Shown here: positions 1 through 64,000 of the stretch, in pieces | Numbering within the stretch: position 1 is the first letter of the stretch | Layout: every line of letters begins with the position of its first letter | Notes under the pieces: model-generated | Told to the model about the DNA's origin: nothing | The model's database searches: none | The model's input: the letters and a program-made list of their open reading frames with translations, nothing else | Made by a program: the position numbers and the translations under genes | From: Amphiscolops sp. MND2022 | Lineage: Eukaryota | DNA length: 64,000 nucleotides | Assembly (NCBI GenBank): GCA_964187785.1 | Contig: OZ076409.1 | Coordinates: 4,404,001 to 4,468,000, forward strand | Direction: 5' to 3'

Positions 1-1186
1 ATAGATCAAGCTGAGAAGTAAGTAAAGATGAAGAAATATTTTGTTCATTACTGTGATCAAAAGGTCTTGAAATGGTTCGTCCTGATGAACAAATTCTTCT
101 GTTTCCTAGCGTGTAATTCGTCTTCACTGTGATGATTCAGTGAAATATTCATTCTCGATGAAGTATTATGTTCATTGATTTTTTCCAAGATGTTTCAATA
201 CATTCTTTTTTAGTTGTTTGTGCAGATTTTTTCTGTAAATTTCAAATGTGCAGAATTTTGAAAGCTAATCCTTTTCTCAGTCGACTTCATTTGTTTGAGT
301 GTGCTCTTTTGATTGGACAGTGTGATGAGTGACGTCATTTCTGAAAGCTGACCGACCGACAAAGGGAGAGCTAGTTCTCAATACTTTTGGTAGTGCTCTT
401 ATTTTTATGTTACGTCATACATGTATCAAGAAATCACGAGTTAAAGTTTGTTCACTGAGATGAACATGGCCAATAAGAGATTGAAATCATCGATCGTTAA
501 ACAGCCACGCCGTGCAGTCGAAGAGCTAAAATCATTAACAAAAATCAAAAACATCAAAGGCCCAACTAAAAAAAAACGAATTGTTCACTGTGCACCAGTC
601 TTCACAAAACTTCAATTTACTTCAGAGTCTTGAACAGAGCAAGAACAATATTGGGCGAATCTCTTTCGGTGTTTGATTCCACCTTACAATAGTACTAGAC
701 GTGTACGGTTGAACGGAGAGAGTCAAGAGAAAGAAAAGTGTTAAGAAAAGAAAGTTACTTACGTGATTGGAGAAGGATCGTCTTCAGTCGGGTGTTGCTT
801 GATAGGTTAATTAGTGGTTAATGATGTTCAAGAATATGGTAGTGTTGTTATTACATAAATGGTCGCACATATTCCAATTGAAATGTAAAATTTTCCTTGG
901 CTTTTTTCACATTTTCCTAAAATCCTACTTAGATTTCATGTCAACCTCCTAACTGCTCACTCAGTGGCTCATTTAGAAAAACTCTACCAGGTAGAAAAAA
1001 ATGCAATTAGTTATCTACCTTTCCAAAATTCATTCTACCTGCTGATTTTGTTGTCAATAAGAACAGAAATTACCGATAATATGAGATTAATAACAAGAGT
1101 ATTTTGAGTTTAAATTGTGGTGAATATCCGAAGTCTCACAAGGACCACACACTATTCACCACAACAGCGCTGAATGGAAGCTAGTT

Positions 1187-1799
1187 TTAAAGGATGCCGA
1201 TCATTCTGTAGTGGTACCACTGTGGTAGCTGCTCTGTGGAAAGGGCAGTTGCTGGCGCGATGCTGCATATGTGGAACTTTTTGTTCTCAACAGCAACCCT
1301 CTTGTCAATTGCAGGGTTGAACCATCCTTGGATGGTGAAGCCTTGGGACCCGTTCACACTTGCAATCAGTTTCTCAACAGCGGCGTCTAACTCGAACTTC
1401 GAGTTTTTCATTGTCGCCCTTAAGGCAACGAGCAGTCGGGGTGACAAAGACATTGGTGAGGGCGTTTGAATTCACTCGGAAAACATCACCGACATTGTTT
1501 GTTTCCGTGGTGAGCTCGGGGCACGTGAAGGCAAGGGAGATAGCCCAGGTTCTGTCCTGGTTTGTTTCGAGGCGCGGGCATGGATCGTGGTAAGTCTGCC
1601 CGTCACAAAGCCTAGATAGACAGACACTTTCGGCAACCAATGCGGAGTATAGCTTAAGGGCTTTCGTGGTAAAGAGAAAACCGCCGTAGTTGCTGTTCTC
1701 CACGTCGAATGGCGGCGGAACGGAAACATTAGTCGGAGCGGCAATCGGTACCAGGGGCTCATTCGTTGTCACTAATGGGGTAGAACTGGTAATTGACAT
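1187..1799 (-). pseudogene. Frameshifted gene of unknown function (about 200 aa if ORFs 1374-1799 and 1187-1453 are joined)
   Basis: Two overlapping minus-strand ORFs in a GC-richer block, with Cys-rich CLSRLCDGQ..PCP. Its 5' leader and first codons are those of the adjacent tandem-array unit. Family not recognised. Confidence 0.45.
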
Positions 1800-4700
1800 T
1801 TCCGTGGGAAGAAAACATTTTGAATCTGAAAAATGAGGAAATTAGAATCTAAACTGTATAAACAGCAGTATGTGCATAAGTACAATAAATTAGAAGTGAA
1901 ATGTACTCGTGATAATTTGATACTGATAATATACTGGAAGTATTTTGATGAATTTTTACGATTTACTGGCGCTGTTATATTCTAATCTGTGCTTTTTCTG
2001 AGTTGAGAAGTTGAGGGTATATACGAGATGATTACGAATACTATGAGGTGATGGATTACATCTGATCAGCTCGCAGGGGATAGGAGTTGATTTCACCCCT
2101 ACTGTATACTTACATCTAATACACACATGTATTTATTATTTAGACACAGGTATTGGACGTACTGTAATGCAGGTGTATTGCCTCCCTAACACTGATTTAC
2201 ACTACACTCCCTAACATTATGTCACTCGGAAAAGTGTCATTCATTTAATGCATTCATGGTCATTCATTGTTGAAAGAAAAACGATAATGTTACACAATAT
2301 TGACAATATTATGTACTGACTTCTCATTCCATTTGGAACTATTCATGTTCAGAAACAGTCGAGGTCGAAAATTTTCAGGTGAAAGCCTCTCGGAAACGTA
2401 ATCTGTTGGTAAGGACTGAGAAGATAGAGCTCCCAATCCGGATCACTTGTTCCAATGAATTGGTAAATTTCAAAATACCCATGCAGTGATGACCAATTTT
2501 ATTGAAACAGTGAGCGAGTATAGTAGCAATAATTTTTTGTTTTATGAATTTGGAATTCAACTTTCAGTTTCTGTTCCGTCTCGAAATGAATATCAATTGA
2601 AAAAAGTTCGCATGCATGATCTAATTCCGATAGGTAAATGTTTCCAATCAGAAAGTCAAACAAAGACACAGAACGAAATATTCACTGTGCCCCAGTCTTC
2701 ACAAAACTTCAATTTACTTCAGAGTCTTGAACAGAGGAAGAACAATATTGGGCGAATCTCTTTCGGTGTTTGAATCCACCTTACAATTGTCAACTCCAGC
2801 GACTGAAAACCCTTTTGAGAATGGGTCTCTTAATAAGCTGTGCGTGAAGAAACAACCTGACAATGGTGTCACCGTGCTGTCTAGACACTGGAATGAGGCG
2901 ACCTTTTCTGATTCTCATTAGGTTCAGTTTCGCGTTGCGAGCGGCTCCTTAGGTTGTTTCGCGGTCCTTGCCGCACTGCAGTCCAACGTAGTCTCTGCCA
3001 TGTCATACACCAACGAATGTTCTGTAGCGGTGCGGGCCATCGCTAATCGGTACCATTTTCAAGGTCGTCACAACAAGCTGATTACCGAAAAAGTAGTCGG
3101 CTGTCTCGGGTTCTATATATCAAACCAGCTGTTCCGGACGGTTGCGTAGATTAAGGAAGCGCCTGCTCTGGTATTCCTTCCGTTTTTTTGGGTGCCATCG
3201 TTTGACCAGTTCAGGGAAAGTGAAAGGGTTTGGTAGTAGATGGGGTAGAACTGGTAGTTGACATCTCCGTGGGAAGAAAATATTTTTAATCTGAAAAATG
3301 AGGAAATTAGAATCTAAACTGTATAAACAGCAGTATGTGCATAAGTACAATAAAATAGAGGTGAAATGTACTGGTGATAATTTGATACTGATAATATGCT
3401 GGAAGTATTTTGATGAATTTTTACGATTTACTGGCGCTGTGATATTCTATTCTGTGCTTTTTCTGAGTTGAGAAGTTGAGGGTATATACGAGATGATTAC
3501 GAATACTATAAGGTGATGGATTACATCTGATCAGCTCGCAAGGGATAGGAGTTGATTTCACCCCTACTGTATACTTACATCTAATACACACATGTATTTA
3601 TTATTTAGACACAGGAATTGGACGTACTGTAATGCAGTTGTATTGCCTCCCTAACACTCATTTACACTACACTCCCTAACATTATGTCACTAAAAAAAGT
3701 GTCATTCATTTAATGCATTCATGGTCATTCATTGTTGAAAGAAAAACGATAATGTTACACAATATTGACAATATCATGTACTGACTTCTCATTCCATTTG
3801 GAACTATTCATGTTCAGAAACAGCGGTGGTCGAAAATTTTCAGGTGAAAGCCTCTCGGAAAGTAATCTGTTGGTAAGGACTGAGCAGATAGAGCTCCCAA
3901 TCCGGATCACTTGTTCCAATGAAAGGGTAAATTTCAAAATACCCATGCAGTGATGACCAATTTTATTGAAACAGTTAGCGAGTATAGTAGCAATAATTTT
4001 TTGTTTCATGAATTTAGAATTCAACTTTCAGTTTCTGTTCCGTCTCGAAATGAATATCAATTGAAAAAAGTTCGCATGCATGATCTAATTCCGATAGGTA
4101 AATGTTTCCAATCAGAAAGTCAAACAGTCACAGAACGAAATTTTCACTGTGCCCCAGTCTTCACAAAACTTCAATTTACTTCAGAGTCTTGAACAGAGCA
4201 AGAACAATATTGGGCGAATCTCTTTCGGTGTTTGATTCAACCTTACAATTGTCAACTCCAGCGACTGAAAACCCTTTTGAGAATGGGTCTCTTAATAAGC
4301 TGTGCGTGAAGAAACAACCTGACAATGGTGTCACCGTGCTGTCTAGACACTGGAATGAGGCGACCTTTTCTGATTCTCATCAGGTTCAGTTTCGCGTTGC
4401 GAGCGGCTCCTTAGGTTGTTTCGCGGTCCTTGCCGCACCGCAGTCCAACGTAGTCTCTGCCATGTCATACACCAACGAATGTTCTGTAGCGGTGCGGGCC
4501 ATCACTAATCGGTGCCTTTTTCAAGGTCGCCACAACAAGCTGATTACCGAAAAAGTAGTCGGCTGTCTCGGGTTCTATATATCAAACCAGCTGTTCCAGA
4601 CGGTTGCTTAGATTAAGGAAGCGCCTGCTCTGGTATTCCTTCCGGTTTTTTTGGGTGCCATCGTTTGACCAGTTCAGGGAAAGTGAAAGGGTTTGGTAGT

Positions 4701-7700
4701 AGATGGGGTAGAACTGGTAGTTGACATCTCCATGGGAAGAAAATATTTTTAATCTGAAAAATGAGGAAATTAGAATCTAAACTGTATAGACAGCAGTATG
4801 TGCATAAGTACAATAAAATAGAAGTGAAATATACTGGTGATAATTTGATACTGATAATATACTGGAAGTATTTTGATGAATTTTTACGATTTAGTGGCGC
4901 TGTGATATTCTATTCTGTGCTTATTCTGAGTTGAGAAGTTGAGGGTATATACGAGATGATTACGAAAACTACAAGGTGATGGATTACATCTGATCAGCTC
5001 GCAAGGGATAGGAGTTGATTTCACCCCTACTATATACTTACACCTAATACCCACATGTATTTATCATTTACACACAGGAATAGGAAGTACTGTAATGCAG
5101 GTGTATTGCCTCCCTAACACTGATTTACACTACACTCCCTAACATTATGTCACTCGGAAAAGTGTCATTCATTTAATGCATTCATGGTCATTCATTGTTG
5201 AAAGAAAAACGATAATGTTACACAATATTGACAATATCATGTACTGACTTCTCATTCCATTTGGAACTATTCATGTTCAGAAACAGCCGTGGTCGAAAAT
5301 TTTCAGGTGAAAGCCTCTCGGAAACGTAATCTGTTGGTAAGGACTGAGCAGATAGAGCTCCCAATCCGGATCACTTGTTCCAATGAAAGGGTAAATTTCA
5401 AAATACCCATGCAGTGATGACCAATTTTATTGAAACAGTGAGCGAGTATAGTAGCAATAATTTTTTGTTTTATGAATTTGGAATTCAACTTTCAGTTTCT
5501 GTTCCGTCTCGAAATGAATATCAATTGAAAAAAGTTCGCATGCATGATCTAATTCCGATAGGTAAATGTTTCCAATCAGAAAGTCAAACAAAGTCACAGA
5601 ACGAAATATTCACTGTGCCCCAGTCTTCACAAAACTTCAATTTACTTCAGAGTCTTGAACAGAGCAAGAACAATCTTGGGCGAATCTCTTTCGGTGTTTG
5701 ATTCCACCTTACAATTGTCAACTCCAGCGACTGAAAACCCTTTTGAGAATGGGTCTTTTAATAAGCTGTGCGTGAAGAAACAACCTGACAATGGTGTCAC
5801 CGTGCTGTCTAGACACTGGAATGAGGCGACCTTTTCTGATTCTCATTAGGTTCAGTTTCGCGTTGCGAGCGGCTCCTTAGGTTGTTTCGCGGTCCTTGCC
5901 GCACCGCAGTCCAACGTAGTCTCTGCCATGTCATACACCAACGAATGTTCTGTAGCGGTGCGGGCCATCGCTAATCGGTACCATTTTCAAGGTCGCCACA
6001 ACAAGCTGATTACCGAAAAAGTAGTCGGCTGTCTCGGGTTCTATATATCAAACCAGCTGTTCCGGACGGTTGCGTAGATTAAGGAAGCGCCTGCTCTGGT
6101 ATTCCTTCCGGTTTTTTGGGTGCCATCGTTTGACCAGTTCAGGGAAAGTGAAAGGGTTTGGTAGTAGATGGGGTAGAACTGGTAGTTGACATCTCCGTGG
6201 GAAGAAAATATTTTTAATCTGAAAAATGAGGAAATTAGAATCTAAACTGTATAGACAGCAGTATGTGCATAAGTACAATAAAATAGAAGTGAATTATACT
6301 GGTGATAATTTGATACTGATAATATACTGGAAGTATTTTGATGAATTTTTACGATTTAGTGGCGCTGTGATATTCTATTCTGTGCTTATTCTGAGTTGAG
6401 AAGTTGAGGGTATATACGAGATGATTACGAAAACTACAAGGTGATGGATTACATCTGATCAGCTCGCAAGGGATAGGAGTTGATTTCACCCCTACTATAT
6501 ACTTACACCTAATACCCACATGTATTTATCATTTACACACAGGAATAGGAAGTACTGTAATGCAGGTGTATTGCCTCCCTAACACTGATTTACACTACAC
6601 TCCCTAACATTATGTCACTCGGAAAAGTGTCATTCATTTAATGCATTCATGGTCATTCATTGTTGAAAGAAAAACGATAATGTTACACAATATTGACAAT
6701 ATCATGTACTGACTTCTCATTCCATTTGGAACTATTCATGTTCAGAAACAGTCGTGGTCGAAAATTTTCAGGTGAAAGCCTCTCGGAAACGTAATCTGCT
6801 GGTAAGGACTGAGAAGATAGAGCTCCCAATCCGGATCACTTGTTCCAATGAATTGGTAAATTTCAAAATACCCATGCAGTGATGACCAATTTTATTGAAA
6901 CAGTGAGCGAGTATAGTAGCAATAATTTTTTGTTTTATGAATTTGGAATTCAACTTTCAGTTTCTGTTCCGTCTCGAAATGAATATCAATTGAAAAAAGT
7001 TCGCATGCATGATCTAATTCCGATAGGTAAATGTTTCCAATCAGAAAGTCAAACAAAGACACAGAACGAAATATTCACTGTGCCCCAGTCTTCACAAAAC
7101 TTCAATTTACTTCAGAGTCTTGAACAGAGGAAGAACAATATTGGGCGAATCTCTTTCGGTGTTTGAATCCACCTTACAATTGTCAACTCCAGCGACTGAA
7201 AACCCTTTTGAGAATGGGTCTCTTAATAAGCTGTGCGTGAAGAAACAACCTGACAATGGTGTCACCGTGCTGTCTAGACACTGGAATGAGACGACCTTTT
7301 CGGATTCTCATTAGGTTCAGTTTCGCGTTGCGAGCGACTCCTTAGGTTGTTTCGCGGTCCTTGCCGCACCGCAGTCCAACGTAGTCTTTGCCATGTCCTA
7401 TACCAACGAATGTTCTGTAGCGGTGCTGGCCATCGCCAATCGGTACCATTTTCAAGGTCACTGCAACAAGCTGATTACCGAAAAAGTAGTCGGCTGTCTC
7501 GCGTTCTATATATCAAACCAGCTGTTCCGGACGGTTGCGTAGATTAAGGAAGCGCCTGCTCTGGTATTCCTGCCGGTTTGTTTTTTTTGGGTGCCATCGT
7601 TTGACCAGTTCAGGGAAAGTGAAGGGGTTTGGTAGTAGATGGGGTAGAACTGGTAATTGACATTTCCGTGGGAAGAAAACATTTTGAATCTGAAAAATGA

Positions 7701-9217
7701 GGAAATTAGAATCTAAACTGTATAAACAGCAGTATGTGCATAAGTACAATAAATTAGAAGTGAAATGTACTCGTGATAATTTGATACTGATAATATACTG
7801 GAAGTATTTTGATGAATTTTTACGATTTACTGGCGCTGTTATATTCTAATCTGTGCTTTTTCTGAGTTGAGAAGTTGAGGGTATATACGAGATGATTACG
7901 AATACTATGAGGTGATGGATTACATCTGATCAGCTCGCAAGGGATAGGAGTTGATTTCACCCCTACTGTATACTTACATCTAATACACACATGTATTTAT
8001 TATTTAGACACAGGAATTGGACGTACTGTAATGCAGTTGTATTGCCTCCTTAACACTCATTTACACTACACTCCCTAACATTATGTCACTCAAAAAAGTG
8101 TCATTCATTTAATGCATTTATGGTCATTCATTGTTGAAAGAAAAGCGATAATGTTACACAATATTGACAATATCCTGTACTGTCTTCCCATTCCATTTGG
8201 AACTATTCATATTCAGAAACAGCCGTGGTCGAAAATGTTCAGGTGAAGGCCTCTTGGAAACGAAATCTGTTGGTAAGGACTGAGTAGATAGAGCTCCAAA
8301 TCCGGATCACTTGTTTCAATGAAAGGGTAAATTTCAAAATACCCATGCAGTGATGACCAATTTTATGGAAACATTGAGCGAGTATAGTAGCAATCATTTT
8401 TTGTTTTGTGAATTTGGAATTCAACTTTCAGTTTCTGTTCCGTCTCGAAGTGAATATCAATTGAAAAAAGCTGCATGCATGATCTAATTCCGAAAGGTAA
8501 ATATTTCCAATCAGAAAGTCAAACAAATTCACACAACGGAATATCCACTGTGCCCCAGTCTTCACAAAACTTCAGTTTGCTTCAGAGTCTTGAACACAGC
8601 AAGAACAATATTGGGGGAATCTCTTTCGGTGTTTGATTCCACCTTACAATTGTCAACTCCAGTGACTGAAAAGCTCTTGAGAATTGGTCTCTTAATAAGC
8701 TGGCCTTGTCTTCCCTGAACTTGTCGACAGTTGGCATGTCACAGAAGTCCAACCATGTCTACGTCTACTGCCTTTCCTTCATGGATCGATTGAATGTTGA
8801 CCTATAGGAAAGCAGCGCCAACCTCACACTTTCGCGTTTAATCAACCGTCTCGAGGACGGTCCCTCGTTTCCGTATTTTTTGCGTGAAGACAACGGTGCC
8901 ACCGTGCTGTCTAGTTATTGGAATGAGGCACGATTTTCTGATTCTCATTAGGTTCAGTTTCGCGTTGCGAGCGGCTCCTTAGGTTGTTTCGCGGTAGACT
9001 GTCTCGGGTTCTTTCATATCAAACCAGCTGTTCCGGACTGCTGCGTAGTCCTCGGAAGCGCCCGCTTTGTTGATCCTTCAGGATTGCGTTTTTGGGTGTT
9101 ATTTGTTGACCGATTCAGGTAAAGTGACGAGGTTTGGTAGAACTTGTAAATTTCATCGTGGAAAGAAAACATTTTTAATCTGAGAAATGAGGAAATTAGA
9201 ATCTAAACTGTATAAAC
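1775..9217. repeat. Tandem array of 5 units of about 1.47 kb
   Basis: Marker GAATCTAAACTGTATA recurs at 1845, 3310, 4773, 6238, 7709 and 9199 (periods 1465, 1463, 1465, 1471, 1490). The last unit is more diverged. A detached fragment lies at about 584-689. Confidence 0.97.
7107..7530 (-). pseudogene. Decayed, divergent ribosomal protein uS5 (RPS2)-like frame, present once per array unit (representative copy)
   Basis: Manual translation gives ERETADYFFGNQLVAVTLKMVPIGDGQHRYRTFVGIGHGKDYVGLRCGKDRETT*GVARNAKLNLMRIRKG...HGDTIVRLF...PILKRVF/AGVDNC...PNIVL.LFKTLK, collinear with eukaryotic uS5 motifs. It has a stop and frameshifts. Confidence 0.6.
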
Positions 9218-9932
9218 GGCGAATGCGATTTTGCTAGTCGTCTTTTCTAGTCCGTGTAGAATCAGAGGTGTTGTAAACCGGTATAGTGCTTAATTGCGCG
9301 CTATATAAAGAATTCACATTAGTGGTATAGTTTTATTGATGCAGTAAATGGTTATTGTACCCTGACGCAGAATTATTACTGTGCCTCACAGGGTCCTTTT
9401 TACTTGAGATGGGTCACTCGTAGACTTAGACTTTTTGCCTATCAGGGGTTCATTTGCTAAGAATTAGAGTCAAATTATAAAAAGTTGCGTAGGTTGTCAA
9501 ATCTAAGTAATCGAGGCTGCTGTAATGCGTGTACACAAAATTTGTCAAATGTACCAAAACTTTTTTCGGCCATTGAAACGTAATCTCACTCGTTGATGCT
9601 TCACACAAGTTCCATTCTCTTTTGCTGGGGAAACATACCATTTTCCTAGTTCTGCCTCCCTTTGCTCTAAGATCTTTCCTTCTCAGATGCGGGTTTACAA
9701 TCTGCTATTTTCTTCGGGTGTTTTTTGGAGCATGGGTGATGATAGAATAACTCAAGGTCCCATAGGTTTCAAAAATGAAATGTAGCTCTTCTAGCTCTAT
9801 AAACGGATGCCTTGACTTGAAGAGGTCCGTAAAAACTTCAAGTGATTTCTGAACATGTATTAGCAGATCCTCGTAAATTGAACATCTGCTAAATGGGCCC
9901 ACATTGCTCAATCACCGGAACATGTGTTTCAG

Positions 9933-12900
9933 TTCCCATCAACAATAGTTTGCCACAAATCCGAAGTCATTCATCCAGTGGTTACCGATTCTTTGGACTA
10001 CGAAGCAGAGCTGGCGGTCATAATTGGCAAATCTGGCAGTAGGATTCCAGAGAGCGAAGCTTTTCATCATGTGTTTGGTTACACAGTGGCAAATGACATC
10101 TCCGCTCGTGATTGGCAGAAAAACAGGAACGGCAAACAGTGGATTTTGGGAAAGAGCATGAATACATTTTGTCCATTAGGTTAGAATAGTCCCAAGTAGG
10201 TCCGACTCTTAAGTGACATTTTTTGACAGACCTCATACCTAATTAGGTCCCCCTGTAATTTTCTGATGTTTTGCAACAATTGATGCTGAAAAATCCGCAA
10301 GGTTCCCCCTGTTAGCGCGCCAGGTTCGGTCCAACTTTTGGGCTTTTCGGGTACTGTAAAAGAGAATACTTGACATTTTGAAGTCCTTTTGCTATTTTTG
10401 AACCTTAGACATGGCGCCGACTTGGGCCGTTCCCGGCTTGTTTTTAGACTAATTTTGGCTTCCTTTCTCAGATCCGAGCCATACTCTTCTGTTACCAAAC
10501 TATGTTTTTTGCGCATCCCGGTAATGTGATGTTTCAGGCCCCGGCATCTGCAAGAGAGATCTGATCGCGGATCCGCACAAGCTGGACATCCAGTGCGAGG
10601 TGAACGGACAGCTGCGGCAGAGCAGCAACACCAGTAACCTCATCCACAACATCCCATCAATCATCGCCTACGTGTCCACTCTCATCACTCTGCGAGTCGG
10701 TGACGTCATCCTCACAGGCTAGCGAGCAACTTTGTTTCACGGCTTTTTCCTTTGAAAATAACCAATCAACGTGAAGGATTATATTTAATAATCTGTATCG
10801 TTTAAAATTTCTTGAAATAAATCTTTTCCTTTGTTTTGTTGTCTCCATTCAACTCACTTTGTTGCACTCACACATGGAAAAGTGTGGGGAAAAGAAAAAC
10901 TTTCCTGTTTCTCAACATTTTGCGTCACTTTTTAAAGAATGCCGTCACTTATTTGAAGGAAACGTTTTTCTAATTGTAATGCTCCAAAAATGTGGTGGCT
11001 TCTATTTTTGTAATTGAGCAAACGTTCTGCATCTTTTCAATAAATATTATAAACCAGTAAATATAATTTCTGATCAACCCTTTTGCAGGAGGCTTTGATA
11101 GGAACTAAATGTATCACATTCATGTTGGCAGACCGCAAGTCTGATATTTTTCGTTTGTTAGTATAAGTGCTTTTTCAGATTTTTTTTTCAATTTTTGAAC
11201 GATTGTATTCCGAAAAAACGTCCAGAGATTTCATAATGTGGCTCCTATTTTAGGAATCGGGAAAAATATTTGCCCTTTCTACTAGCATTTGCCAGTTGTT
11301 TTAGAAGGCGGAAAAAATCGAGTAATGCACTCGTACTTTAGTTTTCTTCCGATCTTTCAATGAAAATTCTCAAAAACTGACCATTCTGAATTACTCGAAG
11401 GAAACCATCTACCCTAGAAATTAGGGGTGTGCGGTTAAGGAAAAATTTAAACTCGGTCAATGATCACTCAATGACAGCTTATTAATTGAAAAGTCGGTGA
11501 AAATCAATGAATTCAGAAAAGGTTAAAGAATCATTATTTGCTGTAGAAATACTTTGCACTTTGCCTCCCACTGGAAATGATGTTACCTCCGTCACTCCAT
11601 ACTCTTTCACTTGTTCGGCTGTTCCGGGTATAGATAAATACTCGAGAGCCAAATTTGCGAGTGCCGGAAATTGGACCTGATTTTTTACATAGCTTTCTAA
11701 AAACAGCCAATGAGAATTGAGATTGATTCATTGACTGAAATTTTTCAGCGCTGATAAAACCAATGAATTAATGAATTCATTGGTTTTCATTGAAATATCA
11801 ATTACTCGCACACCCCTACTAGAAATAATTTGGTCAATTTCCTTGCAGGTACCCCGAGTGGAGTGGGAATATTCATGAACCCACCAGGCGAGGCTGCTAT
11901 CATGATTGAAACAAGTGTTTCCTTGACAGTTGGTTGGTTCTATTTGAGCATCCGTCCGTTCCTTTTGCTTTCCACTTTCGATCCACTTTTCTTATTGCTA
12001 CCGAAGCAGTACATGAACAGTACTTTCTGAAGGTTTTTACGAATCGGAAAAAATATCCGACTACTTGTGCAATCGTGACTTTTCTGCCGACCTTTCAATG
12101 AAAATTTCAAATTTCTCAAACCTGTTCATACGAATTTGCACAGTCATCATACACCCAAAGGTGCTCCCGTGTTCACAATGGCATCAAAATAGTATGACTG
12201 GGATGTGAGAAACAAAGCCAAAATTAGCCCAAAAATGACGAAAACACAGCCATTTTTGGATTTTTTTCAATTTTCTCAAAAACTCTTCATACAGTTCAAA
12301 CGGATTTGAAAGAATTTCAATGGAGTCTTTCTATACCATATAAGGGCCACATATGTGCAATTTCATCAAAATCGTATGACTGGGATTCGACCGAATCAGA
12401 ACGAAAAAGACCTGAGCCGACTCCTTTATCGCACATGCGGTTCTGGTTTAGCTGTGAGATCATACATGTATTATTGGGGATGCTACAAATTGCCGATTTA
12501 ATAAACGTAACAAAATAGCCGAATTTGAAGCGTATTAACAAAAAAGCCGATTCAGAGGCATAACAAAATGGCCAATTTTCAATTGAGACGAACTACCAGA
12601 CAGTTAAAAAGAGTGAAATAAACGTACCGGTGCTTCTCTTTCAATTTCCAAGACGAAATTGACAGATGTTTATGAACTGTTGACTTATTTTAAAATGCTT
12701 TTTGAACAACACGCAACAAAAAATGTTCCTAAAAGAATTTTTCAACTTCTATTGTCTTTATATCGTCCATGAGTATAGTATGATCTTCTCTTTTCAAGGT
12801 AGGACCATTTTTTAGTCGGCGGCTTTTCTCGAGAAAAGGGTCGACTATAGTCATGGCTTTTCGTCAGTTTTTTTCGATGCACCTCAACTGTCCAAAATAG

Positions 12901-13604
12901 TTCTACCAAAAGTTCTACCCTTCAATTTTGGCAATCTGTATACTACCTTTGAACAGTAAACGAGTCCCCTTCGACAATAACAACCCATACTGGATTTAAC
13001 GGAAACCGGATATAACGAAATCCGGATATAATGTTTCTTGGAGAATGTTAGAAAAGGGATATAATGGATATAACGTAACCGGATATAACGAAATCCGGAT
13101 ATAATGTTTCTTGGAGAATGTTAGAAAAGGGATATAACGGATATAACCGATATAACGGATATAACGAATCCGGATATAATGTTTCTTGGAGAATGTTAGA
13201 AAAGTGATATAACGGATATAACCGATATAACGGATATAACGAAACCGGATATAACGAAATCCGGATATAATGTTTCTTGGAGAATGTTAGAAAAGGGTCC
13301 CCTTTCGATTTTTAGGATTTTTAGAGTTGATACAAAATGTGGAATACTATGTGTGATACTATGTGGAAAATTGGCCATTTTGTCGGTAATATTTAAAATG
13401 CAATATTTTGACTCGTTGGTTCGTTTCCAGCAAAAGCAGAAAACAAAATTTGAAAACATGTTTTTGAAGTCATTGTTGTCAAATAATGAGGAAAGCAGCC
13501 TTGCCTCTCCTCCCGTAGAGTTTCTGAAGCCTGGAGATACTGTCAAATGTAGCATCGAAGGGATCGGGGAGCTGGAAAACACAATTGTCCAAGAGAAGAT
13601 CTGA
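9933..13604 (+). CDS. FAHD2: Fumarylacetoacetate hydrolase domain-containing protein 2-like, 3' exons join(9933-10179,10538-10717,11849-11887,13519-13604); 5' exons not found in window
   Basis: Motifs [53 protein letters not shown] and FLKPGD. Exons sum to 552 nt with compatible phases; two donors are GC. Confidence 0.92.
11422..11818. mobile_element. hAT-derived non-autonomous element
   Basis: TIR TAGGGGTGTGCG...CGCACACCCCTA and 8-bp TSD CTAGAAAT (11414-11421, 11819-11826). Minus-strand [12 protein letters not shown] resembles the hAT dimerization motif. Confidence 0.85.
12990..13296. repeat. Minisatellite built from GGATATAAC subunits plus ATGTTTCTTGGAGAATGTTAGAAAAG (4 copies)
   Basis: Directly visible tandem repeats of variable period. 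Confidence 0.9.
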
Positions 13605-13655
13605 TCTGACTGCAAGACGAGGTCGCCGGCAAACCGAAACTTTTTTGGGTGTTAA

Positions 13656-14076
13656 CCCTAAATGGACGAGGTAATTTCAAGATCCATCCAAAAATCTGGT
13701 GCTTAAACTTCGAACCACAATATCTCCTAAATATTCAAGTCAGACAAACGATTTATACCGCGTTCGAAAGAAGACAATCAGGGCTTTCAATTGGAATTTT
13801 GAACTGCTGGGCCAGACATTGCGCCACAACCTCGCACGCTCCGTATCTCTTATTACAATTCAGTATGTTTCAAAACATGTTAGGGCCGCTGCGACCCAAC
13901 CTTGATATCAGTGTAATAAAGTGGCCACAAGCGGAAACCGGAAAAACGGAACCCGGAAAAACTATGCAACATCGTCTATAAATTTTATTGGAAAGTTTTC
14001 TTTATGCATTCAGCTAGTGCCTTCAGACGTTTGCAGAAAGTAACTTGTACGAAATGGTACCATCGTCCATTTAGGG
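13656..14076. mobile_element. piggyBac-type MITE; further copy at 16624-17125 and partial copies ending about 57728 and 62304
   Basis: TIR CCCTAAATGGACGA...TCGTCCATTTAGGG flanked by TTAA on both sides; begins 52 bp after the FAHD2 stop. Confidence 0.85.
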
Positions 14077-14799
14077 TTAAAAACATAATGACTGCTTGAT
14101 TTCATGACAGATGTCATTGACTGACATTTGATTTTGACTCATTTCAGTCGAGATATCCTTTATATTTATCTATCAAAGATGTATTTATTTTGCTGTTTCA
14201 ATTCTGCGCAAAATGGATTGATCAACATTTGAACGTGATTGATGACATCATTTTTTTCCACTTCGATGGACAGATGTTCGTTTGTTAGCTTAACACTACA
14301 GTAGTAATACTAATTTCAAAAATGGCAGGCATTTTCGAACAAAAAAATAGTTTCAAATTTTTACGACAAATAAGGTTTTCTCACTTTTGGTCTGTTTTGC
14401 ACAAAAATAAAATCTAAAAATAAGCTTTGTTAGGCTTCTTTTATAATACAATTTCCAAGAAAAAGTTATGTTATCAAATGCAAAAGTTCTGGAGAGTTTT
14501 TATATCGATATTATTTCGGAATCAATTGAGTGAGTGTGGGGCAAAAATTCAAAAAAGTAAAAAGTTTTTAATTTAGCTCCCGACCAATAAAAGTAGCGCG
14601 TGAGACTTTAATTAGCCAAACACCTGGTTTGGATAATAGCCGAACGATATTAAAGACGAATAGTATTGTAGCCGAATCGAATTGGCTATTCCACTCGAGA
14701 AAGAAGCTTCAATTTCGTAACTTATGTAACAATTACATGTAATCCGAAAGATGAAAGTTAATGCTTGTAGATTCGGTTAAAATCACAAGCGGCTATAAC

Positions 14800-15303
14800 C
14801 AGGGGTGTGAAATATTGTATTTAAATATATTTTTTCAAAAAAATAAATATATTGTTTGATTCAATTTCAGCAATAAATATATTGAATTTATTGTCCTGCA
14901 ATATTTTAGGAAAACAATAGATTGCGAAATATTTTATTGGGCAGAGAAACATTCCTTTACAAGGCAAACATCCCAATGTTGTTTATTTGTATAAAGAAAG
15001 ACACTCGAAATTAATAGTCAAATTTGTTGGCAGGAAGTCTTGCTTCCAGTTCTTTCAAAGCTTCGTCCACAAAATCTCCCTTAATAGTCTTTCACTTCTA
15101 GTCCGTTTAAAATGCATATTAAATAAAACTTTGTTTCTATTTTGCGATAATTTTTTTTGCGAAATATATTGTAGAGCTCTGACTATTTGCCTTATTTCAA
15201 TTAATATATTGTATTTTTGCTCCAACTAAATAAATATATTTAATTGTATTTAATTCTAATATATTGAATATATTGCAATACAATATAAATTTTTACACCT
15301 CTG
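14800..15303. mobile_element. hAT-type MITE (second copy 52005-52495)
   Basis: CAGGGGTGTGAAA...TTTTACACCTCTG ends; 8-bp TSD GCTATAAC/GCTATAAG here and GACACAGG at the second copy. Confidence 0.85.
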
Positions 15304-15386
15304 GCTATAAGCCTGTTCTGTCAAAATTACGGCCAAAAATACCTTTTAATCTTTTGATGACGTAATCCTCGCCATTTCCGGTCGCA

Positions 15387-18300
15387 ATGCCGTTTGATGA
15401 ACGGTCTTTCGACAACCCGTATCTCAACACGAAACCCCAAAGTTCCGATCCGAAGCACATTCTCACAGAAAAGGTGAAAAGTAGGATCCAGAAATTCATC
15501 CAGCAGATGCTTGGCGTCATCCGTGAGAGATTGAACGATGGTAGTATTTCCAGCAAAGACACCTCTGTCTACACTGGCTTATCTGGAATTGCGCTGACTC
15601 TGATCACGATCGAAGAGACCGGAATGTTAGGTGAAGACAGTGGTAAGAAAGGGTCTTCTTTCTTGTGCTTGAACTTTTACAAGTCGGAAAAATGTTTCGA
15701 CTACTTAAGCTAAGCACTTGTACCTTTTTTTCTCCCGACCTTTTAATAAAAATTCTAAATTTGTCGCAAACTGTCCATACGATTTTTACGGATATTTGAA
15801 ATATTAGCTCTGATAATCTTTTTGGCCAAACTGGCAACCAATCCTGGAAAATCATCTCGCACAACTTTTCATGTGATTCGGTTTCTGATTTTGCGAATGT
15901 CGAATATGTTTGTGCCAGAGTTTTGACATCGCTATTTTTTTCGCTAATTTCAAAATCGCTATTTCGCTGAAAAACTTTCGTCAAATTATTAATTGTTCGA
16001 ATTCAAGAATGTTCAAATATTAACATTAACTTGATTCAATTTTTGCAAGAAAAAAAAACAGATTTTTTAAAATACTGTGTGGGTTTTACAGAGAATTTTT
16101 TTACAGAGTTGAATATTTTTGAAATTCATTTTCAAACTCCGAGAAAATTTTGAATTTGGACAATCTATTAATAGCCGCTTATTTGAATCGCTAATAGAAT
16201 CGCTGAAAAAACTCCGTGTGGCCGCTAAGTCGCTAAATTGCTGATTAGCGGTGTCAAAACTCTGGATTGTACTGAGCTCTCTTTATCTGTAAAGAGCTAG
16301 CTCTTTATCTGCTAGTTTGGATGTTTTTTAAAACTAAAAGCACTCTAAATGGAAATGAAAGAAGATCCTTACCCCCCCCCCCTTAACCAGGTGGCGAACT
16401 TCTGTCTCTGGCTTATCTACTCACAAAAGGCAATCACTCCAGAAAATCCAGTTCATTCACTCTTCTCTGTGGCTCAGGGTTGGTCCGAGATAGTCTTGCA
16501 AAAAGTTGCAAGTTTTAACGTTTTTTCGTGATGGATCCAAGTTTAAGCCTCGGAAGTTTTTTTCGAATTTTGTATTCAAGTAATCCACTCATTGCAAAAT
16601 ATCACTCATAAGGTGGACTTTAACCCTAAATGGACGAGGAAATCTCAGAATGCATCCAAACCGCAATATCTCCTAAACTTTTCAAGTCCGACAAACGATT
16701 TATTGCGTGTTCAACAAAGATAACCAGGGCTTTCAAATTGATTTTTCAACTGCTGGGTTTTTGAACACTGGCTCCGGTTTTTGCTCCAAATGTTTGCATG
16801 CCTCGTGTTTCTGACTGCATTTCAGCATGTTTCAAAACATGCTAGGGCCACTTTGACCTAATCTTGATACCAGTGGGATAAAATGGCCACAAACGAAAAC
16901 TGGAAAAACGGAAAATCTGCGCTCATTTTTCTCTGATTTCTTGGTCCCGTTTTCTTGATTTTGGAGACATCAAGTCAATATTCCGTGAAAATGCATGCAA
17001 TGCTATGTTAGTTATATCGTCTGAAAACCTTATTTAAGAGTTTTCTTTAACCATAGGGTCAGCTGGTGCCTTCAGAAGTTTGCAAAAACTAACTGGTACG
17101 AAATCTTACCATCTTCCATTTAGGGTTGAAAAAGTCAAATCTGAGGTTCGTAGCATGCTTGCGTAGAATGGGAATTTGCCATATTTCGATAGTTTATTGT
17201 AGACAGGGTTGGCTGACTATAATAATTTTCAACATCAACAAGTTATTTGATCTTGAAATCAACAGCTTCTGACTTTCGCTCCGAGCACTCTACAATCGGA
17301 ACGCGTTCTCATCGCGTCAGACTTTTTCATTCGAATGGAAAAATAAAAATCAATTCGGAGTTGAAAAACCCAAAAACTAGTTTTCTAATCCATTTTTTGA
17401 ATTCATTACACAAAAATAGTCAGTTTTCTGCATGCTGATTTTTAGGAGTCGGAAAAATTTTCGGCTGCTTCTGCAATCGTACTTTTTCTCCTGACCTTTC
17501 AATGAAAATTTCAAATTGCTCAAACTGTCCATACGATTTCGTTAAAATTTTGCACAGCCATTCTATACGCAAAGGTGCACAATGTCATTAAAATCGTATG
17601 ACTGGCATTTGAGAAACGCTTTTTTTGGACTTTTTGATTATCACGGCAGCTTCACTGCCGAGTGACAACATCGCTTAATGAAAATGTTGCTTTTGAATCA
17701 TCGAAATTGGAGCTAAAATTTCCAAGGGTTGGTGCTTACATCTGCTGCACAGTGTACCTTTTATCGATCTTAAAGTTTAATACTTTTTAAACGAACAATT
17801 CCTGAACGGTAACATTGAAAACATCTATGGCACTGAAGGAACCGAATGAAACCCGAAAACCTTCAACAACAGGAAAAGTTGGCTTTTTGATGGTGCCACT
17901 TCAAAATTGTTTTTTTTTTGTTTTCCTTTTTTATATAAAGTAGAAGTATTAGGAAGTAACGAGTCGTGTACCGGCTGTACTTACAGAGAATATCGTAAAT
18001 AACGAATATACGGAAGGTTCGATGTACGACCGAACGCTGACCTATACTAATCAGAGTTTTGACACCGCCAATCAGCGAATTAGCGTCAGCGCAGAATTTT
18101 TTCAGCGATTCAAATTAGCGGCAACTAATAGATTGTCCAAATTCACAGTTTCCCCGGAAAATACATGGAACTTCAGAATAAATTTCGAAAAAATCAAACT
18201 CTTACACTTTTAAAACTCACACAGTATGAAAAATGTTTTTGCAAAAATTGAATAAAGTTATCATTACACTTGCGATAAGCAAGTGTTATGGGAAAGTGCG

Positions 18301-21300
18301 AGTTTTTTTTTCCGCGCGGCAACTCTCATTTCAGACCGCAAGTCGCATAATTCAGACTTTTTTGGTCTAGCGGTAAGATGCTTGCTTTTCAACCCATAGG
18401 GTCCGGGTTCGAACCCGCGCCTATGCGCTAGTTTTTTTTACAAGTTTTTCGAAGCATAAGATTCTCTTTTTTTCGACAATATGAGACAGACCCCCCCCCC
18501 CCTCTTCGAATTTTTCGAAAATTTTTTAATGTCCCCAAAGGGTCCTCCCTTAATTTTTTTGATATTTTGCAACAGAACGAATGTTAAAAAATTAAAAGGG
18601 TCTCTTCTTTCAGATTTTTCGGCACTATGAGACTGTTAAAAATTCGCATTTTTTTCGAAAGTTTTTCGATAAAAACACATTCGGTGTTTTTATATGCGAC
18701 TTTTTAAATTTTTTTTCATCGAAGTCCCCCCTCAATTTTTACCAAAAATGAAACGTTTTGCGACTGTAAAAGACTCGTCAAGGTTTTCGGCGCTTTGCGA
18801 CTTCAAAAAAATTGACGGTGACCTTCAAAAAATTTTTTCGAAAATATTTTGGAAAAATTTCGGAAAATTTTTGAAAAAATTCAAAAAATTTTTTCCTCCA
18901 ATTTTCTTTTTTTAAAGGTTTTCTGTTGAGGAAGATGGGTTTTTTGCTGTTTTCAGTTGAGGAAGAATGGTTTTCGAGACTTATGCCCATCCCTTCGGGT
19001 ATTTTTTGGCGCTGTAAAATTGATGAAATTTTAACATAGTCCTTTTACCCTTGGTTCTACGTATGATATTGCTTATTTGGTTTTCAAAAGTTCGCAAGTG
19101 TTTGCGAAGCACGGCCCCCGCCTCTGTGTTGAATTTTGAAACATACTTGAATTCAAACATTTACTATATTGAAGTAAAAGTTTTTCAGGGAAATAGCGAT
19201 TTTGAAATTAGCGGTTTAGCGATTAGCAAAAAGTCCAATAGCGATGTCAACGCTCTGATACTAATCAACCCCTGTGTACCTTCTTCAGCGGTGCTCTAGC
19301 CGTGGAAGCGATATCACGGCAGAAATTGGGAAAAGATAGTCGGGAACTTGTGAAGGAGATCATTGATTTGCATGAACACGTGGCCCACCAAGACCCAAGG
19401 ACGTTCGACGAGTTCCTTTACGGCCGAGTTGGTTACTTGGGAGTGTTCACGCTTCTCAACAAGTACTTCCCGGATCTGAAAGATGCCAAGTTGGAAGACA
19501 AAATATGCGATGCCATCATCAAAAGTGGCATGAAAGCAAGCAAGAAACACAATGCCAGTTAGTTTGATAACTTTTCATATTGAAATCCGGTTCTTTCTGC
19601 CGTTCAATTTTTTGTTCAATGACGACTCTTTATGTATTAAGACTTTATGTATTTAGACGACTCTTACAATTCTAAATACATAATTTGACGTGAAACTCGA
19701 GTATAGCAGCAGTAAAACTGAAACTGAACCTAATTAAAGGTGGCCTAAAAATAGGAATCCAGTGAAGCGTCTTGTTACCATAAAAACTGCTTACTCGGCT
19801 TAAATTATTTTCAAAAATTGACACTAGTGAGATTCGAACCCCGTTTTCATGCTCTAAGCCCGTAAGCCAATGCTCTAACCACTGGGACAACTGCCATATG
19901 ACAACCACAAAAACTTCAGCTTTTCGACAGTGACCCTTTGACTTTTTGACATTGTGACTCGAGGAAAAACTATGAAAGCTCAAAAAGTGCCTTTTCGTTT
20001 TATTAGAGAAAATCCCCCAACACGGAAGCACAGTTTATTCATGAAGAAAAATATTAAAGTGTTATTTATGAAGTTAAATACTTAGAGGATTGTCTCTACA
20101 GCTGTTTTGCAACTTCCAGCGAAACATGACCCTAATTTTTTGATATTATTGTACAAAATAGCAAAGATTCACGCTTTGCTGTATGAAAGCCCCTATTTCA
20201 TCAGTAATTTTACCCGTCATACAATTTAAGAAGCCACTTTTAACTGACAGTCATGGGTGTTAGGTTGGTTTATTATTATTTGTGCGATAAGCAGGAATAT
20301 TATTGAAACAGATGTCAACTTTTTTCAGTAAAATTCTCGTCGCGATACTGAATAATTCAGATTTTTTGTTCGGCAGTAACTGTAAGCGTGAGAATTAAAT
20401 TTCTCAAGCTGTCGACGACAATTCAATTCTCGTGCGATGGAACGAGTGAGTGGTAATTATGCATTCGTACGCTGACGTCATTGAGATGAAGCGAACGAAT
20501 ATTCTTAATTATGCTTTCGTACGCCGAGTTATTGAGATGAAGCGAATGAGTGTTAATTATTCGTTCGCCGAGAGGCTCGCCTGCATTCAAATGCGAATGC
20601 GAAACTTCGTCTACTTTTAGTAGTTATATTTGCTTTAGTCCGAGATTTAAATGCGGTATAAGCTGGTACAGTGATCAATTGAGTAGTTAAGATTTCCGCC
20701 GGCCTTTCAACGGGGGGGGGGGTCCTCGGTTTTCACGGGGTGGGTCCTTGCTCTGAAATTTTAGGACCTATCCCTAAAAGGAAGGGGTCCTTCCAAATTG
20801 GTGTTCGGAATTGATTCGGCTTTTGACTGCGAAAGTAAATTATTGGTCGGATTCTTTTTGTATTCGTTTTTTGGATTCTTTCTGTATTCGTTTTTGGAAT
20901 CGGATTTTTGCGAAAGTACATGTAAAAGCGTAGACACTCTTGTTTATTCTTTGAATGCCTGAAAGTTTGGAAAGTACTAACCTTGAAATTTTGTTGTAAT
21001 TGAATTGTAAAGCTGGATTGACTAATACTGGTACAACAACTAAGTCGGGTTGTAGTATTGTTGTGCCAAGCGATCGATCGGCCAATAAAAAGTAATCTAG
21101 TTTGTCGTATAATTCACACCAAAGTTTAATAGGGTACGAGAGGGTGTGAAATTTATGTACAGTTTTGTTCGAATGCATTATTCGTCTGATGTTACGAACG
21201 TGTTTTGATAAAAATTCATTATAAAGCAAATATCAGCAGCAGGAAGGAATGCTGAGAATCAAAATTGGAAATGGACCCCCAAAAAATAGACGTTGTAAAA

Positions 21301-24300
21301 GTGCAGCAAACTTTTCATAGACTTTCATTAGACAATTCAGACAAATTCGAAACTTATCAAAAGTATGTGCTAAGTTTTTGTTTGGTATATCTAAAAAATT
21401 GCAACTTCAACAACATTACTTTGGACCATTTGAAATATTTGCTGAAAGAAGAACCAGAAATCAAATGTGAAATTTTCTACAAGTATTGCAAAGTGTACAG
21501 ATTATTTGTGATTGTTCGCGACTCGCAAGAGCTTATGGGGGCGTTTAGTGACGTGTGTGACTGCTTGGATAGAAGAACCAGATTGCAAAAGTTTTGGTCA
21601 TGCTCAGTTCGCCCTCTCTGGAGCATTTTGAAACTCAAATATTCAGCACAAGCCCACTGGTTCCGTGAATTGGAATGTTGAATGAGAACGAAATTCTTGT
21701 TATTGATTTTGAAGGGTTTGACTACAACGGTCTTATCGTTAAAGAGCTGAGCGTTCACAGTAAAAATTATCAAGAAACCCTACTTTTCAAACCTCCTCAA
21801 GCCTTTTCTACAATTTCAACTATTAACCGCGACTCGATAATATTCTTAACAAAAAGAATACACGGTATTGACTGGGACAGTGGCGTTTACCCTTACACTT
21901 CTATCCATAATTATTTGGCCAGTTTACGACTTCGTTTTCCCAACGCAATTGTTTTTGTCGACGGACATGTGAAGAGAGCATTTATCTCCAACTATTTTAA
22001 AAAAGTTTACATTTTGCAAAGGCTTGGTTGTCCCCCAATTAAACATTTATGTGTTAATGCTGTGGTTTCTTGTGGGAACCACGCAAACTATCTCCCATGG
22101 AATAGTCAACAACAACATTTCTGGCATTGCAGCAAATTGAAAACTGCTGTTGCTTATCAGTGGTTAGAGAGTAGGCGCAATGCAAACCAATCAAAAGTTG
22201 ACTCCAAACTTGAGCGTCTGTGTGTAGGCTGTTCCAAACAATAGTGGTGTGGTGGAAGCAAGCAGGACTTTTGGAAAGAATATGTCAGTAGCTTCTAGTG
22301 CACGAGACTCAAAACTGTCCAGGATGAAAAAGAAACTACCTCCTTTAAACATGCACATTTCCAGGCCACCTCCTCCTGTCGAAATTGACAAAAATTGCCC
22401 GAATCTACCACAAGAAGTGAGGGACGTAGTCAAATCCAAAAGTGTCCTCAGAATTTGGTTCTATTACGGATCCGGGAAAACTGGCTCAAAATTCAAAATC
22501 GATTTGGAAACAAAAGATAAAGAATGGAATTCATTTATAATGCTGGAAACCCAAAGAATATTCGTCTTACCAAGGAGCAAAAGTTTGAACTGACTTTTTG
22601 TGTGATTTGATATAATGCTTTTTTTGTTTTGAAACTAACTCTCTCTGTAGTGTAGTCCTTCGGTGCCTCAATGGCAAGAAAAATCTTGTCTCTGCACCTT
22701 AACCTACCTCAACATTGACAGCCAACAAAAAACTTGTGTAAACGACACACAAGGTCCGGCACGTACTAAGGAAACAATGCATGATGTTCCGCAGTACAAT
22801 TTTTTTTGTATCTTTTGTACTAACATTTTATTTAACAATTTTGAACCATTTCTGATATACAACGTGTGTGTAATAATGTACAATTAATTGGAATTGAATT
22901 TAATAATTTCGTAGTACACTTTTTGAAAAATGGGTTCAGAAACAGTTGATTTACCAGATGTATTATCATGTCAAGAAATTGTGTTCGATAAAGAGAATAA
23001 CGAGAGACCAGCCTGGAAATTTTGTTTTGCTACAAACATACCACGATCGCAAGTTATATTTTTTGTTCATGTACTCTCAGCTTTCTTTGTGATAACATTT
23101 TGTCTGGTGAAACTAATCTTTTTTGAAGTATCATGTGAAGACATGCCATTTTGGACATCACTTTTGGCTGGATCAGTTGGATATCTTTTACCTAGCCCAA
23201 AATTATGAACAAAATCATTTTTACTACAGAAAGAGTTTTCATGTCAGTTGTTGGACCATCTGGATCTGGAAAAACCCGACTGATTTTTTCTATGCTCACA
23301 TCCAAGACCTTTTATCCACGCTTTCAAAAAATTTACTACTTTTATCGCGAGTTCCAACAAATTTTCAAAGAAGTGGAAAAACGGATGAACATCGAGTTTA
23401 TCAGTTGTCTAGATTTTGATTTGATAAAGACGCTTCAGGAGTGTTTGCTGATATTTGACGACTCTTGCGAAGAAATTTACCAAGATAAAAACTTTGCAAA
23501 AATTGCAGTCTCTGGCCGACACAGAGGAATTAACTGTATTTTTGTCAAACATAATTTGTATCATCAAAGTAAGTGGTCACGTACAATTGACCTCAACACA
23601 ACCCACATTATTCTTTTTAATTCTCCTCGTGACACACAGCAAATTGAATATCTTGGAAGACAATTAAACAAAGCTGTATTTCTAAAAGAGTGCTACACAG
23701 ACGCTGTTGCAGAACCACATGGTCATTTACTCATTGATTTGGATCCAAAGACAAGTGAATGTCTACGCTTTTGTTCAAACATTGTAGGACCAGGACCAAC
23801 AATATTTTATTTGCCTTCGTCACAAGCAAAAATTACAGAAATTAACAATGAGCGAGAAAAATTTGCATACACTCAGTCTCTTGGAAAAACTCACTTCAGT
23901 ACAGCAACAAAAACTTCTACGACATTGTGACAAGGAATTTTTGAAATTTTGTTGCGAGTGTGCAATCAATGTTGTGAATGGAACGGTTGGTATCAACGTG
24001 GACGAATTAAAACAGTACGAAATCCAACTCAGATTACTTTGTAAAAGGTCTACCTCCACTAAGGAACGCAGAAAAATTTTAATGTCACCAAAAGGTCTCA
24101 AATTGTTAAACTTCATTATTCGGCCTTGTTTCTGTTACCTGACAGATTGAATTCCGTTATGAACACCCAAGAATTTGTACTTATCCCAAAAAGTTTTTAT
24201 ACTCAACAGAAACACTCCACACTGCAAGTTTTGAGAGACCCAGAAGTTGAACAAAAGGCAAAGTCTCTCACTCTACTACAAAGAAACAATACTTTTCCGG

Positions 24301-27300
24301 ACCCCTCAACAGTAGAAAAGAAAGAAAAAACCAGTAAAGAAAATATTTTAAAGTCTTTGGATATGCTCACAGCGGCACAAAAACAAAGAACGAGAGAAAT
24401 TTTGAACAAAATTGAATCTTCCGAAACAATTGATTTTGATGAAACAGGCGATATTACAGTAAACAAAATTTCCACAAAAATTTCGCTCTCAACATTTCTT
24501 TATAATCTGCAGCAACCCAACAAAAACCTAACTGATCCTTCATACTCTATCATTCTTAAAGAATTGATGGTAAATCCTAATTTAGTGCCTAACCGGAACG
24601 CCAAAAACATTTTGAACCCTAGTACAACAAGAAAGAGAGCAGAACCCACTCGAGACGAATCAGATGCCAGCAACGAAGAATCTGAAGAAATTGCTAAAAG
24701 CAAAGCGTCTGGATCGAAAATATGGACATCTCTCGGAATCTGAAAGAAAAACCCTCGAGAAACTTTACACACAAGGTCCAGCTGCTTATGGTAGCGTTGA
24801 AAACTTGAAAAAAGCTAGTAAGCTTCCAAAAAGGAAAGTGGAAACATTTTTGGCTCAAACAGACGCTCATACAAAATATCACGCTCCCAGAAAAAAATTT
24901 CCACGATTGAAGGTTCAAGCTTACAGAATCAATGAGATTTGGTCGATAGATGTTGCTTATATGGACAAATTAGCAAAATACAACAACGGTGTGAAATACT
25001 TGCTAGTTGCAGTTGATGTACTATCGAGATTCCTACGGGTTGAACCAATGAAAACAAAAAGTGCAGCAGATTCAACAAGAGCATTCAAAAGAATGATAAC
25101 AAAGTCCATTCCCGAAAAAATCTGGTCAGACAAGGGATCAGAGTTTAAAGGGGAATTTAAGCAGTTCTGCGATTCCAAAAACATTGACATTTACAGCACT
25201 CATAGTGAGACAAAATCTGCTTTTGCAGAACGTAATATTCGTTCTCTAAAAAACATTATATATAAACATTTGGAAAAGAGATGGTCTTATCAATACATCA
25301 AAAAACTCCATGACTTTGTTGACATCATAAATTCACGAGTAAACCGAGTGACAGGATTGGCTCCAAAGAAGGTTTCAGATAAAGATGTACCTCATTTGAT
25401 TTCTCTGGTTTCTTACAAGTCCACTAAACAGCTACGAGTGCCGAAATTCAGAGTCGGTGACTTTGTGAGAGTGTCAAAAGAAAACTTACCCTTCAAAAAA
25501 GGTTACAAACAGAATTTTACCGACGAAATTTTTCAAATTGAAAAAATCGCAACTCTCAATCCCCCAACTTACAACTTACTGGACTCTGAGAAGGAAAAAC
25601 TCTTGGGCAAGTTTTATCAGCCTGAATTGATTTTGGTGAAAAAGAAAAATGGACGAATTTGAAGTTCATTTATTATCCACAGCGTCATTAGAAATTTTTG
25701 GTGACAATACATTGGCAGCATTCAAAAATCAACTCCCACAAAATATTTCCCTGGAAGGCGACTGGCGTGTGGCTCTATCAGAAATTATTTTTCCCTCGGA
25801 AATTAATAACGTTTACACAGACTTTTTTTATTACGTTCACACTACCAAAAAGAAGGAAGATGAAGAAAACCTTGACGAAATTGATGAAGAAAAAGCAGAG
25901 GAAATTGAAATTGACTCTGAACCAGTTGTTCCATATTATCAAAAACTAAAGATAAGACCTTCGATGTACAGTCATATCAACAACCTACTTTTTGAAATGC
26001 GTTCAAAAGTAAATTTACTCACGGAAGACGGTAAACATAGATCCACCGAAAATGGCCTAGAAATTAAATTTGATGCATATGCTGGCTACACTTTTCCTAA
26101 CAGAAACATTCCCAACCTACTTGGATTCAAGGGAAAAGAGACTGCTTTTGGTATTCATATAGGAAACGAAGACATCCTGAACAGTAGATGGGTTGTGAAT
26201 GACTTTCCGGTGGATTTGATTTCTGGCATTAGTCTAATTCTTGTTTACACTGATTTGATTGAATATCAAAACACGGGCGACGTAAAAGCACCCGTTTTGA
26301 GAATCATTGATAGTGGGAAACGTGTTGAAAGTGGCAAGGTCGTGACAACCCAGAATTTGGAAACAAGATCATTTTTTGATTTACAATACAAGAAACTGTT
26401 GGTTCAAAATATTCAAACAATAAGCATTCAACTCAGAACAGAGACTGGGATCCTGGTACCCTTTTGTGGTAAAGGTCAAGTTGTTTTGACCCTAAAATTT
26501 AAAAAATTCGCCTAATGGAAGACTATTACTCAAAGCAAGTGTATTTACCCCATTTCGCCAGTTACAACAGACAACGAGGTAGTGGAATTGGTGCACTGGC
26601 AGCCGGTATTGGCCGAGTGGCTTTACCCTTTGCAAAAAATTTTATTTTACCTGCTGCAAAAAAAATTGGCAAAGAATTGCTCGTTCAAAGTGTCCCTGAG
26701 GTCTTTGATGTTATTGCAAAGCGAAAATCGCCACGTGAGGCTGCTAAAACAGCTATGAAAAAGACGATAAAGAAGCAGATTGGTGGAAAAAGCAAACGTT
26801 CTTCAAAGAAACGAAAAACCATTACGAAATCAAAACGCAAACAGAGAAGTCGGTCCGATTTCTTTTCAAAAGTCAAAAATGTTGCCTAATATTTTACCAC
26901 TCGAAGCTTCACATAGTTCCCTCGACATTTTTGAGCGATCACCTGTTTTGATTACATTTGACTCTTCCTTTGAACAAAAGATTGGCCCGATTTACTCCCC
27001 CAATGGACCAACATTGGAATTTGAAGTTGTAGGAGACCGAAATAATTTTTTGGACCTACAAAAAATTTTTCTCGAGATAAAATGCAAAATTAAACAAAGC
27101 GATGGAAATGACTTACGATATGATGCAACGGATGCAACACAAACAGACACTCCTATTTTTGTGAATAATACATTACACTCTCTATTCTCCGAATGCACTG
27201 TTACTGCTAATGGAATAAAAATTTCCAATGCAAACGGTGTTTACGCACACAAGGCCTTTATTGAAACCGAATATTCGAATGGCAAGGAAGCCAAAGAAAC

Positions 27301-30300
27301 ATGGTTACGTTGCCAAGGATATACATATGAGCAGCATCCTGGGAACAGTACAACAACTCCATTTACAAACAGAGAATTGGAGTCGAGACAGTCTGGAGAA
27401 TTAACATTTTTTGGAAAAGTTGCAGCTGATGTATTTTCTTGTGATAAACATTTACTGAGTGGAGTGACTTTGCGAATTTCTTTTGTCCGTTCGAAACCAG
27501 AGTTTGTTTTGATTCATGATGACGTTGCAAAAAATTACAAAATTACCATTACCCAAGCCAATCTTTACGTCCGGAAAATGACAGTTTCTGAGCAGGTTTT
27601 TATAGCCATAGAGAAAACTCTGACAAAAACTCCAGCTCTGTATCGGTACACAGAGGTTCTACCCAAAACTTTTCTCATTCCGACAGGTAGTCGCAGTTGG
27701 AGTAAGGAAGACGTTTTCAGTCGAGAACCAATTCGACGATTCGCTTTGGCGCTCGTCAGTAATGCGTCTTTTCTTGGTTCAAAAGACACAAATCCATTTC
27801 ATTACCAAAAACATAACCTAAACGAAGTTACTGTTTACCGGAATGGATACCCTGTTGCAGGAACTCCTTTGGCAACAGATGATCTAAAACGAGTTTACAT
27901 GTCAACAATGGATGCTCTCGCCTTTGGTCATCATGGACATGGAATTCCTTTCGCCGACTATGCTAATCATTTTGTAATGGTGTTTGACCTGACTAGCACC
28001 CAACAAGCATCTCATGATTTTCTTTATCCTGAGCTCACTAACGCAGCCATTTCGCTCGAGTTGAAGTTTTCAGCAGCGCTGGCAGTGAACACTGAGGTGT
28101 TTCTGTTGGGCGAAAAAGCATCAACAATTTACATTGACTCTCATAGAAAAGTCTCCAAAAACGTCATGTTAAACCCTACCACTTGAAAAATGGATGAAGA
28201 TTACATTGCCCACCTAATAAAAAACAGCCCAAGATTGAAATACAAGTTTGGAGGAATTTATCCCGCAGACAAGTTTCCTATCCTATTACCCAACAACACT
28301 TTTGTAATTGTCAATTCAGAAAACTCAAACAGCGCTGGGAAACATTGGATTGTTTGGAGCAACGTGAAAGGTACTTTCAACTTTGCAGATCCCCTTGGAC
28401 TAGACCTATTTTTACATTATCCTAATATTGCTAAAAGAATCTCCGCGATACCAATCCAAGTTCAGCAGACATTAAAAGATGCCACAAAGACGCCGTTACA
28501 AAATCAAAATTCAAACTTGTGTGGTTTGTATTGTATTTATATTGCTCATTTTTTGTTAAGTTCGTATTATCCATTGATTTCTTACATTTCTGAAACTGAT
28601 TTGCTTCGCTTTGTAAAAACTCTCATGTAATTTAATGTTTAATTTCAAACATTTTTATTCTCAAACAATTTCATTCAGAGAAAAGGTTAGTACAGGCACA
28701 AAATTAAGCGATCCGTGACCAGTTTGAAAAATATCAGCAATGAGTAGGAAATGACCACCATACGGTCCAAGCATAACATTTTCCAAGCGTTGTATTGTTC
28801 CTTGACTCAACCCAGAGCTGACTTGCACAGCCTTGTCACATTTTTGAACAGAAAAACAGATTGATGGCAAGAGTTTCTTTGGGTTTCGATTAGGAGGGTC
28901 ACAATTGTATTGAACGGCTTGATCCAATTTTTCAAAAATTTCACCACATATTTCCTTTTCATCACTGTTTGCAATTAGTAAGGCGTAGGTTGAATATAAA
29001 CATGGTAATAAATAACTTTTGGGTTGCCCTTTATAATTTTCACCAAAACACTGGGCCAAAACATGATAGTGATTGTCTGGCAAAGCGTTACAAAGCCCAT
29101 CATGCACAGGTGAGTGTAAGCCAATGGAAATAACAACATCTAATGGGAAGTCCACGCCAGCTTTGGGTTTTTCCTTGAATAAAAAGAAGCGAAAGTTTTT
29201 TCTAAATTGCTTAAAGTAATCGGGAGAACGCTCAAACATTGCTTCCACCATACTTTCTAGGATCAATATTCTCCTTGTTTTCTCCGTCTACGTTGTCCCC
29301 GTCATCCTCCTCCGCCACAGAATCAACAAATGAGGGTTTCTTAATTTTTTTGCACTTTTTTGTAACTTTTTTGATATTCGACGGTTGTAGAACTGATTTT
29401 CCTTTCCACAGTAGAATTTCAAACTCTTCTTTTGTCAACGTGATTTTTTGAACCAGAGCAAATTCAGCGTCTGGCTTCTTTTTGAAGAGTTTTAGAAACA
29501 CGTAGGTTCCTGTATGCTCGTATGTTTTCACCGTTGCTCGCAATATTCTGTTGGATTTTTCTGATAAGTCACAGTAATAGTCTCCAAAATCCTCGTCCTT
29601 AGCAAGAGTAAAATCACCAGAGAACATTCTGAATGTTGGAAACAAAATCAAAAGTATGAAGAACCTGGTAAATATTGCAAGGTCAATGTCTGAGGTGGGC
29701 GGGCTTTTATGGTTCAAGGTTTGGCCACCCTGCTTTAATCTTTCATGTAAACAACAAACGCTTGCACCGCCGACTGATAAATCAAGATCATTACCACCCA
29801 CGTTGATCTTTCAAGTAGACAGCAAACGCCCAGGCCACGACACTGGTGTTAAAATTCAAAACATCTGAAAAATCAAAATAGACTCGATGTAATAATTCAA
29901 AACACATTGTTACCATGTGGAAATCGGACCACCGTGAGAAACAAAAAACTGTAGATTCACTAGTGTTCAAAACTCAAGCCGTTATTCGATAAATTCGCTA
30001 CCGCTCAAACAGTTGGTCTTGTCCAAGTCGACGATTCAACTATGGCTACTGTCTTTACACATTTTACAAGCAAACGCTTCATCATTTATGAAACACAATT
30101 TCAAAAAGCGCTCTCAATAATTGAACAGATGAGGTCTGACGAAAATGACCGGTGGGAAACAAAGCAACATATTCTGTTACCAAACATGGTCTATCACAAG
30201 TTGAGCAAACAACCGACTGAAAAGACGATTCTGGAAAGAAAGAGAAAGATTGACTCTGTGGACTGTGAAGCAGCGTCTAACTGGGATATAGAAAGTCTTC

Positions 30301-33300
30301 ATCGTTGTGACCTACCAATGCTACCTATACAAATCAAACGCATCCTGTGTAGAGACGACTGCGCAATGGTTCCATTAACGGAGAATCAAATGGGTTTCTT
30401 CAGGGAGGTTGATTCACTTGAAGATTTTTGGGGAGTTGAACATGATCCTGCATCTCCATCACCACAAGTCTCCCCAGAAGTTCTGGTCTGCACAACAGAA
30501 GACGAAGAGACGAAAGATGGTGATGATCTAACAGTGAGTCCTCAAATTGTGACGCCTGATAGCACTCGAACTGCAGCGTTGGAGCCACCACCAGTGAAGA
30601 AGGCAAAACAGCAGGAAAAGAAACTTTTGAAGCGATTCTAACCAATCTAACAAATACTGTCAAAAGCTTACTAACCAATCTAACCAAATACTGACAAAAG
30701 CTTACTAACCACGTCGAAATTTGAAGACATTTTATGCAGAGTTCTGTTTAAAGTAGCCTAGGAAATCGTTTTTGAGAGTTGAGTTTGCGAAAAATTTACA
30801 AGACTTTTCCACAGGAGTAAATTTCAAAAGTCGCGTAGTTTACGAGATTTTGAACATTTTTTAAACTCAATTTTTGATCATTTTTTAGTCAAAAAAAAAA
30901 CAAACATTTTTCAACATTGAAAAAAAAGTTGCGGGAAGTCCCCTATGGAAGTACACCAGGACATATGATTTCAAAGAAACAATTTTCGAAATCTCAAGCT
31001 CTCCACTACCAAAAAAGGAAATTCCATGCCACGTAGAGAAATTGCATAATTTACATGTGATACCGCCATATAGTCTGCGTAGAGGTATTTAAATTGAAGA
31101 GGAGGAAAGTAAAGATTTGAATCGAATCAAGTCAGTACTTGTGCAGGAGATTTTGAGTGTCTACTGGAGGCTTGGGTTAACCTCAACCCGATTCTTGAAG
31201 AGTAGAGCTGTAACGGTCTACCTGCTCCAAGAGAGGTTAACCAATACTAAGACCCCAGTAGACACTCGTACTGTGCAGGCTGGGTTAGGCCCGTCTTACC
31301 CAGTACATTGTGTCTACATCATGGGAGCAGTCAAATTACCAAATAGCAGGTGAGAAGACAATATGCTTTGGAACTAAAAAATAATGAACAAAAACAACAG
31401 TCGACTAAAGACAACACAATTTTCCAAACCAAAAGAACTTAACCCCTATGAAGGTACACTAAACGAAGCTATTTTGGGAGTCGAAGCTACCGAAATTACC
31501 AATATGTTGGAAATAATCGACATTTTCCCAATTGGACATAGTAGACCCCTATTATCTTACTCGAAACTAAGACATTTTTACAATTAAAGAGTCGAAAGTA
31601 ACTAAAATGCTGATCTCGACTTATTATTTTTCAAACCGACAGAACTTATCCCCTATGGAATTACACTAAAGTAAGGCATTTTGAGAGTTAAAGACATTTA
31701 AAAAGCTAAAATGCTGGACATAAACAACAATTTTTCAAACCGACAGAACTTAACCGACAGAACGTAGAGAAATTGCATAATTTACATGTGATACCGCCAT
31801 ATAGTCTGCGTAGAGGTATTTAAATTGAAGAGGAAGAAAAGTAAAGATTTGAATCGAATCAAGTCAGTACTTGTGCAGAAGATTTTGAGTGTCTACTGGA
31901 GTCTTGGGTTAACCTCAACCCGATTCTTGAAGAGTAGAGCTGTAACGGTCTACCTGCTCCAAGAGAGGTTAACCAAGACTAAGACCCCAGTAGACACTCG
32001 TACTGTGCAGGCTGGGTTAGGCCCGTCTTACCCAGTACATTGTGTCTACATTATGGGAGCAGTCAAATTACCAAATAGCAGGTGAGAAGACAATATGCTT
32101 AGGAACTAAAAAAATAATGAAAAAAAAACAACAATCGACTAAAGACACCACAATTTTCCAAACCAAAAGAACTTAACCCCTATGAAGGTACACTAAACGA
32201 AGCTATTTTGGGAGTCGAAGCTACCGAAATTACCAATATGTTGGAAATAATCGACATTTTCCCAATTGGACATAGTAGACCCCTATTATCTTACTCGAAA
32301 CTAAGACATTTTTACAATTAAAGAGTCGAAAGTAACTAAAATGCTGATCTCGACTTATTATTTTTCAAACCGACAGAACTTATCCCCTATGGAATTACAC
32401 TAAAGTAAGGCATTTTGAGAGTTAAAGACATTTAAAGAGCTAAAATGCTGGACATAAACAACAATTTTTCAAACCAACAGAACTTATCCCCTATGGAAGT
32501 ACACTAAAGTAAGCCATTTTGAGAGTTAAAGACAAATAAAACACCAAAATGCTGGACATAATCAACAATTTTTCAAACCAACAGAACTTATCCCCTATCG
32601 AAGTACACTAAAGTAAGGCATTTTGAGAGTTAAAGACATTTAAAAAGCTAAAATGCTGGATATAATCAACAATTTTTCAAAGCGACAGAACTTATCCCCT
32701 ATGGAAGTACACTAAAGTAAGCCATTTTGAGAGTTAAAGACAAATAAAACACCAAAATGCTGGACATAATCAACAATTTTTCAAACCAACAGAACTTATC
32801 CCCTATCGAAGTACACTAAAGTAAGGCATTTTGAGAGTTAAAGACATTTAAAAAGCTAAAATGCTGGATATAATCAACAATTTTTCAAAGCGACAGAACT
32901 TATCCCCTATGGAAGTACACTAAAGTAAGCCATTTTGAGAGTTAAAGACAAATAAAACAGCAAAATGCTGGACATAATCAACAATTTTTCAAACCAACAG
33001 AACTTATCCCCTATCGAAGTTCACTAAAGTAAGTCATTTTGAGAGTTAATGACATTTAAAAAGCAAAAATGCTGGATATAATCTACAATTTTTCAAACTG
33101 ACAGAACTTATCCCCCATGAAAGTACACTAAAGTAAGCCATTTTGAGAGTTAAAGACAAATAAAACACCAAAATGCTGGACATAATCAACAATTTTTCAA
33201 ACCAACAGAACTTATCCCCTATCGAAGTTCACTAAAGTAAGTCATTTTGAGAGTTAATGACATTTAAAAAGCAAAAATGCTGGATATAATCTACAATTTT

Positions 33301-36300
33301 TCAAACTGACAGAACTTATCCCCCATGAAAGTACACTAAAGTAAGCCATTTTGAGAGTTAAAGACAAATAAAACACCAAAATGCTGGACATAATCAACAA
33401 TTTTTCAAACCAACAGAACTTATCCCCTATCGAAGTTCACTAAAGTAAGTCATTTTGAGAGTTAATGACATTTAAAAAGCAAAAATGCTGGATATAATCT
33501 ACAATTTTTCAAACTGACAGAACTTATCCCCCATGAAAGTACACTAAAGTAAGCCATTTTGAGAGTTAAAGACAAATAAAACACCAAAATGCTGGACATA
33601 ATCAACAATTTTTCAAACCAACAGAACTTATCCCCTATCGAAGTACACTAAAGTAAGTCATTGAGAGTTAAAGACAAATAAAACACCAAAATGCTGGACA
33701 TCATCAACAATTTTTCAAACAGACAAAACTTATCCCCTATACCTTGCAGACCAACAAAATTTCATTGAGCTGCTTTGACGATAAACGTTATATAATGTCG
33801 AACGGCGTTGATACCTTACCTTTTGGACATTATTCTTTGCGAGACGATGTAATATTTAGAGAAATTGGGGCGGATAGCGATTGGGGGAACGAGGAGGAGG
33901 ACGACTTTATTCAGTCACCGATACAGTCAAACTCCGTCCAACCAGCTATATTTTCCCCACCCGACCCTGGACTTAATCAAGATGCAATAGAAGAAAGTGA
34001 ATTAACAGACGTTATTTACCTAACGTTTTACACAATACCCAACCAAATGTATTTTTAGACTGTGAAGCAGTGGAAGTTCCCACCCGTGGTCCCCCTCCTC
34101 AGAAAAAAGTCAAATTTTATATTGATAATGAATTACAGTAATATCATTCACTAATTTTTCTTTGTATAACGTTAACAGCATAATAAAGCTTGAATTTGTG
34201 AAATTCATTTTGTTTTCAAACAAGAGTTGAAACGAAGAATGGTGGTTTACAGTTATATTAAATTTAACTTGGGTAGGTCAGGGGTTAGCAACAACATGTA
34301 GATTCAAAACGAATTTGTTGGGAAGTTTAAGATAATTTACAGGTAGAAATAAGAACACCGCTACCACTGCATTTGGAGGAACGCATATAACTATTCCTAA
34401 TAATATTAAGCGTACATACAGATAAGAAAGTTGGAAATACCACTCCCTTTATTTACAAGAAAGTTGTACCAGTATTAGTCAATCCAGCTTTACAATTCAA
34501 TTACAACAAAATTTCAAGGTTAGTACTTTCCAAACTTTCAGACATTCAAAGAATAAACGAGAGTGTCTACGCTTTTACATGTACTTTCGCAAAAATCCAA
34601 AAACGAATACAAAAATAATCCGACCAATAATTTACTTTCGTAGTCAAAAGCCGAAGTATTTCCGAACACCAATTTGGAAGGACCCCTTCCTTTTAGGGAT
34701 AGGTCCTAAAATTTCAGAGCAAGGACCCACCCCGTGAAAACCGAGGACCCCCCCCGTTGAAAGGCCGGCGGAAATCTTAACTACTCAATTGTGCGGTAAA
34801 CAATGAGTAAACCTGGAGTGTATTGGTATTCCAGATATGATTCGATTATTGATAAAAGATTAAACCAGAAATAATAGTGTGCCCGGAGGGGCCTATTTTC
34901 TAATTACTGTAGTTTTGTCCAACTTGGATTAAAGAAACTAATATGGCGGCAAGAAGAGAGTTTCTTCTATCCATAGTTTCTTTTATCAGTTGTCCTTTCA
35001 ACGTAGAAAGTATGTCTTGCACAAAAGCGGATGAGTGAAAACGTTTCTTATATCCAAATGTTGCTTTTATCCGTGTTTGTTCCATCCGTGTTTGACTCTA
35101 TAATCCATTGAATCAAATAAAAATACTAAATGTTAATCCTGTGTGTGGGAGACTTCTGCCTAGGATCCCCTCTAGAAAGGGCTTTTTCAAAAAAGTATTC
35201 GTTTGGTCTGGGTTGCACTGAGAAATTTCTCCTCCCTGGTTAGAGATGAACCTATTCTGAACGGCACTATTATTATTCTATTGGCGTTATTAAGGCAGGA
35301 CATTAGTGGCAACTTTTTGACCCCATTAACTTGCCAAGACACAAAATTGCGGAAAGTGAGATTTCAACTTCAAAGGAAGCTAAGGCACTCGACATCAAAG
35401 GGGGATGAATTCAGTGCACGTGTCTCGGTTTCTGAGATTTCGGGTCCTCATTTCCGCAAAACGCTTGCAGATGCACTGTAATGGGGTTTTCCAAATCTGT
35501 TTCTAATGGGAAAATATATAACTGCGCTGGTTGATATCGTAATAGTTATAATGAGATCACGAACTTTTTCTCGAATTGTCTTGATTATTCTCTTTGCAGA
35601 AGTCCCCCTGTACTACGAGTGGCACGAGCAGGAGTATGTGGGTGGTGCTCACGGGTACGCGGGAATATTCTACTACCTCCTGCATCACAAGGGTCCGGTT
35701 TGCACCGAAATCGAATTTGTTGCTATATTCCTCTATTTTTTGAAGTCGAACTCAATATTTTTCAAATAGATTGTTGCTAAATTTTTCAGTTTTTTGAAAT
35801 CGAACTTGATTTTTCTTGAAATCGAACTTGTTGCTAAATTTTCTCTGTTTTCTGAAATTGAACTAAATTTTTCTTGCAATCAAACTAGATTTTTCTTGAA
35901 ATCGAACTTGTTTCTAAATTTCTTCTATTTTCTGAAATCTATCTCGTTGCGTTTTCCCGTGCAACCCTGATTCGCCCTGTTTTGTGACAAAGAGTGTCCT
36001 TCGGTGCAGAAGGTGCTGCATAAGGAGTTGAGGGAGAGTGTGGAGTGGTTTCTGGGGCTGCAGTACCCGTCTGGCAACTACCCCTCCTCCATAGGCAGTC
36101 ACAGGGACAAGCTGGTCCACTGGTGTCACGGGGCACCCGGTGCTGTCTACACCCTCATAGCCGCATACCAGGTTGCTATCTGCATTCAGTAGGAAGGGCG
36201 GAATCAGATCTAACGCTTTGTGATTGGTGGAGAACACCGCATCTGTTATTTTGAGACATTTGATTGGTTTAGATCTTGTTCAGTTAGATCTTATTCCGCT

Positions 36301-39300
36301 TTCTCTCTGCATACAGTCATCAGAGATGACCATAACGTGAAATTCTGTTAACGTCTATTGTAGAAAAATTACAGCGAAAGCAATAATGATCGTAGGGCCA
36401 TAATAATCATATAATGATTGTCTAATAGCCCTTCAAAGTTTTTCGGCACTGTGCGACTTTCCAGAAACAAAATTTATGAAAAGGTTTTGCAAATTTAGAG
36501 GAGTTTCCGGCATTTTTTTGCACAAAAAGGGTTTTTTAATGTTTCGGGTATTTTGGGGGCTGTAAATTTGATAATTTTTTTTAATAGTGTTGTTCCGCAT
36601 ATTCAAAACACTTAGTCTTTTGACCATTGAGCGCTCTACCGACTTGAGGCGTTCAGTGCCAGACAAGGTGGTCGTTTTTTCGTTTTTTATATAAAAAACG
36701 TTTTAAACGTATTTTATTTAAAACAAGACGGGAACGTCCCAAGTCGGCGCCATATTTTAGGCTCAAAAATATTCAAGGAACAACTATTGGAAAAATTTGG
36801 AAGAATTTTTTTTTCAAAAAAATTATTTTTGAAATTTTTCGATAAAAAGTATTTTTCAAGTCGCACAATGCCGAAAAACTCAAAAAGAGGCCACTCAGGC
36901 TCATTCAACGTTTTCTACAAACCGAAAACTTCAAAAAAATGCAAGGGGGTACCCTTTGATAAATTTCGAAAATTTTCGAAAAAAGTCGCATAGTGCCGAA
37001 AAAAAAACCCAATTGGGAGGGGACCCTTTGGTCTCACCTGTACTTTTGGAAGCATTAAAAAATTTATGGTTTAGTGCGAGAATCGAACCCACGCTCTCCG
37101 GCTGGGTCGAAGATGGAAGATGAACAAATATGAAAGATGAACAAATTGTAAGAAAAGTGGACCACTCAGAGTGAGATTGTCAACTGAAAAAAAAAAAAAC
37201 TACTCACTGTAAGAGTCGGGCTTTTTTCCTTAAGGGAAAAGGCGCCGACTAAAAACCATGTATTTTTTGTTTTTGGACCTTTTGGACATTATTCTTTGCG
37301 AGACGATGTAATATTTAGAGAAATTGGGGCGGATAGCGATTGGGGGAACGAGGAGGAGGACGACTTTATTCAGTCACCGATACAGTCAAACTCCGTCCAA
37401 CCAGCTATATTTTCCCCACCCGACCCTGGACTTAATCAAGATGCAATAGAAGAAAGTGAATTAACAGACGTTATTTACCTAACGTTTTACACAATACCCA
37501 ACCAAATGTATTTTTAGACTGTGAAGCAGTGGAAGTTCCCACCCGTGGTCCCCCTCCTCAGAAAAAAGTCAAATTTTATATTGATAATGAATTACAGTAA
37601 TATCATTCACTAATTTTTCTTTGTATAACGTTAACAGCATAATAAAGCTTGAATTTGTGAAATTCATTTTGTTTTCAACAGAGGTTGCAACTACCCCTCC
37701 TCCATAGGCAGTCACAGGGACAAGCTGGTCCACTGGTGTCACGGGGCACCCGGTGCTGTCTACACCCTCATAGCCGCATACCAGGTTGCTATCTGCATTC
37801 AGTAGGAAGGGCGGAATCAGATCTAACGCTTTGTGATTGGTGGAGAACACCGCATCTGTTATTTTGAGACATTTGATTGGTTTAGATCTTGTTCAGTTAG
37901 ATCTTATTCCGCTTTCTCTCTGCATACAGTCATCAGAGATGACCATAACGTGAAATTCTGTTAACGTCTATTGTAGAAAAATTACAGCGAAAGCAATAAT
38001 GATCGTAGGGCCATAATAATCATATAATGATTGTCTAATAGCCCTTCAAAGTTTTTCGGCACTGTGCGACTTTCCAGAAACAAAATTTATGAAAAGGTTT
38101 TGCAAATTTAGAGGAGTTTCCGGCATTTTTTTGCACAAAAAGGGTTTTTTAATGTTTCGGGTATTTTGGGGGCTGTAAATTTGATAATTTTTTTTAATAG
38201 TGTTGTTCCGCATATTCAAAACACTTAGTCTTTTGACCATTGAGCGCTCTACCGACTTGAGGCGTTCAGTGCCAGACAAGGTGGTCGTTTTTTCGTTTTT
38301 TATATAAAAAACGTTTTAAACGTATTTTATTTAAAACAAGACGGGAACGTCCCAAGTCGGCGCCATATTTTAGGCTCAAAAATATTCAAGGAACAACTAT
38401 TGGAAAAATTTGGAAGAATTTTTTTTTCAAAAAAATTATTTTTGAAATTTTTCGATAAAAAGTATTTTTCAAGTCGCACAATGCCGAAAAACTCAAAAAG
38501 AGGCCACTCAGGCTCATTCAACGTTTTCTACAAACCGAAAACTTCAAAAAAATGCAAGGGGGTACCCTTTGATAAATTTCGAAAATTTTCGAAAAAAGTC
38601 GCATAGTGCCGAAAAAAAAACCCAATTGGGAGGGGACCCTTTGGTCTCACCTGTACTTTTGGAAGCATTAAAAAATTTATGGTTTAGTGCGAGAATCGAA
38701 CCCACGCTCTCCGGCTGGGTCGAAGATGGAAGATGAACAAATATGAAAGATGAACAAATTGTAAGAAAAGTGGACCACTCAGAGTGAGATTGTCAACTGA
38801 AAAAAAAAAAAAACTACTCACTGTAAGAGTCGGGCTTTTTTCCTTAAGGGAAAAGGCGCCGACTAAAAACCATGTATTTTTTGTTTTTTTTCGGAAGCTG
38901 ATAAGCTTTGCAAAACATGAAATTTTATTCTCAGAAATTTAACTTGGTGAACAGTTGATGAAATAGTGATGACAGTGATAAAACACAAAGGATTTCAAAA
39001 CATAACATAAAGATTGACAACAAAAAGCAACAAAAGACCTGCAACAAATATCGTAAAAGAATAACGATTGCAATAGTACAATAGCAAAATAAAATTGGAA
39101 CGCAAATGAATGCTAGTTTTCAGATTAGCGTTTCATTTGCTGAGTTGTCTATAAAGGAAAGACTTTCGTCCGGCCTTTTCATTATCCAATTTTGTGCGGA
39201 GTTTCCCGTACGTAAAACCCAAAGTGGAGAAATGTCGTTCCAAACTGGCAGAAGCGCTACAGTTGCCCACAAGTCCAATAGCAAAATCGCACGAACTTTC

Positions 39301-41689
39301 ATTACATCCGAGTTTTTGTCCAGCCTTCCACCAAGTGATAGGACACACGCTAAAATAAGAACCTTGTTATTTGAACGTTTATTTCGTGTTGACGTTGCAT
39401 TGTTGTTGATACTAGTACCACTGTTGTTTGGCGTTTCCTTGGTGGTTCTTGGCTCGCTTCACTGCTGGGTTGACATGCCGATGCGCTTGAAGTTCTTTCG
39501 TTGCATGCATTATTACGATGTCGTTTCATACGCTCAACAAGAGGAGATAGAAAAACGAAAAGAAGTTTCAAACAATGCTTTTTTTCGTTGTGTTCTGAAC
39601 GTTTTTTATAGACTGTTTAAAACAGTTTGTTTTAAACATGACAACCCCCGCTGCCAGCTATTCTCAAATTGTTCTATCGTTTTTCAACATAAATCAACAG
39701 TTATCAATACTTGTACTAGCGCAAGACACCCGCTAAGTACCTAGTCAAAAAAGTCAGGCGAAACCGTGATTTGAACCCACTGTCGTTTGCCTGATAGGCG
39801 GATGCACTACCACCTGACACACCGTAACTAAAATGGCAACTAATATGGCAGAATTTGGAACACAGATAAAGATTTTCCTCCCCACGGCACAAATAAAATT
39901 GTGGGGGCGGACAAATGATTGATGTCAGCGAAAGTAGTCGGAGATCGCTGGATGGTTGCGGTTTGCGTTCACAACACAGAAATGACAAAAAATATATTTT
40001 CGAAATTGGTTAATACATTGGATTTTTCAACCGAATCTGTTTAACAGATTGGTTAATGGTTGAAAACGTTTAACAAACGTTATTTTAACCAATTTGGTAA
40101 ACCAATGGTTAAACAAATGGTTCAAATCATAGTTTTGGCATCGCTTGTTTCGCTAATCACCAAACCACTGATTTCATAGCTTTTTCGCTGGAAATTTTTT
40201 CTTCAAGCTATTAAATATTTGACCTCGAATATCTTTTAATTGGTAACTTAATTCAGTTTTTTTTCGAGAAAAATGAATTTTTTATACTGAGTGGGTTCTA
40301 CCAAGGCAAGAGTTGCAATTTTCCGAAATACATTTGAAAACTCGTGTATACTTTTAGCAAAATTGATTTTGAACATTCTTTTAGTTGCCACTATTCTGAA
40401 TCGCTAATGAAATCGCTGAAAAGTTCATGCGCGGCCGCTAATTCGCTAATTAGCGGTGTCAAACTGCTAGAAATATTCATCACTACTCGTACTAACTAGT
40501 ACGGTGGGAGCCACTTAGCCAAATAACCACTTACCCGAAAAAAAAACAAAAGGTTTCACTTGCCGGAAAAATACTTATCATATTTGTTGTATGGCTCGGT
40601 CGCTTCGCTCCCTTCGCCAAATAGCAACATTGAGGCATGGCCATGTGGCACGTCGCTCCGCTTCGCCTCGCTCCTGCATTTAGGACACTAGGCGTATGTG
40701 AACATAACTGACTTGGGGAAATTGAAAAATTCTTTTTTCCATCTTTGAACGTGCTTCCTTCCGGTCCGCCGTCGTCAGCCAATCAGATTGCAGAGAAAGA
40801 AGCGGAAGGAAAATAATTAATTTTTGGGCAAGTGAAACCTTTTTTTTCTCGGGTAAGTGGATATTCTGCCAAGTGGGAAGCCCCCACTAGTACATCGTTG
40901 ACAGCGTTCGTTCGTTGTTCAGGTGTACGGGGACGAGAAGTTCAAGAAGGCGGCGCTGGCCTGTGGCGAGTGTGTGTGGAAGAGGGGCTTTCTGCAGAAG
41001 GGCTACGGCATCTGTCACGGCACCGCCGGCAACGCCTACACCTTCCTCGCTCTCCACAGACTCACCAATGACGTCACACATCTTCACAGGTACCACGCCC
41101 ACCACCCCCCGCCTACATGTACAATCAGCGATAGCAGGAATAATGTAGAAATCTGAACTTTGCAACTTTTTTTCAGTCAACATTTCGTACGCGATTCGAG
41201 TACCTACTGAAAAATTCTTATTTTGTTCAGATTTGACGGAGAAAATTGCGCTGTAATAGGGGTTTTCCTATGCAATTTTAGCTTATTGCCCGGGTGATGT
41301 TTTGCTTTTTTGTCAGAAAAATATCAAAAAATCAGGATATTTTCTGCTTCAAGTGTCGAAACAACTGTAGAGACAATCCTCTAAGTGTTTATAGCCATAT
41401 AATTTTCTTTCATTTTAACGAAGTTTTTTCAAGGATTAAAGTTTTCGTGTTGTGAGGGGGATACAAGGGAAACAAGGTGTACCTAGAGGGAGTGAGAAAT
41501 ATGGTTCATTAATTTTTTGTATGTGTTTCCAGGGCCGTGTGCTTCGCTGACTTGTGCGTTAGTTTCGACCAGCCCCACAGAACCGCAGACAGACCGTTTT
41601 CTCTCTTCGAGGGTCTAGCTGGCACTCTCTACTTTTTGGCCGACATGCTCTGTTTTGAAAAGGCACGGTTTCCTTGCTACGAGATCTGA
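15387..41689 (+). CDS. LANCL: LanC-like protein (LanCL1/2 type), join(15387-15642,16391-16478,19289-19557,35600-35692,35993-36171,40923-41089,41533-41689), 402 aa
   Basis: Motifs YTGLSGI, TLLCGSGG, EFLYGRVGY, YEWHEQEYVGGAHG, LVHWCHGAPG, KGYGICHGTAGN, PFSLFEGLAG and ARFPCYEI. Exons total 1209 nt, all GT-AG with matching phases. Confidence 0.95.
18052..19257. mobile_element. hAT-type MITE with nested insertions; family copies at 15916-16264, about 57121-57396, 58368-58724 and fragments elsewhere
   Basis: CAG(A/G)GTTTTGACA...TGTCAAAACTCTG-type TIRs; perfect 8-bp TSD ATACTAAT (18044-18051, 19258-19265). Confidence 0.85.
20682..21037 (+). repeat. Left terminal inverted repeat
   Basis: Reverse complement of 34463-34785, with a few substitutions and about 30 bp of extra internally duplicated sequence. 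Confidence 0.95.
21271..21681 (+). CDS. Polinton hypothetical protein
   Basis: ATG-initiated ORF whose stop overlaps the next start; no motif recognised. Confidence 0.6.
   Translation: MDPQKIDVVKVQQTFHRLSLDNSDKFETYQKYVLSFCLVYLKNCNFNNITLDHLKYLLKEEPEIKCEIFYKYCKVYRLFVIVRDSQELMGAFSDVCDCLDRRTRLQKFWSCSVRPLWSILKLKYSAQAHWFRELEC
21675..22244 (+). CDS. Polinton DnaQ/DEDD-fold protein with C-x2-H...H-C motif (Maelstrom/arenavirus-NP-like)
   Basis: Motifs VIDFEG, VKEL, FKPP, HGIDW, VFVDG and SCGNH...HCSK. Confidence 0.65.
   Translation: MLNENEILVIDFEGFDYNGLIVKELSVHSKNYQETLLFKPPQAFSTISTINRDSIIFLTKRIHGIDWDSGVYPYTSIHNYLASLRLRFPNAIVFVDGHVKRAFISNYFKKVYILQRLGCPPIKHLCVNAVVSCGNHANYLPWNSQQQHFWHCSKLKTAVAYQWLESRRNANQSKVDSKLERLCVGCSKQ
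22282..22593 (+). CDS. Polinton hypothetical protein (basic, Pro-rich)
   Basis: ORF inside the compact plus-strand gene block; start uncertain. Confidence 0.4.
   Translation: MSVASSARDSKLSRMKKKLPPLNMHISRPPPPVEIDKNCPNLPQEVRDVVKSKSVLRIWFYYGSGKTGSKFKIDLETKDKEWNSFIMLETQRIFVLPRSKSLN
22930..23208 (+). CDS. Small two-transmembrane protein upstream of the ATPase
   Basis: Two hydrophobic segments ending WTSLLAGSVGYLLPSPK; ATGA overlap with the ATPase start. Confidence 0.75.
   Translation: MGSETVDLPDVLSCQEIVFDKENNERPAWKFCFATNIPRSQVIFFVHVLSAFFVITFCLVKLIFFEVSCEDMPFWTSLLAGSVGYLLPSPKL
23205..23930 (+). CDS. Genome-packaging ATPase (A32/FtsK-like)
   Basis: Walker A GPSGSGKT, Walker B LLIFDD, arginine finger GRH, HNLY, and HLLIDL. 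Confidence 0.95.
   Translation: MNKIIFTTERVFMSVVGPSGSGKTRLIFSMLTSKTFYPRFQKIYYFYREFQQIFKEVEKRMNIEFISCLDFDLIKTLQECLLIFDDSCEEIYQDKNFAKIAVSGRHRGINCIFVKHNLYHQSKWSRTIDLNTTHIILFNSPRDTQQIEYLGRQLNKAVFLKECYTDAVAEPHGHLLIDLDPKTSECLRFCSNIVGPGPTIFYLPSSQAKITEINNEREKFAYTQSLGKTHFSTATKTSTTL
23848..24150 (+). CDS. Small conserved Polinton protein
   Basis: The CECAINVVNGTV motif is typical of the small ORF following the Maverick ATPase. Confidence 0.75.
   Translation: MSEKNLHTLSLLEKLTSVQQQKLLRHCDKEFLKFCCECAINVVNGTVGINVDELKQYEIQLRLLCKRSTSTKERRKILMSPKGLKLLNFIIRPCFCYLTD
24159..24743 (+). CDS. Polinton hypothetical protein
   Basis: Open 194-aa frame between the small ORF and the integrase; FVLIP N-terminus and terminal W. 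Confidence 0.7.
   Translation: MNTQEFVLIPKSFYTQQKHSTLQVLRDPEVEQKAKSLTLLQRNNTFPDPSTVEKKEKTSKENILKSLDMLTAAQKQRTREILNKIESSETIDFDETGDITVNKISTKISLSTFLYNLQQPNKNLTDPSYSIILKELMVNPNLVPNRNAKNILNPSTTRKRAEPTRDESDASNEESEEIAKSKASGSKIWTSLGI
24664..25662 (+). CDS. Retroviral-like DDE integrase
   Basis: Catalytic triad in WSID, SDKGSEF and AERNIR, followed by FRVGDFVRVS, FKKGY and FY..EL; no chromodomain. Confidence 0.96.
   Translation: MPATKNLKKLLKAKRLDRKYGHLSESERKTLEKLYTQGPAAYGSVENLKKASKLPKRKVETFLAQTDAHTKYHAPRKKFPRLKVQAYRINEIWSIDVAYMDKLAKYNNGVKYLLVAVDVLSRFLRVEPMKTKSAADSTRAFKRMITKSIPEKIWSDKGSEFKGEFKQFCDSKNIDIYSTHSETKSAFAERNIRSLKNIIYKHLEKRWSYQYIKKLHDFVDIINSRVNRVTGLAPKKVSDKDVPHLISLVSYKSTKQLRVPKFRVGDFVRVSKENLPFKKGYKQNFTDEIFQIEKIATLNPPTYNLLDSEKEKLLGKFYQPELILVKKKNGRI
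25649..26515 (+). CDS. Minor capsid protein (penton)
   Basis: Motifs NTLAAFKNQLP..ISLEGDWRVALSEI.FP, LVYTDLIEYQ..GDVKAPVLRII and terminal LTLKFKK. Confidence 0.9.
   Translation: MDEFEVHLLSTASLEIFGDNTLAAFKNQLPQNISLEGDWRVALSEIIFPSEINNVYTDFFYYVHTTKKKEDEENLDEIDEEKAEEIEIDSEPVVPYYQKLKIRPSMYSHINNLLFEMRSKVNLLTEDGKHRSTENGLEIKFDAYAGYTFPNRNIPNLLGFKGKETAFGIHIGNEDILNSRWVVNDFPVDLISGISLILVYTDLIEYQNTGDVKAPVLRIIDSGKRVESGKVVTTQNLETRSFFDLQYKKLLVQNIQTISIQLRTETGILVPFCGKGQVVLTLKFKKFA
26515..26889 (+). CDS. Basic virion core protein (adintovirus pX/GasderminX-like)
   Basis: YY..Q...QRGSGIG, an amphipathic helix and a Lys/Arg-rich tail ending SDFF; located between penton and major capsid. Confidence 0.8.
   Translation: MEDYYSKQVYLPHFASYNRQRGSGIGALAAGIGRVALPFAKNFILPAAKKIGKELLVQSVPEVFDVIAKRKSPREAAKTAMKKTIKKQIGGKSKRSSKKRKTITKSKRKQRSRSDFFSKVKNVA
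26879..28186 (+). CDS. Major capsid protein (double jelly-roll, hexon-like), 435 aa from ATG 26879
   Basis: Motifs LDIF, GPTLEF.V.G....FLDL, NNTLHSLFS, LYVRK, NPFHY and VFDLT. Confidence 0.93.
   Translation: MLPNILPLEASHSSLDIFERSPVLITFDSSFEQKIGPIYSPNGPTLEFEVVGDRNNFLDLQKIFLEIKCKIKQSDGNDLRYDATDATQTDTPIFVNNTLHSLFSECTVTANGIKISNANGVYAHKAFIETEYSNGKEAKETWLRCQGYTYEQHPGNSTTTPFTNRELESRQSGELTFFGKVAADVFSCDKHLLSGVTLRISFVRSKPEFVLIHDDVAKNYKITITQANLYVRKMTVSEQVFIAIEKTLTKTPALYRYTEVLPKTFLIPTGSRSWSKEDVFSREPIRRFALALVSNASFLGSKDTNPFHYQKHNLNEVTVYRNGYPVAGTPLATDDLKRVYMSTMDALAFGHHGHGIPFADYANHFVMVFDLTSTQQASHDFLYPELTNAAISLELKFSAALAVNTEVFLLGEKASTIYIDSHRKVSKNVMLNPTT
28190..28630 (+). CDS. Adenain-like cysteine maturation protease
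   Basis: Motifs FGGIYPAD, IVNS...GKHW, FADPLG and LQ..NSNLCGLYC (His/Asp/Gln/Cys set). Confidence 0.93.
   Translation: MDEDYIAHLIKNSPRLKYKFGGIYPADKFPILLPNNTFVIVNSENSNSAGKHWIVWSNVKGTFNFADPLGLDLFLHYPNIAKRISAIPIQVQQTLKDATKTPLQNQNSNLCGLYCIYIAHFLLSSYYPLISYISETDLLRFVKTLM
28661..29251 (-). CDS. Polinton hypothetical protein with an HYHVL motif
   Basis: Open frame of about 196 aa from ATG 29251, overlapping the stop of the upstream ORF. Confidence 0.6.
   Translation of the reverse strand: MVEAMFERSPDYFKQFRKNFRFFLFKEKPKAGVDFPLDVVISIGLHSPVHDGLCNALPDNHYHVLAQCFGENYKGQPKSYLLPCLYSTYALLIANSDEKEICGEIFEKLDQAVQYNCDPPNRNPKKLLPSICFSVQKCDKAVQVSSGLSQGTIQRLENVMLGPYGGHFLLIADIFQTGHGSLNFVPVLTFSLNEIV
29232..29627 (-). 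CDS. PC4-like ssDNA-binding protein (tentative)
   Basis: ATVKTY..TYVFLKLF...KITLTKEEFEIL follows the PC4 pattern; basic then acidic tail. Confidence 0.55.
   Translation of the reverse strand: MFSGDFTLAKDEDFGDYYCDLSEKSNRILRATVKTYEHTGTYVFLKLFKKKPDAEFALVQKITLTKEEFEILLWKGKSVLQPSNIKKVTKKCKKIKKPSFVDSVAEEDDGDNVDGENKENIDPRKYGGSNV
30042..30641 (+). CDS. Polinton hypothetical protein with NLS-like PPVKKAK
   Basis: 199-aa ATG-initiated ORF. Confidence 0.65.
   Translation: MATVFTHFTSKRFIIYETQFQKALSIIEQMRSDENDRWETKQHILLPNMVYHKLSKQPTEKTILERKRKIDSVDCEAASNWDIESLHRCDLPMLPIQIKRILCRDDCAMVPLTENQMGFFREVDSLEDFWGVEHDPASPSPQVSPEVLVCTTEDEETKDGDDLTVSPQIVTPDSTRTAALEPPPVKKAKQQEKKLLKRF
31031..32495. repeat. Direct duplication of about 731 bp inside the Polinton
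   Basis: ACGTAGAGAAATTGC at 31031 and 31762; near-identical copies. Confidence 0.95.
32360..33740. repeat. 104-bp tandem array (13 units, alternating A/B dimer)
   Basis: CAGAACTTATCCCC at 32374, 32478, 32582 ... 33622 in exact 104-bp steps; the last step is 102 bp (33724, variant CAAAACTT). Confidence 0.97.
33738..34141 (+). pseudogene. C-terminal remnant of protein-primed DNA polymerase B
   Basis: YTLQTNKISLSCFDDKRYIMSNGVDTLPFGHY is the Polinton PolB C-terminal signature. No ATG or catalytic motifs upstream; probable frameshift in the acidic tail (continuing VFLDCEAVE..PPPQKKVK). Confidence 0.9.
34463..34785 (-). repeat. Right terminal inverted repeat
   Basis: Reverse complement of the left end. 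Confidence 0.95.
36074..38888. repeat. Tandem duplication (36074-37274 and 37687-38888) separated by a copy of Polinton 33818-34219
   Basis: Near-identical copies with offset 1613-1614; insert 37277-37678 has constant offset 3459 to its source. Confidence 0.95.
36721..37255 (-). mobile_element. Abundant non-autonomous element with subterminal inverted repeats (Helentron/DINE-like, tentative); copies at about 38334-38869, 42720-43186, 55156-55500, 61404-61936, 62676-63093
   Basis: Shared ends TTTTTAGTCGGCGC...GGCGCCGACTTGGG.CG.TCCCG.CTTGTT; no obvious TSD; T-rich insertion sites. Confidence 0.6.
39133..39348 (-). pseudogene. hAT transposase C-terminal dimerization-domain remnant (another at about 60185-60310, plus strand)
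   Basis: SASLERHFSTLGFTYGKLRTKL; second remnant PSSAGLQRVF...IRNRLKPEKV. Confidence 0.75.
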
Positions 41690-42152
41690 CGACTGTTCAA
41701 CTCATTCTTCGTGCGCTATTTCTTCCATATTGGCTTGAATTGCCGCGTAACTTGATATACGGACAAAACCACTAATTTTTTGTTTACTGGCAAAAATTAA
41801 AGCCGACCTGGATTAAAAGCCGCATTTTTGTAGCCCTTCTTGCTTCATGAAAACTCGGAAGTTGAAAATAGGCGCTTGTTAATTAAAGCTTTTTCTTTGA
41901 GCTGGAATATGACTTGAGCTGTGTGGAAGAAAGATGCCGTCGACTTACAACTGCGTACCATTTTTACAGGATAATTATTTAATCTGTTATCGCGAAAGAA
42001 TTTTATTTGTGCTACGAATTGTTGTAGGGAGAGTCATGAACTTTGTTTTTGTTAGTGTTAATGTTTGCAATAAATACTGGCTAGACTAAGCTGCAATAAA
42101 AATTTTAATTGAAGTTTGCTTGATCAAAAGTTTGTTTTTATTATTCCTGCAA

Positions 42153-42665
42153 TAGCAGGAATATTATTGAAACCTCAAGATGTCTACTTTTTTTCAGTGA
42201 AATTCTTCGCACGATACTGAATAATTCAGATATTTGTTCGGCAGTGACTATAAGCGTGAGAATTAAATTTCTCAAGCTGCCGAAAACAATTCAATTCTCG
42301 TGCGATGGAACGAGCGAGTGGTAATTATGCGTTCGTACGCTGACGTCATTGAGATGAAGCGAGCGAATGTTCGTAATTGTGCTTTCGTTGCCCCGAGTTA
42401 TTGAGATTAAGCGAATGAGTGTTAATTATTCGTTCGTTGAGAGCTTCGCCTGCATTCAAATGCGAATGCGAAACTTCGTCTACTAGCTAAAGTAGTTATT
42501 TTTGCTTTAGTCCGAAATTTAAAGACGGTATAAACTGGTACAGTGATTAATTGTGCGCTAAATAATGATTAAACAGGAGTGTATTGGTATTCCAGATATG
42601 ATTCTTTTATTAATGAAAGATTAAAGCAGAAATTATAGTGTGACCCGGAGGGAGGGGCCTATTTT
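42153..42665. mobile_element. Dispersed repeat of about 510 bp, unclassified; copies at 59328-59822 and 20290-34899 (split by the Polinton)
   Basis: Three alignable copies from AGCAGGAATATTATTGAAAC to GGGGCCTATTTT. Confidence 0.85.
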
Positions 42666-44171
42666 CCTAACAATTTTTCTTCACTTTTTCCAATCTCCTA
42701 ATATTGTGCGCTGCTGTTATTTTAGTCGGCGCCTTTTCCTTTAAGGAAAAAAGCCCGACTATTACAGTGGCTTGTTTTTTTTTCGTCAGACCACAGAGCT
42801 CATCGCGTATGTACCACTTTTTACAGAAACTGATAACACTACTCAGGCCAATGGAAACTTAGTGCAAAGGGTCCCCCCTTTCATTTTTTACCTTTTTTAC
42901 GTAACCTACAAAACCGGAAGAGACCAAAGGGTCCCCCTTTCAATTTTTTTCGGCACTGTGCGACATTTTCGAAGTTTTTTTCAAAAAAATTTTTTCAAAA
43001 ATTCAAATTTTTTGTTCCCAGTCGGGAAACAGTGATTTTTCAGTCATATCGAGCATGAAAGGCACACTTTGGGTGTCTCGAAAGTGTTTTCAAAGCTTTT
43101 CATGAATACGTCCTGAGCATATTGAGAAAACTTTGCGCTTCTTGAGCCTTAGATATAGCGCCGACTTTAGACGTTCCCGTCTTGTTCTTCTTAAATCTTG
43201 TCAGTTTTGTACAGTTGAATCGATATTTCAGTGCAGGTGAAGTAACGCATAGTGAATACCGATGAATTTATGAATACGAAAGATTGATTCGATCGAAAGT
43301 ATTGATTTTCCAACGTTTTCGTCCATCTAGTTTTCTGTGAATGCTCTAGCTGAAAGCTCGTTGAAACAAAATGCTTTGAAACTAGACATATTCGGCAAAT
43401 CATTGTCTCGAAGTGTTTATGATACCGTTTGTATGCTTTTTCCACGAAAAGTTGCGCATTACTAAGTTGAACGGCAGAAATTTTCAAACTTTTTCCTGTG
43501 ATAACGTTAAGTCAGTTTATACTTGAATGGTGTGTGCCTTTCATTTTGTATTATAGACACCTACTTCCATTGCAGGCGGCTGCGTTTGGCAATAAGCTAC
43601 TCTTGCGGGACAGCTAAATGTTCTTTAACTGCACCTCTTGAAACTTCTTCGTTATTTTCCCCCGCTGTCACTTGAGGGAGGTGGGAGTAAGGGTATGCGG
43701 AAAACTCGTCGAAAACAACTCGCCGAATGCAACTCGTCAAATAATAATTGAGTGCAAATAATTAGAGATTACCCACAGTGCTAATTATGGATTAATTTTC
43801 GTTAATTGATGCGTGAAATTTCCAGTTTTACGCATAATAGAGCTTTTTTAATTATATAACTGCTTGAAATGGAAATGTTTCACTTTAATTGTTTACAGTG
43901 CAGGACTTCATATTAATTTAGAACTTCATACATAGCATGGTATGATCACAAAGTTAGGACTATATTTGCCTGAGATTATTATCTGTTCTTACGACGAGTT
44001 TTCCGCTGGAGCATTTTTGGGCAGTTGCTTTTCGACGAGTTTTCCGTATTGTATTTTGGACCAATTGTTTTCGACGAGTTTTCTTAGATTCATGACAAAG
44101 TGTCCTTATTTTCAGGTACGTTTTTGGGAACTTCTAGTCAGACTTATTGCCTCCAATCTGTCGTCATCACG

Positions 44172-47100
44172 ATGGAATCCGAAGACGAGGTGATGGAGGT
44201 GAGACCCAAGGTTAAGGCCGAGTTTGGCTCTTCTCCGCCGCCCAAATCCAACGTGGTCGCCAATCTGGCCCAACCCCGGACTCCCAAGGTGACCAGAGTG
44301 CAGTCTCCCAGGGCGTCTCCTCTGGCCAGATCAGAAACGCCCAAGTCCAACAGAAGTTCCACTCCCAACAAAAGGTCATATCTTTGAAACCCTATAACTA
44401 CTAAATGACTTGTTTGCATGGGATTGCTGTGCAGAGTCAAATTACGTAGTATCGAAAAACGTGCAAAATTATCTAGGTCCAAGATCATTTGGACACAAAA
44501 AAGGGTATTTGCTAAGTAGAAATATCCAAAAACCAAAGGGGACCCTTTGTGAACTGAAAAAATATATATGTATTTTGAAATGTCGCACAGTGCCGAAAAT
44601 CCTTTCACAGCTTTGTATTCGCATAAAAACGTCAACGAAACTTTTTGAAGATTTTGATAGCGTTTGTTCCATTTCAGCACCCCCAGTCTCCAACAACACG
44701 TCATACCCTCGCCTTCGACGCCTCTGAGTCTCCCCTCAACCTCTGTGACTCCCTCGAAATCTTCCTCGGCCGCCGGATCCTCCTCTCAGAGTCAAGGGGT
44801 GTTCGCCAAGGAGATCCGACACATGATGTACGGCCTGGGGGATCACAAGACACCATATAAGGACAGTGTTGACCTGGTGGAGCAGCTCGTTCTAAGGTCA
44901 GATGCTTCAAGCCACGCTATTGATATCGCTAATTCTTTTTCGCTTATCACTAAACCGCTAATTTCAAAATTGCTATTTCGCTGAAAAGCCTTTTCTGCAA
45001 ACTGTTAAATGTTAAAAACTCCTTCAATCTTCTTCACAGTTCTTTTCCGGGCTATCACTACCATTCTCAAACCAATACCAAGTGAATATCATTCAATAAT
45101 TTTGAGAACAATAGATTCCAAGTACTCACTTGTTTGGTTCAGTTACGTTGGGTTTTGACCTCGTTAATTTTTTTCGCATATCGCTAAACCGCTACTTTCA
45201 AATTATTATTATTATTATTATAGTTTCTTCAAACCACAAGAATACAGTTGATACATCTAATCAGTAGCAATCACGTTTGAAGAGGGCCTGAACACCATAA
45301 CAATGCCAATCCAGTCGGACCATTGCTAAATGAGAGAAAAAAATGAACTATTTTAGGTTTTTTGTGTATATTTAGTATTTGAGGTGGTATTTTTTTGGAA
45401 AAAAAATTGTTCTCCGGTTGGAAAGCGACAGCGATGTACCTCGATATCAGTACCTGTGTCTAAGACATTAAAACCGCATGCATGTATTACAGTGATCCTT
45501 GTAACGTTTTAGTGGCAGAGAAAAAGGAAAAGAAACAACTAATCAGAATTAATTTTCGAAGACAATAACGCGCTTCGTCCTAACCGGGTAACCCTAAAAA
45601 ACACACTTTTCCGCCGCAAAAAATTTGGGCATAGGTTACCCCCTAGGGTGAGAAATCTATCATTTTCAGCAAAAAAAAAATGTTTTCCAATATGAGAAAT
45701 GTGGCGACTCATTTTTGGAAACCTTTTACGAGCGATGTTGATCATCATAAACCAAACCGAGCGATGAAAGCCTTGCACTAGAAACATTCGCTACTTCCGC
45801 AACTTGAAGTTGTGGGTTCCCGATGTGAAGGATCGGTGTTTTACCAATGCTTCTAGTGGGGCTTTCATATCTTAGTTTATCGCAAAATATCTTCAACGGC
45901 GTTTAGCTTATCGCAAAATATCTTTGTTTTTGAAAAGTATAAATAAATAAAAAATTTTTGAGAAATTGTTTTAGGTTGTGAATAAGAACTTGATTTGATG
46001 CGGGATTTTCTCAAAAATGTCGGACGGGATTAATCGCATGTCTATCAAGAAATTTGAGACTTTTGATCCACGATATTTTAATGAAAACTTCCAGTTCTTC
46101 GCAAGCGGTAAAATGTATTTACTATGAAGCGCACATCTTGTGTTTCGTGTATGCTCGTTTGTTACGAACATATTGTTAGTATCTTCAGTGGCTAGTTCTT
46201 TTCGTATACTTCTCAATGCAAACTTGACGAGCTCATAGAAGTACAATTGTTTCAGTGTAAGAACGTTGTTCATATATAGCTCCGCATCGATATTATCGGT
46301 ATAACGTTTGAAAAACAGCAACCGGAAAAATTTTCGTTGTAGAACGCTTATTTTCTCAAGTTTACCAAAATATGTTCCCCCATAAACGAGTATTCCGTAT
46401 TGTATCACCGGTTTCACATAAAACATGTAATAGCTAAATAAAAATTCTCGGCTAACAAAGTGCCACAATCTCGAAATATTTGCAATATGCCGACCTAGCT
46501 TTTTCGATAGATCTTTTATGTGTTCGTCGAAATTGAGGTTTTTATCTAATGTAACACCAAGGTAATTTAGAGATTCGGTTTCTTCAAAAAGCGAATTCTG
46601 AAGATATAAAGGAATAGATATTGGGGTACGAAAAGAATTTTTTTCGTTTTCAATCCATTTAATATCAATTTATTCAATTTGAACCATTCTTCGATAACGG
46701 CAAGTTCAAAGATAATTTGATCTTCATTATAATTAGCCGTAGATGTGGAAATTCTAAGATCTGTATCATCGGCAGAAAATGTCGGTAAAAAGAACGTACA
46801 AATGTCAAGATCGTTCATATAAATTAGAAACAACGAATGATTCAAATGATCGAGTGTGTCAAAGGCTTTGCTGAGGTCGAGAAATAAGCAGTTACATAGA
46901 AACTGGTCATCATCTCGAATTTTTTCGATTATTTGAATGATTGCATCAACGGTAGATCTTTTTCTGCGGTATCCAAACTGAGAACTTTTGAGGAGATTAA
47001 AACGCTCAAAGTAAGTGTACACTAGAGTGCACATTGCTCTCTCAAACACTTTTGAAACAACAGGTAATATGGAAATAGGTCGAAAGTTGTTAATTTCTCT

Positions 47101-50100
47101 GTCATTGCCAGTCTTTGGGATTGGTGTAACCTTAGCGATTTTCAGACAATCCGGGAAGATTCCGTGTTCAAATGATCGGTTGATCAATTCAGATAATACT
47201 GGGCTGAGAATTTCCTCAGACATCTTCAATACCTCTGTAGTAATGCCGTCAAAGCCTGGTGCTTTATTGTTTCTCAAACCTGAAATGATTTTCGAGACTT
47301 CTTCAGGATTTGTGGGTTTCAGAAACATTCTCAGGTAGGATTTCCCTACATAGACTTGGATTGATCGGTTCTAAATCTTCCAGCAAACTCGCAGCTACAT
47401 TAACATAATATTGATTGAATTTTTCACAAATGATTGCATCATCAAACAACTCTTCTTCTTTATAGATTACACTTTGAAAATGATCAGTGCTTCTGTCTTC
47501 TTTGACCAAATTATTGAGATTCCTGAAGAAAACTTTTATCTTCAATTGAAGTCCGAAAGAGGTTCTAATAATAATCTTTTTTGGCTGATTGGAACAGTTT
47601 TTTCACTTCTTTGTATTTTTCTGCATTGTCATCAGTCTTGCTCTTCAAATAAATTTGATAGAGTTTATCTCTTTTCAAAATTTGATTTTTTAAGAAGTTG
47701 TTATACCATGGAGATTTGCTTTTACCCGAATGTGTAGTAGATTCTTTCGTGTAATTGGCAGAAGCGGAAGTAATTTTTTCAATGATGTCTTCCGTAGCCT
47801 CTTTCACATTTGTACGCAGTATTTCTTCTCCATTGAATAGCGTCTGGAGTTCTGATAGAAACCTAAGTTTCTGATCGTTGTCTGTGAGAAAAGTGAACTT
47901 TTTTTCTTAACGGAGCTAACGTTCCCAACGAATAGGAGTTTGATGAATGTTGAGTAATGATCAGTTATTGTAGTCTTAATCACTCCACTCGATTTTTTCC
48001 ACATCTGTAGCTTTCATGAGTACATGATCTACCAACGTTTTGGAATTTTTCTGCACCCGTGTTTGTTCTTTAATGACTTGTTCAAACCCATTATATTGTA
48101 AAGTCTCAAGGTATTTTTCCCTAAATATCCAATCCTTCAGAAGATCTAAATTCATATCACCAACATATACCGGAATAAGTTTATCACCCAGCTTTGTCAG
48201 TAGTTTATCGATGTCTTGCAATAAAATGTTCTTTGAAAGAGAAGGCGAATTGTATATGCAACACAGAATGAACTAGTTTGTCCATTTGCCTGTGATCATG
48301 ACAGTAACATTCTCAATTCGGGTGCAGATATCAATTGGTTGGCAACGACAGTCTTTTCTGACATAAACGCTAACTCCACTGGCTTTGTTAACAAAAGCTT
48401 GCGTAATCGGTTTGTGATAGTCTCTGATGTGCTGCGCTTTCTTGGCGCAGTTCTTGAGCCATGTTTCAGAGACATATGGCTATGGGCTTGCGCTCGAAGG
48501 TCTGGAGAAAAACTTGCAGTTCGTCAAGGTGTTCATTTATGGACTTGATGTTCATGTGAAAGATCAAATGTGTTTCGCTTGTGTTTCTGTGGCTCCTAAT
48601 TTCATTCTTATTTATGATTGCTACTGATTATTAAAAATAAAACATGATTCAACAGAGTCAAAATTGTACCCAAGTTCAATTCCTGCTTCAAATAAACCCC
48701 CCAGGGTATTAACAGTTTTGTCATCAACCCATTGATAAAAAATAGTTCCTTATCTTATCCAGACGTTAGCAATTCGGCTATCTGACTTCATGAGATTGAA
48801 AAATTTCAATCGTGGCACAGGGATGTTCGATCTTGGTTTACCAGTCCGGGAGGGCAAGCGATGTGCAATTGAAATGTCATCATCCTTAACTTAGGCTCCT
48901 GCTTCTTTTGCCAACTCGATGACTTTTTGGATTGTGGTGGAATAGCGTTCAGGAATTTTTCTATTGTCGGCATCTTTTTCAGCTTCTTCCGGTAGCCCAA
49001 CGATTCTTATGTTTTCTCTTCTGTTATAGGACTCAAGTAACTCTGCCTCAGATTTGGCCTTCAGGTCGCTTCTTCGTTGCTCGTGTTTCAGGTGTCCATC
49101 CACGACTTGCAAAATTTCTGATTTTATACGGGTGGCAGCTTCATTGACGATCGCTTGTATCGCTTCCATCAAACTCTTTGATTTTTGTAGCCATTTGGGG
49201 TAACAATTTTTCCATCGTTTTCTCAATAGTGCTTTCGATCTGGGTCAAATCATCGCTTATTGGACTGAGGGTCGAACATAATCTTTTATTGTCTGCCTTG
49301 TTGCTGATGGGTGTTTGGTCCTGAAATCTCAGTGGAGGAATTCCATCGTGATTGTCGGTCATCTTTGACGTCCAGTGAAATTGCCAATGAACCACTTGAA
49401 CTCTGAAACTATTTAATAAGTTTATCACAACAATTAGGCTTTTTTTCTCCCTAATATCGAATCTTTAACTTAATGTATATTTTGAATTGAATGATAGTTT
49501 AGTTTGTGCAATAAAAAGAGCGGAATTTTTCATACTCCTGGGGTTTTCAAAACGTAAGACTTGGAATCTTTCGAAATTCATTTTGGAACCCCGTGTTTAC
49601 TCTGGGGAAACTTTGAGTTTAGAAAAGTTTATGAGTTGCCGCTAATGAAATCGTTGAAAAATTTTTCGCGGCCGCTGATTGGCGAAATCGTTGATTAGCT
49701 TTGTTAAAACTGCTCCAAGGTGACTTAAATGCCAAAGGCCAACTGTGGTGCAGGGTTGGCTGGTTGCAATGAAATGATGATGATTATTTGATAAACGAAT
49801 CAATAGCTTTTGACTTTCGTTACGTACGCTGGACAATTGGAATGCTCCAATCTTTGATTTTTTTAAATGTATGCAATAAATTGAGGAAATTTTACCCTGT
49901 GAGACTGATATTTCGAAAACGATTGATAATTTTGGAAATCAAACCAAATATGGCTCAGTTGATTTGGGGGAATTAATCGAGTTGTTTAAAACTTTGTTAA
50001 AAAAGCTGTTGGTAAAAGTGTCAAAATTCACAGAAACGGCAAAACCTCAATTTTGATCGAAATCAGCTAATTATAACTTTAACAGTTTGCCTGTAATTTT

Positions 50101-53100
50101 TTTTAAAACAAAATACTAATGTAAACTAGATGAAATTCTAATAACTTTTAATTTCTGACGTTTTTGAAAACTTTCAACCGATTTCGAGAAAGCCGAGCCT
50201 ATATTTGCCCAGGGGATGCGATTTCTTAATCAGTGAACAGTATTTATTCCGTTTTCTGCACAATGAGATTTTTTTCGGACAATAAAAACATAAATTCACT
50301 CCTGGAACAAGCTGAGAGTGCATAGGAAAGCGCCTATTGTAACGCAAATTTCTCCGTCATAAATGAAAATGAGCAACTTTGAACTATGAATCAAGGTAGC
50401 AGTGTTGCCCGTTTAATTGAAGTTTAAAACGGCTTTCAAACGCTCAATAAACGCTGGCGTTCAATTAATCACTTGAAATCGCGTGACCGGTTAAACACCT
50501 GGCCGTTTAAACGTTCTCGAAAGCGTTCAAATATCAAAACTGGATGTAAAAGATAGAATTTTGTTGACAATAATTATTTTATTTGGACAAAAATTTCAGC
50601 GCGAACGATGTCGACATAATGACATTTGTTTCTTTATTTCTTGTTTCTTTATTTCCCCCGTGTCCGCCGCTTAGTGGGGGGATAAGAAACATGGTCCCAA
50701 TTAAAGGCCATCCCATCACTGCTGTGGTGTAAAAATTAACAGTTTGCATTTGAACCAGGCTTGGCATATATTGTGTGGCAATATTAATGGTCAATTTCGA
50801 CGAATACAATAACTAGTTCCCCTCAATTGAAATTTTACAAACAATTGTTGCCAACTTTAACAATAATTGCAATATTGCAAGGAAATAGAAAACAAGTTTC
50901 AATTCAGTTTTTTTATTAACACCGTTAACAGTTTTTACAGTTCCAGTATTTTTTTATTACAACGCAAAAATAATGTTTCGGACCATGTGATCTATTCCCC
51001 CCCCCAAACTGCGGGGGGGGGGGGGATAATACAGTAGGTTCAAATACTAGTTTTAAACGAATTAATTATGTCGACATAACATTTTAAATAGTCAAATACC
51101 ATTATGTCGACATCGTTGCGTTGAAATTTTAGTCCAATAATATAATTGATGTCGACATAATCATATGATTATGTCGACATCAATTATTTTATTGGACTAA
51201 AATTTCAACGCAACGATGTCGACATAATGGTATTTGACTATTTAAAATGTTATGTCGACATAATTAATTCGTAACTGTCAATCAATGTAAAAGATATATA
51301 TCTTTTACATTGATTGACAGTTAAAATCAATCATTATTCTTTGAAATGTGCTTCCAAACGGACATACTTCCATATTTACAAAACTACGAACTTTGCATTC
51401 AGCATTTAAAAAATTTGGGTCTTTTGCCACGAAGTTTAAATTCACGCGTTTGTTAATATTTGTAAGCATATCAACTTGTTTTATTCATTCAATAATTAAT
51501 ATACTTGTGAAAAAGCCGTTTTCGTTTTGGGGGGGGGGGGAATTTCTAACAAGGTGTAACTGGGGGTGGGAAATAGATCACATGGTCCAATGTTTCTTCC
51601 AAATGAATAGGATCCATTTTCCCTCGGTTGTGGCGGGATAATTATTCGTAAATTCTACAGCGGCAATGGTGACCTAATTTCTATGCCCCTAAATTTAGTG
51701 GAATATATTGTATATGTTGTCAATCAATTATTGCAATACTAATTAGAGGTTAAATAAATATATTTAGTTGGATTTAGTGGCAATAATTTTAGTTGCCACT
51801 CAATATTTGCCAAGCTTGGTGTGAACTGTTGAGAGAAACCGATTTTGTGACCGATAATTATGTATGTTTCCGGAGAACATGGATGATTGAATAGCATAGC
51901 ATTGTTTTGTCGAAACAGCAAACGTTTTCATTACCCATAGCCCAGTTGTCGCAATTTTGAGACTCCACTTGATTACTTAATGAACACTTAGCACACGACA
52001 CAGGCAGGGGTGTGAAATATTGTATTTATATATTTTTTCAAAAAAATATATTGTTTGATTCAATTTCAGCAATAAATTGTATTTTTTGTCCTGCAATATT
52101 TTAGAAAAACATAAGATTGTGAAATATTTTATTGGACAGAGAAACATTCATTTACAAGGCAAACATCCCAATGTTGTTTATTTGTATAAAGAAATACTAC
52201 ACTCTCGAAATTAATAGTCAAATTTGTTGGCAGGAAGTGTTGCTTCCAGTTCTTTCAAAGCTTTGTCCACAAAATCTAACTTAATAGTCTTTCACTTCTA
52301 GTCCGTTTAAAATGCATATTTAAATGAAATTTTATTTCTATTTTGCAATAATTTTTTTGCGCAATGTATTGTAGAGCTCTGACAATTTTTGCCTTATTTC
52401 AATAAATATATTGTATTTTTGCTCCAACTAAATAAATATATTAATTGTATTTAATTGCAATATATTGCAATACAATATAAATTTTTACACCTCTGGACAC
52501 AGGCGCCCGTAGGCGATCATGTACACTTCTCATTCTCAAGTTTCTTCGGGAAAAGTTGTTGAAGTCAACAATGGAATAATGGACGATACTTATCTGTCGA
52601 ATGAAGTGAATCAGAAGCTTCTAATGGGGAATATTAAAAGATGTTGAGTGAAGTTCATGTCAAGCAAGCATTTTGAACTGATTGTATTTTTTGTCCTGCA
52701 ATATTTTAGAAAAACAATAGATTGTGAAATATTTTATTGGACAGAGAAACATTCATTTACAAGGCAAACATCCCAATGTTGTTTATTTGTATAAAGAAAT
52801 ACTACACTCTCGAAATTGATAGTCAAATTTGTTGGCAGGAAGTGTTGCTTCCAGTTCTTTCAAAGCTTTGTCCACAAAATCTAACTTAATAGTCTTTCAC
52901 TTCTAGTCCGTTTAAAAGAATGCAGGTCATTTCGCCTAATGCCATTTCGCCTAAAAATTTAGTTGAGTCATTTCGCCTAAGAAAATTAGGCGAAATGACC
53001 AAACGGGAATAACGTCTAAATAATCATGTTTCGAAAAAGGCTTTCTGAAAGCGAAAATATCAAAATGTGGGGCATATGCGGTGTATGCACACTCGCCCTC

Positions 53101-56100
53101 ACCGTCGCAAAGACCAGCTCCCACTACGATCGCTTCGCGATCTCCGTTCCCGCTAGGTCTTTGCTCCTGTTCGACCTCGCTTAGCAAGATGGAACATAAG
53201 CGGCCCCAAGGGGCCGCGGGGCACTAGAAGGAATGGGACATATCCGAGGCACGTTTTCTATTTTATATCACTTTTTAGTTTTAGATCTTAAACGATTTAT
53301 TTGTTTTCCAATTTCATGTGTTTTTCACGTTTCTGAAAAAAAAATTAGGCGAAGTGACCAAAGTAAAAGACGTTTCGCCTAAAAAAATTAGGCGAAGTGA
53401 CCAAACACGTTAGGCGAAATGACTTTAGGCGAAATGGCATTAGGCGAAGTGACCAAACACGGTTTAAAATGCATATTTAAATGAAATTTTATTTCTTTTT
53501 TGCAATAATTTTTTTGCGCAATGTATTGTAGAGCTCTGACAATTTTTGCCTTAATTCAATAAATATATTGTATTTTTGCTCCAACTAAATAAATATATTA
53601 ATTGTATTTAATTGCAATATATTGCAATACAATATAAATTTTTACACCTCTGGACACAGGGGCCCGTAGGCGATCATGTACACTTCTCATTCTCAAGTTT
53701 CTCCGGGAAAAGTTGTTGAAGTCAACAATGGAATAATGGACGATACTTATCTGTCGAATGAAGTGAATCAGAAGCTTCTAATGGGGAATATTAAAAGGTG
53801 TTGAGTGAAGTTCATGTCAAGCAAGCATTTTGAACTGATTGTATTTTTTGTCCTGCAATATTTTAGAAAAACAATAGATTGTGAAATATTTTATTGGACA
53901 GAGAAACATTCATTTACAAGGCAAACATCCCAATGTTGTTTATTTGTATAAAGAAATACTACACTCTCGAAATTGATAGTCAAATTTGTTGGCAGGAAGT
54001 GTTGCTTCCAGTTCTTTCAAAGCTTTGTCCACAAAATCTAACTTAATAGTCTTTCACTTCTAGTCCGTTTAAAAGAATGCAGGTCATTTCGCCTAATGCC
54101 ATTTCGCCTAAAAATTTAGTTGAGTCATTTCGCCTAAGAAAATTAGGCGAAATGACCAAACGGGAATAACGTCTAAATAATCATGTTTCGAAAAAGGCTT
54201 TCTGAAAGCGAAAATATCAAAATGTGGGGCATATGCGGTGTATGCACACTCGCCCTCACCGTCGCAAAGACCAGCTCCCACTACGATCGCTTCGCGATCT
54301 CCGTTCCCGCTAGGTCTTTGCTCCTGTTCGACCTCGCTTAGCAAGATGGAACATAAGCGGCCCCAAGGGGCCGCGGGGCACTAGAAGGAATGGGACATAT
54401 CCGAGGCACGTTTTCTATTTTATATCACTTTTTAGTTTTAGATCTTAAACGATTTATTTGTTTTCCAATTTCATGTGTTTTTCACGTTTCTGAAAAAAAA
54501 ATTAGGCGAAGTGACCAAAGTAAAAGACGTTTCGCCTAAAAAAATTAGGCGAAGTGACCAAACACGTTAGGCGAAATGACTTTAGGCGAAATGGCATTAG
54601 GCGAAGTGACCAAACACGGTTTAAAATGCATATTTAAATGAAATTTTATTTCTTTTTTGCAATAATTTTTTTGCGCAATGTATTGTAGAGCTCTGACAAT
54701 TTTTGCCTTAATTCAATAAATATATTGTATTTTTGCTCCAACTAAATAAATATATTAATTGTATTTAATTGCAATATATTGCAATACAATATAAATTTTT
54801 ACACCTCTGGACACAGGGGCCCGTAGGCGATCATGTACACTTCTCATTCTCAAGTTTCTCCGGGAAAAGTTGTTGAAGTCAACAATGGAATAATGGACGA
54901 TACTTATCTGTCGAATGAAGTGAATCAGAAGCTTCTAATGGGGAATATTAAAAGGTGTTGAGTGAAGTTCATGTCAAGCAAGCATTTTGAACTGATTCAA
55001 CCTCTTCTTGATTCATTCTCAGTGTTGTTGCTACTGCTGTTGAAATAAGCAATAAAAAATAAGAAGCATTCGTTCGATTAGCCAGTGGTTGTTTCACCGA
55101 ATGAATGAAAGGTTGCATACGGTTGAAGGTAAAAAGGATGACCAATTAAGATGATTTTTAGTCGGCGCTTTTCTAGAGAAAAGAGTCGACTATAGTCATG
55201 GCTTTTCGTCAGTGTTTTTTTAAGACCACCTGAACTGACCAAAATAGTTCTACCAAAAGTTCTACAAAATTTCAAATTTCACCTGTTGGCCCAGGGAACA
55301 GAACCAAAAAGTTTCCCGCATAACATACAATGCCGGACGAGACCAAAGGGTCCCCCCTTTCAGTTTCTTTCGGCATTGCGAGACTTTTTTTTGGAAAAAT
55401 TTTTTAGTGCTGTAGAAGAGAATACTTTGAAACTTTGATGTCCTTTTGCTATTTTTGAGCCTTGGATATGGCGCCGACTTGGGCCGGTCCCGGCTTGTTT
55501 TAATTTTGAACTAAATTGCAATTTCCATTACGTAGAACTACTACACTACTTTTCACTGAAGCTTTTATGGTCTTGATAATAAAGAATAATAGTCTTTTTT
55601 ATGCAATCAAGGCTGTGTGACAATGAAAGTCAGTTTTTCAAAAATTCAAATCATGATACTTTTGCAATTGATTGAAAAAAATCCGATACTTTAGATGTTT
55701 TTATAGCGCATTTTGTCTCAACAAAAAGGCGTCAAAAAGTTGGAAAAATTGTTTGAAAAGCAAATCATTATCATCAAAGTTATCCAAGTAAATCTCCAAG
55801 AAACATCACATGTGTTTTAAAAAACTACAATCTGCTGTGCATAACTTCGATGTTCTCGCGAGTTGGCAATCCATTGAAATTGAGGAGCCAAACTATTTCC
55901 GTTTTTCCAATTTTTGACAGTTTTCCCACATTCTTTTTGCCAAGTTTTATGATCGATTAACCCCCACCCCCATTCCTACTGAAGCCATGTGGTAGTTTTG
56001 CTATCAAAAATCATCAACGTTCTCGAAATATCGGGCTCGAAAGGTGTCATTTCCTCGATTTACATAAAAGGCAATTAAGTTTTCGCACTGAGATTGTCAT

Positions 56101-58001
56101 TTCATTTAGAATGTTTCTGACACAAAAAAATATATCAAAGAATTCTAGACAATCTACAGAATCCGATGAATGTGAAATTTTTAGAAAAAGTTCCAAAAAC
56201 CTGCCCAAAACTGAGAAAATAACTAAAGGGTTCTTTCTGCGCCTGAGATTTCACTTAAGGAACTAGTTAAAATTGAAAGTGAGAGCAAATAAACAATGTT
56301 ATTTGGTTGATAACGACGCTCAGCGCTTAGTGGGACAATTCCTAATCACAGTACAGTATTGAGATTGAGAAATCACCTCCGGGTGATTTTAGGATCGATT
56401 CTCTCGAAATCAGTTGAAAATTTTGAAAGCATAACAAGTAAAAGTTTCTTCGAATTTCATCTAGTTTACATTAGTAATTTCTCAGACAAAAATCGAGAAT
56501 TACAAATAGCTGATTTTGAGAAAATTGGTGCTTTCTACCTTTTTTTTTCAATTTTTGGCCGTTTTTCTAAGTTTTTGGAAACTTTTGTGCTCAATTAACT
56601 CCCACAAATCTACTGAAGCCATGGATCTACTTTGATTCCGAAAATATCGACCGTTTTCGAAATATCGGCTCAAAGGATAAAAATTCTTCAATTTACATGG
56701 AGTTCACTTAATGCGCCGATCAAAATTGAAAGTGAGCGTAAATAAACAGTTTTAATTGGCAGAGAACGTCATAGGGCCTATATGGACGATTTCTCAATCA
56801 CAGTGCTAGTGCTGTGCTTCAATATTCGCCAGTTTTCCGAAGCAGCATTTTCGACAATTTGAATAACTGCAAGTTTTCTGGCTTGTTTTTGACGAGTTGG
56901 CCGGAAAGAGGAAGTGCGAAGAATTGAAGTTTCCACTTAAAACAAAATTTAGCGAAACAAAAAACATCAACCAAAAGTTCCAATGTTTCTCTCGAAAACC
57001 TAAAAAACCTTGTTAAATTTGACCAATTTCTTTTAATTTGAAGATGCTTTTGACATAATTTGTGAAAGACCCTGTCTTTCAGTCACCGCTCCTTATCGAT
57101 CACCGCGTGGTTGGTGGGGGCAGGGTTTTGACATCGCCAATTCTTTTGCTAATCGCTAAACCGCTAGTTTCAAAATCACTATTTCGCTCAAAAGCTTTTC
57201 TGCCAGCTGAACTATTAAATCTTTGTCTTGTAAAAGTATGTTTTAAAATTAAATATTAAGATTTTACAAAAAGTTATGGAACTCATGTATTCTCGAGGAA
57301 ATTTTGAAATTGGACAATTTATTAGTTGTCGCTAATTTGAATCACTGATAAAGTTCACCGCGGCTGCTAAATCGCTCATTAGCGGTGCGAAAACTGTTTC
57401 TCAACCTTTTTTTTGTGTCACAGGCTCGTGGTCCAATTTCAAAACATGGTAGGGCCACTTTGACCTAGTATTGATACCAGTGGGATAAAAAGGCCACAAA
57501 CGGAAACTGGGAAAACCGAAAATCTTCGCTGAATTTTTTTGCAATTTTTTGGCCCCGTTTTCTTGGTTTCGGAGACATCAAGTCAATATTCCGTGGAAAG
57601 GTGTGCAATGTTATATAATATCGTCTGAAAATCTTATTCAAGAGTTTTCTTCACCATACAGTCAGCTGGTGCATTCAGAAGTTTGCAGAAACTAACTGGT
57701 ACGAAATCGTACCATCGTCCATTTAGGGTTAAATTTGACTAATTTCTCACAATTTGAAGATAGTTTTGGCACATAATTTTTCAACCTTTTTTTCTGTCGC
57801 AGGTTCGTAGCCCAATTAGTGACCAAAGCTCAAGAGGTCGGCAATCGCAGTGGGGGCAAAGTGGCGATAGAAGACATTGTGTTTGTGCTTCGCAAGGACA
57901 GAGCCAAATTCGCCAGAGTTCGAGAACTTCTCACTGTGAACGACGAGCTGAAAAAAGCCAAAAAGGCCATCGCCGATTTCGACTCTATACCTGCTACGTA
58001 A
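44172..58001 (+). CDS. TAF13: TFIID subunit 13, join(44172-44374,44678-44896,57803-58001), 206 aa
   Basis: FAKEIRHMMYGLGD..PYKDSVDLVEQLV / EDIVFVLRKDRAKFARVRELLTVNDELKKAKKA matches the TAF13 histone fold; 621 nt, GT-AG, phases consistent. Confidence 0.92.
45203..49530 (-). mobile_element. Degenerate CR1-group (L2/Crack-like) LINE
   Basis: ORF1 fragment LESYNRRENIRIVGLPE; APE motifs GDMN, DHV, TDH; RT motifs KAPGFDG, NFRPISILP, QFGYR, FLDLSKAFDT, ADDT. Frameshifts, an internal RT deletion and a (TAA)n tail at about 45203-45220. 5' end approximate. Confidence 0.9.
50980..51588. mobile_element. MITE with GG termini and 8-bp TSD (Merlin- or Mutator-like) containing two palindromes
   Basis: TIR GGACCATGTGATCTATT...AATAGATCACATGGTCC; TSD AATGTTTC at 50972-50979 and 51589-51596. 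Confidence 0.8.
52076..54994. repeat. Three-copy tandem amplification (605, 1157 and 1157 bp)
   Basis: Units start ATTGTATTTTTTGTCCTGC at 52076, 52681 and 53838; copies 2 and 3 carry an extra inverted-repeat element (52918-53462, 54075-54619). Confidence 0.93.
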
Positions 58002-58335
58002 CAAAACGACGTCGCAGCTATGCTTTTACTTCTACTACTATCAGTCTCTTTCTACTCTGTATATCGTGTTACAACGTTTGCTGCTTGGCCATCTTACCAC
58101 AATGTACCATAATAATGTATATTGCTCAAATACAATGATGCAAACTTCTGACTGCACCATATCAAAAACTGCAAAAAGGATCTAATCTGAAGTCTAATCT
58201 GGTTTCGAAGCGGTCTAATTCTTCATTATTGTCGCCAGTTTCTCGAAAAGTCTTCGACTTTTGAAGCAACCAAGTTACGACAACACAACATAAGTTTGGA
58301 AACTCGTCCTGTTTTCAACGCATTGCTGGACCATA

Positions 58336-61300
58336 ATGTTTGTCATTAGTTCTTGGAGCATACACAGCAGGGTTTTGACATCGCTAATTTTTTTCGCTAA
58401 TCGTTGACTCGCTAATTCCAAATTCGCTATTTAGCTGAATTTTTTAACTATTGGATGTTTGACTTGAAGAATATTTTAAAATTGAATGATAACCTAATTT
58501 GTTTTTTTTTAAATAAAAAAAAGTGGAATGTTTCATACTGTGCGGGTTTTACAAGGGTAAGATTTGAGATATACATTAAAATTCTATTTGAAACTCTGTT
58601 TAGGATCCGAAGGAAATTTTGATTTTGGACCTTCTTTTAGTAGGCGCTGATTGAATCGCTTTTAAAATCGCTGAAAAATTACCGCGTGGCCGCTAAATCG
58701 CTAATGAGCGGTGTCAAAACTCTGATACAGAGCTTCTTTCTCTGCTTACTTCTCAACGTGGGCCATGTTGATGGAACCTCCTCCTCCTCCTCGAATACCC
58801 TGAAGTTGTCGGCTCTGAGGTTCTACGACCCTCCGCTGTCCGACCCAGATGGCATGACTATGGGACTTCTACAAGCTGCCTATATCGACACTGCTCAACC
58901 CACTAATGTGTCCAACTGGTTGCCTATTTGTGAACTCAGCTATACTGTAAGTCATTCAAAATGTTTTTATCATTATTTCTATGTAATTTTATTGTTATTT
59001 TCCACCCTCACAAATTTATTGCATTTTTTTCTTCCAAATTCTGTCAAAAGTCCACTTAGTGATAAAATCCATTCGATTTAGTCACGGTGGCCCAGTCAGT
59101 TGGTATGGCGTCCACCTGCCAGTCGGTAGGTCTTGGGTCCGAACCCGGGCTGGAGCCTGGAGTTTTTTGTGCTTTCCCAGGCAGTACGTCGCCTTCGCAA
59201 TACTTTTTTGCAATACGAGTGTTCGGAAAATGTCCGGGTGCTTAGCGGGCGTCTTGTTTTAGTATTTTTTACGTAAGCCGGGGCGTTATTGTAACGCGAT
59301 AAGTCAACCTTTTTAACATTTCTGCGGTAGCAGGAATATTATTGAAACCTCAACATGTTAACTTTTTTTTCAGTAAAATTTTTGTGATACTGAAAAATTC
59401 AGATATTTTATCCGGCAGTGAGTATAGGCGTGAGATTTAAACATCTCAAGCTGCCGACAACAATTCGTCTTTCGTGCGATGGAACGAGCGAGTGGTAATT
59501 ATGCATTCGTACGCCGAATTCATTGAGATAAAGCGAACGATTGTTCGTAATTATCAATTCCTACGCCGAGTCATTGAGATGAAGCGAACGAATGTTAATT
59601 ATTTGTTCGTTTAAAGCTTCGCCTGCATTCAAATGCGAATGCGAAACTTCATCTACGATTAGTAGTTATATTTGCTTTAGCCTGAGGTTTGAGGGCGGTA
59701 TAAACTGGTACAGTGATTAATTGTGCACTAAATAATGATTAAACAGGAGTGTATTGGTATTCCAGATATGATTCTATTTTTAATGAAAGATTAAAACAAA
59801 TTTGTTTAACGGGGCCTATTTTTTCAATCCAAAATATTGCTACGTTTGCGTTTTCTTAGTTTTTATTCTAACTGTCTTTAATTAAAAGACAGCAACGGGT
59901 CAAGATTATTTTTAACATGAAACTAACAAGGTATTCACTAATTTACCGCTCGCTGAGAGCTTCACCTGCATGCAAGTGAGAATGCAAAAGGTAAAATTAC
60001 CACTCACTGTGACAGGTAATAATCGAAGGTTTTGATGCTTCAAGTCAAAATTATCCAGTTTGCACTTTCGCAAAATTCAAAAATGAAAGCTCGAAAACTA
60101 TCATTTGTTTATAGTCAACCAGAGTTCATGTTTTAAAACAGGGTGTTTTAAAACAGTTTTCGTTTCTTTCTATTTTCGCAGACCTTTCACACCGTCGTCA
60201 GCTGGTCTGCAGAGGGTTTTTCCATCCATGGGTCATGAACATTCTGAAATTCGGAATAGACTGAAACCTGAGAAAGTCCGTAAACTGGCCTTTTGTTTGC
60301 ATTTGCTTGCTCAATTCAGCTTCATTTTCTGAGTGACAAAGAACTGAATTGTGATAATGGAGTGAATTGAGTTTTTAGCTCTCGAAGTCTGTTTAAAAAC
60401 GTTTTAAAGTATAATGAAAATAATTTTCACGTTTTAAAACCAACCCTGCCGGCAACTAAATAAGAAATCGATTGTTCTGGCTGAAAAAAAAACGGTTCTT
60501 TTCCCATCCCCCGAATAGCTTGAAGCTTTGAAGCAGGGATGGATATAAATCCGTTTTTTTTTATTCAAAAAATAATCTCAATCTGATTTTAATTTTAAAA
60601 ATCATTTATTTCTTTAAAATTTCATCTCTTAACTGAAAAACATATCAAAAACTAAATCTTGAAATTTGTATCTTGAAGATTTTCCAAATTGAAAACGTTG
60701 AAACAAAATAACGGTTTTGAAGCCTTCTCGGTACCTAATCGATTACGCTGATCATTATGTAGTCATCCAAATGAAAAGAACATTCGACGATCTGAAAATA
60801 TTTCATTGATTTTAATGAATTTTTGAAAAACTTGATTTTAATTAGGATTTTAATCAAACATCCTTGCAAGAGAAACGTTCAATTTTCAATTCAATTTCAA
60901 GGTGGCAGCTTCAGACTCAAAAACAAACTTTGTTCACACTTTCTCCCCTTATGAAGTCACGCATTAGAAAATCAACAAGTTCCTGTTTTGAGTCACAAAA
61001 AACAGTGAATACAACTGTAATTATAGTTAAAGTGTGTGAAAAATGTTTTGTTCAAATGAAAAACTATTTCAATAGAAATTCACTTTCCGTTACGGAGAGA
61101 TTCAACTTTTAATCAAGCCAATCTGAAAATTCATATCAAAAATTTTGACGGTGGGAGGAGGAGGACAGAAAAGAGCCAAGGTCCGTCCGTTTCAGGCTGC
61201 GGAAAGGGCATGTGACATGTTGTTACCCGCGACCTACGACATGTTCGTAGCTGGGTCAACCTCTGCTGCCTACGACATCGCGGGTGTGGCCATGTGCATT

Positions 61301-63407
61301 GACCTCGACTGTGACCCAGCCGTGACCTCCCTTGCCGACTGTGACCTCACTGTGTCTTTCGACCAGGCATGAGCAGCGATCCATAAAATAAGTCTGAAGG
61401 ACATTTTTAGTCGGCGCCTTTTCCCTTAAGGAAAAAAGCCCGACTCTTACAGTGAGTAGTTTTTTTTGTTTTTTTTTCAGTTGACAATCTCACTCTGAGT
61501 GGTCCACTTTTCTTACAATTTTTGTTCATCTTTCATATTTGTTCATCTTCCATCTTCGACCCAGCCGGAGAGCGTGGGTTCGATTCTCGCACTAAACCAT
61601 AAATTTTTTAATGCTTCCAAAAGTACAGGTGAGACCAAAGGGTCCCCCCTTTGGGTTTTTTTTCGGCACTATGCGATTTTTTTCGAAAATTTTCGAAATT
61701 TATCAAAGGGTACCCCCTTGAATTTTTTTGAAGTTTTCGGTTTGTAGAAAACGTTGAATGAGCCTGAATGGCCTCTTTTTGAGTTTTTCGGCATTGTGCG
61801 ACCTAAAAAATACTTTTTTTCGAAAAAAATCAAACTTTTTTTGAAAAATTTTTTTTCCAAATTTTTCCAATAGTTGTTCCTTGAATATTTTTGAGCCTAA
61901 GATAGGGCGCCGACTTGGGACGTTCCCGTCTTGTTTGATTCTGAATTACTATGTACCGTCTTGTGATTGCCATTTCCAATTCAAAAGTTTGCACGCCTCG
62001 TGTCTTCGAATACAATTCAATTTGTTTCTAAACATGCTAGGCCCACTTCGACCCTAGCGGGTGGGATAAAATGACCACAAACGGAACCAGGAAAAACCGG
62101 AAATCTCAATTTTTTCTCAATTTTTTGGTCCCAGTTTCTTGATTTCAGAGGCTTCAAGTCAATAATTTGTGTAAAGGCGTGTAATACTATGTAATATCGT
62201 CTGAAAATCTTATTCGAAAGTTTTCTTCACCATACGGTCAGCTTGTGCCTTCAGAAGTTTGCAAAAACTAATTGGTACAAAATCGTACCATCTTCCATTC
62301 AGGGTTAATTGCGATCAATGCTCTTTGAGACCTAATGATCTTGTATTTTTAACTTAATTTCTGTTTTATATATATCGATTTTGCTACATTTTTGAGAACT
62401 TGGGATCATTAGTGATGATAATTCATGCTATTCGGTTTTATTGTTTTTCTTCGATATAATGCCAAGTCAGCAGTGTAGTATCGTGCTCAATTCTGATTGG
62501 CTGATCGACTGGCAGACGATGGTGAGTTACGTCATCTGTCTGGACAAGCCCTCGAACAGGGACTGTTGGATCACGGACTCAACCATGCCCCAGTACTGCG
62601 TGGACCCCCACTACTACTACGTGCAGGGAGAGGTGTACACCTACGGGCTGCTCGCCCTCGTCGTAAGTACCACCAAACAAGCCGTGGAACGGCCCAAGTT
62701 GGCGCCATATCTATGGCTCAAAAATAGCAAAAGCATTTCAAAGTGTTAAGTATTCTCTTCAACAGTACCCGAAAAGGACCCTTTGGGATTTTTAACATCT
62801 GTGGCAAAACATAAAAAAATTGAAGGGGGCCCTTTGGTGAGAAGAATTTCGGAAAAAAGTCTCACAATGCCGAAAAAACCGAAAGGGGGACCCTTTAGTC
62901 TCGCTCGGTATTGTATGTTGCGCGTAAAAAGAACTAATTTTATATTTCAGTTCCTTGTGCCAAATGGTCCAATTTGGCACCTTGAAGTTTCGTATAACTT
63001 TGTAGAACTATTTTGGTCGGTTCGCGTGGATCGAAAAAATAAGAGTCGCTAAATATAATAGTCGCGTTTCACTTCATGAAGCGCCGACTGAAAATGGGGG
63101 TTTCAGATGACGATTTCATGATTAGGTTCAAAGTACTTCCCCTCTTTTCTCACTGTAAGAGTCGGGCATCTTTTTTTCACAAAACGCGCCGACTAAAAAA
63201 GTAGAGAAAAAATATGTATAGGTCACTACATTGCACTGAAATCATGATGACGCAATGTTCCAGGTGGGAGGTCTGATTGTGGTGATGTTCGGCCTGCTGT
63301 TCGCAGATGCCCTGAGAATCACCAGTCAGCGCAGAGAGGAGTCGTCTGGCAAGGGAGGAGAAACGCTGGTCGGCATGAACAAAAAGGCACCCTCCGTCCT
63401 CTGCTGA
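58336..63407 (+). CDS. Type I membrane protein with divergent SRCR-like domain, join(58336-58371,58731-58946,61196-61366,62471 or 62474 or 62516-62662,63264-63407)
   Basis: GC-rich phase-0 exons. Signal-like FFLCLLLNVGHVDG; LRF..GLLQ..WLPIC..AAERAC..L..LDC...SLADC..YVIC; TM segment YGLLALVVGGLIVVMFGLLFA. The first exon and exon-4 acceptor are less certain. Confidence 0.7.
58368..58724. mobile_element. hAT-type MITE forming the first intron of the membrane-protein gene
   Basis: TIR CAGGGTTTTGACA...TGTCAAAACTCTG; 8-bp TSD ATACACAG/ATACAGAG. Confidence 0.8.
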
Positions 63408-63412
63408 TTGCG

Positions 63413-63509
63413 TCACTATGACGTCATACTTCCTCTGATCACTATGACGTCATACTTCCTCTGATCACTATGACGTCATTCTTTGTCTGATCACTATGAC
63501 GTCATACTT
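63413..63509. repeat. 26-bp tandem repeat x4, each with a TGACGTCA palindrome
   Basis: TGACGTCA at 63419, 63445, 63471 and 63497. Confidence 0.93.
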
Positions 63510-64000
63510 TGACATGACCTTCGCTATTGGTCGAACTCTACAAAAGTTGTCACGGCTGTGAATATGTGTCACGGATGTCACATGGGTTTGACACACAGTA
63601 TTTATTTCGGAACAACGAACCGCACTCAAATAAGAGAAAAAAGTTGTTTTGCCAAATTAACGTGTACTGGAAATCAGACTTGACTCCACTAATTAGCGCG
63701 GAATTTTTAAGCAAAATTTATTAGCGATTCAAATTAACGGCAACTAATGAACTATCTAAATTCAAAATTTTCTCAGAAAATGCACGGAGTTTCGAAATGA
63801 ATTTCGGAAAAAACCCAACTCTTACACTTGTAAAAATTAGCATAATATACAAGTCAAAACCATGTTGGAAATCAATATAAAATACAATTCTGCACTAAAA
63901 TGTCTGAAATGCCAATATGCCGACTGAATTGTTTTTGGCCAATTGACTTTTGAACGCTTTCCGACTTTTTTATCGACTCAATTCAGAAATTAAAGCTGCT

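Follow-up and report, generated by a model that had tools for sequence, protein, structure and literature searches.

The tandem array at positions 1,775 to 9,217 of the window (the whole stretch of DNA analysed here, 64,000 nucleotides of contig OZ076409.1) is very probably a fossil, amplified on the spot, of one gene of a Maverick/Polinton virus-like transposon. That gene is related to uS5 (RPS2), the core ribosomal protein placed at the mRNA entry channel and assembled during 40S biogenesis. As the original prediction had it, the array consists of five tandem units of 1.47 kb, each with a minus-strand uS5-like frame broken by a stop and frameshifts; repeat families, alignment and codons all agree on this, and translating each unit in three frames recovers the uS5-like motifs that had been quoted. 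The array and its neighbourhood are laid out as follows.

1775..9217, no strand assigned: tandem array of five head-to-tail units (direct-repeat families and whole-unit alignment)
1775-3239, 3240-4702, 4703-6167, 6168-7638 and 7639-9217: units 1 to 5 (direct-repeat families)
605..688, minus strand: isolated piece of the uS5-like gene, its final 28 codons, 79% identical to an intact relative; last copy of a second array lying upstream of the window
695..1767, no strand assigned: dispersed repeat of an unrelated transposable element, between the 605..688 fragment and the array; 81-85% identical to full-length copies on contigs C13, C2 and C1, with many partial copies

The direct-repeat families place successive unit starts (1775, 3240, 4703, 6168 and 7639) 1465, 1463, 1465 and 1471 bp apart, and similarity to the array begins some 56 bp before the first of them, at about 1717-1719. 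In the whole-unit alignment, units 1-4 (1463-1471 bp) share 96.2-98.2% identity, and unit 5, of 1579 bp, shares 82.9-84.2% with them. Over their initial 300 nucleotides units 1 and 5 do not differ at all (100% identity), and the array contains mosaic stretches. The 1.47-kb array escaped Tandem Repeats Finder, whose maximum period is 500. The whole unit has no second occurrence in the 1.07-Gb assembly, so the array comprises five units only. Next to it lies a second array, related to the first: a 119-bp piece (window 575-693) recurs in 8 further copies, spaced by ~1750 bp, at C1:4383873-4396243.

Matching the array by tblastn with an intact relative of 187 residues delimits one broken copy of the gene in each unit.

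2702..3218, minus strand: uS5-like pseudogene of unit 1, with TAA and TGA stops, three frameshifts and a late stop
4164..4709, minus strand: uS5-like pseudogene of unit 2, with the lesion set of unit 1
5630..6146, minus strand: uS5-like pseudogene of unit 3, with the lesion set of unit 1
7095..7617, minus strand: uS5-like pseudogene of unit 4, where GGA replaces the TGA stop; remaining lesions as in units 1-3
8565..9110, minus strand: uS5-like pseudogene of unit 5, with the common TAA stop, stops of its own, an internal deletion and an insertion; neither the first frameshift nor that near residue 153 is present
6941..7106, minus strand: element-derived 3' flank of the uS5-like gene in unit 4 (the remaining units have equivalent flanks), about 72% identical in DNA over roughly 164 bp beyond the stop codon of its relatives

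Every unit carries the TAA stop (ETT*G). The TGA stop (VGV*HG) is found in units 1-3, the codons of unit 4 reading GGA at that place, as had been noticed beforehand. Units 1-4 have three frameshifts in common, two around residues ~20-45 and the third near residue 153, together with a stop four codons short of the C-terminal end (KTLK*IEVL). Unit 5 displays two private stops, has lost residues ~51-93 and, in keeping with what was first seen, contains additional sequence between 'QHGG' and 'QLIKRP' while missing the first frameshift. Read from these frames, the array would yield no uS5-like protein. Differences between the lesions had been taken as a sign that the array descends from an intact gene. 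This does not hold: with TAA in every unit, the common ancestor of the array was already broken before amplification, and it is in Polintons that the intact relatives reside. The other half of that account, amplification and decay of the gene, fits well with units 1-4 differing by 2-4% and sharing their lesions.

The nearest of these intact relatives is an open reading frame of 187 residues (L035:4696-5256), which matches the window copies at 52-65% protein identity, with E-values of 1e-38 to 3e-43 per unit. The host's own RPS2, present at two loci of contig C5 with one intron each, matches each unit at 27% over 125 residues (E 2e-5). This weak direct match, and the want of an intron in the window copies, are what one would expect if RPS2 had long ago given rise to a processed pseudogene, which decayed neutrally before being duplicated in tandem. 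We regard this scenario as exceedingly improbable, since intact frames elsewhere in the genome are two to three times closer, and since the phylogenetic tree joins the window copies to L035 and another intact relative, L020 (SH-aLRT 95), within a clade of 12 rows (100), and sets host RPS2 far away, within the canonical uS5 clade (98). Two further observations run against it: a dN/dS of about 0.19 relative to the intact gene, unlike neutral decay, and DNA identity to the relatives that continues past the stop codon into the flank listed above (window 6941-7596 aligns with L035 5423-4744, and the L035 frame ends at 5256). By this kinship, the window copies are not a pseudogene of host RPS2, and the warning that they were no recent processed copy of it was well founded.

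Profile searches gave a divided answer to the question of uS5 membership. The window pieces by themselves stay below the Pfam cut-offs: single frames reach E 0.1-0.15, with 12.5 bits for Ribosomal_S5 and 12.6 bits for Ribosomal_S5_C, and unit 4, with X at its stop, rises to 18.3 bits (E 0.0023) for Ribosomal_S5, under the cut-off of 27.1. The intact frames, in contrast, exceed both gathering scores, with 35.7-46.9 bits for Ribosomal_S5 (against 27.1) and 24.4-31.6 bits for Ribosomal_S5_C (against 21.5). Membership of the window copies in uS5 thus appears to come by way of their kinship to these frames (E 3e-43). A profile of the family, compared with solved structures, matches eukaryotic uS5 chains over profile positions 21-194 (E 4e-41), and every one of the top 60 among its 175 matches is a eukaryotic uS5. 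The AlphaFold model of L035:4696-5256 (pLDDT 91, pTM 0.84), submitted to Foldseek against the PDB, retrieves 40S uS5 chains at all top 50 places, with E-values down to 2.7e-17 and TMq of 0.79-0.83; the structure prediction that had been proposed as a check is therefore favourable. By profile and model alike, the intact frames are uS5 homologues with the uS5 fold.

This family is a large one. The proposed tblastn of the genome, followed by inspection of flanks, found open frames of at least 170 codons at 118 of the 148 non-host matches, hence at least 118 loci. The genes are intronless and encode basic proteins (pI 9.3-10) of 176-216 residues. Like eukaryotic uS5 they contain PF00333 and PF03719, in the same order; they retain the archaeo-eukaryotic N-terminal segment (W-x-P-x-T...G-R-L) and the GD..G..GLG motif, and the predicted fold superposes with a TM of about 0.8. 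They depart from it in lacking the RG-rich N-terminus and the C-terminal tail, and in having an inter-domain loop shorter by 7-11 residues; the PAPRGTG loop is absent from the subfamily of the window and retained in others. Host RPS2 has roughly 250 residues or more and is only 27-43% identical to a family which, unlike it, is intronless, occupies well over a hundred loci and is carried in mobile elements. For two public members of the family (ENA/Logan records), identity to whatever was scored in this genome does not go beyond about 50%.

Copies of these carrier elements on different chromosomes are 96-99% identical across more than 6.8 kb. One of them could be delimited: it measures 17.4 kb, has terminal inverted repeats of 111 bp (88% identity) with ends AGTAGT...ACTACT, and is flanked by a 6-bp target-site duplication, CACAAT. 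The end motif is found at the gene-proximal terminus in three subfamilies, at 6/6 ends inspected. Within the elements the uS5-like gene always comes last before one of the inverted ends. It points inward, converging on the polymerase, from which an array of about 84-bp repeats separates it. The delimited element encodes an rve integrase (PF00665, 46.7 bits against a cut-off of 32.6, L041:3426-4490), a Pox_A32 packaging ATPase (PF04665, 23.5 bits, cut-off 22.8) and an adenain-like protease candidate (Peptidase_C5, PF00770) which, with 17.8 bits, stays under its cut-off of 21.3. Candidate frames for the major and minor jelly-roll capsid proteins, of 477 and 286 residues, stand at the expected places; neither has a Pfam match, and they are 64% and 37% identical to frames of a partial Polinton which the window itself contains, separate from the array and with no uS5-like gene found in it.

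23.2-28.6 kb: partial Polinton of the window
23196-23930: A32-type ATPase, PF04665, 27.9 bits
24616-25662: rve integrase, PF00665, 43.4 bits
28190-28627: adenovirus-type protease, PF00770, 23.6 bits, above the cut-off of 21.3

The polymerase is a putative protein-primed DNA polymerase of family B. Its open frames, of 1472-1483 residues, score below the Pfam cut-offs (DNA_pol_B_2 20.3 bits against 25.8; DNA_pol_B 15.5-16.1 bits against 23), have no meaningful match by sequence in the PDB and, in PHROGs, give weak endonuclease-VII matches only, at the N-terminus. Relatives at 45-57% identity include PF03175 in 10 of the 120 matches listed, and one is named a DNA-directed DNA polymerase. With 4759 first-look candidates in the genome, the element is very abundant. 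Among the matches listed, a uS5-like match lies within 6 kb of the polymerase at 27 of the 46 places scored, mostly at 1.4-3 kb, and the linkage holds in all four subfamilies examined with their flanks, the most divergent one tested included. The gene is kept across polymerase lineages that share only 55-60% protein identity, and it is swapped as a cassette between element subfamilies.

We may ask whether the gene belonged to the host in the first place, the array being a decaying cluster of a lineage-specific uS5-like family subject to tandem birth and death, from which Polintons acquired their copy. Further tandem clusters of family members do exist, at C6:51.32 Mb (2.68-kb period, 99% identity), C7:42.17 Mb and C3:58.05 Mb, and about 30 kb of two such clusters contain no Polinton core gene, yet many frames there are intact; it follows that not all members of the family are element-borne. 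The C7 cluster, however, bears the ~84-bp repeats found beside the gene in Polintons, which suggests that the clusters derive from elements. The polymerase linkage of every subfamily examined, and the non-coding 3' flank common to window and element copies, point in the same direction. The present uS5 tree cannot be rooted and thus indicates no direction of transfer. On this evidence a host-owned origin seems to us quite improbable. An origin in a virus-like element had been anticipated: a paralogue with a long evolution behind it, carried by a virus or mobile element, is what the TIR-bounded, TSD-flanked Maverick/Polintons holding the nearest intact relatives, and the dN/dS of about 0.19, now make of it.

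Beside the window array there is neither a Polinton core gene nor an inverted end, so that its derivation from an element rests on the kinship of the gene and on the 164 bp of common flank. Accepting this, a plausible course of events can be proposed. A fragment comprising the uS5-like gene and about 164 bp of 3' flank would have been stranded at the locus, from an element subfamily that left no close surviving copy, the best DNA match of the array to surviving copies being 72-73%. The gene would have been killed at least by the TAA stop common to all units, and then, with about 800 bp of unrelated DNA (the part of each unit lying outside the gene and its flank), copied in head-to-tail order, presumably through unequal crossing-over. 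Unit 5 may stem from an older split, and units 1-4 from recent rounds; the order of duplication can only be inferred, because the array-wide alignment of unit 5 is poor. The array might also have been retained as a trap, in the manner of a piRNA cluster, its transcripts feeding the small-RNA silencing of Polintons. This would be compatible with a fossil, and there is circumstantial matter for it in that the array is a tandem fragment of so abundant an element, with a second related array adjoining. Yet the array, 72% identical to its nearest living counterparts, would serve poorly as a source of guides and, units 1-4 being young, selection is not needed to explain the array; we hold such a role to be very improbable. 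As an amplified element fossil, the array resembles the macrosatellite-type arrays that arise from fragments of transposable elements in its kilobase-scale head-to-tail units, 96-98% identity, older diverged edge unit and mosaic stretches, and differs from them in having only five units, in being unique in the genome and in adjoining a second related array.

The living genes are another matter. Between the window copies and L035, dN/dS is 0.19-0.21 (with dS about 1), and between L035 and L020 it is 0.11; two close pairs give 0.46-0.66, from few changes. Values of about 0.1-0.2 indicate that the uS5-like gene evolved under constraint. What it is kept for can be put in terms of chances. It may be a virus-encoded mimic of uS5, docking at the uS5 site of the 40S or pre-40S particle or titrating uS5-specific factors, to which we would grant somewhat less than an even chance. 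It might instead be a general RNA- or DNA-binding protein, such as a binder of dsRNA or a virion core protein, to which we would give a slightly smaller chance. A more complete proposal, tentative and on the whole rather unlikely, is that a lineage of animal Maverick/Polintons encodes its own diverged uS5, held under purifying selection and exchanged as a terminal cassette, which would act on host translation either by replacing uS5 at the mRNA entry channel in newly made 40S subunits or by sequestering the assembly factors specific to uS5. If true, this would be the first virus-borne uS5, a core and non-exchangeable ribosomal protein on a virus-like element.

Such a gene has precedents of several kinds. 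The main text of Barreat & Katzourakis (2021, PMC8097293) describes Maverick/Polinton 'accessory regions', with diverse frames outside the core modules near an inverted end, in elements of near 17 kb with (AGT)2//(ACT)2 ends and 6-bp target duplications; the uS5-like gene likewise lies outside the core modules and adjoins the inverted end, in elements of the same ends, duplication length and size. The word 'ribosomal' is absent from that main text, and the accessory genes it presents differ from the uS5-like gene in that the latter is conserved across polymerase lineages and swapped as a cassette. Phage-encoded ribosomal proteins (bS21, bL12, bL9 and others) were described in 2019 and shown to enter ribosomes, with emphasis, in the text available, on loosely bound, exchangeable ones (PMC6375957); eL40 of a giant virus was presented in 2024 as the first ribosomal protein from a eukaryotic virus (PMC11499249). 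The main texts of these two articles do not contain 'uS5'. With those cases the present family has in common, as far as these texts describe them, a host-type homologue on a virus-like genome under purifying selection, entry into ribosomes having been seen for the phage proteins. It differs in its animal host, its integrating carrier and the core position of uS5. Among the openly accessible articles searched, none was seen to describe a uS5 homologue carried by Polintons or by any virus, and a 2026 preprint on small eukaryotic DNA viruses does not use 'ribosomal'. None of 74 pattern matches among IMG/VR viral contigs is a relative of the family. Relatives in metagenome contigs were considered as element-type genes and rejected: at all 80 loci retained, out of 166 relatives, host RPS2 gave a better score than any protein of the element type, and no polymerase or integrase stands beside uS5 in them, so that they are ordinary uS5 genes.

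For annotation, the consequence is that many of the genome's 'RPS2-like' matches represent genes of elements, or the fossils of such genes, and no paralogues belonging to the host. The interest of the window array itself is confined to its having led to the family and to its showing how fragments of elements can seed tandem repeats of kilobase size. The family itself provides a testable handle for distinguishing elements that tune host ribosomes from a ribosomal fold reused, for example, in nucleic-acid binding. If it proves to be a conserved, selected gene of animal Maverick/Polintons, the range of viral ribosomal proteins would widen to include those of virus-like transposons that integrate, as well as a core protein of the mRNA entry channel.

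The tandem array of the window consists of five head-to-tail units, delimited by direct-repeat families and starting at 1775, 3240, 4703, 6168 and 7639, and the minus-strand uS5-like frame that the original prediction placed in each of them is present in every one. Units 1-4, of 1463-1471 bp, are 96.2-98.2% identical to one another in whole-unit alignment; unit 5, of 1579 bp, shares 83-84% identity with them, and despite this overall figure its initial 300 nt are identical to those of unit 1. A TAA stop (ETT*G) is found in all five units, and we can therefore understand the ancestor of the amplified array as already dead. Three frameshifts and a late stop are common to units 1-4; a TGA stop interrupts units 1-3 at a site where unit 4 has GGA, as had been read from the sequence beforehand, and unit 5 has stops of its own, has lost about 43 codons and carries an insertion.

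These copies are not decayed host RPS2, a view already taken in the original prediction. Their protein identity is 52-65% to an intact ORF of 187 aa at another locus of the genome (L035:4696-5256, about 72% identical in DNA), against 27% to host RPS2, and in a tree of 58 rows they group with L035 and a second locus, L020 (SH-aLRT 95), apart from host RPS2, which lies within the canonical eukaryotic clade (SH-aLRT 98). Because the tree comes from a quick method and contains long branches, its deeper branching order is unsure. In a whole-genome scan with Pfam Ribosomal_S5, the two top matches (107.6 bits) correspond to host RPS2, present at two loci of contig C5 with one intron each. These loci, at C5:874121 (L001) and C5:66370840 (L002), are almost alike in coding sequence and share the position of their intron, and a 214-aa transposon-like ORF adjoins the latter. 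The other 148 scored matches, among 347 first-look candidates, reach 34.5-51.7 bits; 141 are free of internal stops, and 118 occupy stop-to-stop frames no shorter than 170 codons (median 206).

That the intact ORFs are genuine homologues of uS5 is borne out by Pfam, profile match and predicted fold. Both Pfam S5 domains exceed their cut-offs; a profile of 11 family members matches eukaryotic uS5 chains over almost its full length (E 4e-41), including the archaeo-eukaryotic N-terminal segment; and the best 50 Foldseek matches in the PDB to the AlphaFold model (pLDDT 91) are all 40S uS5, with a TM-score of about 0.8. The proteins are basic (pI 9.3-10) and, unlike host RPS2, have neither an RG-rich N-terminus nor a C-terminal tail, and their loops are shorter.

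These ORFs are genes of Maverick/Polinton elements, copies of which from different chromosomes are 96-99% identical across more than 6.8 kb. The features concerned are as follows.

Maverick/Polinton features in the genome and in the window
C1:89194813-89212243, element delimited end to end, 17.4 kb, with 111-bp inverted ends starting AGTAGT and a CACAAT target duplication
Window 23196-28627, partial Maverick/Polinton with A32-type ATPase, rve integrase, 291-aa ORF, 471-aa capsid-candidate ORF and adenain-like protease
Window 33741-34010, polymerase remnant (33% identity), after the partial element

The delimited element codes for an A32-type ATPase, an rve integrase and a large polymerase, relatives of which carry PF03175; the adenain-like protease scores below cut-off there and passes it in the partial element of the window. 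These features agree with the criteria given in PMC8097293. The four subfamilies whose flanks were examined all share one arrangement: polymerase, an array of ~84-bp repeats, the oppositely oriented uS5-like ORF, and the inverted end. Among the matches listed, a scored uS5-like match lies within 6 kb of the polymerase at no fewer than 27 of the 46 scored places, a minimum, at least one place scored as a miss having proved to have such a match. The ~84-bp repeats (L021 3284-4163, L035 5653-7112, and L038/L040), invariably between polymerase and uS5-like gene, show a 28-codon periodicity in translation; they also fill a cluster of uS5-like ORFs at C7:42.17 Mb. Near the N-terminus of the polymerase, residues 59-101 of the L029 ORF give weak endonuclease-VII-like matches (PHROGs E 0.001-0.004; Pfam E 0.085), and many public relatives of the polymerase carry PF02945. 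A genome-wide polymerase query returned 4759 first-look candidates, and many of the 46 scored places hold an uninterrupted frame (1472-1483 aa) with 99-100% identity; the elements are very abundant and seem to have been active recently. Further tandem clusters of family members lie on contigs C6, C7 and C3; some of these contain intact frames but no Polinton core genes, so there is a low probability that some of the family belongs to the host.

As a product of such elements, the array of the window would be a stranded fragment, copied head to tail via unequal crossing-over. Element-like DNA in each unit is restricted to the gene with some 164 bp of adjoining 3' sequence; the remaining ~800 bp do not resemble element DNA, neither a Polinton core gene nor an inverted end adjoins the array flanks, and the whole unit has no second occurrence in the 1.07-Gb assembly. 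The window's own element, separate from the array and with genes 37-65% identical to those of the delimited one, has no detected uS5-like gene. A second tandem array, of period ~1750 bp, lies upstream (C1:4383873-4396243, plus window 575-693); each of its units bears 119 bp from the 3' end of the uS5-like gene (eight copies outside the window and one inside), 90-95% identical to the window units. About 660 bp past the five-unit array begin exons of a gene with a fumarylacetoacetate-hydrolase domain (PF01557, 103 bits; 9882-10184 and 10525-10722, plus strand), and 13007-13254 holds a 75-bp tandem repeat (3.3 copies, 94% matches) made of GGATATAAC-like 9-mers.

The dN/dS ratio is 0.19-0.21 between the in-frame part of the window copies and L035 (dS ~1.0), 0.11 between L035 and L020, and 0.46-0.66 in two pairs of very similar copies, which differ by few changes. 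This indicates that most of the divergence stressed in the original prediction accrued while the gene was functional. At L029 (C1:102.53 Mb) and L031 (C11:34.93 Mb) the polymerases are 73-77% identical in DNA and the uS5 modules (positions 4300-5442) 97-98%; with modules so much closer than polymerases, the gene travels between elements as a cassette, and this mosaicism implies a recent exchange between subfamilies.

In a set of 1.84 billion representative proteins, no more than about 14 clusters outscore canonical uS5. For two of them the identity to any sequence scored here is just ~50%, so they derive from other organisms; scans of viral and metagenome contigs gave no family member. A search of the main text of open-access papers turned up no account of a uS5 homologue from Polintons or viruses, and 'uS5' does not occur in the main texts of PMC6375957 and PMC11499249, the two key papers on virus-encoded ribosomal proteins.

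The N-domain of uS5 is dsRBD-like, and this, together with the basic charge of the family proteins and the fixed position of the gene beside the inverted end, would fit a general nucleic-acid binder. On the other hand, conservation of the ribosome-embedded N-terminal segment, retention of both domains and strong constraint speak for a protein that may still fit the uS5 site or its partners.

What the first reader, a model, noticed from the sequence alone, without database searches (positions are those of the whole stretch)
20682..34785. Polymerase-less Polinton/adintovirus with an intact virion and integration module inside an intact host gene
Seen: both TIRs, a 6-bp TSD and open frames for ATPase, integrase, penton, core protein, major capsid and protease, but only about 30 recognisable C-terminal PolB codons. 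LanCL exons on both sides stay in frame. Known: Polintons replicate with a protein-primed PolB whose N-terminal part is thought to supply the terminal protein. Inference: a helper-dependent or defective-interfering endogenous virus that could still supply capsids and be replicated in trans. About 3 kb of repeats sit where PolB is missing and might keep the genome at a packageable length.
Basis: partly seen in the sequence, partly recalled or inferred. Interest (0 to 1): 0.8.

Follow-up and report, generated by a model that had tools for sequence, protein, structure and literature searches.

The report
Polymerase-less Polinton provirus that moved
This is a young integrated Polinton/adintovirus-like virus that lost its DNA polymerase gene to a block of host repeat DNA yet still inserted at two places, so it probably borrowed the polymerase of its many full-length relatives in the same genome.

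Summary
Window 20682-34785 is a 14,104-bp element with about 350-bp inverted ends and a perfect 6-bp duplication (CAATTG). Its open frames include a packaging ATPase, rve integrase, penton, basic protein, double-jelly-roll capsid protein and adenain-like protease. It lies in an intron of a LanCL-like gene.

The same 1.07-Gb genome holds on the order of a hundred or more near-identical relatives. Six of these were read end to end; they are 16.2-17.1 kb and carry a 1388-codon protein-primed PolB. In the window copy, 4.9 kb (PolB codons 1-1249 plus upstream DNA) is replaced by 2.8 kb of a dispersed host satellite.

The right array-PolB junction occurs at exactly one other locus (contig 2, 99.46 Mb), with different flanks and a different perfect duplication (GGGGAC). 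The polymerase-less form therefore existed before at least one of the two insertions, and a post-insertion deletion or an assembly collapse is unlikely.

Limits: only 2 copies carry the junction, the second has a frameshifted penton gene, and there are signs of recombination among copies. Expression, packaging and interference could not be tested. Supply of PolB in trans is inferred, not shown.

The parts
20676..20681 (.). left copy of the 6-bp target-site duplication CAATTG
20682..21037 (.). left terminal inverted repeat (starts AGTAGTTAAG; holds a 24-bp tandem unit at 20849-20895)
21271..22593 (+). three open frames of unknown function (136, 189 and 103 aa). The 189-aa frame has weak, feature-based leads to Maelstrom / 3'-5' exonuclease-like clusters.
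22930..23208 (+). 92-aa open frame, unknown function
23205..23930 (+). A32/FtsK-type packaging ATPase (Walker A GPSGSGKT read by eye)
   Evidence: Pox_A32 E 2e-6, 27.9 bits over the 22.8 cut-off
23848..24743 (+). two open frames of unknown function (100 and 194 aa)
24664..25662 (+). retrovirus-type rve integrase
   Evidence: rve E 4e-11
25649..26515 (+). penton (minor, single jelly-roll) capsid protein
26515..26889 (+). 124-aa protein with a strongly basic tail; 'core protein' by position and composition only
   Evidence: no family hit
26879..28186 (+). double-jelly-roll major capsid protein
28190..28630 (+). adenain-like cysteine protease
   Evidence: Peptidase_C5 E 5e-5
28661..29627 (-). two open frames of unknown function on the other strand (196 and 131 aa)
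30042..30641 (+). 199-aa open frame of unknown function; also present in full-length copies
30885..30925 (.). last 41 nt shared with full-length copies before the left breakpoint (30925|30926). It holds a cluster of 7 changed columns shared by both polymerase-less copies.
30926..33740 (.). filler of host origin: a short lead-in, two 731-bp units (31031-31761, 31762-32489), then a 104-bp tandem array (32360-33740, 13.3 copies). It replaces 4,894 bp of the full-length relatives.
33741..34142 (+). remnant of the PolB frame (codons 1250-1388 of 1388). The frame is broken in the acidic tail relative to full-length copies.
34463..34785 (.). right terminal inverted repeat (323 nt, about 35 nt shorter than the left one)
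34786..34791 (.). right copy of the target-site duplication CAATTG
19242..19559 (+). host LanCL-like exon before the insertion (LANC_like profile 49-139)
35482..35766 (+). host LanCL-like exon after the insertion (profile 144-177). Further exons: 36016-36174, 37653-37802 (duplicate), 40902-41153, 41513-41686.

Best explanation
The element is a non-autonomous derivative of a young, abundant Polinton/adintovirus-like endogenous virus of this genome. In one ancestral genome, a rearrangement replaced 4.9 kb (the region upstream of PolB and PolB codons 1-1249) with 2.8 kb of a host satellite. Both ends, the integrase and the whole virion module (ATPase, penton, basic protein, capsid, protease) were kept. 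That rearranged genome was afterwards integrated at two or more chromosomal sites, each time making its own 6-bp duplication, presumably with an rve integrase (its own or a relative's). Because it cannot make the protein-primed polymerase, any copying between the two insertions must have used PolB from a full-length relative in the same cell. Shown: the anatomy, the shared junction at two loci with different duplications, and the presence of many full-length relatives with open PolB frames. Inferred: that PolB was supplied in trans, that the integrase did the insertion, and that particles were involved.
For: (1) Anatomy: see the observation check.
(2) Family: the left end has at least 40 matches at 97-100% among 245 candidates. 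A 1-kb PolB piece has 40 matches at about 100% among 225 candidates. A 1-kb capsid piece has 40 at 99-100% among 319 candidates.
(3) Six full-length copies read end to end are 16,187-17,087 bp. They share window 20682-30925 at about 99% and 33740-34785 at about 92%. Each has a perfect 6-bp duplication, and all differ (8 of 8 copies, counting the two polymerase-less ones).
(4) One copy gives an uninterrupted 1388-aa frame with Exo and Pol motifs read by eye (FDTEA, HNMAGYD, DANNLYG, SNSAFGK, YSDTDS).
(5) The right junction as a 16-mer (exact) and as a 31-mer (up to 3 mismatches) occurs at 2 places in the 1.07-Gb assembly: the window and C2:99.46 Mb. A 661-bp probe across the left junction matches in full at the same 2 places only.
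(6) The C2 copy matches the window only between 20682 and 34785. Its flanks are unrelated and its duplication is GGGGAC.
(7) The two copies differ in satellite unit numbers (14,104 against 14,380 bp), as expected of two real loci.
(8) PolB frames are uninterrupted in 3 of 7 PolB-bearing loci examined, so possible donors exist.
(9) Contigs of related elements (about 94% alike) in two other public runs continue past 30925 with letters like the full-length copies (table 7). The full-length arrangement is therefore the ancestral one.
Against: Only 2 copies carry the junction. Over 21100-30770 the window copy differs at 18 sites from one full-length copy but at 30 sites from the other polymerase-less copy. 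Ten sites group window with that full-length copy, against 8 that group the two polymerase-less copies; 7 of those 8 lie within 41 nt of the left breakpoint. Copies have therefore exchanged sequence, which also leaves room for the rearranged segment to have spread by ectopic conversion. The last ~170-186 nt of the right end are alike in all types apart from 1-nt or single-copy differences, so a conversion tract could have resolved there. Differences among copies look nearly neutral (rough dN/dS 0.88 for the six virion and integrase genes, 57 non-synonymous and 18 synonymous changes), so there is no sign of selection on this derivative. The second copy has a frameshift in its penton gene.
Confidence: 0.66

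Rival explanations
1. Ectopic gene conversion or recombination. Two ordinary full-length insertions existed at C1:4.42 Mb and C2:99.46 Mb. The rearrangement arose in one of them in place and was copied into the other by non-allelic conversion, so the polymerase-less form was never mobilised.
For: There are signs of sequence exchange among copies: 10 sites group window with one full-length copy, against 8 that group the two polymerase-less copies, and the distances are 18 against 30. The terminal ~170-186 nt of the right end are common to all types apart from 1-nt or single-copy differences, so a tract could resolve inside the element.
Against: The tract would have to carry about 3.9 kb, including a 2.8-kb heterology that replaces 4.9 kb, and end inside the last ~186 nt. 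By contrast, all 8 of 8 copies read end to end have their own perfect duplication, so insertion is frequent in this family. Both breakpoint-flanking mutation clusters and the whole divergent right kilobase are shared (1 difference in 701 nt).
Confidence: 0.13
2. Mobilised, but without any polymerase. The integrase alone excised and re-inserted the element like a cut-and-paste transposon, and the copy number rose by repair of the donor site or by transposition during S phase.
For: The element keeps an open rve integrase frame and both ends. Two copies are few enough for such a route.
Against: No excision footprint or empty donor site was looked for or seen. The accepted model for Polintons (recalled from Kapitonov and Jurka 2006; that paper is not held) couples integration to protein-primed replication. 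The family's burst of near-identical copies suggests replicative spread.
Confidence: 0.1
3. A true satellite-like or defective-interfering virus lineage. The polymerase-less genome is packaged in capsids (its own or the helper's), spreads between cells or animals with the full-length virus, and keeps the satellite DNA as a stuffer for packaging length.
For: The full virion module is open in the window copy. With the filler its length is 87-89% of the 16.2-kb relatives, against about 70% without it. Intact vertebrate Mavericks vary only about 10% around 17 kb, which the authors read as a size constraint (PMC8097293, passages seen). The right kilobase of the two copies is unlike that of the 38 other copies scored (93%), as if the lineage had its own history.
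Against: There are only 2 copies, and one has a broken penton gene. The filler length is not conserved between them. The excess differences fall off with distance from the breakpoints, which fits a mutational scar of the rearrangement as well as a separate history. No junction was found in the metagenome contigs.
Confidence: 0.09
4. Assembly artefact: a collapse or a chimeric join produced the array-PolB junction.
For: Tandem arrays are error-prone in assembly, and no reads of this organism could be laid.
Against: The same junctions occur at two loci on different contigs, with different flanks, different duplications and different unit numbers.
Confidence: 0.02

Closest known systems
Polintons / Mavericks (polintoviruses) and the proposed animal adintoviruses
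   Same: Long inverted ends beginning AG, a 6-bp target duplication, rve integrase, A32-type ATPase, double-jelly-roll capsid and penton proteins, adenain-like protease, and protein-primed PolB in the full-length relatives. Size is about 16-17 kb (PMC4028283 and PMC8502044, passages seen; PMC3014272 for the 6-bp duplication and long inverted repeats, passage seen).
   Different: The window copy lacks 90% of PolB. [quoted passage not shown] The family's PolB gave no PF03175 hit at E<0.01. It starts with C2H2 zinc fingers, whereas the adintovirus paper reports an OTU domain there (PMC8502044, passage seen).
Internally deleted non-autonomous DNA transposons mobilised in trans by autonomous relatives
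   Same: The ends are kept, the gene for one essential enzyme is lost, foreign DNA is taken up in its place, and copies occur at new sites with their own duplications (general description in PMC6431247 and PMC3014272, passages seen).
   Different: It is not a miniature element. It keeps 11 kb of coding DNA, including its own integrase and a complete virion module; only the replication function is missing. Only 2 copies exist.
Defective viral genomes and helper-dependent adenovirus genomes (recalled knowledge, no call)
   Same: A linear protein-primed genome type that keeps its ends and depends on a helper's polymerase, with foreign DNA that keeps the length nearer to the wild type.
   Different: Here the structural genes are kept and the replicase is lost. 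Interference, packaging and helper dependence were not tested.
Amplified defective Mavericks of axolotl, tuatara and pike
   Same: Many copies whose PolB is broken. The authors call the amplification 'perplexing' (PMC8097293, passages seen).
   Different: In those, PolB is fragmented by stops and frameshifts, and no shared deletion junction at sites with different duplications is described in the passages I saw.

Membership tests
Polinton/Maverick (polintovirus) | long terminal inverted repeats | tested here: met
   three arm segments, 94-100% complementary, about 356 and 323 nt in all
Polinton/Maverick (polintovirus) | 6-bp target-site duplication | tested here: met
   CAATTG on both sides; 8 of 8 family copies read end to end have perfect 6-bp duplications, all different
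Polinton/Maverick (polintovirus) | retrovirus-like rve integrase | tested here: met
   PF00665 E 4e-11, 43.5 bits over the 32.6 cut-off
Polinton/Maverick (polintovirus) | [quoted passage not shown] | tested here: not met
   The window copy keeps codons 1250-1388 of 1388 only. Full-length relatives have the frame, so the family qualifies but this copy is a non-autonomous derivative. The PolB assignment rests on motifs read by eye; there was no PF03175 hit at E<0.01.
Polinton/Maverick (polintovirus) | double-jelly-roll major capsid protein and penton protein | tested here: met
   The models match the Sputnik, mavirus and PBCV-1 capsid proteins (E 2e-17 to 1e-15) and the mavirus, Sputnik and adenovirus pentons (E 4e-7 and weaker, TM 0.35-0.59).
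Polinton/Maverick (polintovirus) | A32/FtsK-type packaging ATPase and adenain-like protease | tested here: met
   Pox_A32 27.9 bits (cut-off 22.8); Peptidase_C5 23.6 bits (cut-off 21.3)
Adintoviruses (proposed family) | PolB with an N-terminal OTU-like domain (Alpha or Beta class) | tested here: inconclusive
   The full-length relatives' PolB starts with C2H2 zinc fingers (CTCF chains E 8e-6). No OTU family was reported at E<0.01. No fold search of the N-terminus was done.
Adintoviruses (proposed family) | found as free, apparently exogenous genomes in animal samples | not testable with these tools
   No run of this organism was available. Related contigs (about 94%) in 4 of 4 laid runs do not show free ends.
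Non-autonomous element mobilised in trans | the same internal deletion junction at two or more sites with different target duplications | tested here: met
   2 sites, CAATTG and GGGGAC
Non-autonomous element mobilised in trans | autonomous relatives with matching ends and an open gene for the missing function in the same genome | tested here: met
   Ends are 97-100% alike at 40 or more places. The PolB frame is uninterrupted in 3 of 7 loci.
Defective interfering / satellite virus | packaged into particles and lowers the helper's yield | not testable with these tools
   no data

The most novel reading that the evidence does not exclude
A capsid-encoding but polymerase-less Polinton lineage that lives as a satellite of its full-length relatives. 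It is replicated by their PolB, packaged, and re-inserted into the germ line with an rve integrase. It recombines with the helper, which would explain why its left part sits inside the helper's diversity. It carries host satellite DNA as a length stuffer. This would be an animal counterpart, within a single virus family, of helper-dependent genomes.
Probability: 0.15. Interest if true: 0.75.

Novelty: new variant of a known kind. Interest (0 to 1): 0.42.

Why it matters
Whether Polintons spread as viruses, as transposons or as both is still argued, and how defective copies multiply is called perplexing in print (PMC8097293). Here a shared deletion junction at two sites with different duplications shows that a genome without PolB still reached a new chromosomal site. 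That is direct sequence evidence that replication and integration can be uncoupled and complemented within a Polinton family. The family is also very young and large: dozens of copies are 99-100% alike. That makes its host a good system for observing Polinton activity. In five literature searches I found no described case of a PolB-deleted Polinton that keeps the whole virion module and has been mobilised. The founding paper (Kapitonov and Jurka 2006) was not held, Repbase could not be checked, and no supplementary tables of the papers read were opened. Such a case may be listed there.

Tried and rejected
It scores only 40 candidates per search, so its counts are lower bounds.
- Sequencing runs: no RNA holder is listed, and no run holds half of the words or more (best share 0.14). 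The four runs laid hold relatives about 90-99% alike, as contigs. They could test neither expression nor the two junctions nor the host junction.
- The junction 31-mer has 0 matches in metagenome contigs. Capsid relatives in IMG/VR: none by single protein or by alignment.
- PolB against Pfam gave only a weak Endonuclease_7 hit. Against PDB sequences it gave only zinc-finger hits, and against PHROGs only endonuclease VII.
- Loci that share 61-100 nt with the PolB remnant (L033, L034) are small fragments. L035 is a different family (74% identity). L040 gave no match of 100 nt or more. None is a full-length parent with the polymerase-less type of right end.
- I considered that the C2 copy might have two short-type ends and the window copy a recombinant left end. 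The arm comparisons did not bear this out.
- Earlier notes of this scan: none for this genome.


Full report
**1. What is there**

Window 20682-34785 (14,104 bp) is bounded by inverted repeats. Three arm segments are 94-100% complementary, together about 356 nt on the left and 323 nt on the right. The hexamer CAATTG stands directly outside both ends.

Between the ends lie 15 open frames of 92-435 aa that I examined.
- Pfam names three of them above its own cut-offs: an A32-type ATPase (23205-23930), an rve integrase (24664-25662) and an adenain-like protease (28190-28630).
- The 435-aa frame (26879-28186) has over 300 relatives in public data, nearly all unnamed. Its model, built from 51 aligned sequences (pLDDT 85.2), matches the double-jelly-roll capsid proteins of Sputnik, mavirus and PBCV-1 (E 2e-17 to 1e-15).
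- The 288-aa frame (25649-26515; pLDDT 84.0) matches the penton proteins of mavirus, Sputnik and adenoviruses.
- The 124-aa frame between them is called a core protein only from its basic tail.

The element sits in an intron of a LanCL-like gene on the same strand. An exon matching LANC_like profile 49-139 lies at 19242-19559. Exons matching 144-177, 185-238, 236-293 and 311-349 follow after the element.

**2. The family in the same genome**

The window is part of a 1.07-Gb assembly.
- The left end has 40 scored matches at 97-100% out of 245 candidates.
- A 1-kb PolB piece has 40 matches at about 100% out of 225 candidates.
- A 1-kb capsid piece has 40 matches at 99-100% out of 319 candidates; six of these score as high as the window itself.

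I read six full-length copies end to end, in two stretches each that were never joined.
- They are 16,187 to 17,087 bp long.
- They share window 20682-30925 at about 99% and 33740-34785 at about 92%.
- Each has its own perfect 6-bp duplication.
- Where the window has 30926-33740, they have about 4.9 kb. In one copy this reads as an uninterrupted 1388-aa frame.

That frame has the exonuclease and polymerase motifs of protein-primed PolB. I read these by eye, and the motif names are recalled. Passages of PMC10748475 state that Polinton pPolBs carry Exo I-III and Pol A-C motifs. Pfam gave no PF03175 hit at E<0.01.

The PolB frame is uninterrupted in 3 of 7 PolB-bearing loci examined. The other 4 have frameshifts or stops.

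**3. The rearrangement**

- The left breakpoint is 30925|30926. The right one is 33740|33741, at the first base of PolB codon 1250.
- Lost: 4,894 bp, namely 1.15 kb upstream of PolB and codons 1-1249.
- Kept: codons 1250-1388. About the first 30 are the conserved C-terminal stretch and the rest is an acidic tail, whose frame is broken in the window.
- Gained: 2,815 bp made of two 731-bp units and a 104-bp array of 13.3 copies.

The gained DNA is not viral. The 731-bp unit has 527 candidate matches in the genome at 76-94% identity (most at 82-94%), often in arrays with a period of about 850 bp. The 104-bp unit forms arrays at many other loci. It is a dispersed host satellite.

**4.

- The 16-mer junction occurs at exactly two places: the window and C2:99463733-99463748 on the other strand. 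The same holds for a 31-mer with up to 3 mismatches.
- A 661-bp probe across the left breakpoint matches in full at the same two places only.
- The exact 32-mer across the left breakpoint finds only the window. The C2 match is one base shorter than the probe, and an indel near the junction would explain the miss.
- The C2 copy aligns to the window from 20682 to 34785 and not beyond. Its ends are flanked by GGGGAC on both sides.
- It is 14,380 bp long, with three 731-bp units and a shorter 104-bp array.

So there are two separate insertions of one rearranged genome. A deletion that arose at this locus and an assembly collapse are both very unlikely.

**5. How the copies relate**

Over 21100-30770 the window differs at 18 sites from one full-length copy, at 30 sites from the C2 polymerase-less copy, and at 49-63 sites from five other full-length copies.

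Polarised against the majority of those five copies:
- 21 columns unite all three copies.
- 10 unite the window with the full-length copy; 8 of these lie in 21541-23098.
- 8 unite the two polymerase-less copies; 7 of these lie within 41 nt of the left breakpoint.
- 7 are private to the window.

Right of the filler, over 33760-34460, the two polymerase-less copies differ at 1 of 701 sites but differ from full-length copies at 16-24 sites. In a genome search with that stretch, 2 of 40 scored matches are about 100% alike, 37 are 93% and one, a shorter match, is 94%. The excess differences are densest next to the breakpoint: about 13 substitutions in the first 70 nt. They thin out towards the end, where the last ~170-186 nt are alike in all types apart from 1-nt or single-copy differences.

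I read the clusters on both sides of the filler as a scar of error-prone synthesis during the rearrangement. An origin of the right kilobase from a diverged relative is not excluded. The mixed pattern in the left part shows that copies have exchanged sequence.

**6. State of the genes**

In the window copy, all 15 frames compared are open.

Among the six full-length copies, five carry at least one frameshift or premature stop in those frames. The C2 polymerase-less copy has a 2-bp deletion in its penton gene.

A rough count of distinct variant codons gives these figures:

| Gene set | Non-synonymous | Synonymous | Ratio |
|---|---|---|---|
| Six virion and integrase genes | 57 | 18 | about 0.88 |
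| Other nine frames | 53 | 30 | about 0.47 |

Most differences therefore look like decay after insertion.

**7. Mechanism**

Shown:
- A genome without PolB came to lie at two chromosomal sites, each with a fresh 6-bp duplication.
- Relatives with the same ends and open PolB frames abound in the genome.

Inferred:
- PolB was supplied in trans.
- An rve integrase (its own or a relative's) made the insertions.
- Possibly, capsids carried the genome.

Rivals are conversion in place (0.13), integrase-only movement (0.10), a true satellite lineage with a length stuffer (0.09) and an assembly artefact (0.02).

On the stuffer idea, the filler brings the length to 87-89% of the 16.2-kb relatives, against about 70% without it. 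Intact vertebrate Mavericks vary about 10% around 17 kb (PMC8097293, passages seen). But the filler length differs between the two copies, and nothing here tests packaging.

**8. Comparison with what is known**

The family is a Polinton/Maverick in every feature tested. The window copy fails the defining PolB feature, so I file it as a non-autonomous derivative.

Non-autonomous derivatives are routine for other DNA transposons. For Polintons, the passages I saw mention:
- Tlr1, once viewed as a non-autonomous Polinton (PMC5499653, PMC4028283);
- an 'apparent absence of nonautonomous copies' in Anolis (PMC3014272);
- amplified defective copies that the authors call perplexing (PMC8097293);
- exchange of the PolB gene between Polintons by recombination (PMC10748475).

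I found no description of a PolB-deleted, capsid-complete, mobilised Polinton. The founding paper was not held, and Repbase and the papers' supplements were not checked.

**9. Verdict**

Its dependence on a helper, its expression and any interference remain inferences. Interest is moderate.

Noticed in passing
L052:2797-6963 (full-length copy, contig 10 of the same genome): The family's PolB starts with C2H2 zinc fingers (CTCF chains E 8e-6, residues 4-88). It carries an endonuclease VII / HNH-like stretch at residues 507-581 between the first two exonuclease motifs. In print, an HNH domain in pPolB2 is called a synapomorphy of oomycete and nematode Polintons (PMC10748475, passages seen). This host has a LanCL gene and, judging by its relatives in marine samples, may be a marine animal, so the distribution may be wider. 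Whether this PolB is of the pPolB2 class was not tested.
   Followed up: partly
window 30885-30925 and 33741-34400: Substitutions and small indels shared by both polymerase-less copies cluster next to both breakpoints and thin out with distance. There are 7 changed columns in 41 nt on the left, and about 13 substitutions in the first 70 nt on the right. This looks like a scar of error-prone synthesis during the rearrangement.
   Followed up: partly
L057 (contig 1, 2.136-2.145 Mb of the same genome), 1401-9780: A second kind of derivative, 8.4 kb long. An inverted copy of the right 1.75 kb (end plus the last 358 PolB codons) is joined to the right 6.65 kb (part of the 199-aa frame, a whole PolB frame and the right end). 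There are no virion or integrase genes. The flanking hexamers are AACTTA and AACGTG, not a perfect duplication.
   Followed up: partly
window 36016-36174 and 37653-37802: One LanCL-like exon (profile 185/197-238) is present twice, inside a tandem duplication of about 1.6 kb of the intron-exon region. If both were spliced in, the protein would carry a repeated segment.
   Followed up: no
window 15366-15710: A frame with a weak match to the end of the LANC_like profile (286-339, E 0.003) lies upstream of the LanCL-like gene that holds the element. It may be the last exon of a tandem paralogue.
   Followed up: no
window 9882-13601: Exons of a fumarylacetoacetate-hydrolase-family gene on the + strand (PF01557, E 2e-29, 2e-16 and 1e-4). 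An exon of a TFIID 18-kDa subunit gene lies at 44661-44981.
   Followed up: no
window 21675-22244: The 189-aa frame near the left end has feature-based look-alikes among unnamed, mostly arthropod clusters (0.95-0.96). It has weak leads to Maelstrom (0.87) and to a 3'-5' exoribonuclease cluster (0.83). These are leads only.
   Followed up: partly
L079 (metagenome contig, 16,152 bp): A distant relative (capsid protein 41% alike) of genome-like length. It has inverted repeats close to both contig ends and a run of similar-sized + strand frames around the capsid gene, with two large frames on the other strand. It may be a complete genome of a related virus in an environmental sample.
   Followed up: partly
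window 20667-30942, as laid in runs X1, X3, X5 and X6: Contigs 90-99% like the element (mostly about 94%) occur in runs labelled 'organism A' and in marine or aquatic metagenomes. A close relative of this family is therefore present in other samples.
   Followed up: partly

Follow-up and report, generated by a model that had tools for sequence, protein, structure and literature searches.

An old hAT-type MITE at the start of an acoel membrane-protein gene: a candidate intron and a candidate source of a new start codon

The classic cases of transposons spliced from exons are those of maize Ac/Ds at waxy and adh1, in which cryptic sites at the ends of the element are used, while start codons and N-termini derived from transposons belong to the general exaptation of transposon sequence as a first coding exon. 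That the donor and acceptor sites of maize Ds and Ds1 tend to lie near the terminal regions is described in passages of PMC5395267. The element described here lies in a 64,000-nt stretch of the genome of Amphiscolops sp. (the window, in which all positions are counted). It resembles maize Ac/Ds in belonging to the hAT superfamily, in its 8-bp target-site duplication (TSD) and in its CAG-type ends; the donor proposed for it likewise sits only a few bases in from the terminus, and its predicted removal is inexact but in frame. Unlike in maize, the host is an acoel, the insertion is old, apparently fixed and known here from DNA alone, and a start codon within the element provides an alternative to splicing.

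A second comparison is with introners, which passages of PMC9860276 (Gozashti et al. 2022) describe for Micromonas, Aureococcus, dinoflagellates and others. Like our element, they are short, have terminal inverted repeats (TIRs) and TSDs and sit in coding exons; the splice sites proposed at our locus are also split in the same way, the element holding one site and the duplicated target its partner. Copies of introners, however, are mostly introns with good splice signals, and their removal usually leaves the message unchanged, whereas the sites here are of background strength, removal would add 6 nt to the message, and few copies of the family lie in believable coding sequence. According to the same passages of PMC9860276, introners have been reported in only two animal groups. 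Our search of the literature on introners in acoels found nothing pertinent, and PMC12130899 contains none of the terms hAT, acoel and MITE. As in transposon-derived N-termini, the ATG of the present element reads out through its end into coding sequence, and some 10 residues would be replaced.

The element and its family

The element at 58368-58724 is a hAT-superfamily MITE (Table 1). Its TIR arms are 22 nt each and 86% complementary, and the only ORFs that overlap it are short stop-to-stop frames. It shares with hAT MITEs short inverted repeats that start with CAG or TAG, a small size (the family median is 358 bp), the lack of a transposase and a large number of copies. The 8-bp duplication fits the same class, as the two copies agree at seven of eight positions here, and among 38 other copies 21 have a perfect TSD and seven match at 7/8. 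The hAT target consensus is nTnnnnAn, to which the duplicated target, ATACA(C/G)AG, conforms; of the 58 perfect TSDs among the copies retrieved, 83% have T at position 2 and 60% have A at position 7. An earlier sequence-only reading of this DNA had stated that the CAG of the right TSD is absent from the left copy. The left copy does end in CAG, but out of register with the right one.

Of 346 positions aligned with the family consensus, 49 differ in this element, and the insertion is old and apparently fixed. Its first 30 columns equal the consensus throughout, compared with a mismatch of 5.6% in other copies. Within the window, the 18-nt end motif of the family (at most three mismatches) occurs eight times against 0.07 expected, and the eight include the sister copies at 15916, 18052 and 57121 that the earlier reading had named; the copy at 18052-19257 has a perfect 8-bp TSD, ATACTAAT, as had been reported. 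The 22-nt left end (at most one mismatch) is found at 1112 places genome-wide, and the reversed control at none.

The same reading had suggested that this abundant family may be generating introns in an animal genome, and this was not borne out. Our family-level test combined ORFs over excised junctions with Pfam. After in-silico excision, 9 of 84 copies lay in ORFs of at least 100 codons, compared with 21 of 168 control positions; because ORFs of this length are no commoner over excised junctions than in the controls, they were rejected as a mark of exonic copies. Pfam supported coding sequence at one family locus only, L033/L034, with L039 doubtful, and gave no support for the candidate exonic copies L154, L147, L145 and L139. 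The impression that L145 adjoins a glyoxalase-II-like exon is unsupported. By excision, ORFs and Pfam over the 84 copies, the family is not one in which many members are introns of unrelated genes, and the other exonic copies share no consistent removal geometry. Since a coding location is believable for only one or two of the 84 copies whose ends are clear, this is an ordinary abundant MITE family and not an introner family.

The host gene and the site of insertion

The host is a single-copy, five-exon gene for a type-I membrane protein, with orthologues of 226 and 237 aa in two other acoels. From exon 2 onward the gene model is clear. Exon 2 ends at 58946 because GT stands at 58947, which corrects the earlier placement, and the downstream exons share 90%, 92% and 78% identity with P0001, which comes from a close relative. 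The full coding sequence has a single terminal stop and encodes 237 aa if the proposed intron is removed, or 234 aa if translation starts at ATG 58704. No paralogue or retrocopy of the gene was found in its own genome, and hence there is no record of a spliced form there. No relatives of exon 2 were found among longer proteins, Pfam assigned no family to the four downstream exons, and a metagenome scan with P0001 gave 68 pattern matches, of which none was confirmed.

Some smaller observations concern the introns of this gene. Close relatives differ in the presence or absence of a GC-AG intron. Intron 3 was considered as a single transposon and rejected, as its ends are unique and just two nested repeats lie inside it. 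The tRNA-like look of 59080-59160 was likewise dropped, as ARAGORN gives no tRNA there.

Table 1. Features at the 5' end of the host gene and in the element (a slash marks the splice point)
Feature	Position	Strand	Evidence or remark
Last coding exon and stop of the upstream TAF13-like gene	57777..58001	+	Pfam PF02269, E 5.7e-16; stop from ORF list
Putative ancestral start and first 8 codons, MFVISSWS	58336..58359	+	Exact excision brings it into frame with exon 2; weak N-terminal similarity to S. roscoffensis
Left target-site duplication, ATACACAG	58360..58367	.	Equals right copy at 7/8 positions
hAT-type MITE, 357 bp, no long ORF	58368..58724	+	TIRs and family copies
Left TIR, CAGGGTTTTGACATCGCTAATT	58368..58389	+	Identical to family consensus; holds proposed donor GT 58372-58373
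Strong donor-like site within element, AGG/GTAAGA	58557..58562	+	7/9 match; in family consensus
Strong acceptor-like site within element, CCTTCTTTTAG/	58629..58640	+	Pyrimidine fraction 0.75, top 8% of AG sites
Right TIR	58703..58724	+	Inverted-repeat comparison
ATG in frame with exon 2, giving MSGVKTLIQ-SFFLCLLL...	58704..58706	+	ORF list, translation; lies in right TIR
Right target-site duplication, ATACAGAG	58725..58732	.	Proposed acceptor AG at 58729-58730
Exon 2: signal-peptide hydrophobic core and start of ectodomain; donor ACT/GTAAGT	58731..58946	+	Aligns to orthologues P0003, P0005
Exon 3, then GC donor CAG/GCATGA	61196..61366	+	Aligns to P0001, P0003, P0005
Exon 4, cysteine-rich stretch of ectodomain	62516..62662	+	HMMER matches P0001 to P0003; alignment
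Exon 5: transmembrane helix, short tail, stop codon	63264..63407	+	Alignment

The insertion begins 24 nt after the start of ATG 58336 and places the element and the left duplicate inside the reading frame. When both are removed, one open frame, MFVISSWSIQSFFLCLLLNVGHVDG..., is restored, a translation that the sequence-only reading had given and that we reproduced. That the insertion hit first-exon coding sequence, and not an older intron, is supported by this ATG-led frame, by the roughly 13 residues that precede the aligned hydrophobic core in both named orthologues, by the likeness of FVISS here to FYISS at the N-terminus of Symsagittifera roscoffensis, and by the spacing from the TAF13-like gene. 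At the level of proteins, at which this comparison was made, the N-terminus of the orthologues is continuous. The likeness to S. roscoffensis was rejected as strong evidence and is taken as modest, because an equal or better score is attained by 45 of 1180 ATG-led 10-mers of the window and by 618 of 5000 shuffles.

It is conceivable that the element merely lies within an older intron, that the acceptor at 58730 predates it and that MFVISSWSI is a chance ORF, but we consider this very improbable. An ATG-led open frame upstream of the junction would, by our own estimate, arise by chance in about 1/5 to 1/4 of cases. Against this, the stop of the same-strand TAF13-like gene is at 58001, so that promoter, first exon and intron would have to share the 335 nt before ATG 58336, which leaves no room for another first exon. 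Moreover, only the 45 of 1180 control peptides reach the S. roscoffensis similarity, and an ancestral n-region of 10 residues fits the N-termini of both orthologues.

Splicing of the element

The sequence-only reading proposed that the MITE serves as a spliceosomal intron of 359 nt in phase 0, 58372-58730, with translation from 58336. We confirm the arithmetic, in that joining 58371 to 58731 takes out 359 nt in phase 0 and gives MFVISSWSIHSRSFFLCLL..., two residues longer than the restored frame. Whether cells would do so is another matter, and we regard the splicing of this intron as possible but doubtful.

The splice signals are poor. When all GT sites of the window (n = 3483) were scored against a 9-position donor consensus, the proposed donor, AGG/GTTTTG, matched at 4/9, which 70% of these sites reach, as against 6-7/9 for the other donors of the host gene. 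None of the donor positions +3 to +6 has improved despite the age of the element. The 20 nt upstream of the acceptor are 50% pyrimidine against a background mean of 49%, although the other acceptors of the gene likewise have only 55-60%. The splice would be inexact by +6 nt. With a 4/9 donor, a tract of 0.50 against 0.49 and 6 nt gained, these are not the competent splice sites of an introner that leave the coding sequence intact. In the centroid fold the proposed donor is buried in an 18-bp TIR stem, and AATAAA at 58512 falls within the proposed intron. The 7/9 donor at 58557 would, together with the strong acceptor at 58640, compete with the proposed sites; a score of at least 7/9 is reached by 117 of the 3483 GT sites, 58557 among them. 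As AG occurs somewhere in 21 of the 58 perfect TSDs, an in-frame GT...AG pair is expected by chance in about 1/8 of exonic insertions.

Other observations are in line with splicing. The geometry is in frame and yields a product of 237 aa. Nothing has disrupted the old ATG, which has A at -3, its open frame, the GT or the AG, although the element has diverged from the consensus as described above, and it is the first 30 columns, with the donor, that have kept the consensus. CTAAT repeats resembling a branch point lie about 26 nt upstream of the AG, and maize Ds and Ds1, also hAT elements, supply splice sites near their termini (passages of PMC5395267).

If splicing is true, the locus would represent a datable intron gain by a common transposon in an animal lineage, and it would mean that poor splice signals at transposon ends can still keep a gene alive. 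A wider claim, that the 359-nt intron is spliced despite near-background signals, perhaps aided by TIR pairing, and that L039 (TSD CGCAAAGG) is in addition a scarless GC-AG intron made from a duplicated target, seems to us rather unlikely. Were both spliced, they would be the first documented transposon-made intron gains in Xenacoelomorpha, and would have come from an ordinary family of hAT MITEs, not from a specialised introner.

A start codon within the element

The sequence-only reading did not mention that the element carries an in-frame ATG at 58704, with no stop between it and exon 2. Between 58529 and 58730 no frame contains another ATG, and the public ORF calls P0006 and P0007 begin at this one. 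The 234-aa protein from this ATG, comparable with the 226 and 237 aa of the orthologues, has a normal-looking signal peptide, predicted to be equally as good as that of the intron model. With this ATG, splicing of the element is unnecessary for the gene to survive, and the survival of the gene would be explained equally well by the internal start codon as by splicing. We lean, at somewhat less than an even chance, towards translation now starting at 58704 and keeping the gene intact; which start codon is in use and how the leader is built is what we infer here.

In our reading, an old non-autonomous hAT MITE entered the coding sequence 24 nt in, within the part that encodes the beginning of the signal peptide. 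From the right inverted repeat, ATG 58704 would read through the target duplication into exon 2, the old N-terminus MFVISSWSIQ would be swapped for MSGVKTLIQ, and the hydrophobic core and cleavage region would be unchanged. The 5' leader would then contain the former start codon and the greater part of the element, unless these are removed before translation. This could come about by a transcription start within the element, by splicing to the acceptor at 58640, or by spliced-leader trans-splicing at that acceptor. The acceptor sits 63 nt upstream of ATG 58704, and in this copy the consensus CATTCTATTAG has become CCTTCTTTTAG, with two purines turned into pyrimidines. In S. roscoffensis, spliced-leader trans-splicing concerns 30.2% of genes (passages of PMC9911081). 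The 32-nt leader of that acoel (at most three mismatches) occurs 2378 times in the present genome, and the control not at all. At two candidate spliced-leader loci, GT directly after the leader is absent in both, so that their status as leader genes is only putative.

The origin of the start codon can be followed in the family. At the site of 58704 the consensus has ATT, and G is present in none of 22 aligned copies. An ATG with a frame open to the right end is found in 15 of 38 other copies; most of these use a consensus ATG 63 nt from the end, which is in the same frame as the 58704 ATG at 21 nt. An outward-open ATG as a family property could have rescued the gene at once. Since the consensus ATG at 63 nt is lost in this copy, a start at 58704 requires two steps. 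We had considered a copy-specific ATG behind an ATG-free leader as a sign of selection, and rejected it: among the 38 other copies, taken at random, 11 likewise have an in-frame ATG that is open outwards and stands alone in the final 195 nt, and ATG 58704 is thus not evidence of selection.

The intact old ATG, the 12 open codons, the GT and the AG count against a start at 58704, and they are what the intron model predicts. If the leader from the old promoter stayed intact, it would hold four upstream ATGs (58336, 58455, 58486 and 58528), which would hamper initiation at 58704; position -3 is C at this ATG and A at the old one. If the internal start is used, this would be a clear example of a secreted protein that has received a new N-terminus from the end of a transposon. 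At present the locus makes a well-defined test case rather than a result.

Outcomes other than a start at 58704 or the proposed intron are, taken together, a real but doubtful prospect. One is that in this species the gene has lost a working 5' end, leaving no signal-peptide protein but a young pseudogene or a truncated product. Each route of rescue needs a weak signal or an extra assumption, and P0001, the only transcript-like relative (a Logan contig of 1037 nt), begins at a Met within exon 3. Nevertheless, the four downstream exons are all open and join into a complete coding sequence, they have kept the identity to P0001 given above, and, as the element is old, a dead gene should carry damage. 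We therefore consider a broken 5' end unlikely.

That the element and one duplication are removed exactly, by a non-canonical mechanism in which the paired inverted repeats act as a guide, is hardly to be expected. We know of no such system in acoels. The TIR stem is present in the centroid fold, but the RNA fold of 58336-58760 is no better than that of shuffles (z = 0.04), and the lack of a consistent geometry among the other exonic copies also speaks against such a route. Systems of this kind are described, in passages of PMC11282704, for MITE-derived introns of Fritillaria and for nonconventional introns of euglenids.

Finally, another canonical splice may be used, which we hold to be distinctly unlikely. 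The donor ATGTTT/GTCATT at 58342 (4/9), joined across the acceptor at 58730, is also in frame and would give MF-SFFLC..., and a 5'-UTR intron could run from AAT/GTTTGT at 58338 (6/9) to 58640, the acceptor with the best tract in the region. The donors are all weak, however, and MF-SFF... would retain almost no n-region of a signal peptide. An intron from 58338 to 58640 would drop the old ATG and all the upstream ATGs and make 58704 the first AUG.

The element, its family and its host gene

The window (G+C 37.7%) is animal DNA from an assembly of 1929 contigs and 1,066,832,074 bases. The hAT-type MITE near the 5' end of the host gene is flanked by the 8-mers ATACACAG and ATACAGAG, identical at 7/8 positions, and the terminal inverted repeats (TIRs) and near-matching target-site duplication (TSD) described by the sequence-only reading are confirmed. 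Its translations were also all reproduced: exact excision of the element and one TSD copy gives the continuous translation MFVISSWSIQSFFLC..., and a join of 58371 to 58731 drops 359 nt and yields MFVISSWSIHSRSFFLC.... Without splicing, the frame from the old ATG (58336) hits a stop after 23 codons.

That the element belongs to a family, as had been claimed from sister copies, is borne out by its 18-nt end motif (≤3 mismatches), found 8 times in the window against 0.07 expected, and by its 22-nt left end (≤1 mismatch), found 1112 times genome-wide against 0 for the control. The whole element matched 10 further window stretches at 69-82% identity. Searching the genome with it gave 2834 candidates, of which 40 were scored, giving 42 matches including itself; near-full-length copies among these are 74-78% identical to the element. 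These matches supplied 38 other copies (39 loci minus one duplicate), with a perfect 8-bp TSD in 21 and a 7/8 match in 7 more. Elements of the hAT class prefer targets of the form nTnnnnAn, and the TSDs agree with this preference, since T occupies position 2 in 83% of 58 perfect ones and A occupies position 7 in 60%. The element differs from the consensus of 22 other copies at 49 of 346 aligned positions; with gaps included its divergence is 18.8%, compared with 11.8% on average among 35 others. It is thus an old member of a family that is itself old. The sister copy at 18052-19257, whose perfect TSD (ATACTAAT) was rightly reported, is 1206 bp long because of an unrelated insert of ~900 bp.

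Exon bounds of the host gene were set by alignment to relatives. With exon 4 as query, a full HMMER scan returned four proteins with E ≤0.001, three of them relatives: P0001 (145 aa, 92% identity, 1037-nt Logan contig), P0002 (162 aa, 86%, 344-kb ENA contig) and P0003 (226 aa, 60%, RefSeq XP_075255949.1, Convolutriloba macropyga). P0005 (237 aa, XP_063728312.1, Symsagittifera roscoffensis) was reached through a word search with P0003. The host gene is single-copy, since it is the sole match of P0005 in this genome (37-52% identity) and exon 2 matches itself only; the genome is that of a further acoel. Pfam assigned no family to any exon; the predicted product has a signal peptide, a cysteine-rich ectodomain, a single membrane helix and a short tail. 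Directly after the stop of the gene (63400-63510) lie ~4 copies of a tandem unit, CACTATGACGTCATAC(TT), containing the palindrome TGACGTCA.

Coordinates of the element, the aligned host-gene exons and three loci elsewhere in the genome
Feature	Position	Remark
Element	58368-58724	357 bp
Left TIR	58368-58389	22 nt; arms 86% complementary
Right TIR	58703-58724	22 nt
Exon 2	58731-58946	alignment
Exon 3	61196-61366	alignment; GC donor after
Exon 4	62516-62662	alignment
Exon 5	63264-63407	alignment
L033	G000:C2:2154248-2155600	tandem twin of L034, 3.3 kb apart; identical over flanks examined
L034	G000:C2:2150940-2152292	tandem twin of L033
L039	G000:C1:8634432-8635792	MITE in 185-codon serine- and acid-rich ORF

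The element probably landed in coding sequence, a conclusion that is well supported. Some 13 residues precede the aligned hydrophobic core in both named orthologues and 10 do so in the excised frame, where FVISS resembles the S. roscoffensis N-terminus FYISS; the control for this resemblance is modest, its score being reached by 45 of 1180 ATG-led window 10-mers and 618 of 5000 shuffles. The C. macropyga N-terminus has no similarity to the excised one. Upstream on the same strand is a TAF13-like gene (PF02269, E 5.7e-16), the stop of whose last exon, at 58001, is just 335 nt from the old ATG. With so little space for a further first exon plus an older intron, it is very unlikely that the element sits in such an intron. 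Two genes so close on one strand would fit a trans-spliced pair. Between the TAF13 stop and the MITE there is no AATAAA or ATTAAA; the first canonical polyA-type signals, at 58512 and 58575, both lie within the element, and the variant AATACA, at 58129, is the sole one to occur earlier.

Proposed splicing through the element

It is possible, though doubtful, that the element is removed as the proposed phase-0 intron, 58372-58730. The old ATG, its frame, the GT and the AG are all still intact. However, donors were scored as matches to CAG/GTAAGT over 9 positions (A at -3 and G at +3 allowed), and the proposed AGG/GTTTTG scores 4, a value reached by 70% of the window's 3483 GT sites, whereas the other host-gene donors score 7 (ACT/GTAAGT), 6 and 6. 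Pyrimidines make up 50% of the 20 nt upstream of the proposed acceptor, compared with a background mean of 49%; the remaining host-gene acceptors reach 55-60% only. The splice signals are thus at background level, and the indirect signs are weak: the centroid fold places the donor within an 18-bp TIR stem, an AATAAA (58512) lies inside the proposed intron, and removal would leave 6 extra nt. Moreover, AG occurs in 21 of the 58 perfect TSDs, so an in-frame GT...AG pair is not rare by chance.

Within the element, a donor at 58557 (AGG/GTAAGA, 7/9, shared with the family consensus) and an acceptor at 58640 (75% pyrimidines) would compete with the proposed pair, and an alternative donor at 58342 also scores 4/9. 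We consider the use of other sites quite unlikely. That exact excision, which would give an unbroken frame, occurs by a non-canonical route is extremely unlikely; the fold of the whole segment is no more stable than shuffles (z = 0.04). A broken 5' end of the host gene is unlikely.

Maize Ds and Ds1 provide the classic cases of splicing of such elements. This is the closest known behaviour to the proposed intron. These hAT elements are spliced through sites near their termini (PMC5395267). With introners the element would share the taking of one splice site from itself and the other from the TSD, but it differs in signal strength, in family distribution and in exactness, the geometry described for introners being scarless (PMC11282704). 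An introner survey found them in just two groups of animals (PMC9860276), and a literature search for introners in acoels gave nothing relevant.

A possible start codon inside the element

A start codon within the element explains the locus at least as well as the proposed intron does, and we regard translation from ATG 58704, in the right TIR, as plausible while short of probable. The sequence-only reading, sound in what it observed, had overlooked this ATG, which is in frame with exon 2 (MSGVKTLIQ-SFFLCLLLNVGHVDG..., 234 aa) and is the sole ATG in 58529-58730. Against it, C stands at -3, four upstream ATGs precede it in any transcript that starts at the old promoter and keeps all of its leader, and the unbroken old ATG, frame, GT and AG have to be reckoned with. 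Two public ORF calls on ENA contigs (P0006, P0007) start at this ATG; as plain ORFs continuing into intron 2 they are uninformative on splicing, and they show the element in two assemblies, one 98% identical to the window's and one identical.

The G in this ATG is specific to this copy (0/22 aligned copies). An ATG open through the right end occurs in 15 of the 38 other copies, mostly as an ATG of the family consensus that lies 63 nt before that end and shares the frame of ATG 58704. Reading outward through the right end from an internal ATG is thus native to the family, so that an element inserted in the right phase could immediately supply a replacement N-terminus. We rejected the copy-specific ATG and its ATG-free surroundings as a trace of selection, since 11/38 other copies likewise have an outward-open ATG and no other in their last 195 nt.

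Acceptor 58640 lies 63 nt upstream of ATG 58704 and has gained two pyrimidines relative to the family consensus, which is suggestive, although noticed after the fact. A spliced leader added at 58641 would leave 58704 as the first AUG. In S. roscoffensis, spliced-leader trans-splicing is reported for 30.2% of genes (PMC9911081). The 32-nt leader of that species has 2378 matches (≤3 mismatches) in the window's genome, at least 100 of them exact, against 0 for the control; these may be leader RNA genes, retrocopies or a leader-carrying repeat. At both loci examined (L022, L026) a hairpin and T-run come after the leader and a GT directly after it is absent, so that they are at most candidate leader genes.

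The proposed intron gain across the family, and intron 3

The suggestion that this family may be generating introns was not supported: it is an ordinary family of MITEs and not one of introners. We excised 84 copies with clear ends in silico, 29 of the 38 from the scored matches and 55 of 95 left-end matches taken in genome order, the other 40 being dropped on their right end or TSD. ORFs spanning the junction with ≥20 codons on either side were no commoner than at control positions 250 nt away at ≥100 codons (9/84 against 21/168); at ≥150 codons the counts were 5/84 and 6/168. Domain support was limited to the twins L033 and L034, where a B-box zinc finger (PF00643, E 1.5e-4, a hit that falls short of the Pfam cut-off) is interrupted at profile position 34/42 by the element, oriented as in the window; once the element is excised, the ORF is open for 200 codons. 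The locus is either a disrupted family member or a further case needing splicing; at L033 the finger would not be spared by any in-frame GT or GC...AG pair close to the element ends. The L039 ORF has no Pfam match, and the perfect TSD there, CGCAAAGG, would provide the donor as well as the acceptor for scarless removal of a 369-nt GC-AG intron (AAG/GCAGGG ... AAAG/G). For four other long junction ORFs the best Pfam E value was 0.034, which is not significant.

Intron 3 of the host gene (61367-62515), with a GC donor (CAG/GCATGA) and an AG acceptor, was deduced from the exon 3/4 join of P0001. P0002, a plain ORF call on a close relative's genomic contig, passes from exon 3 directly into exon 4 and on into intron 4, so that intron 3 is seemingly absent there; the difference seems to be a recent gain in the window's genome or a loss in that of P0002. 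The intron's ends are unique sequence. Nested within it are two repeats, one (61404-61936) of a very young ~533-bp family with copies 96-98% identical and >5500 candidates, and one (61982-62308) of an older ~327-bp family, 78-81% identical with >2600 candidates, which also occurs in the window at 57437-57732 and 16787-17127.
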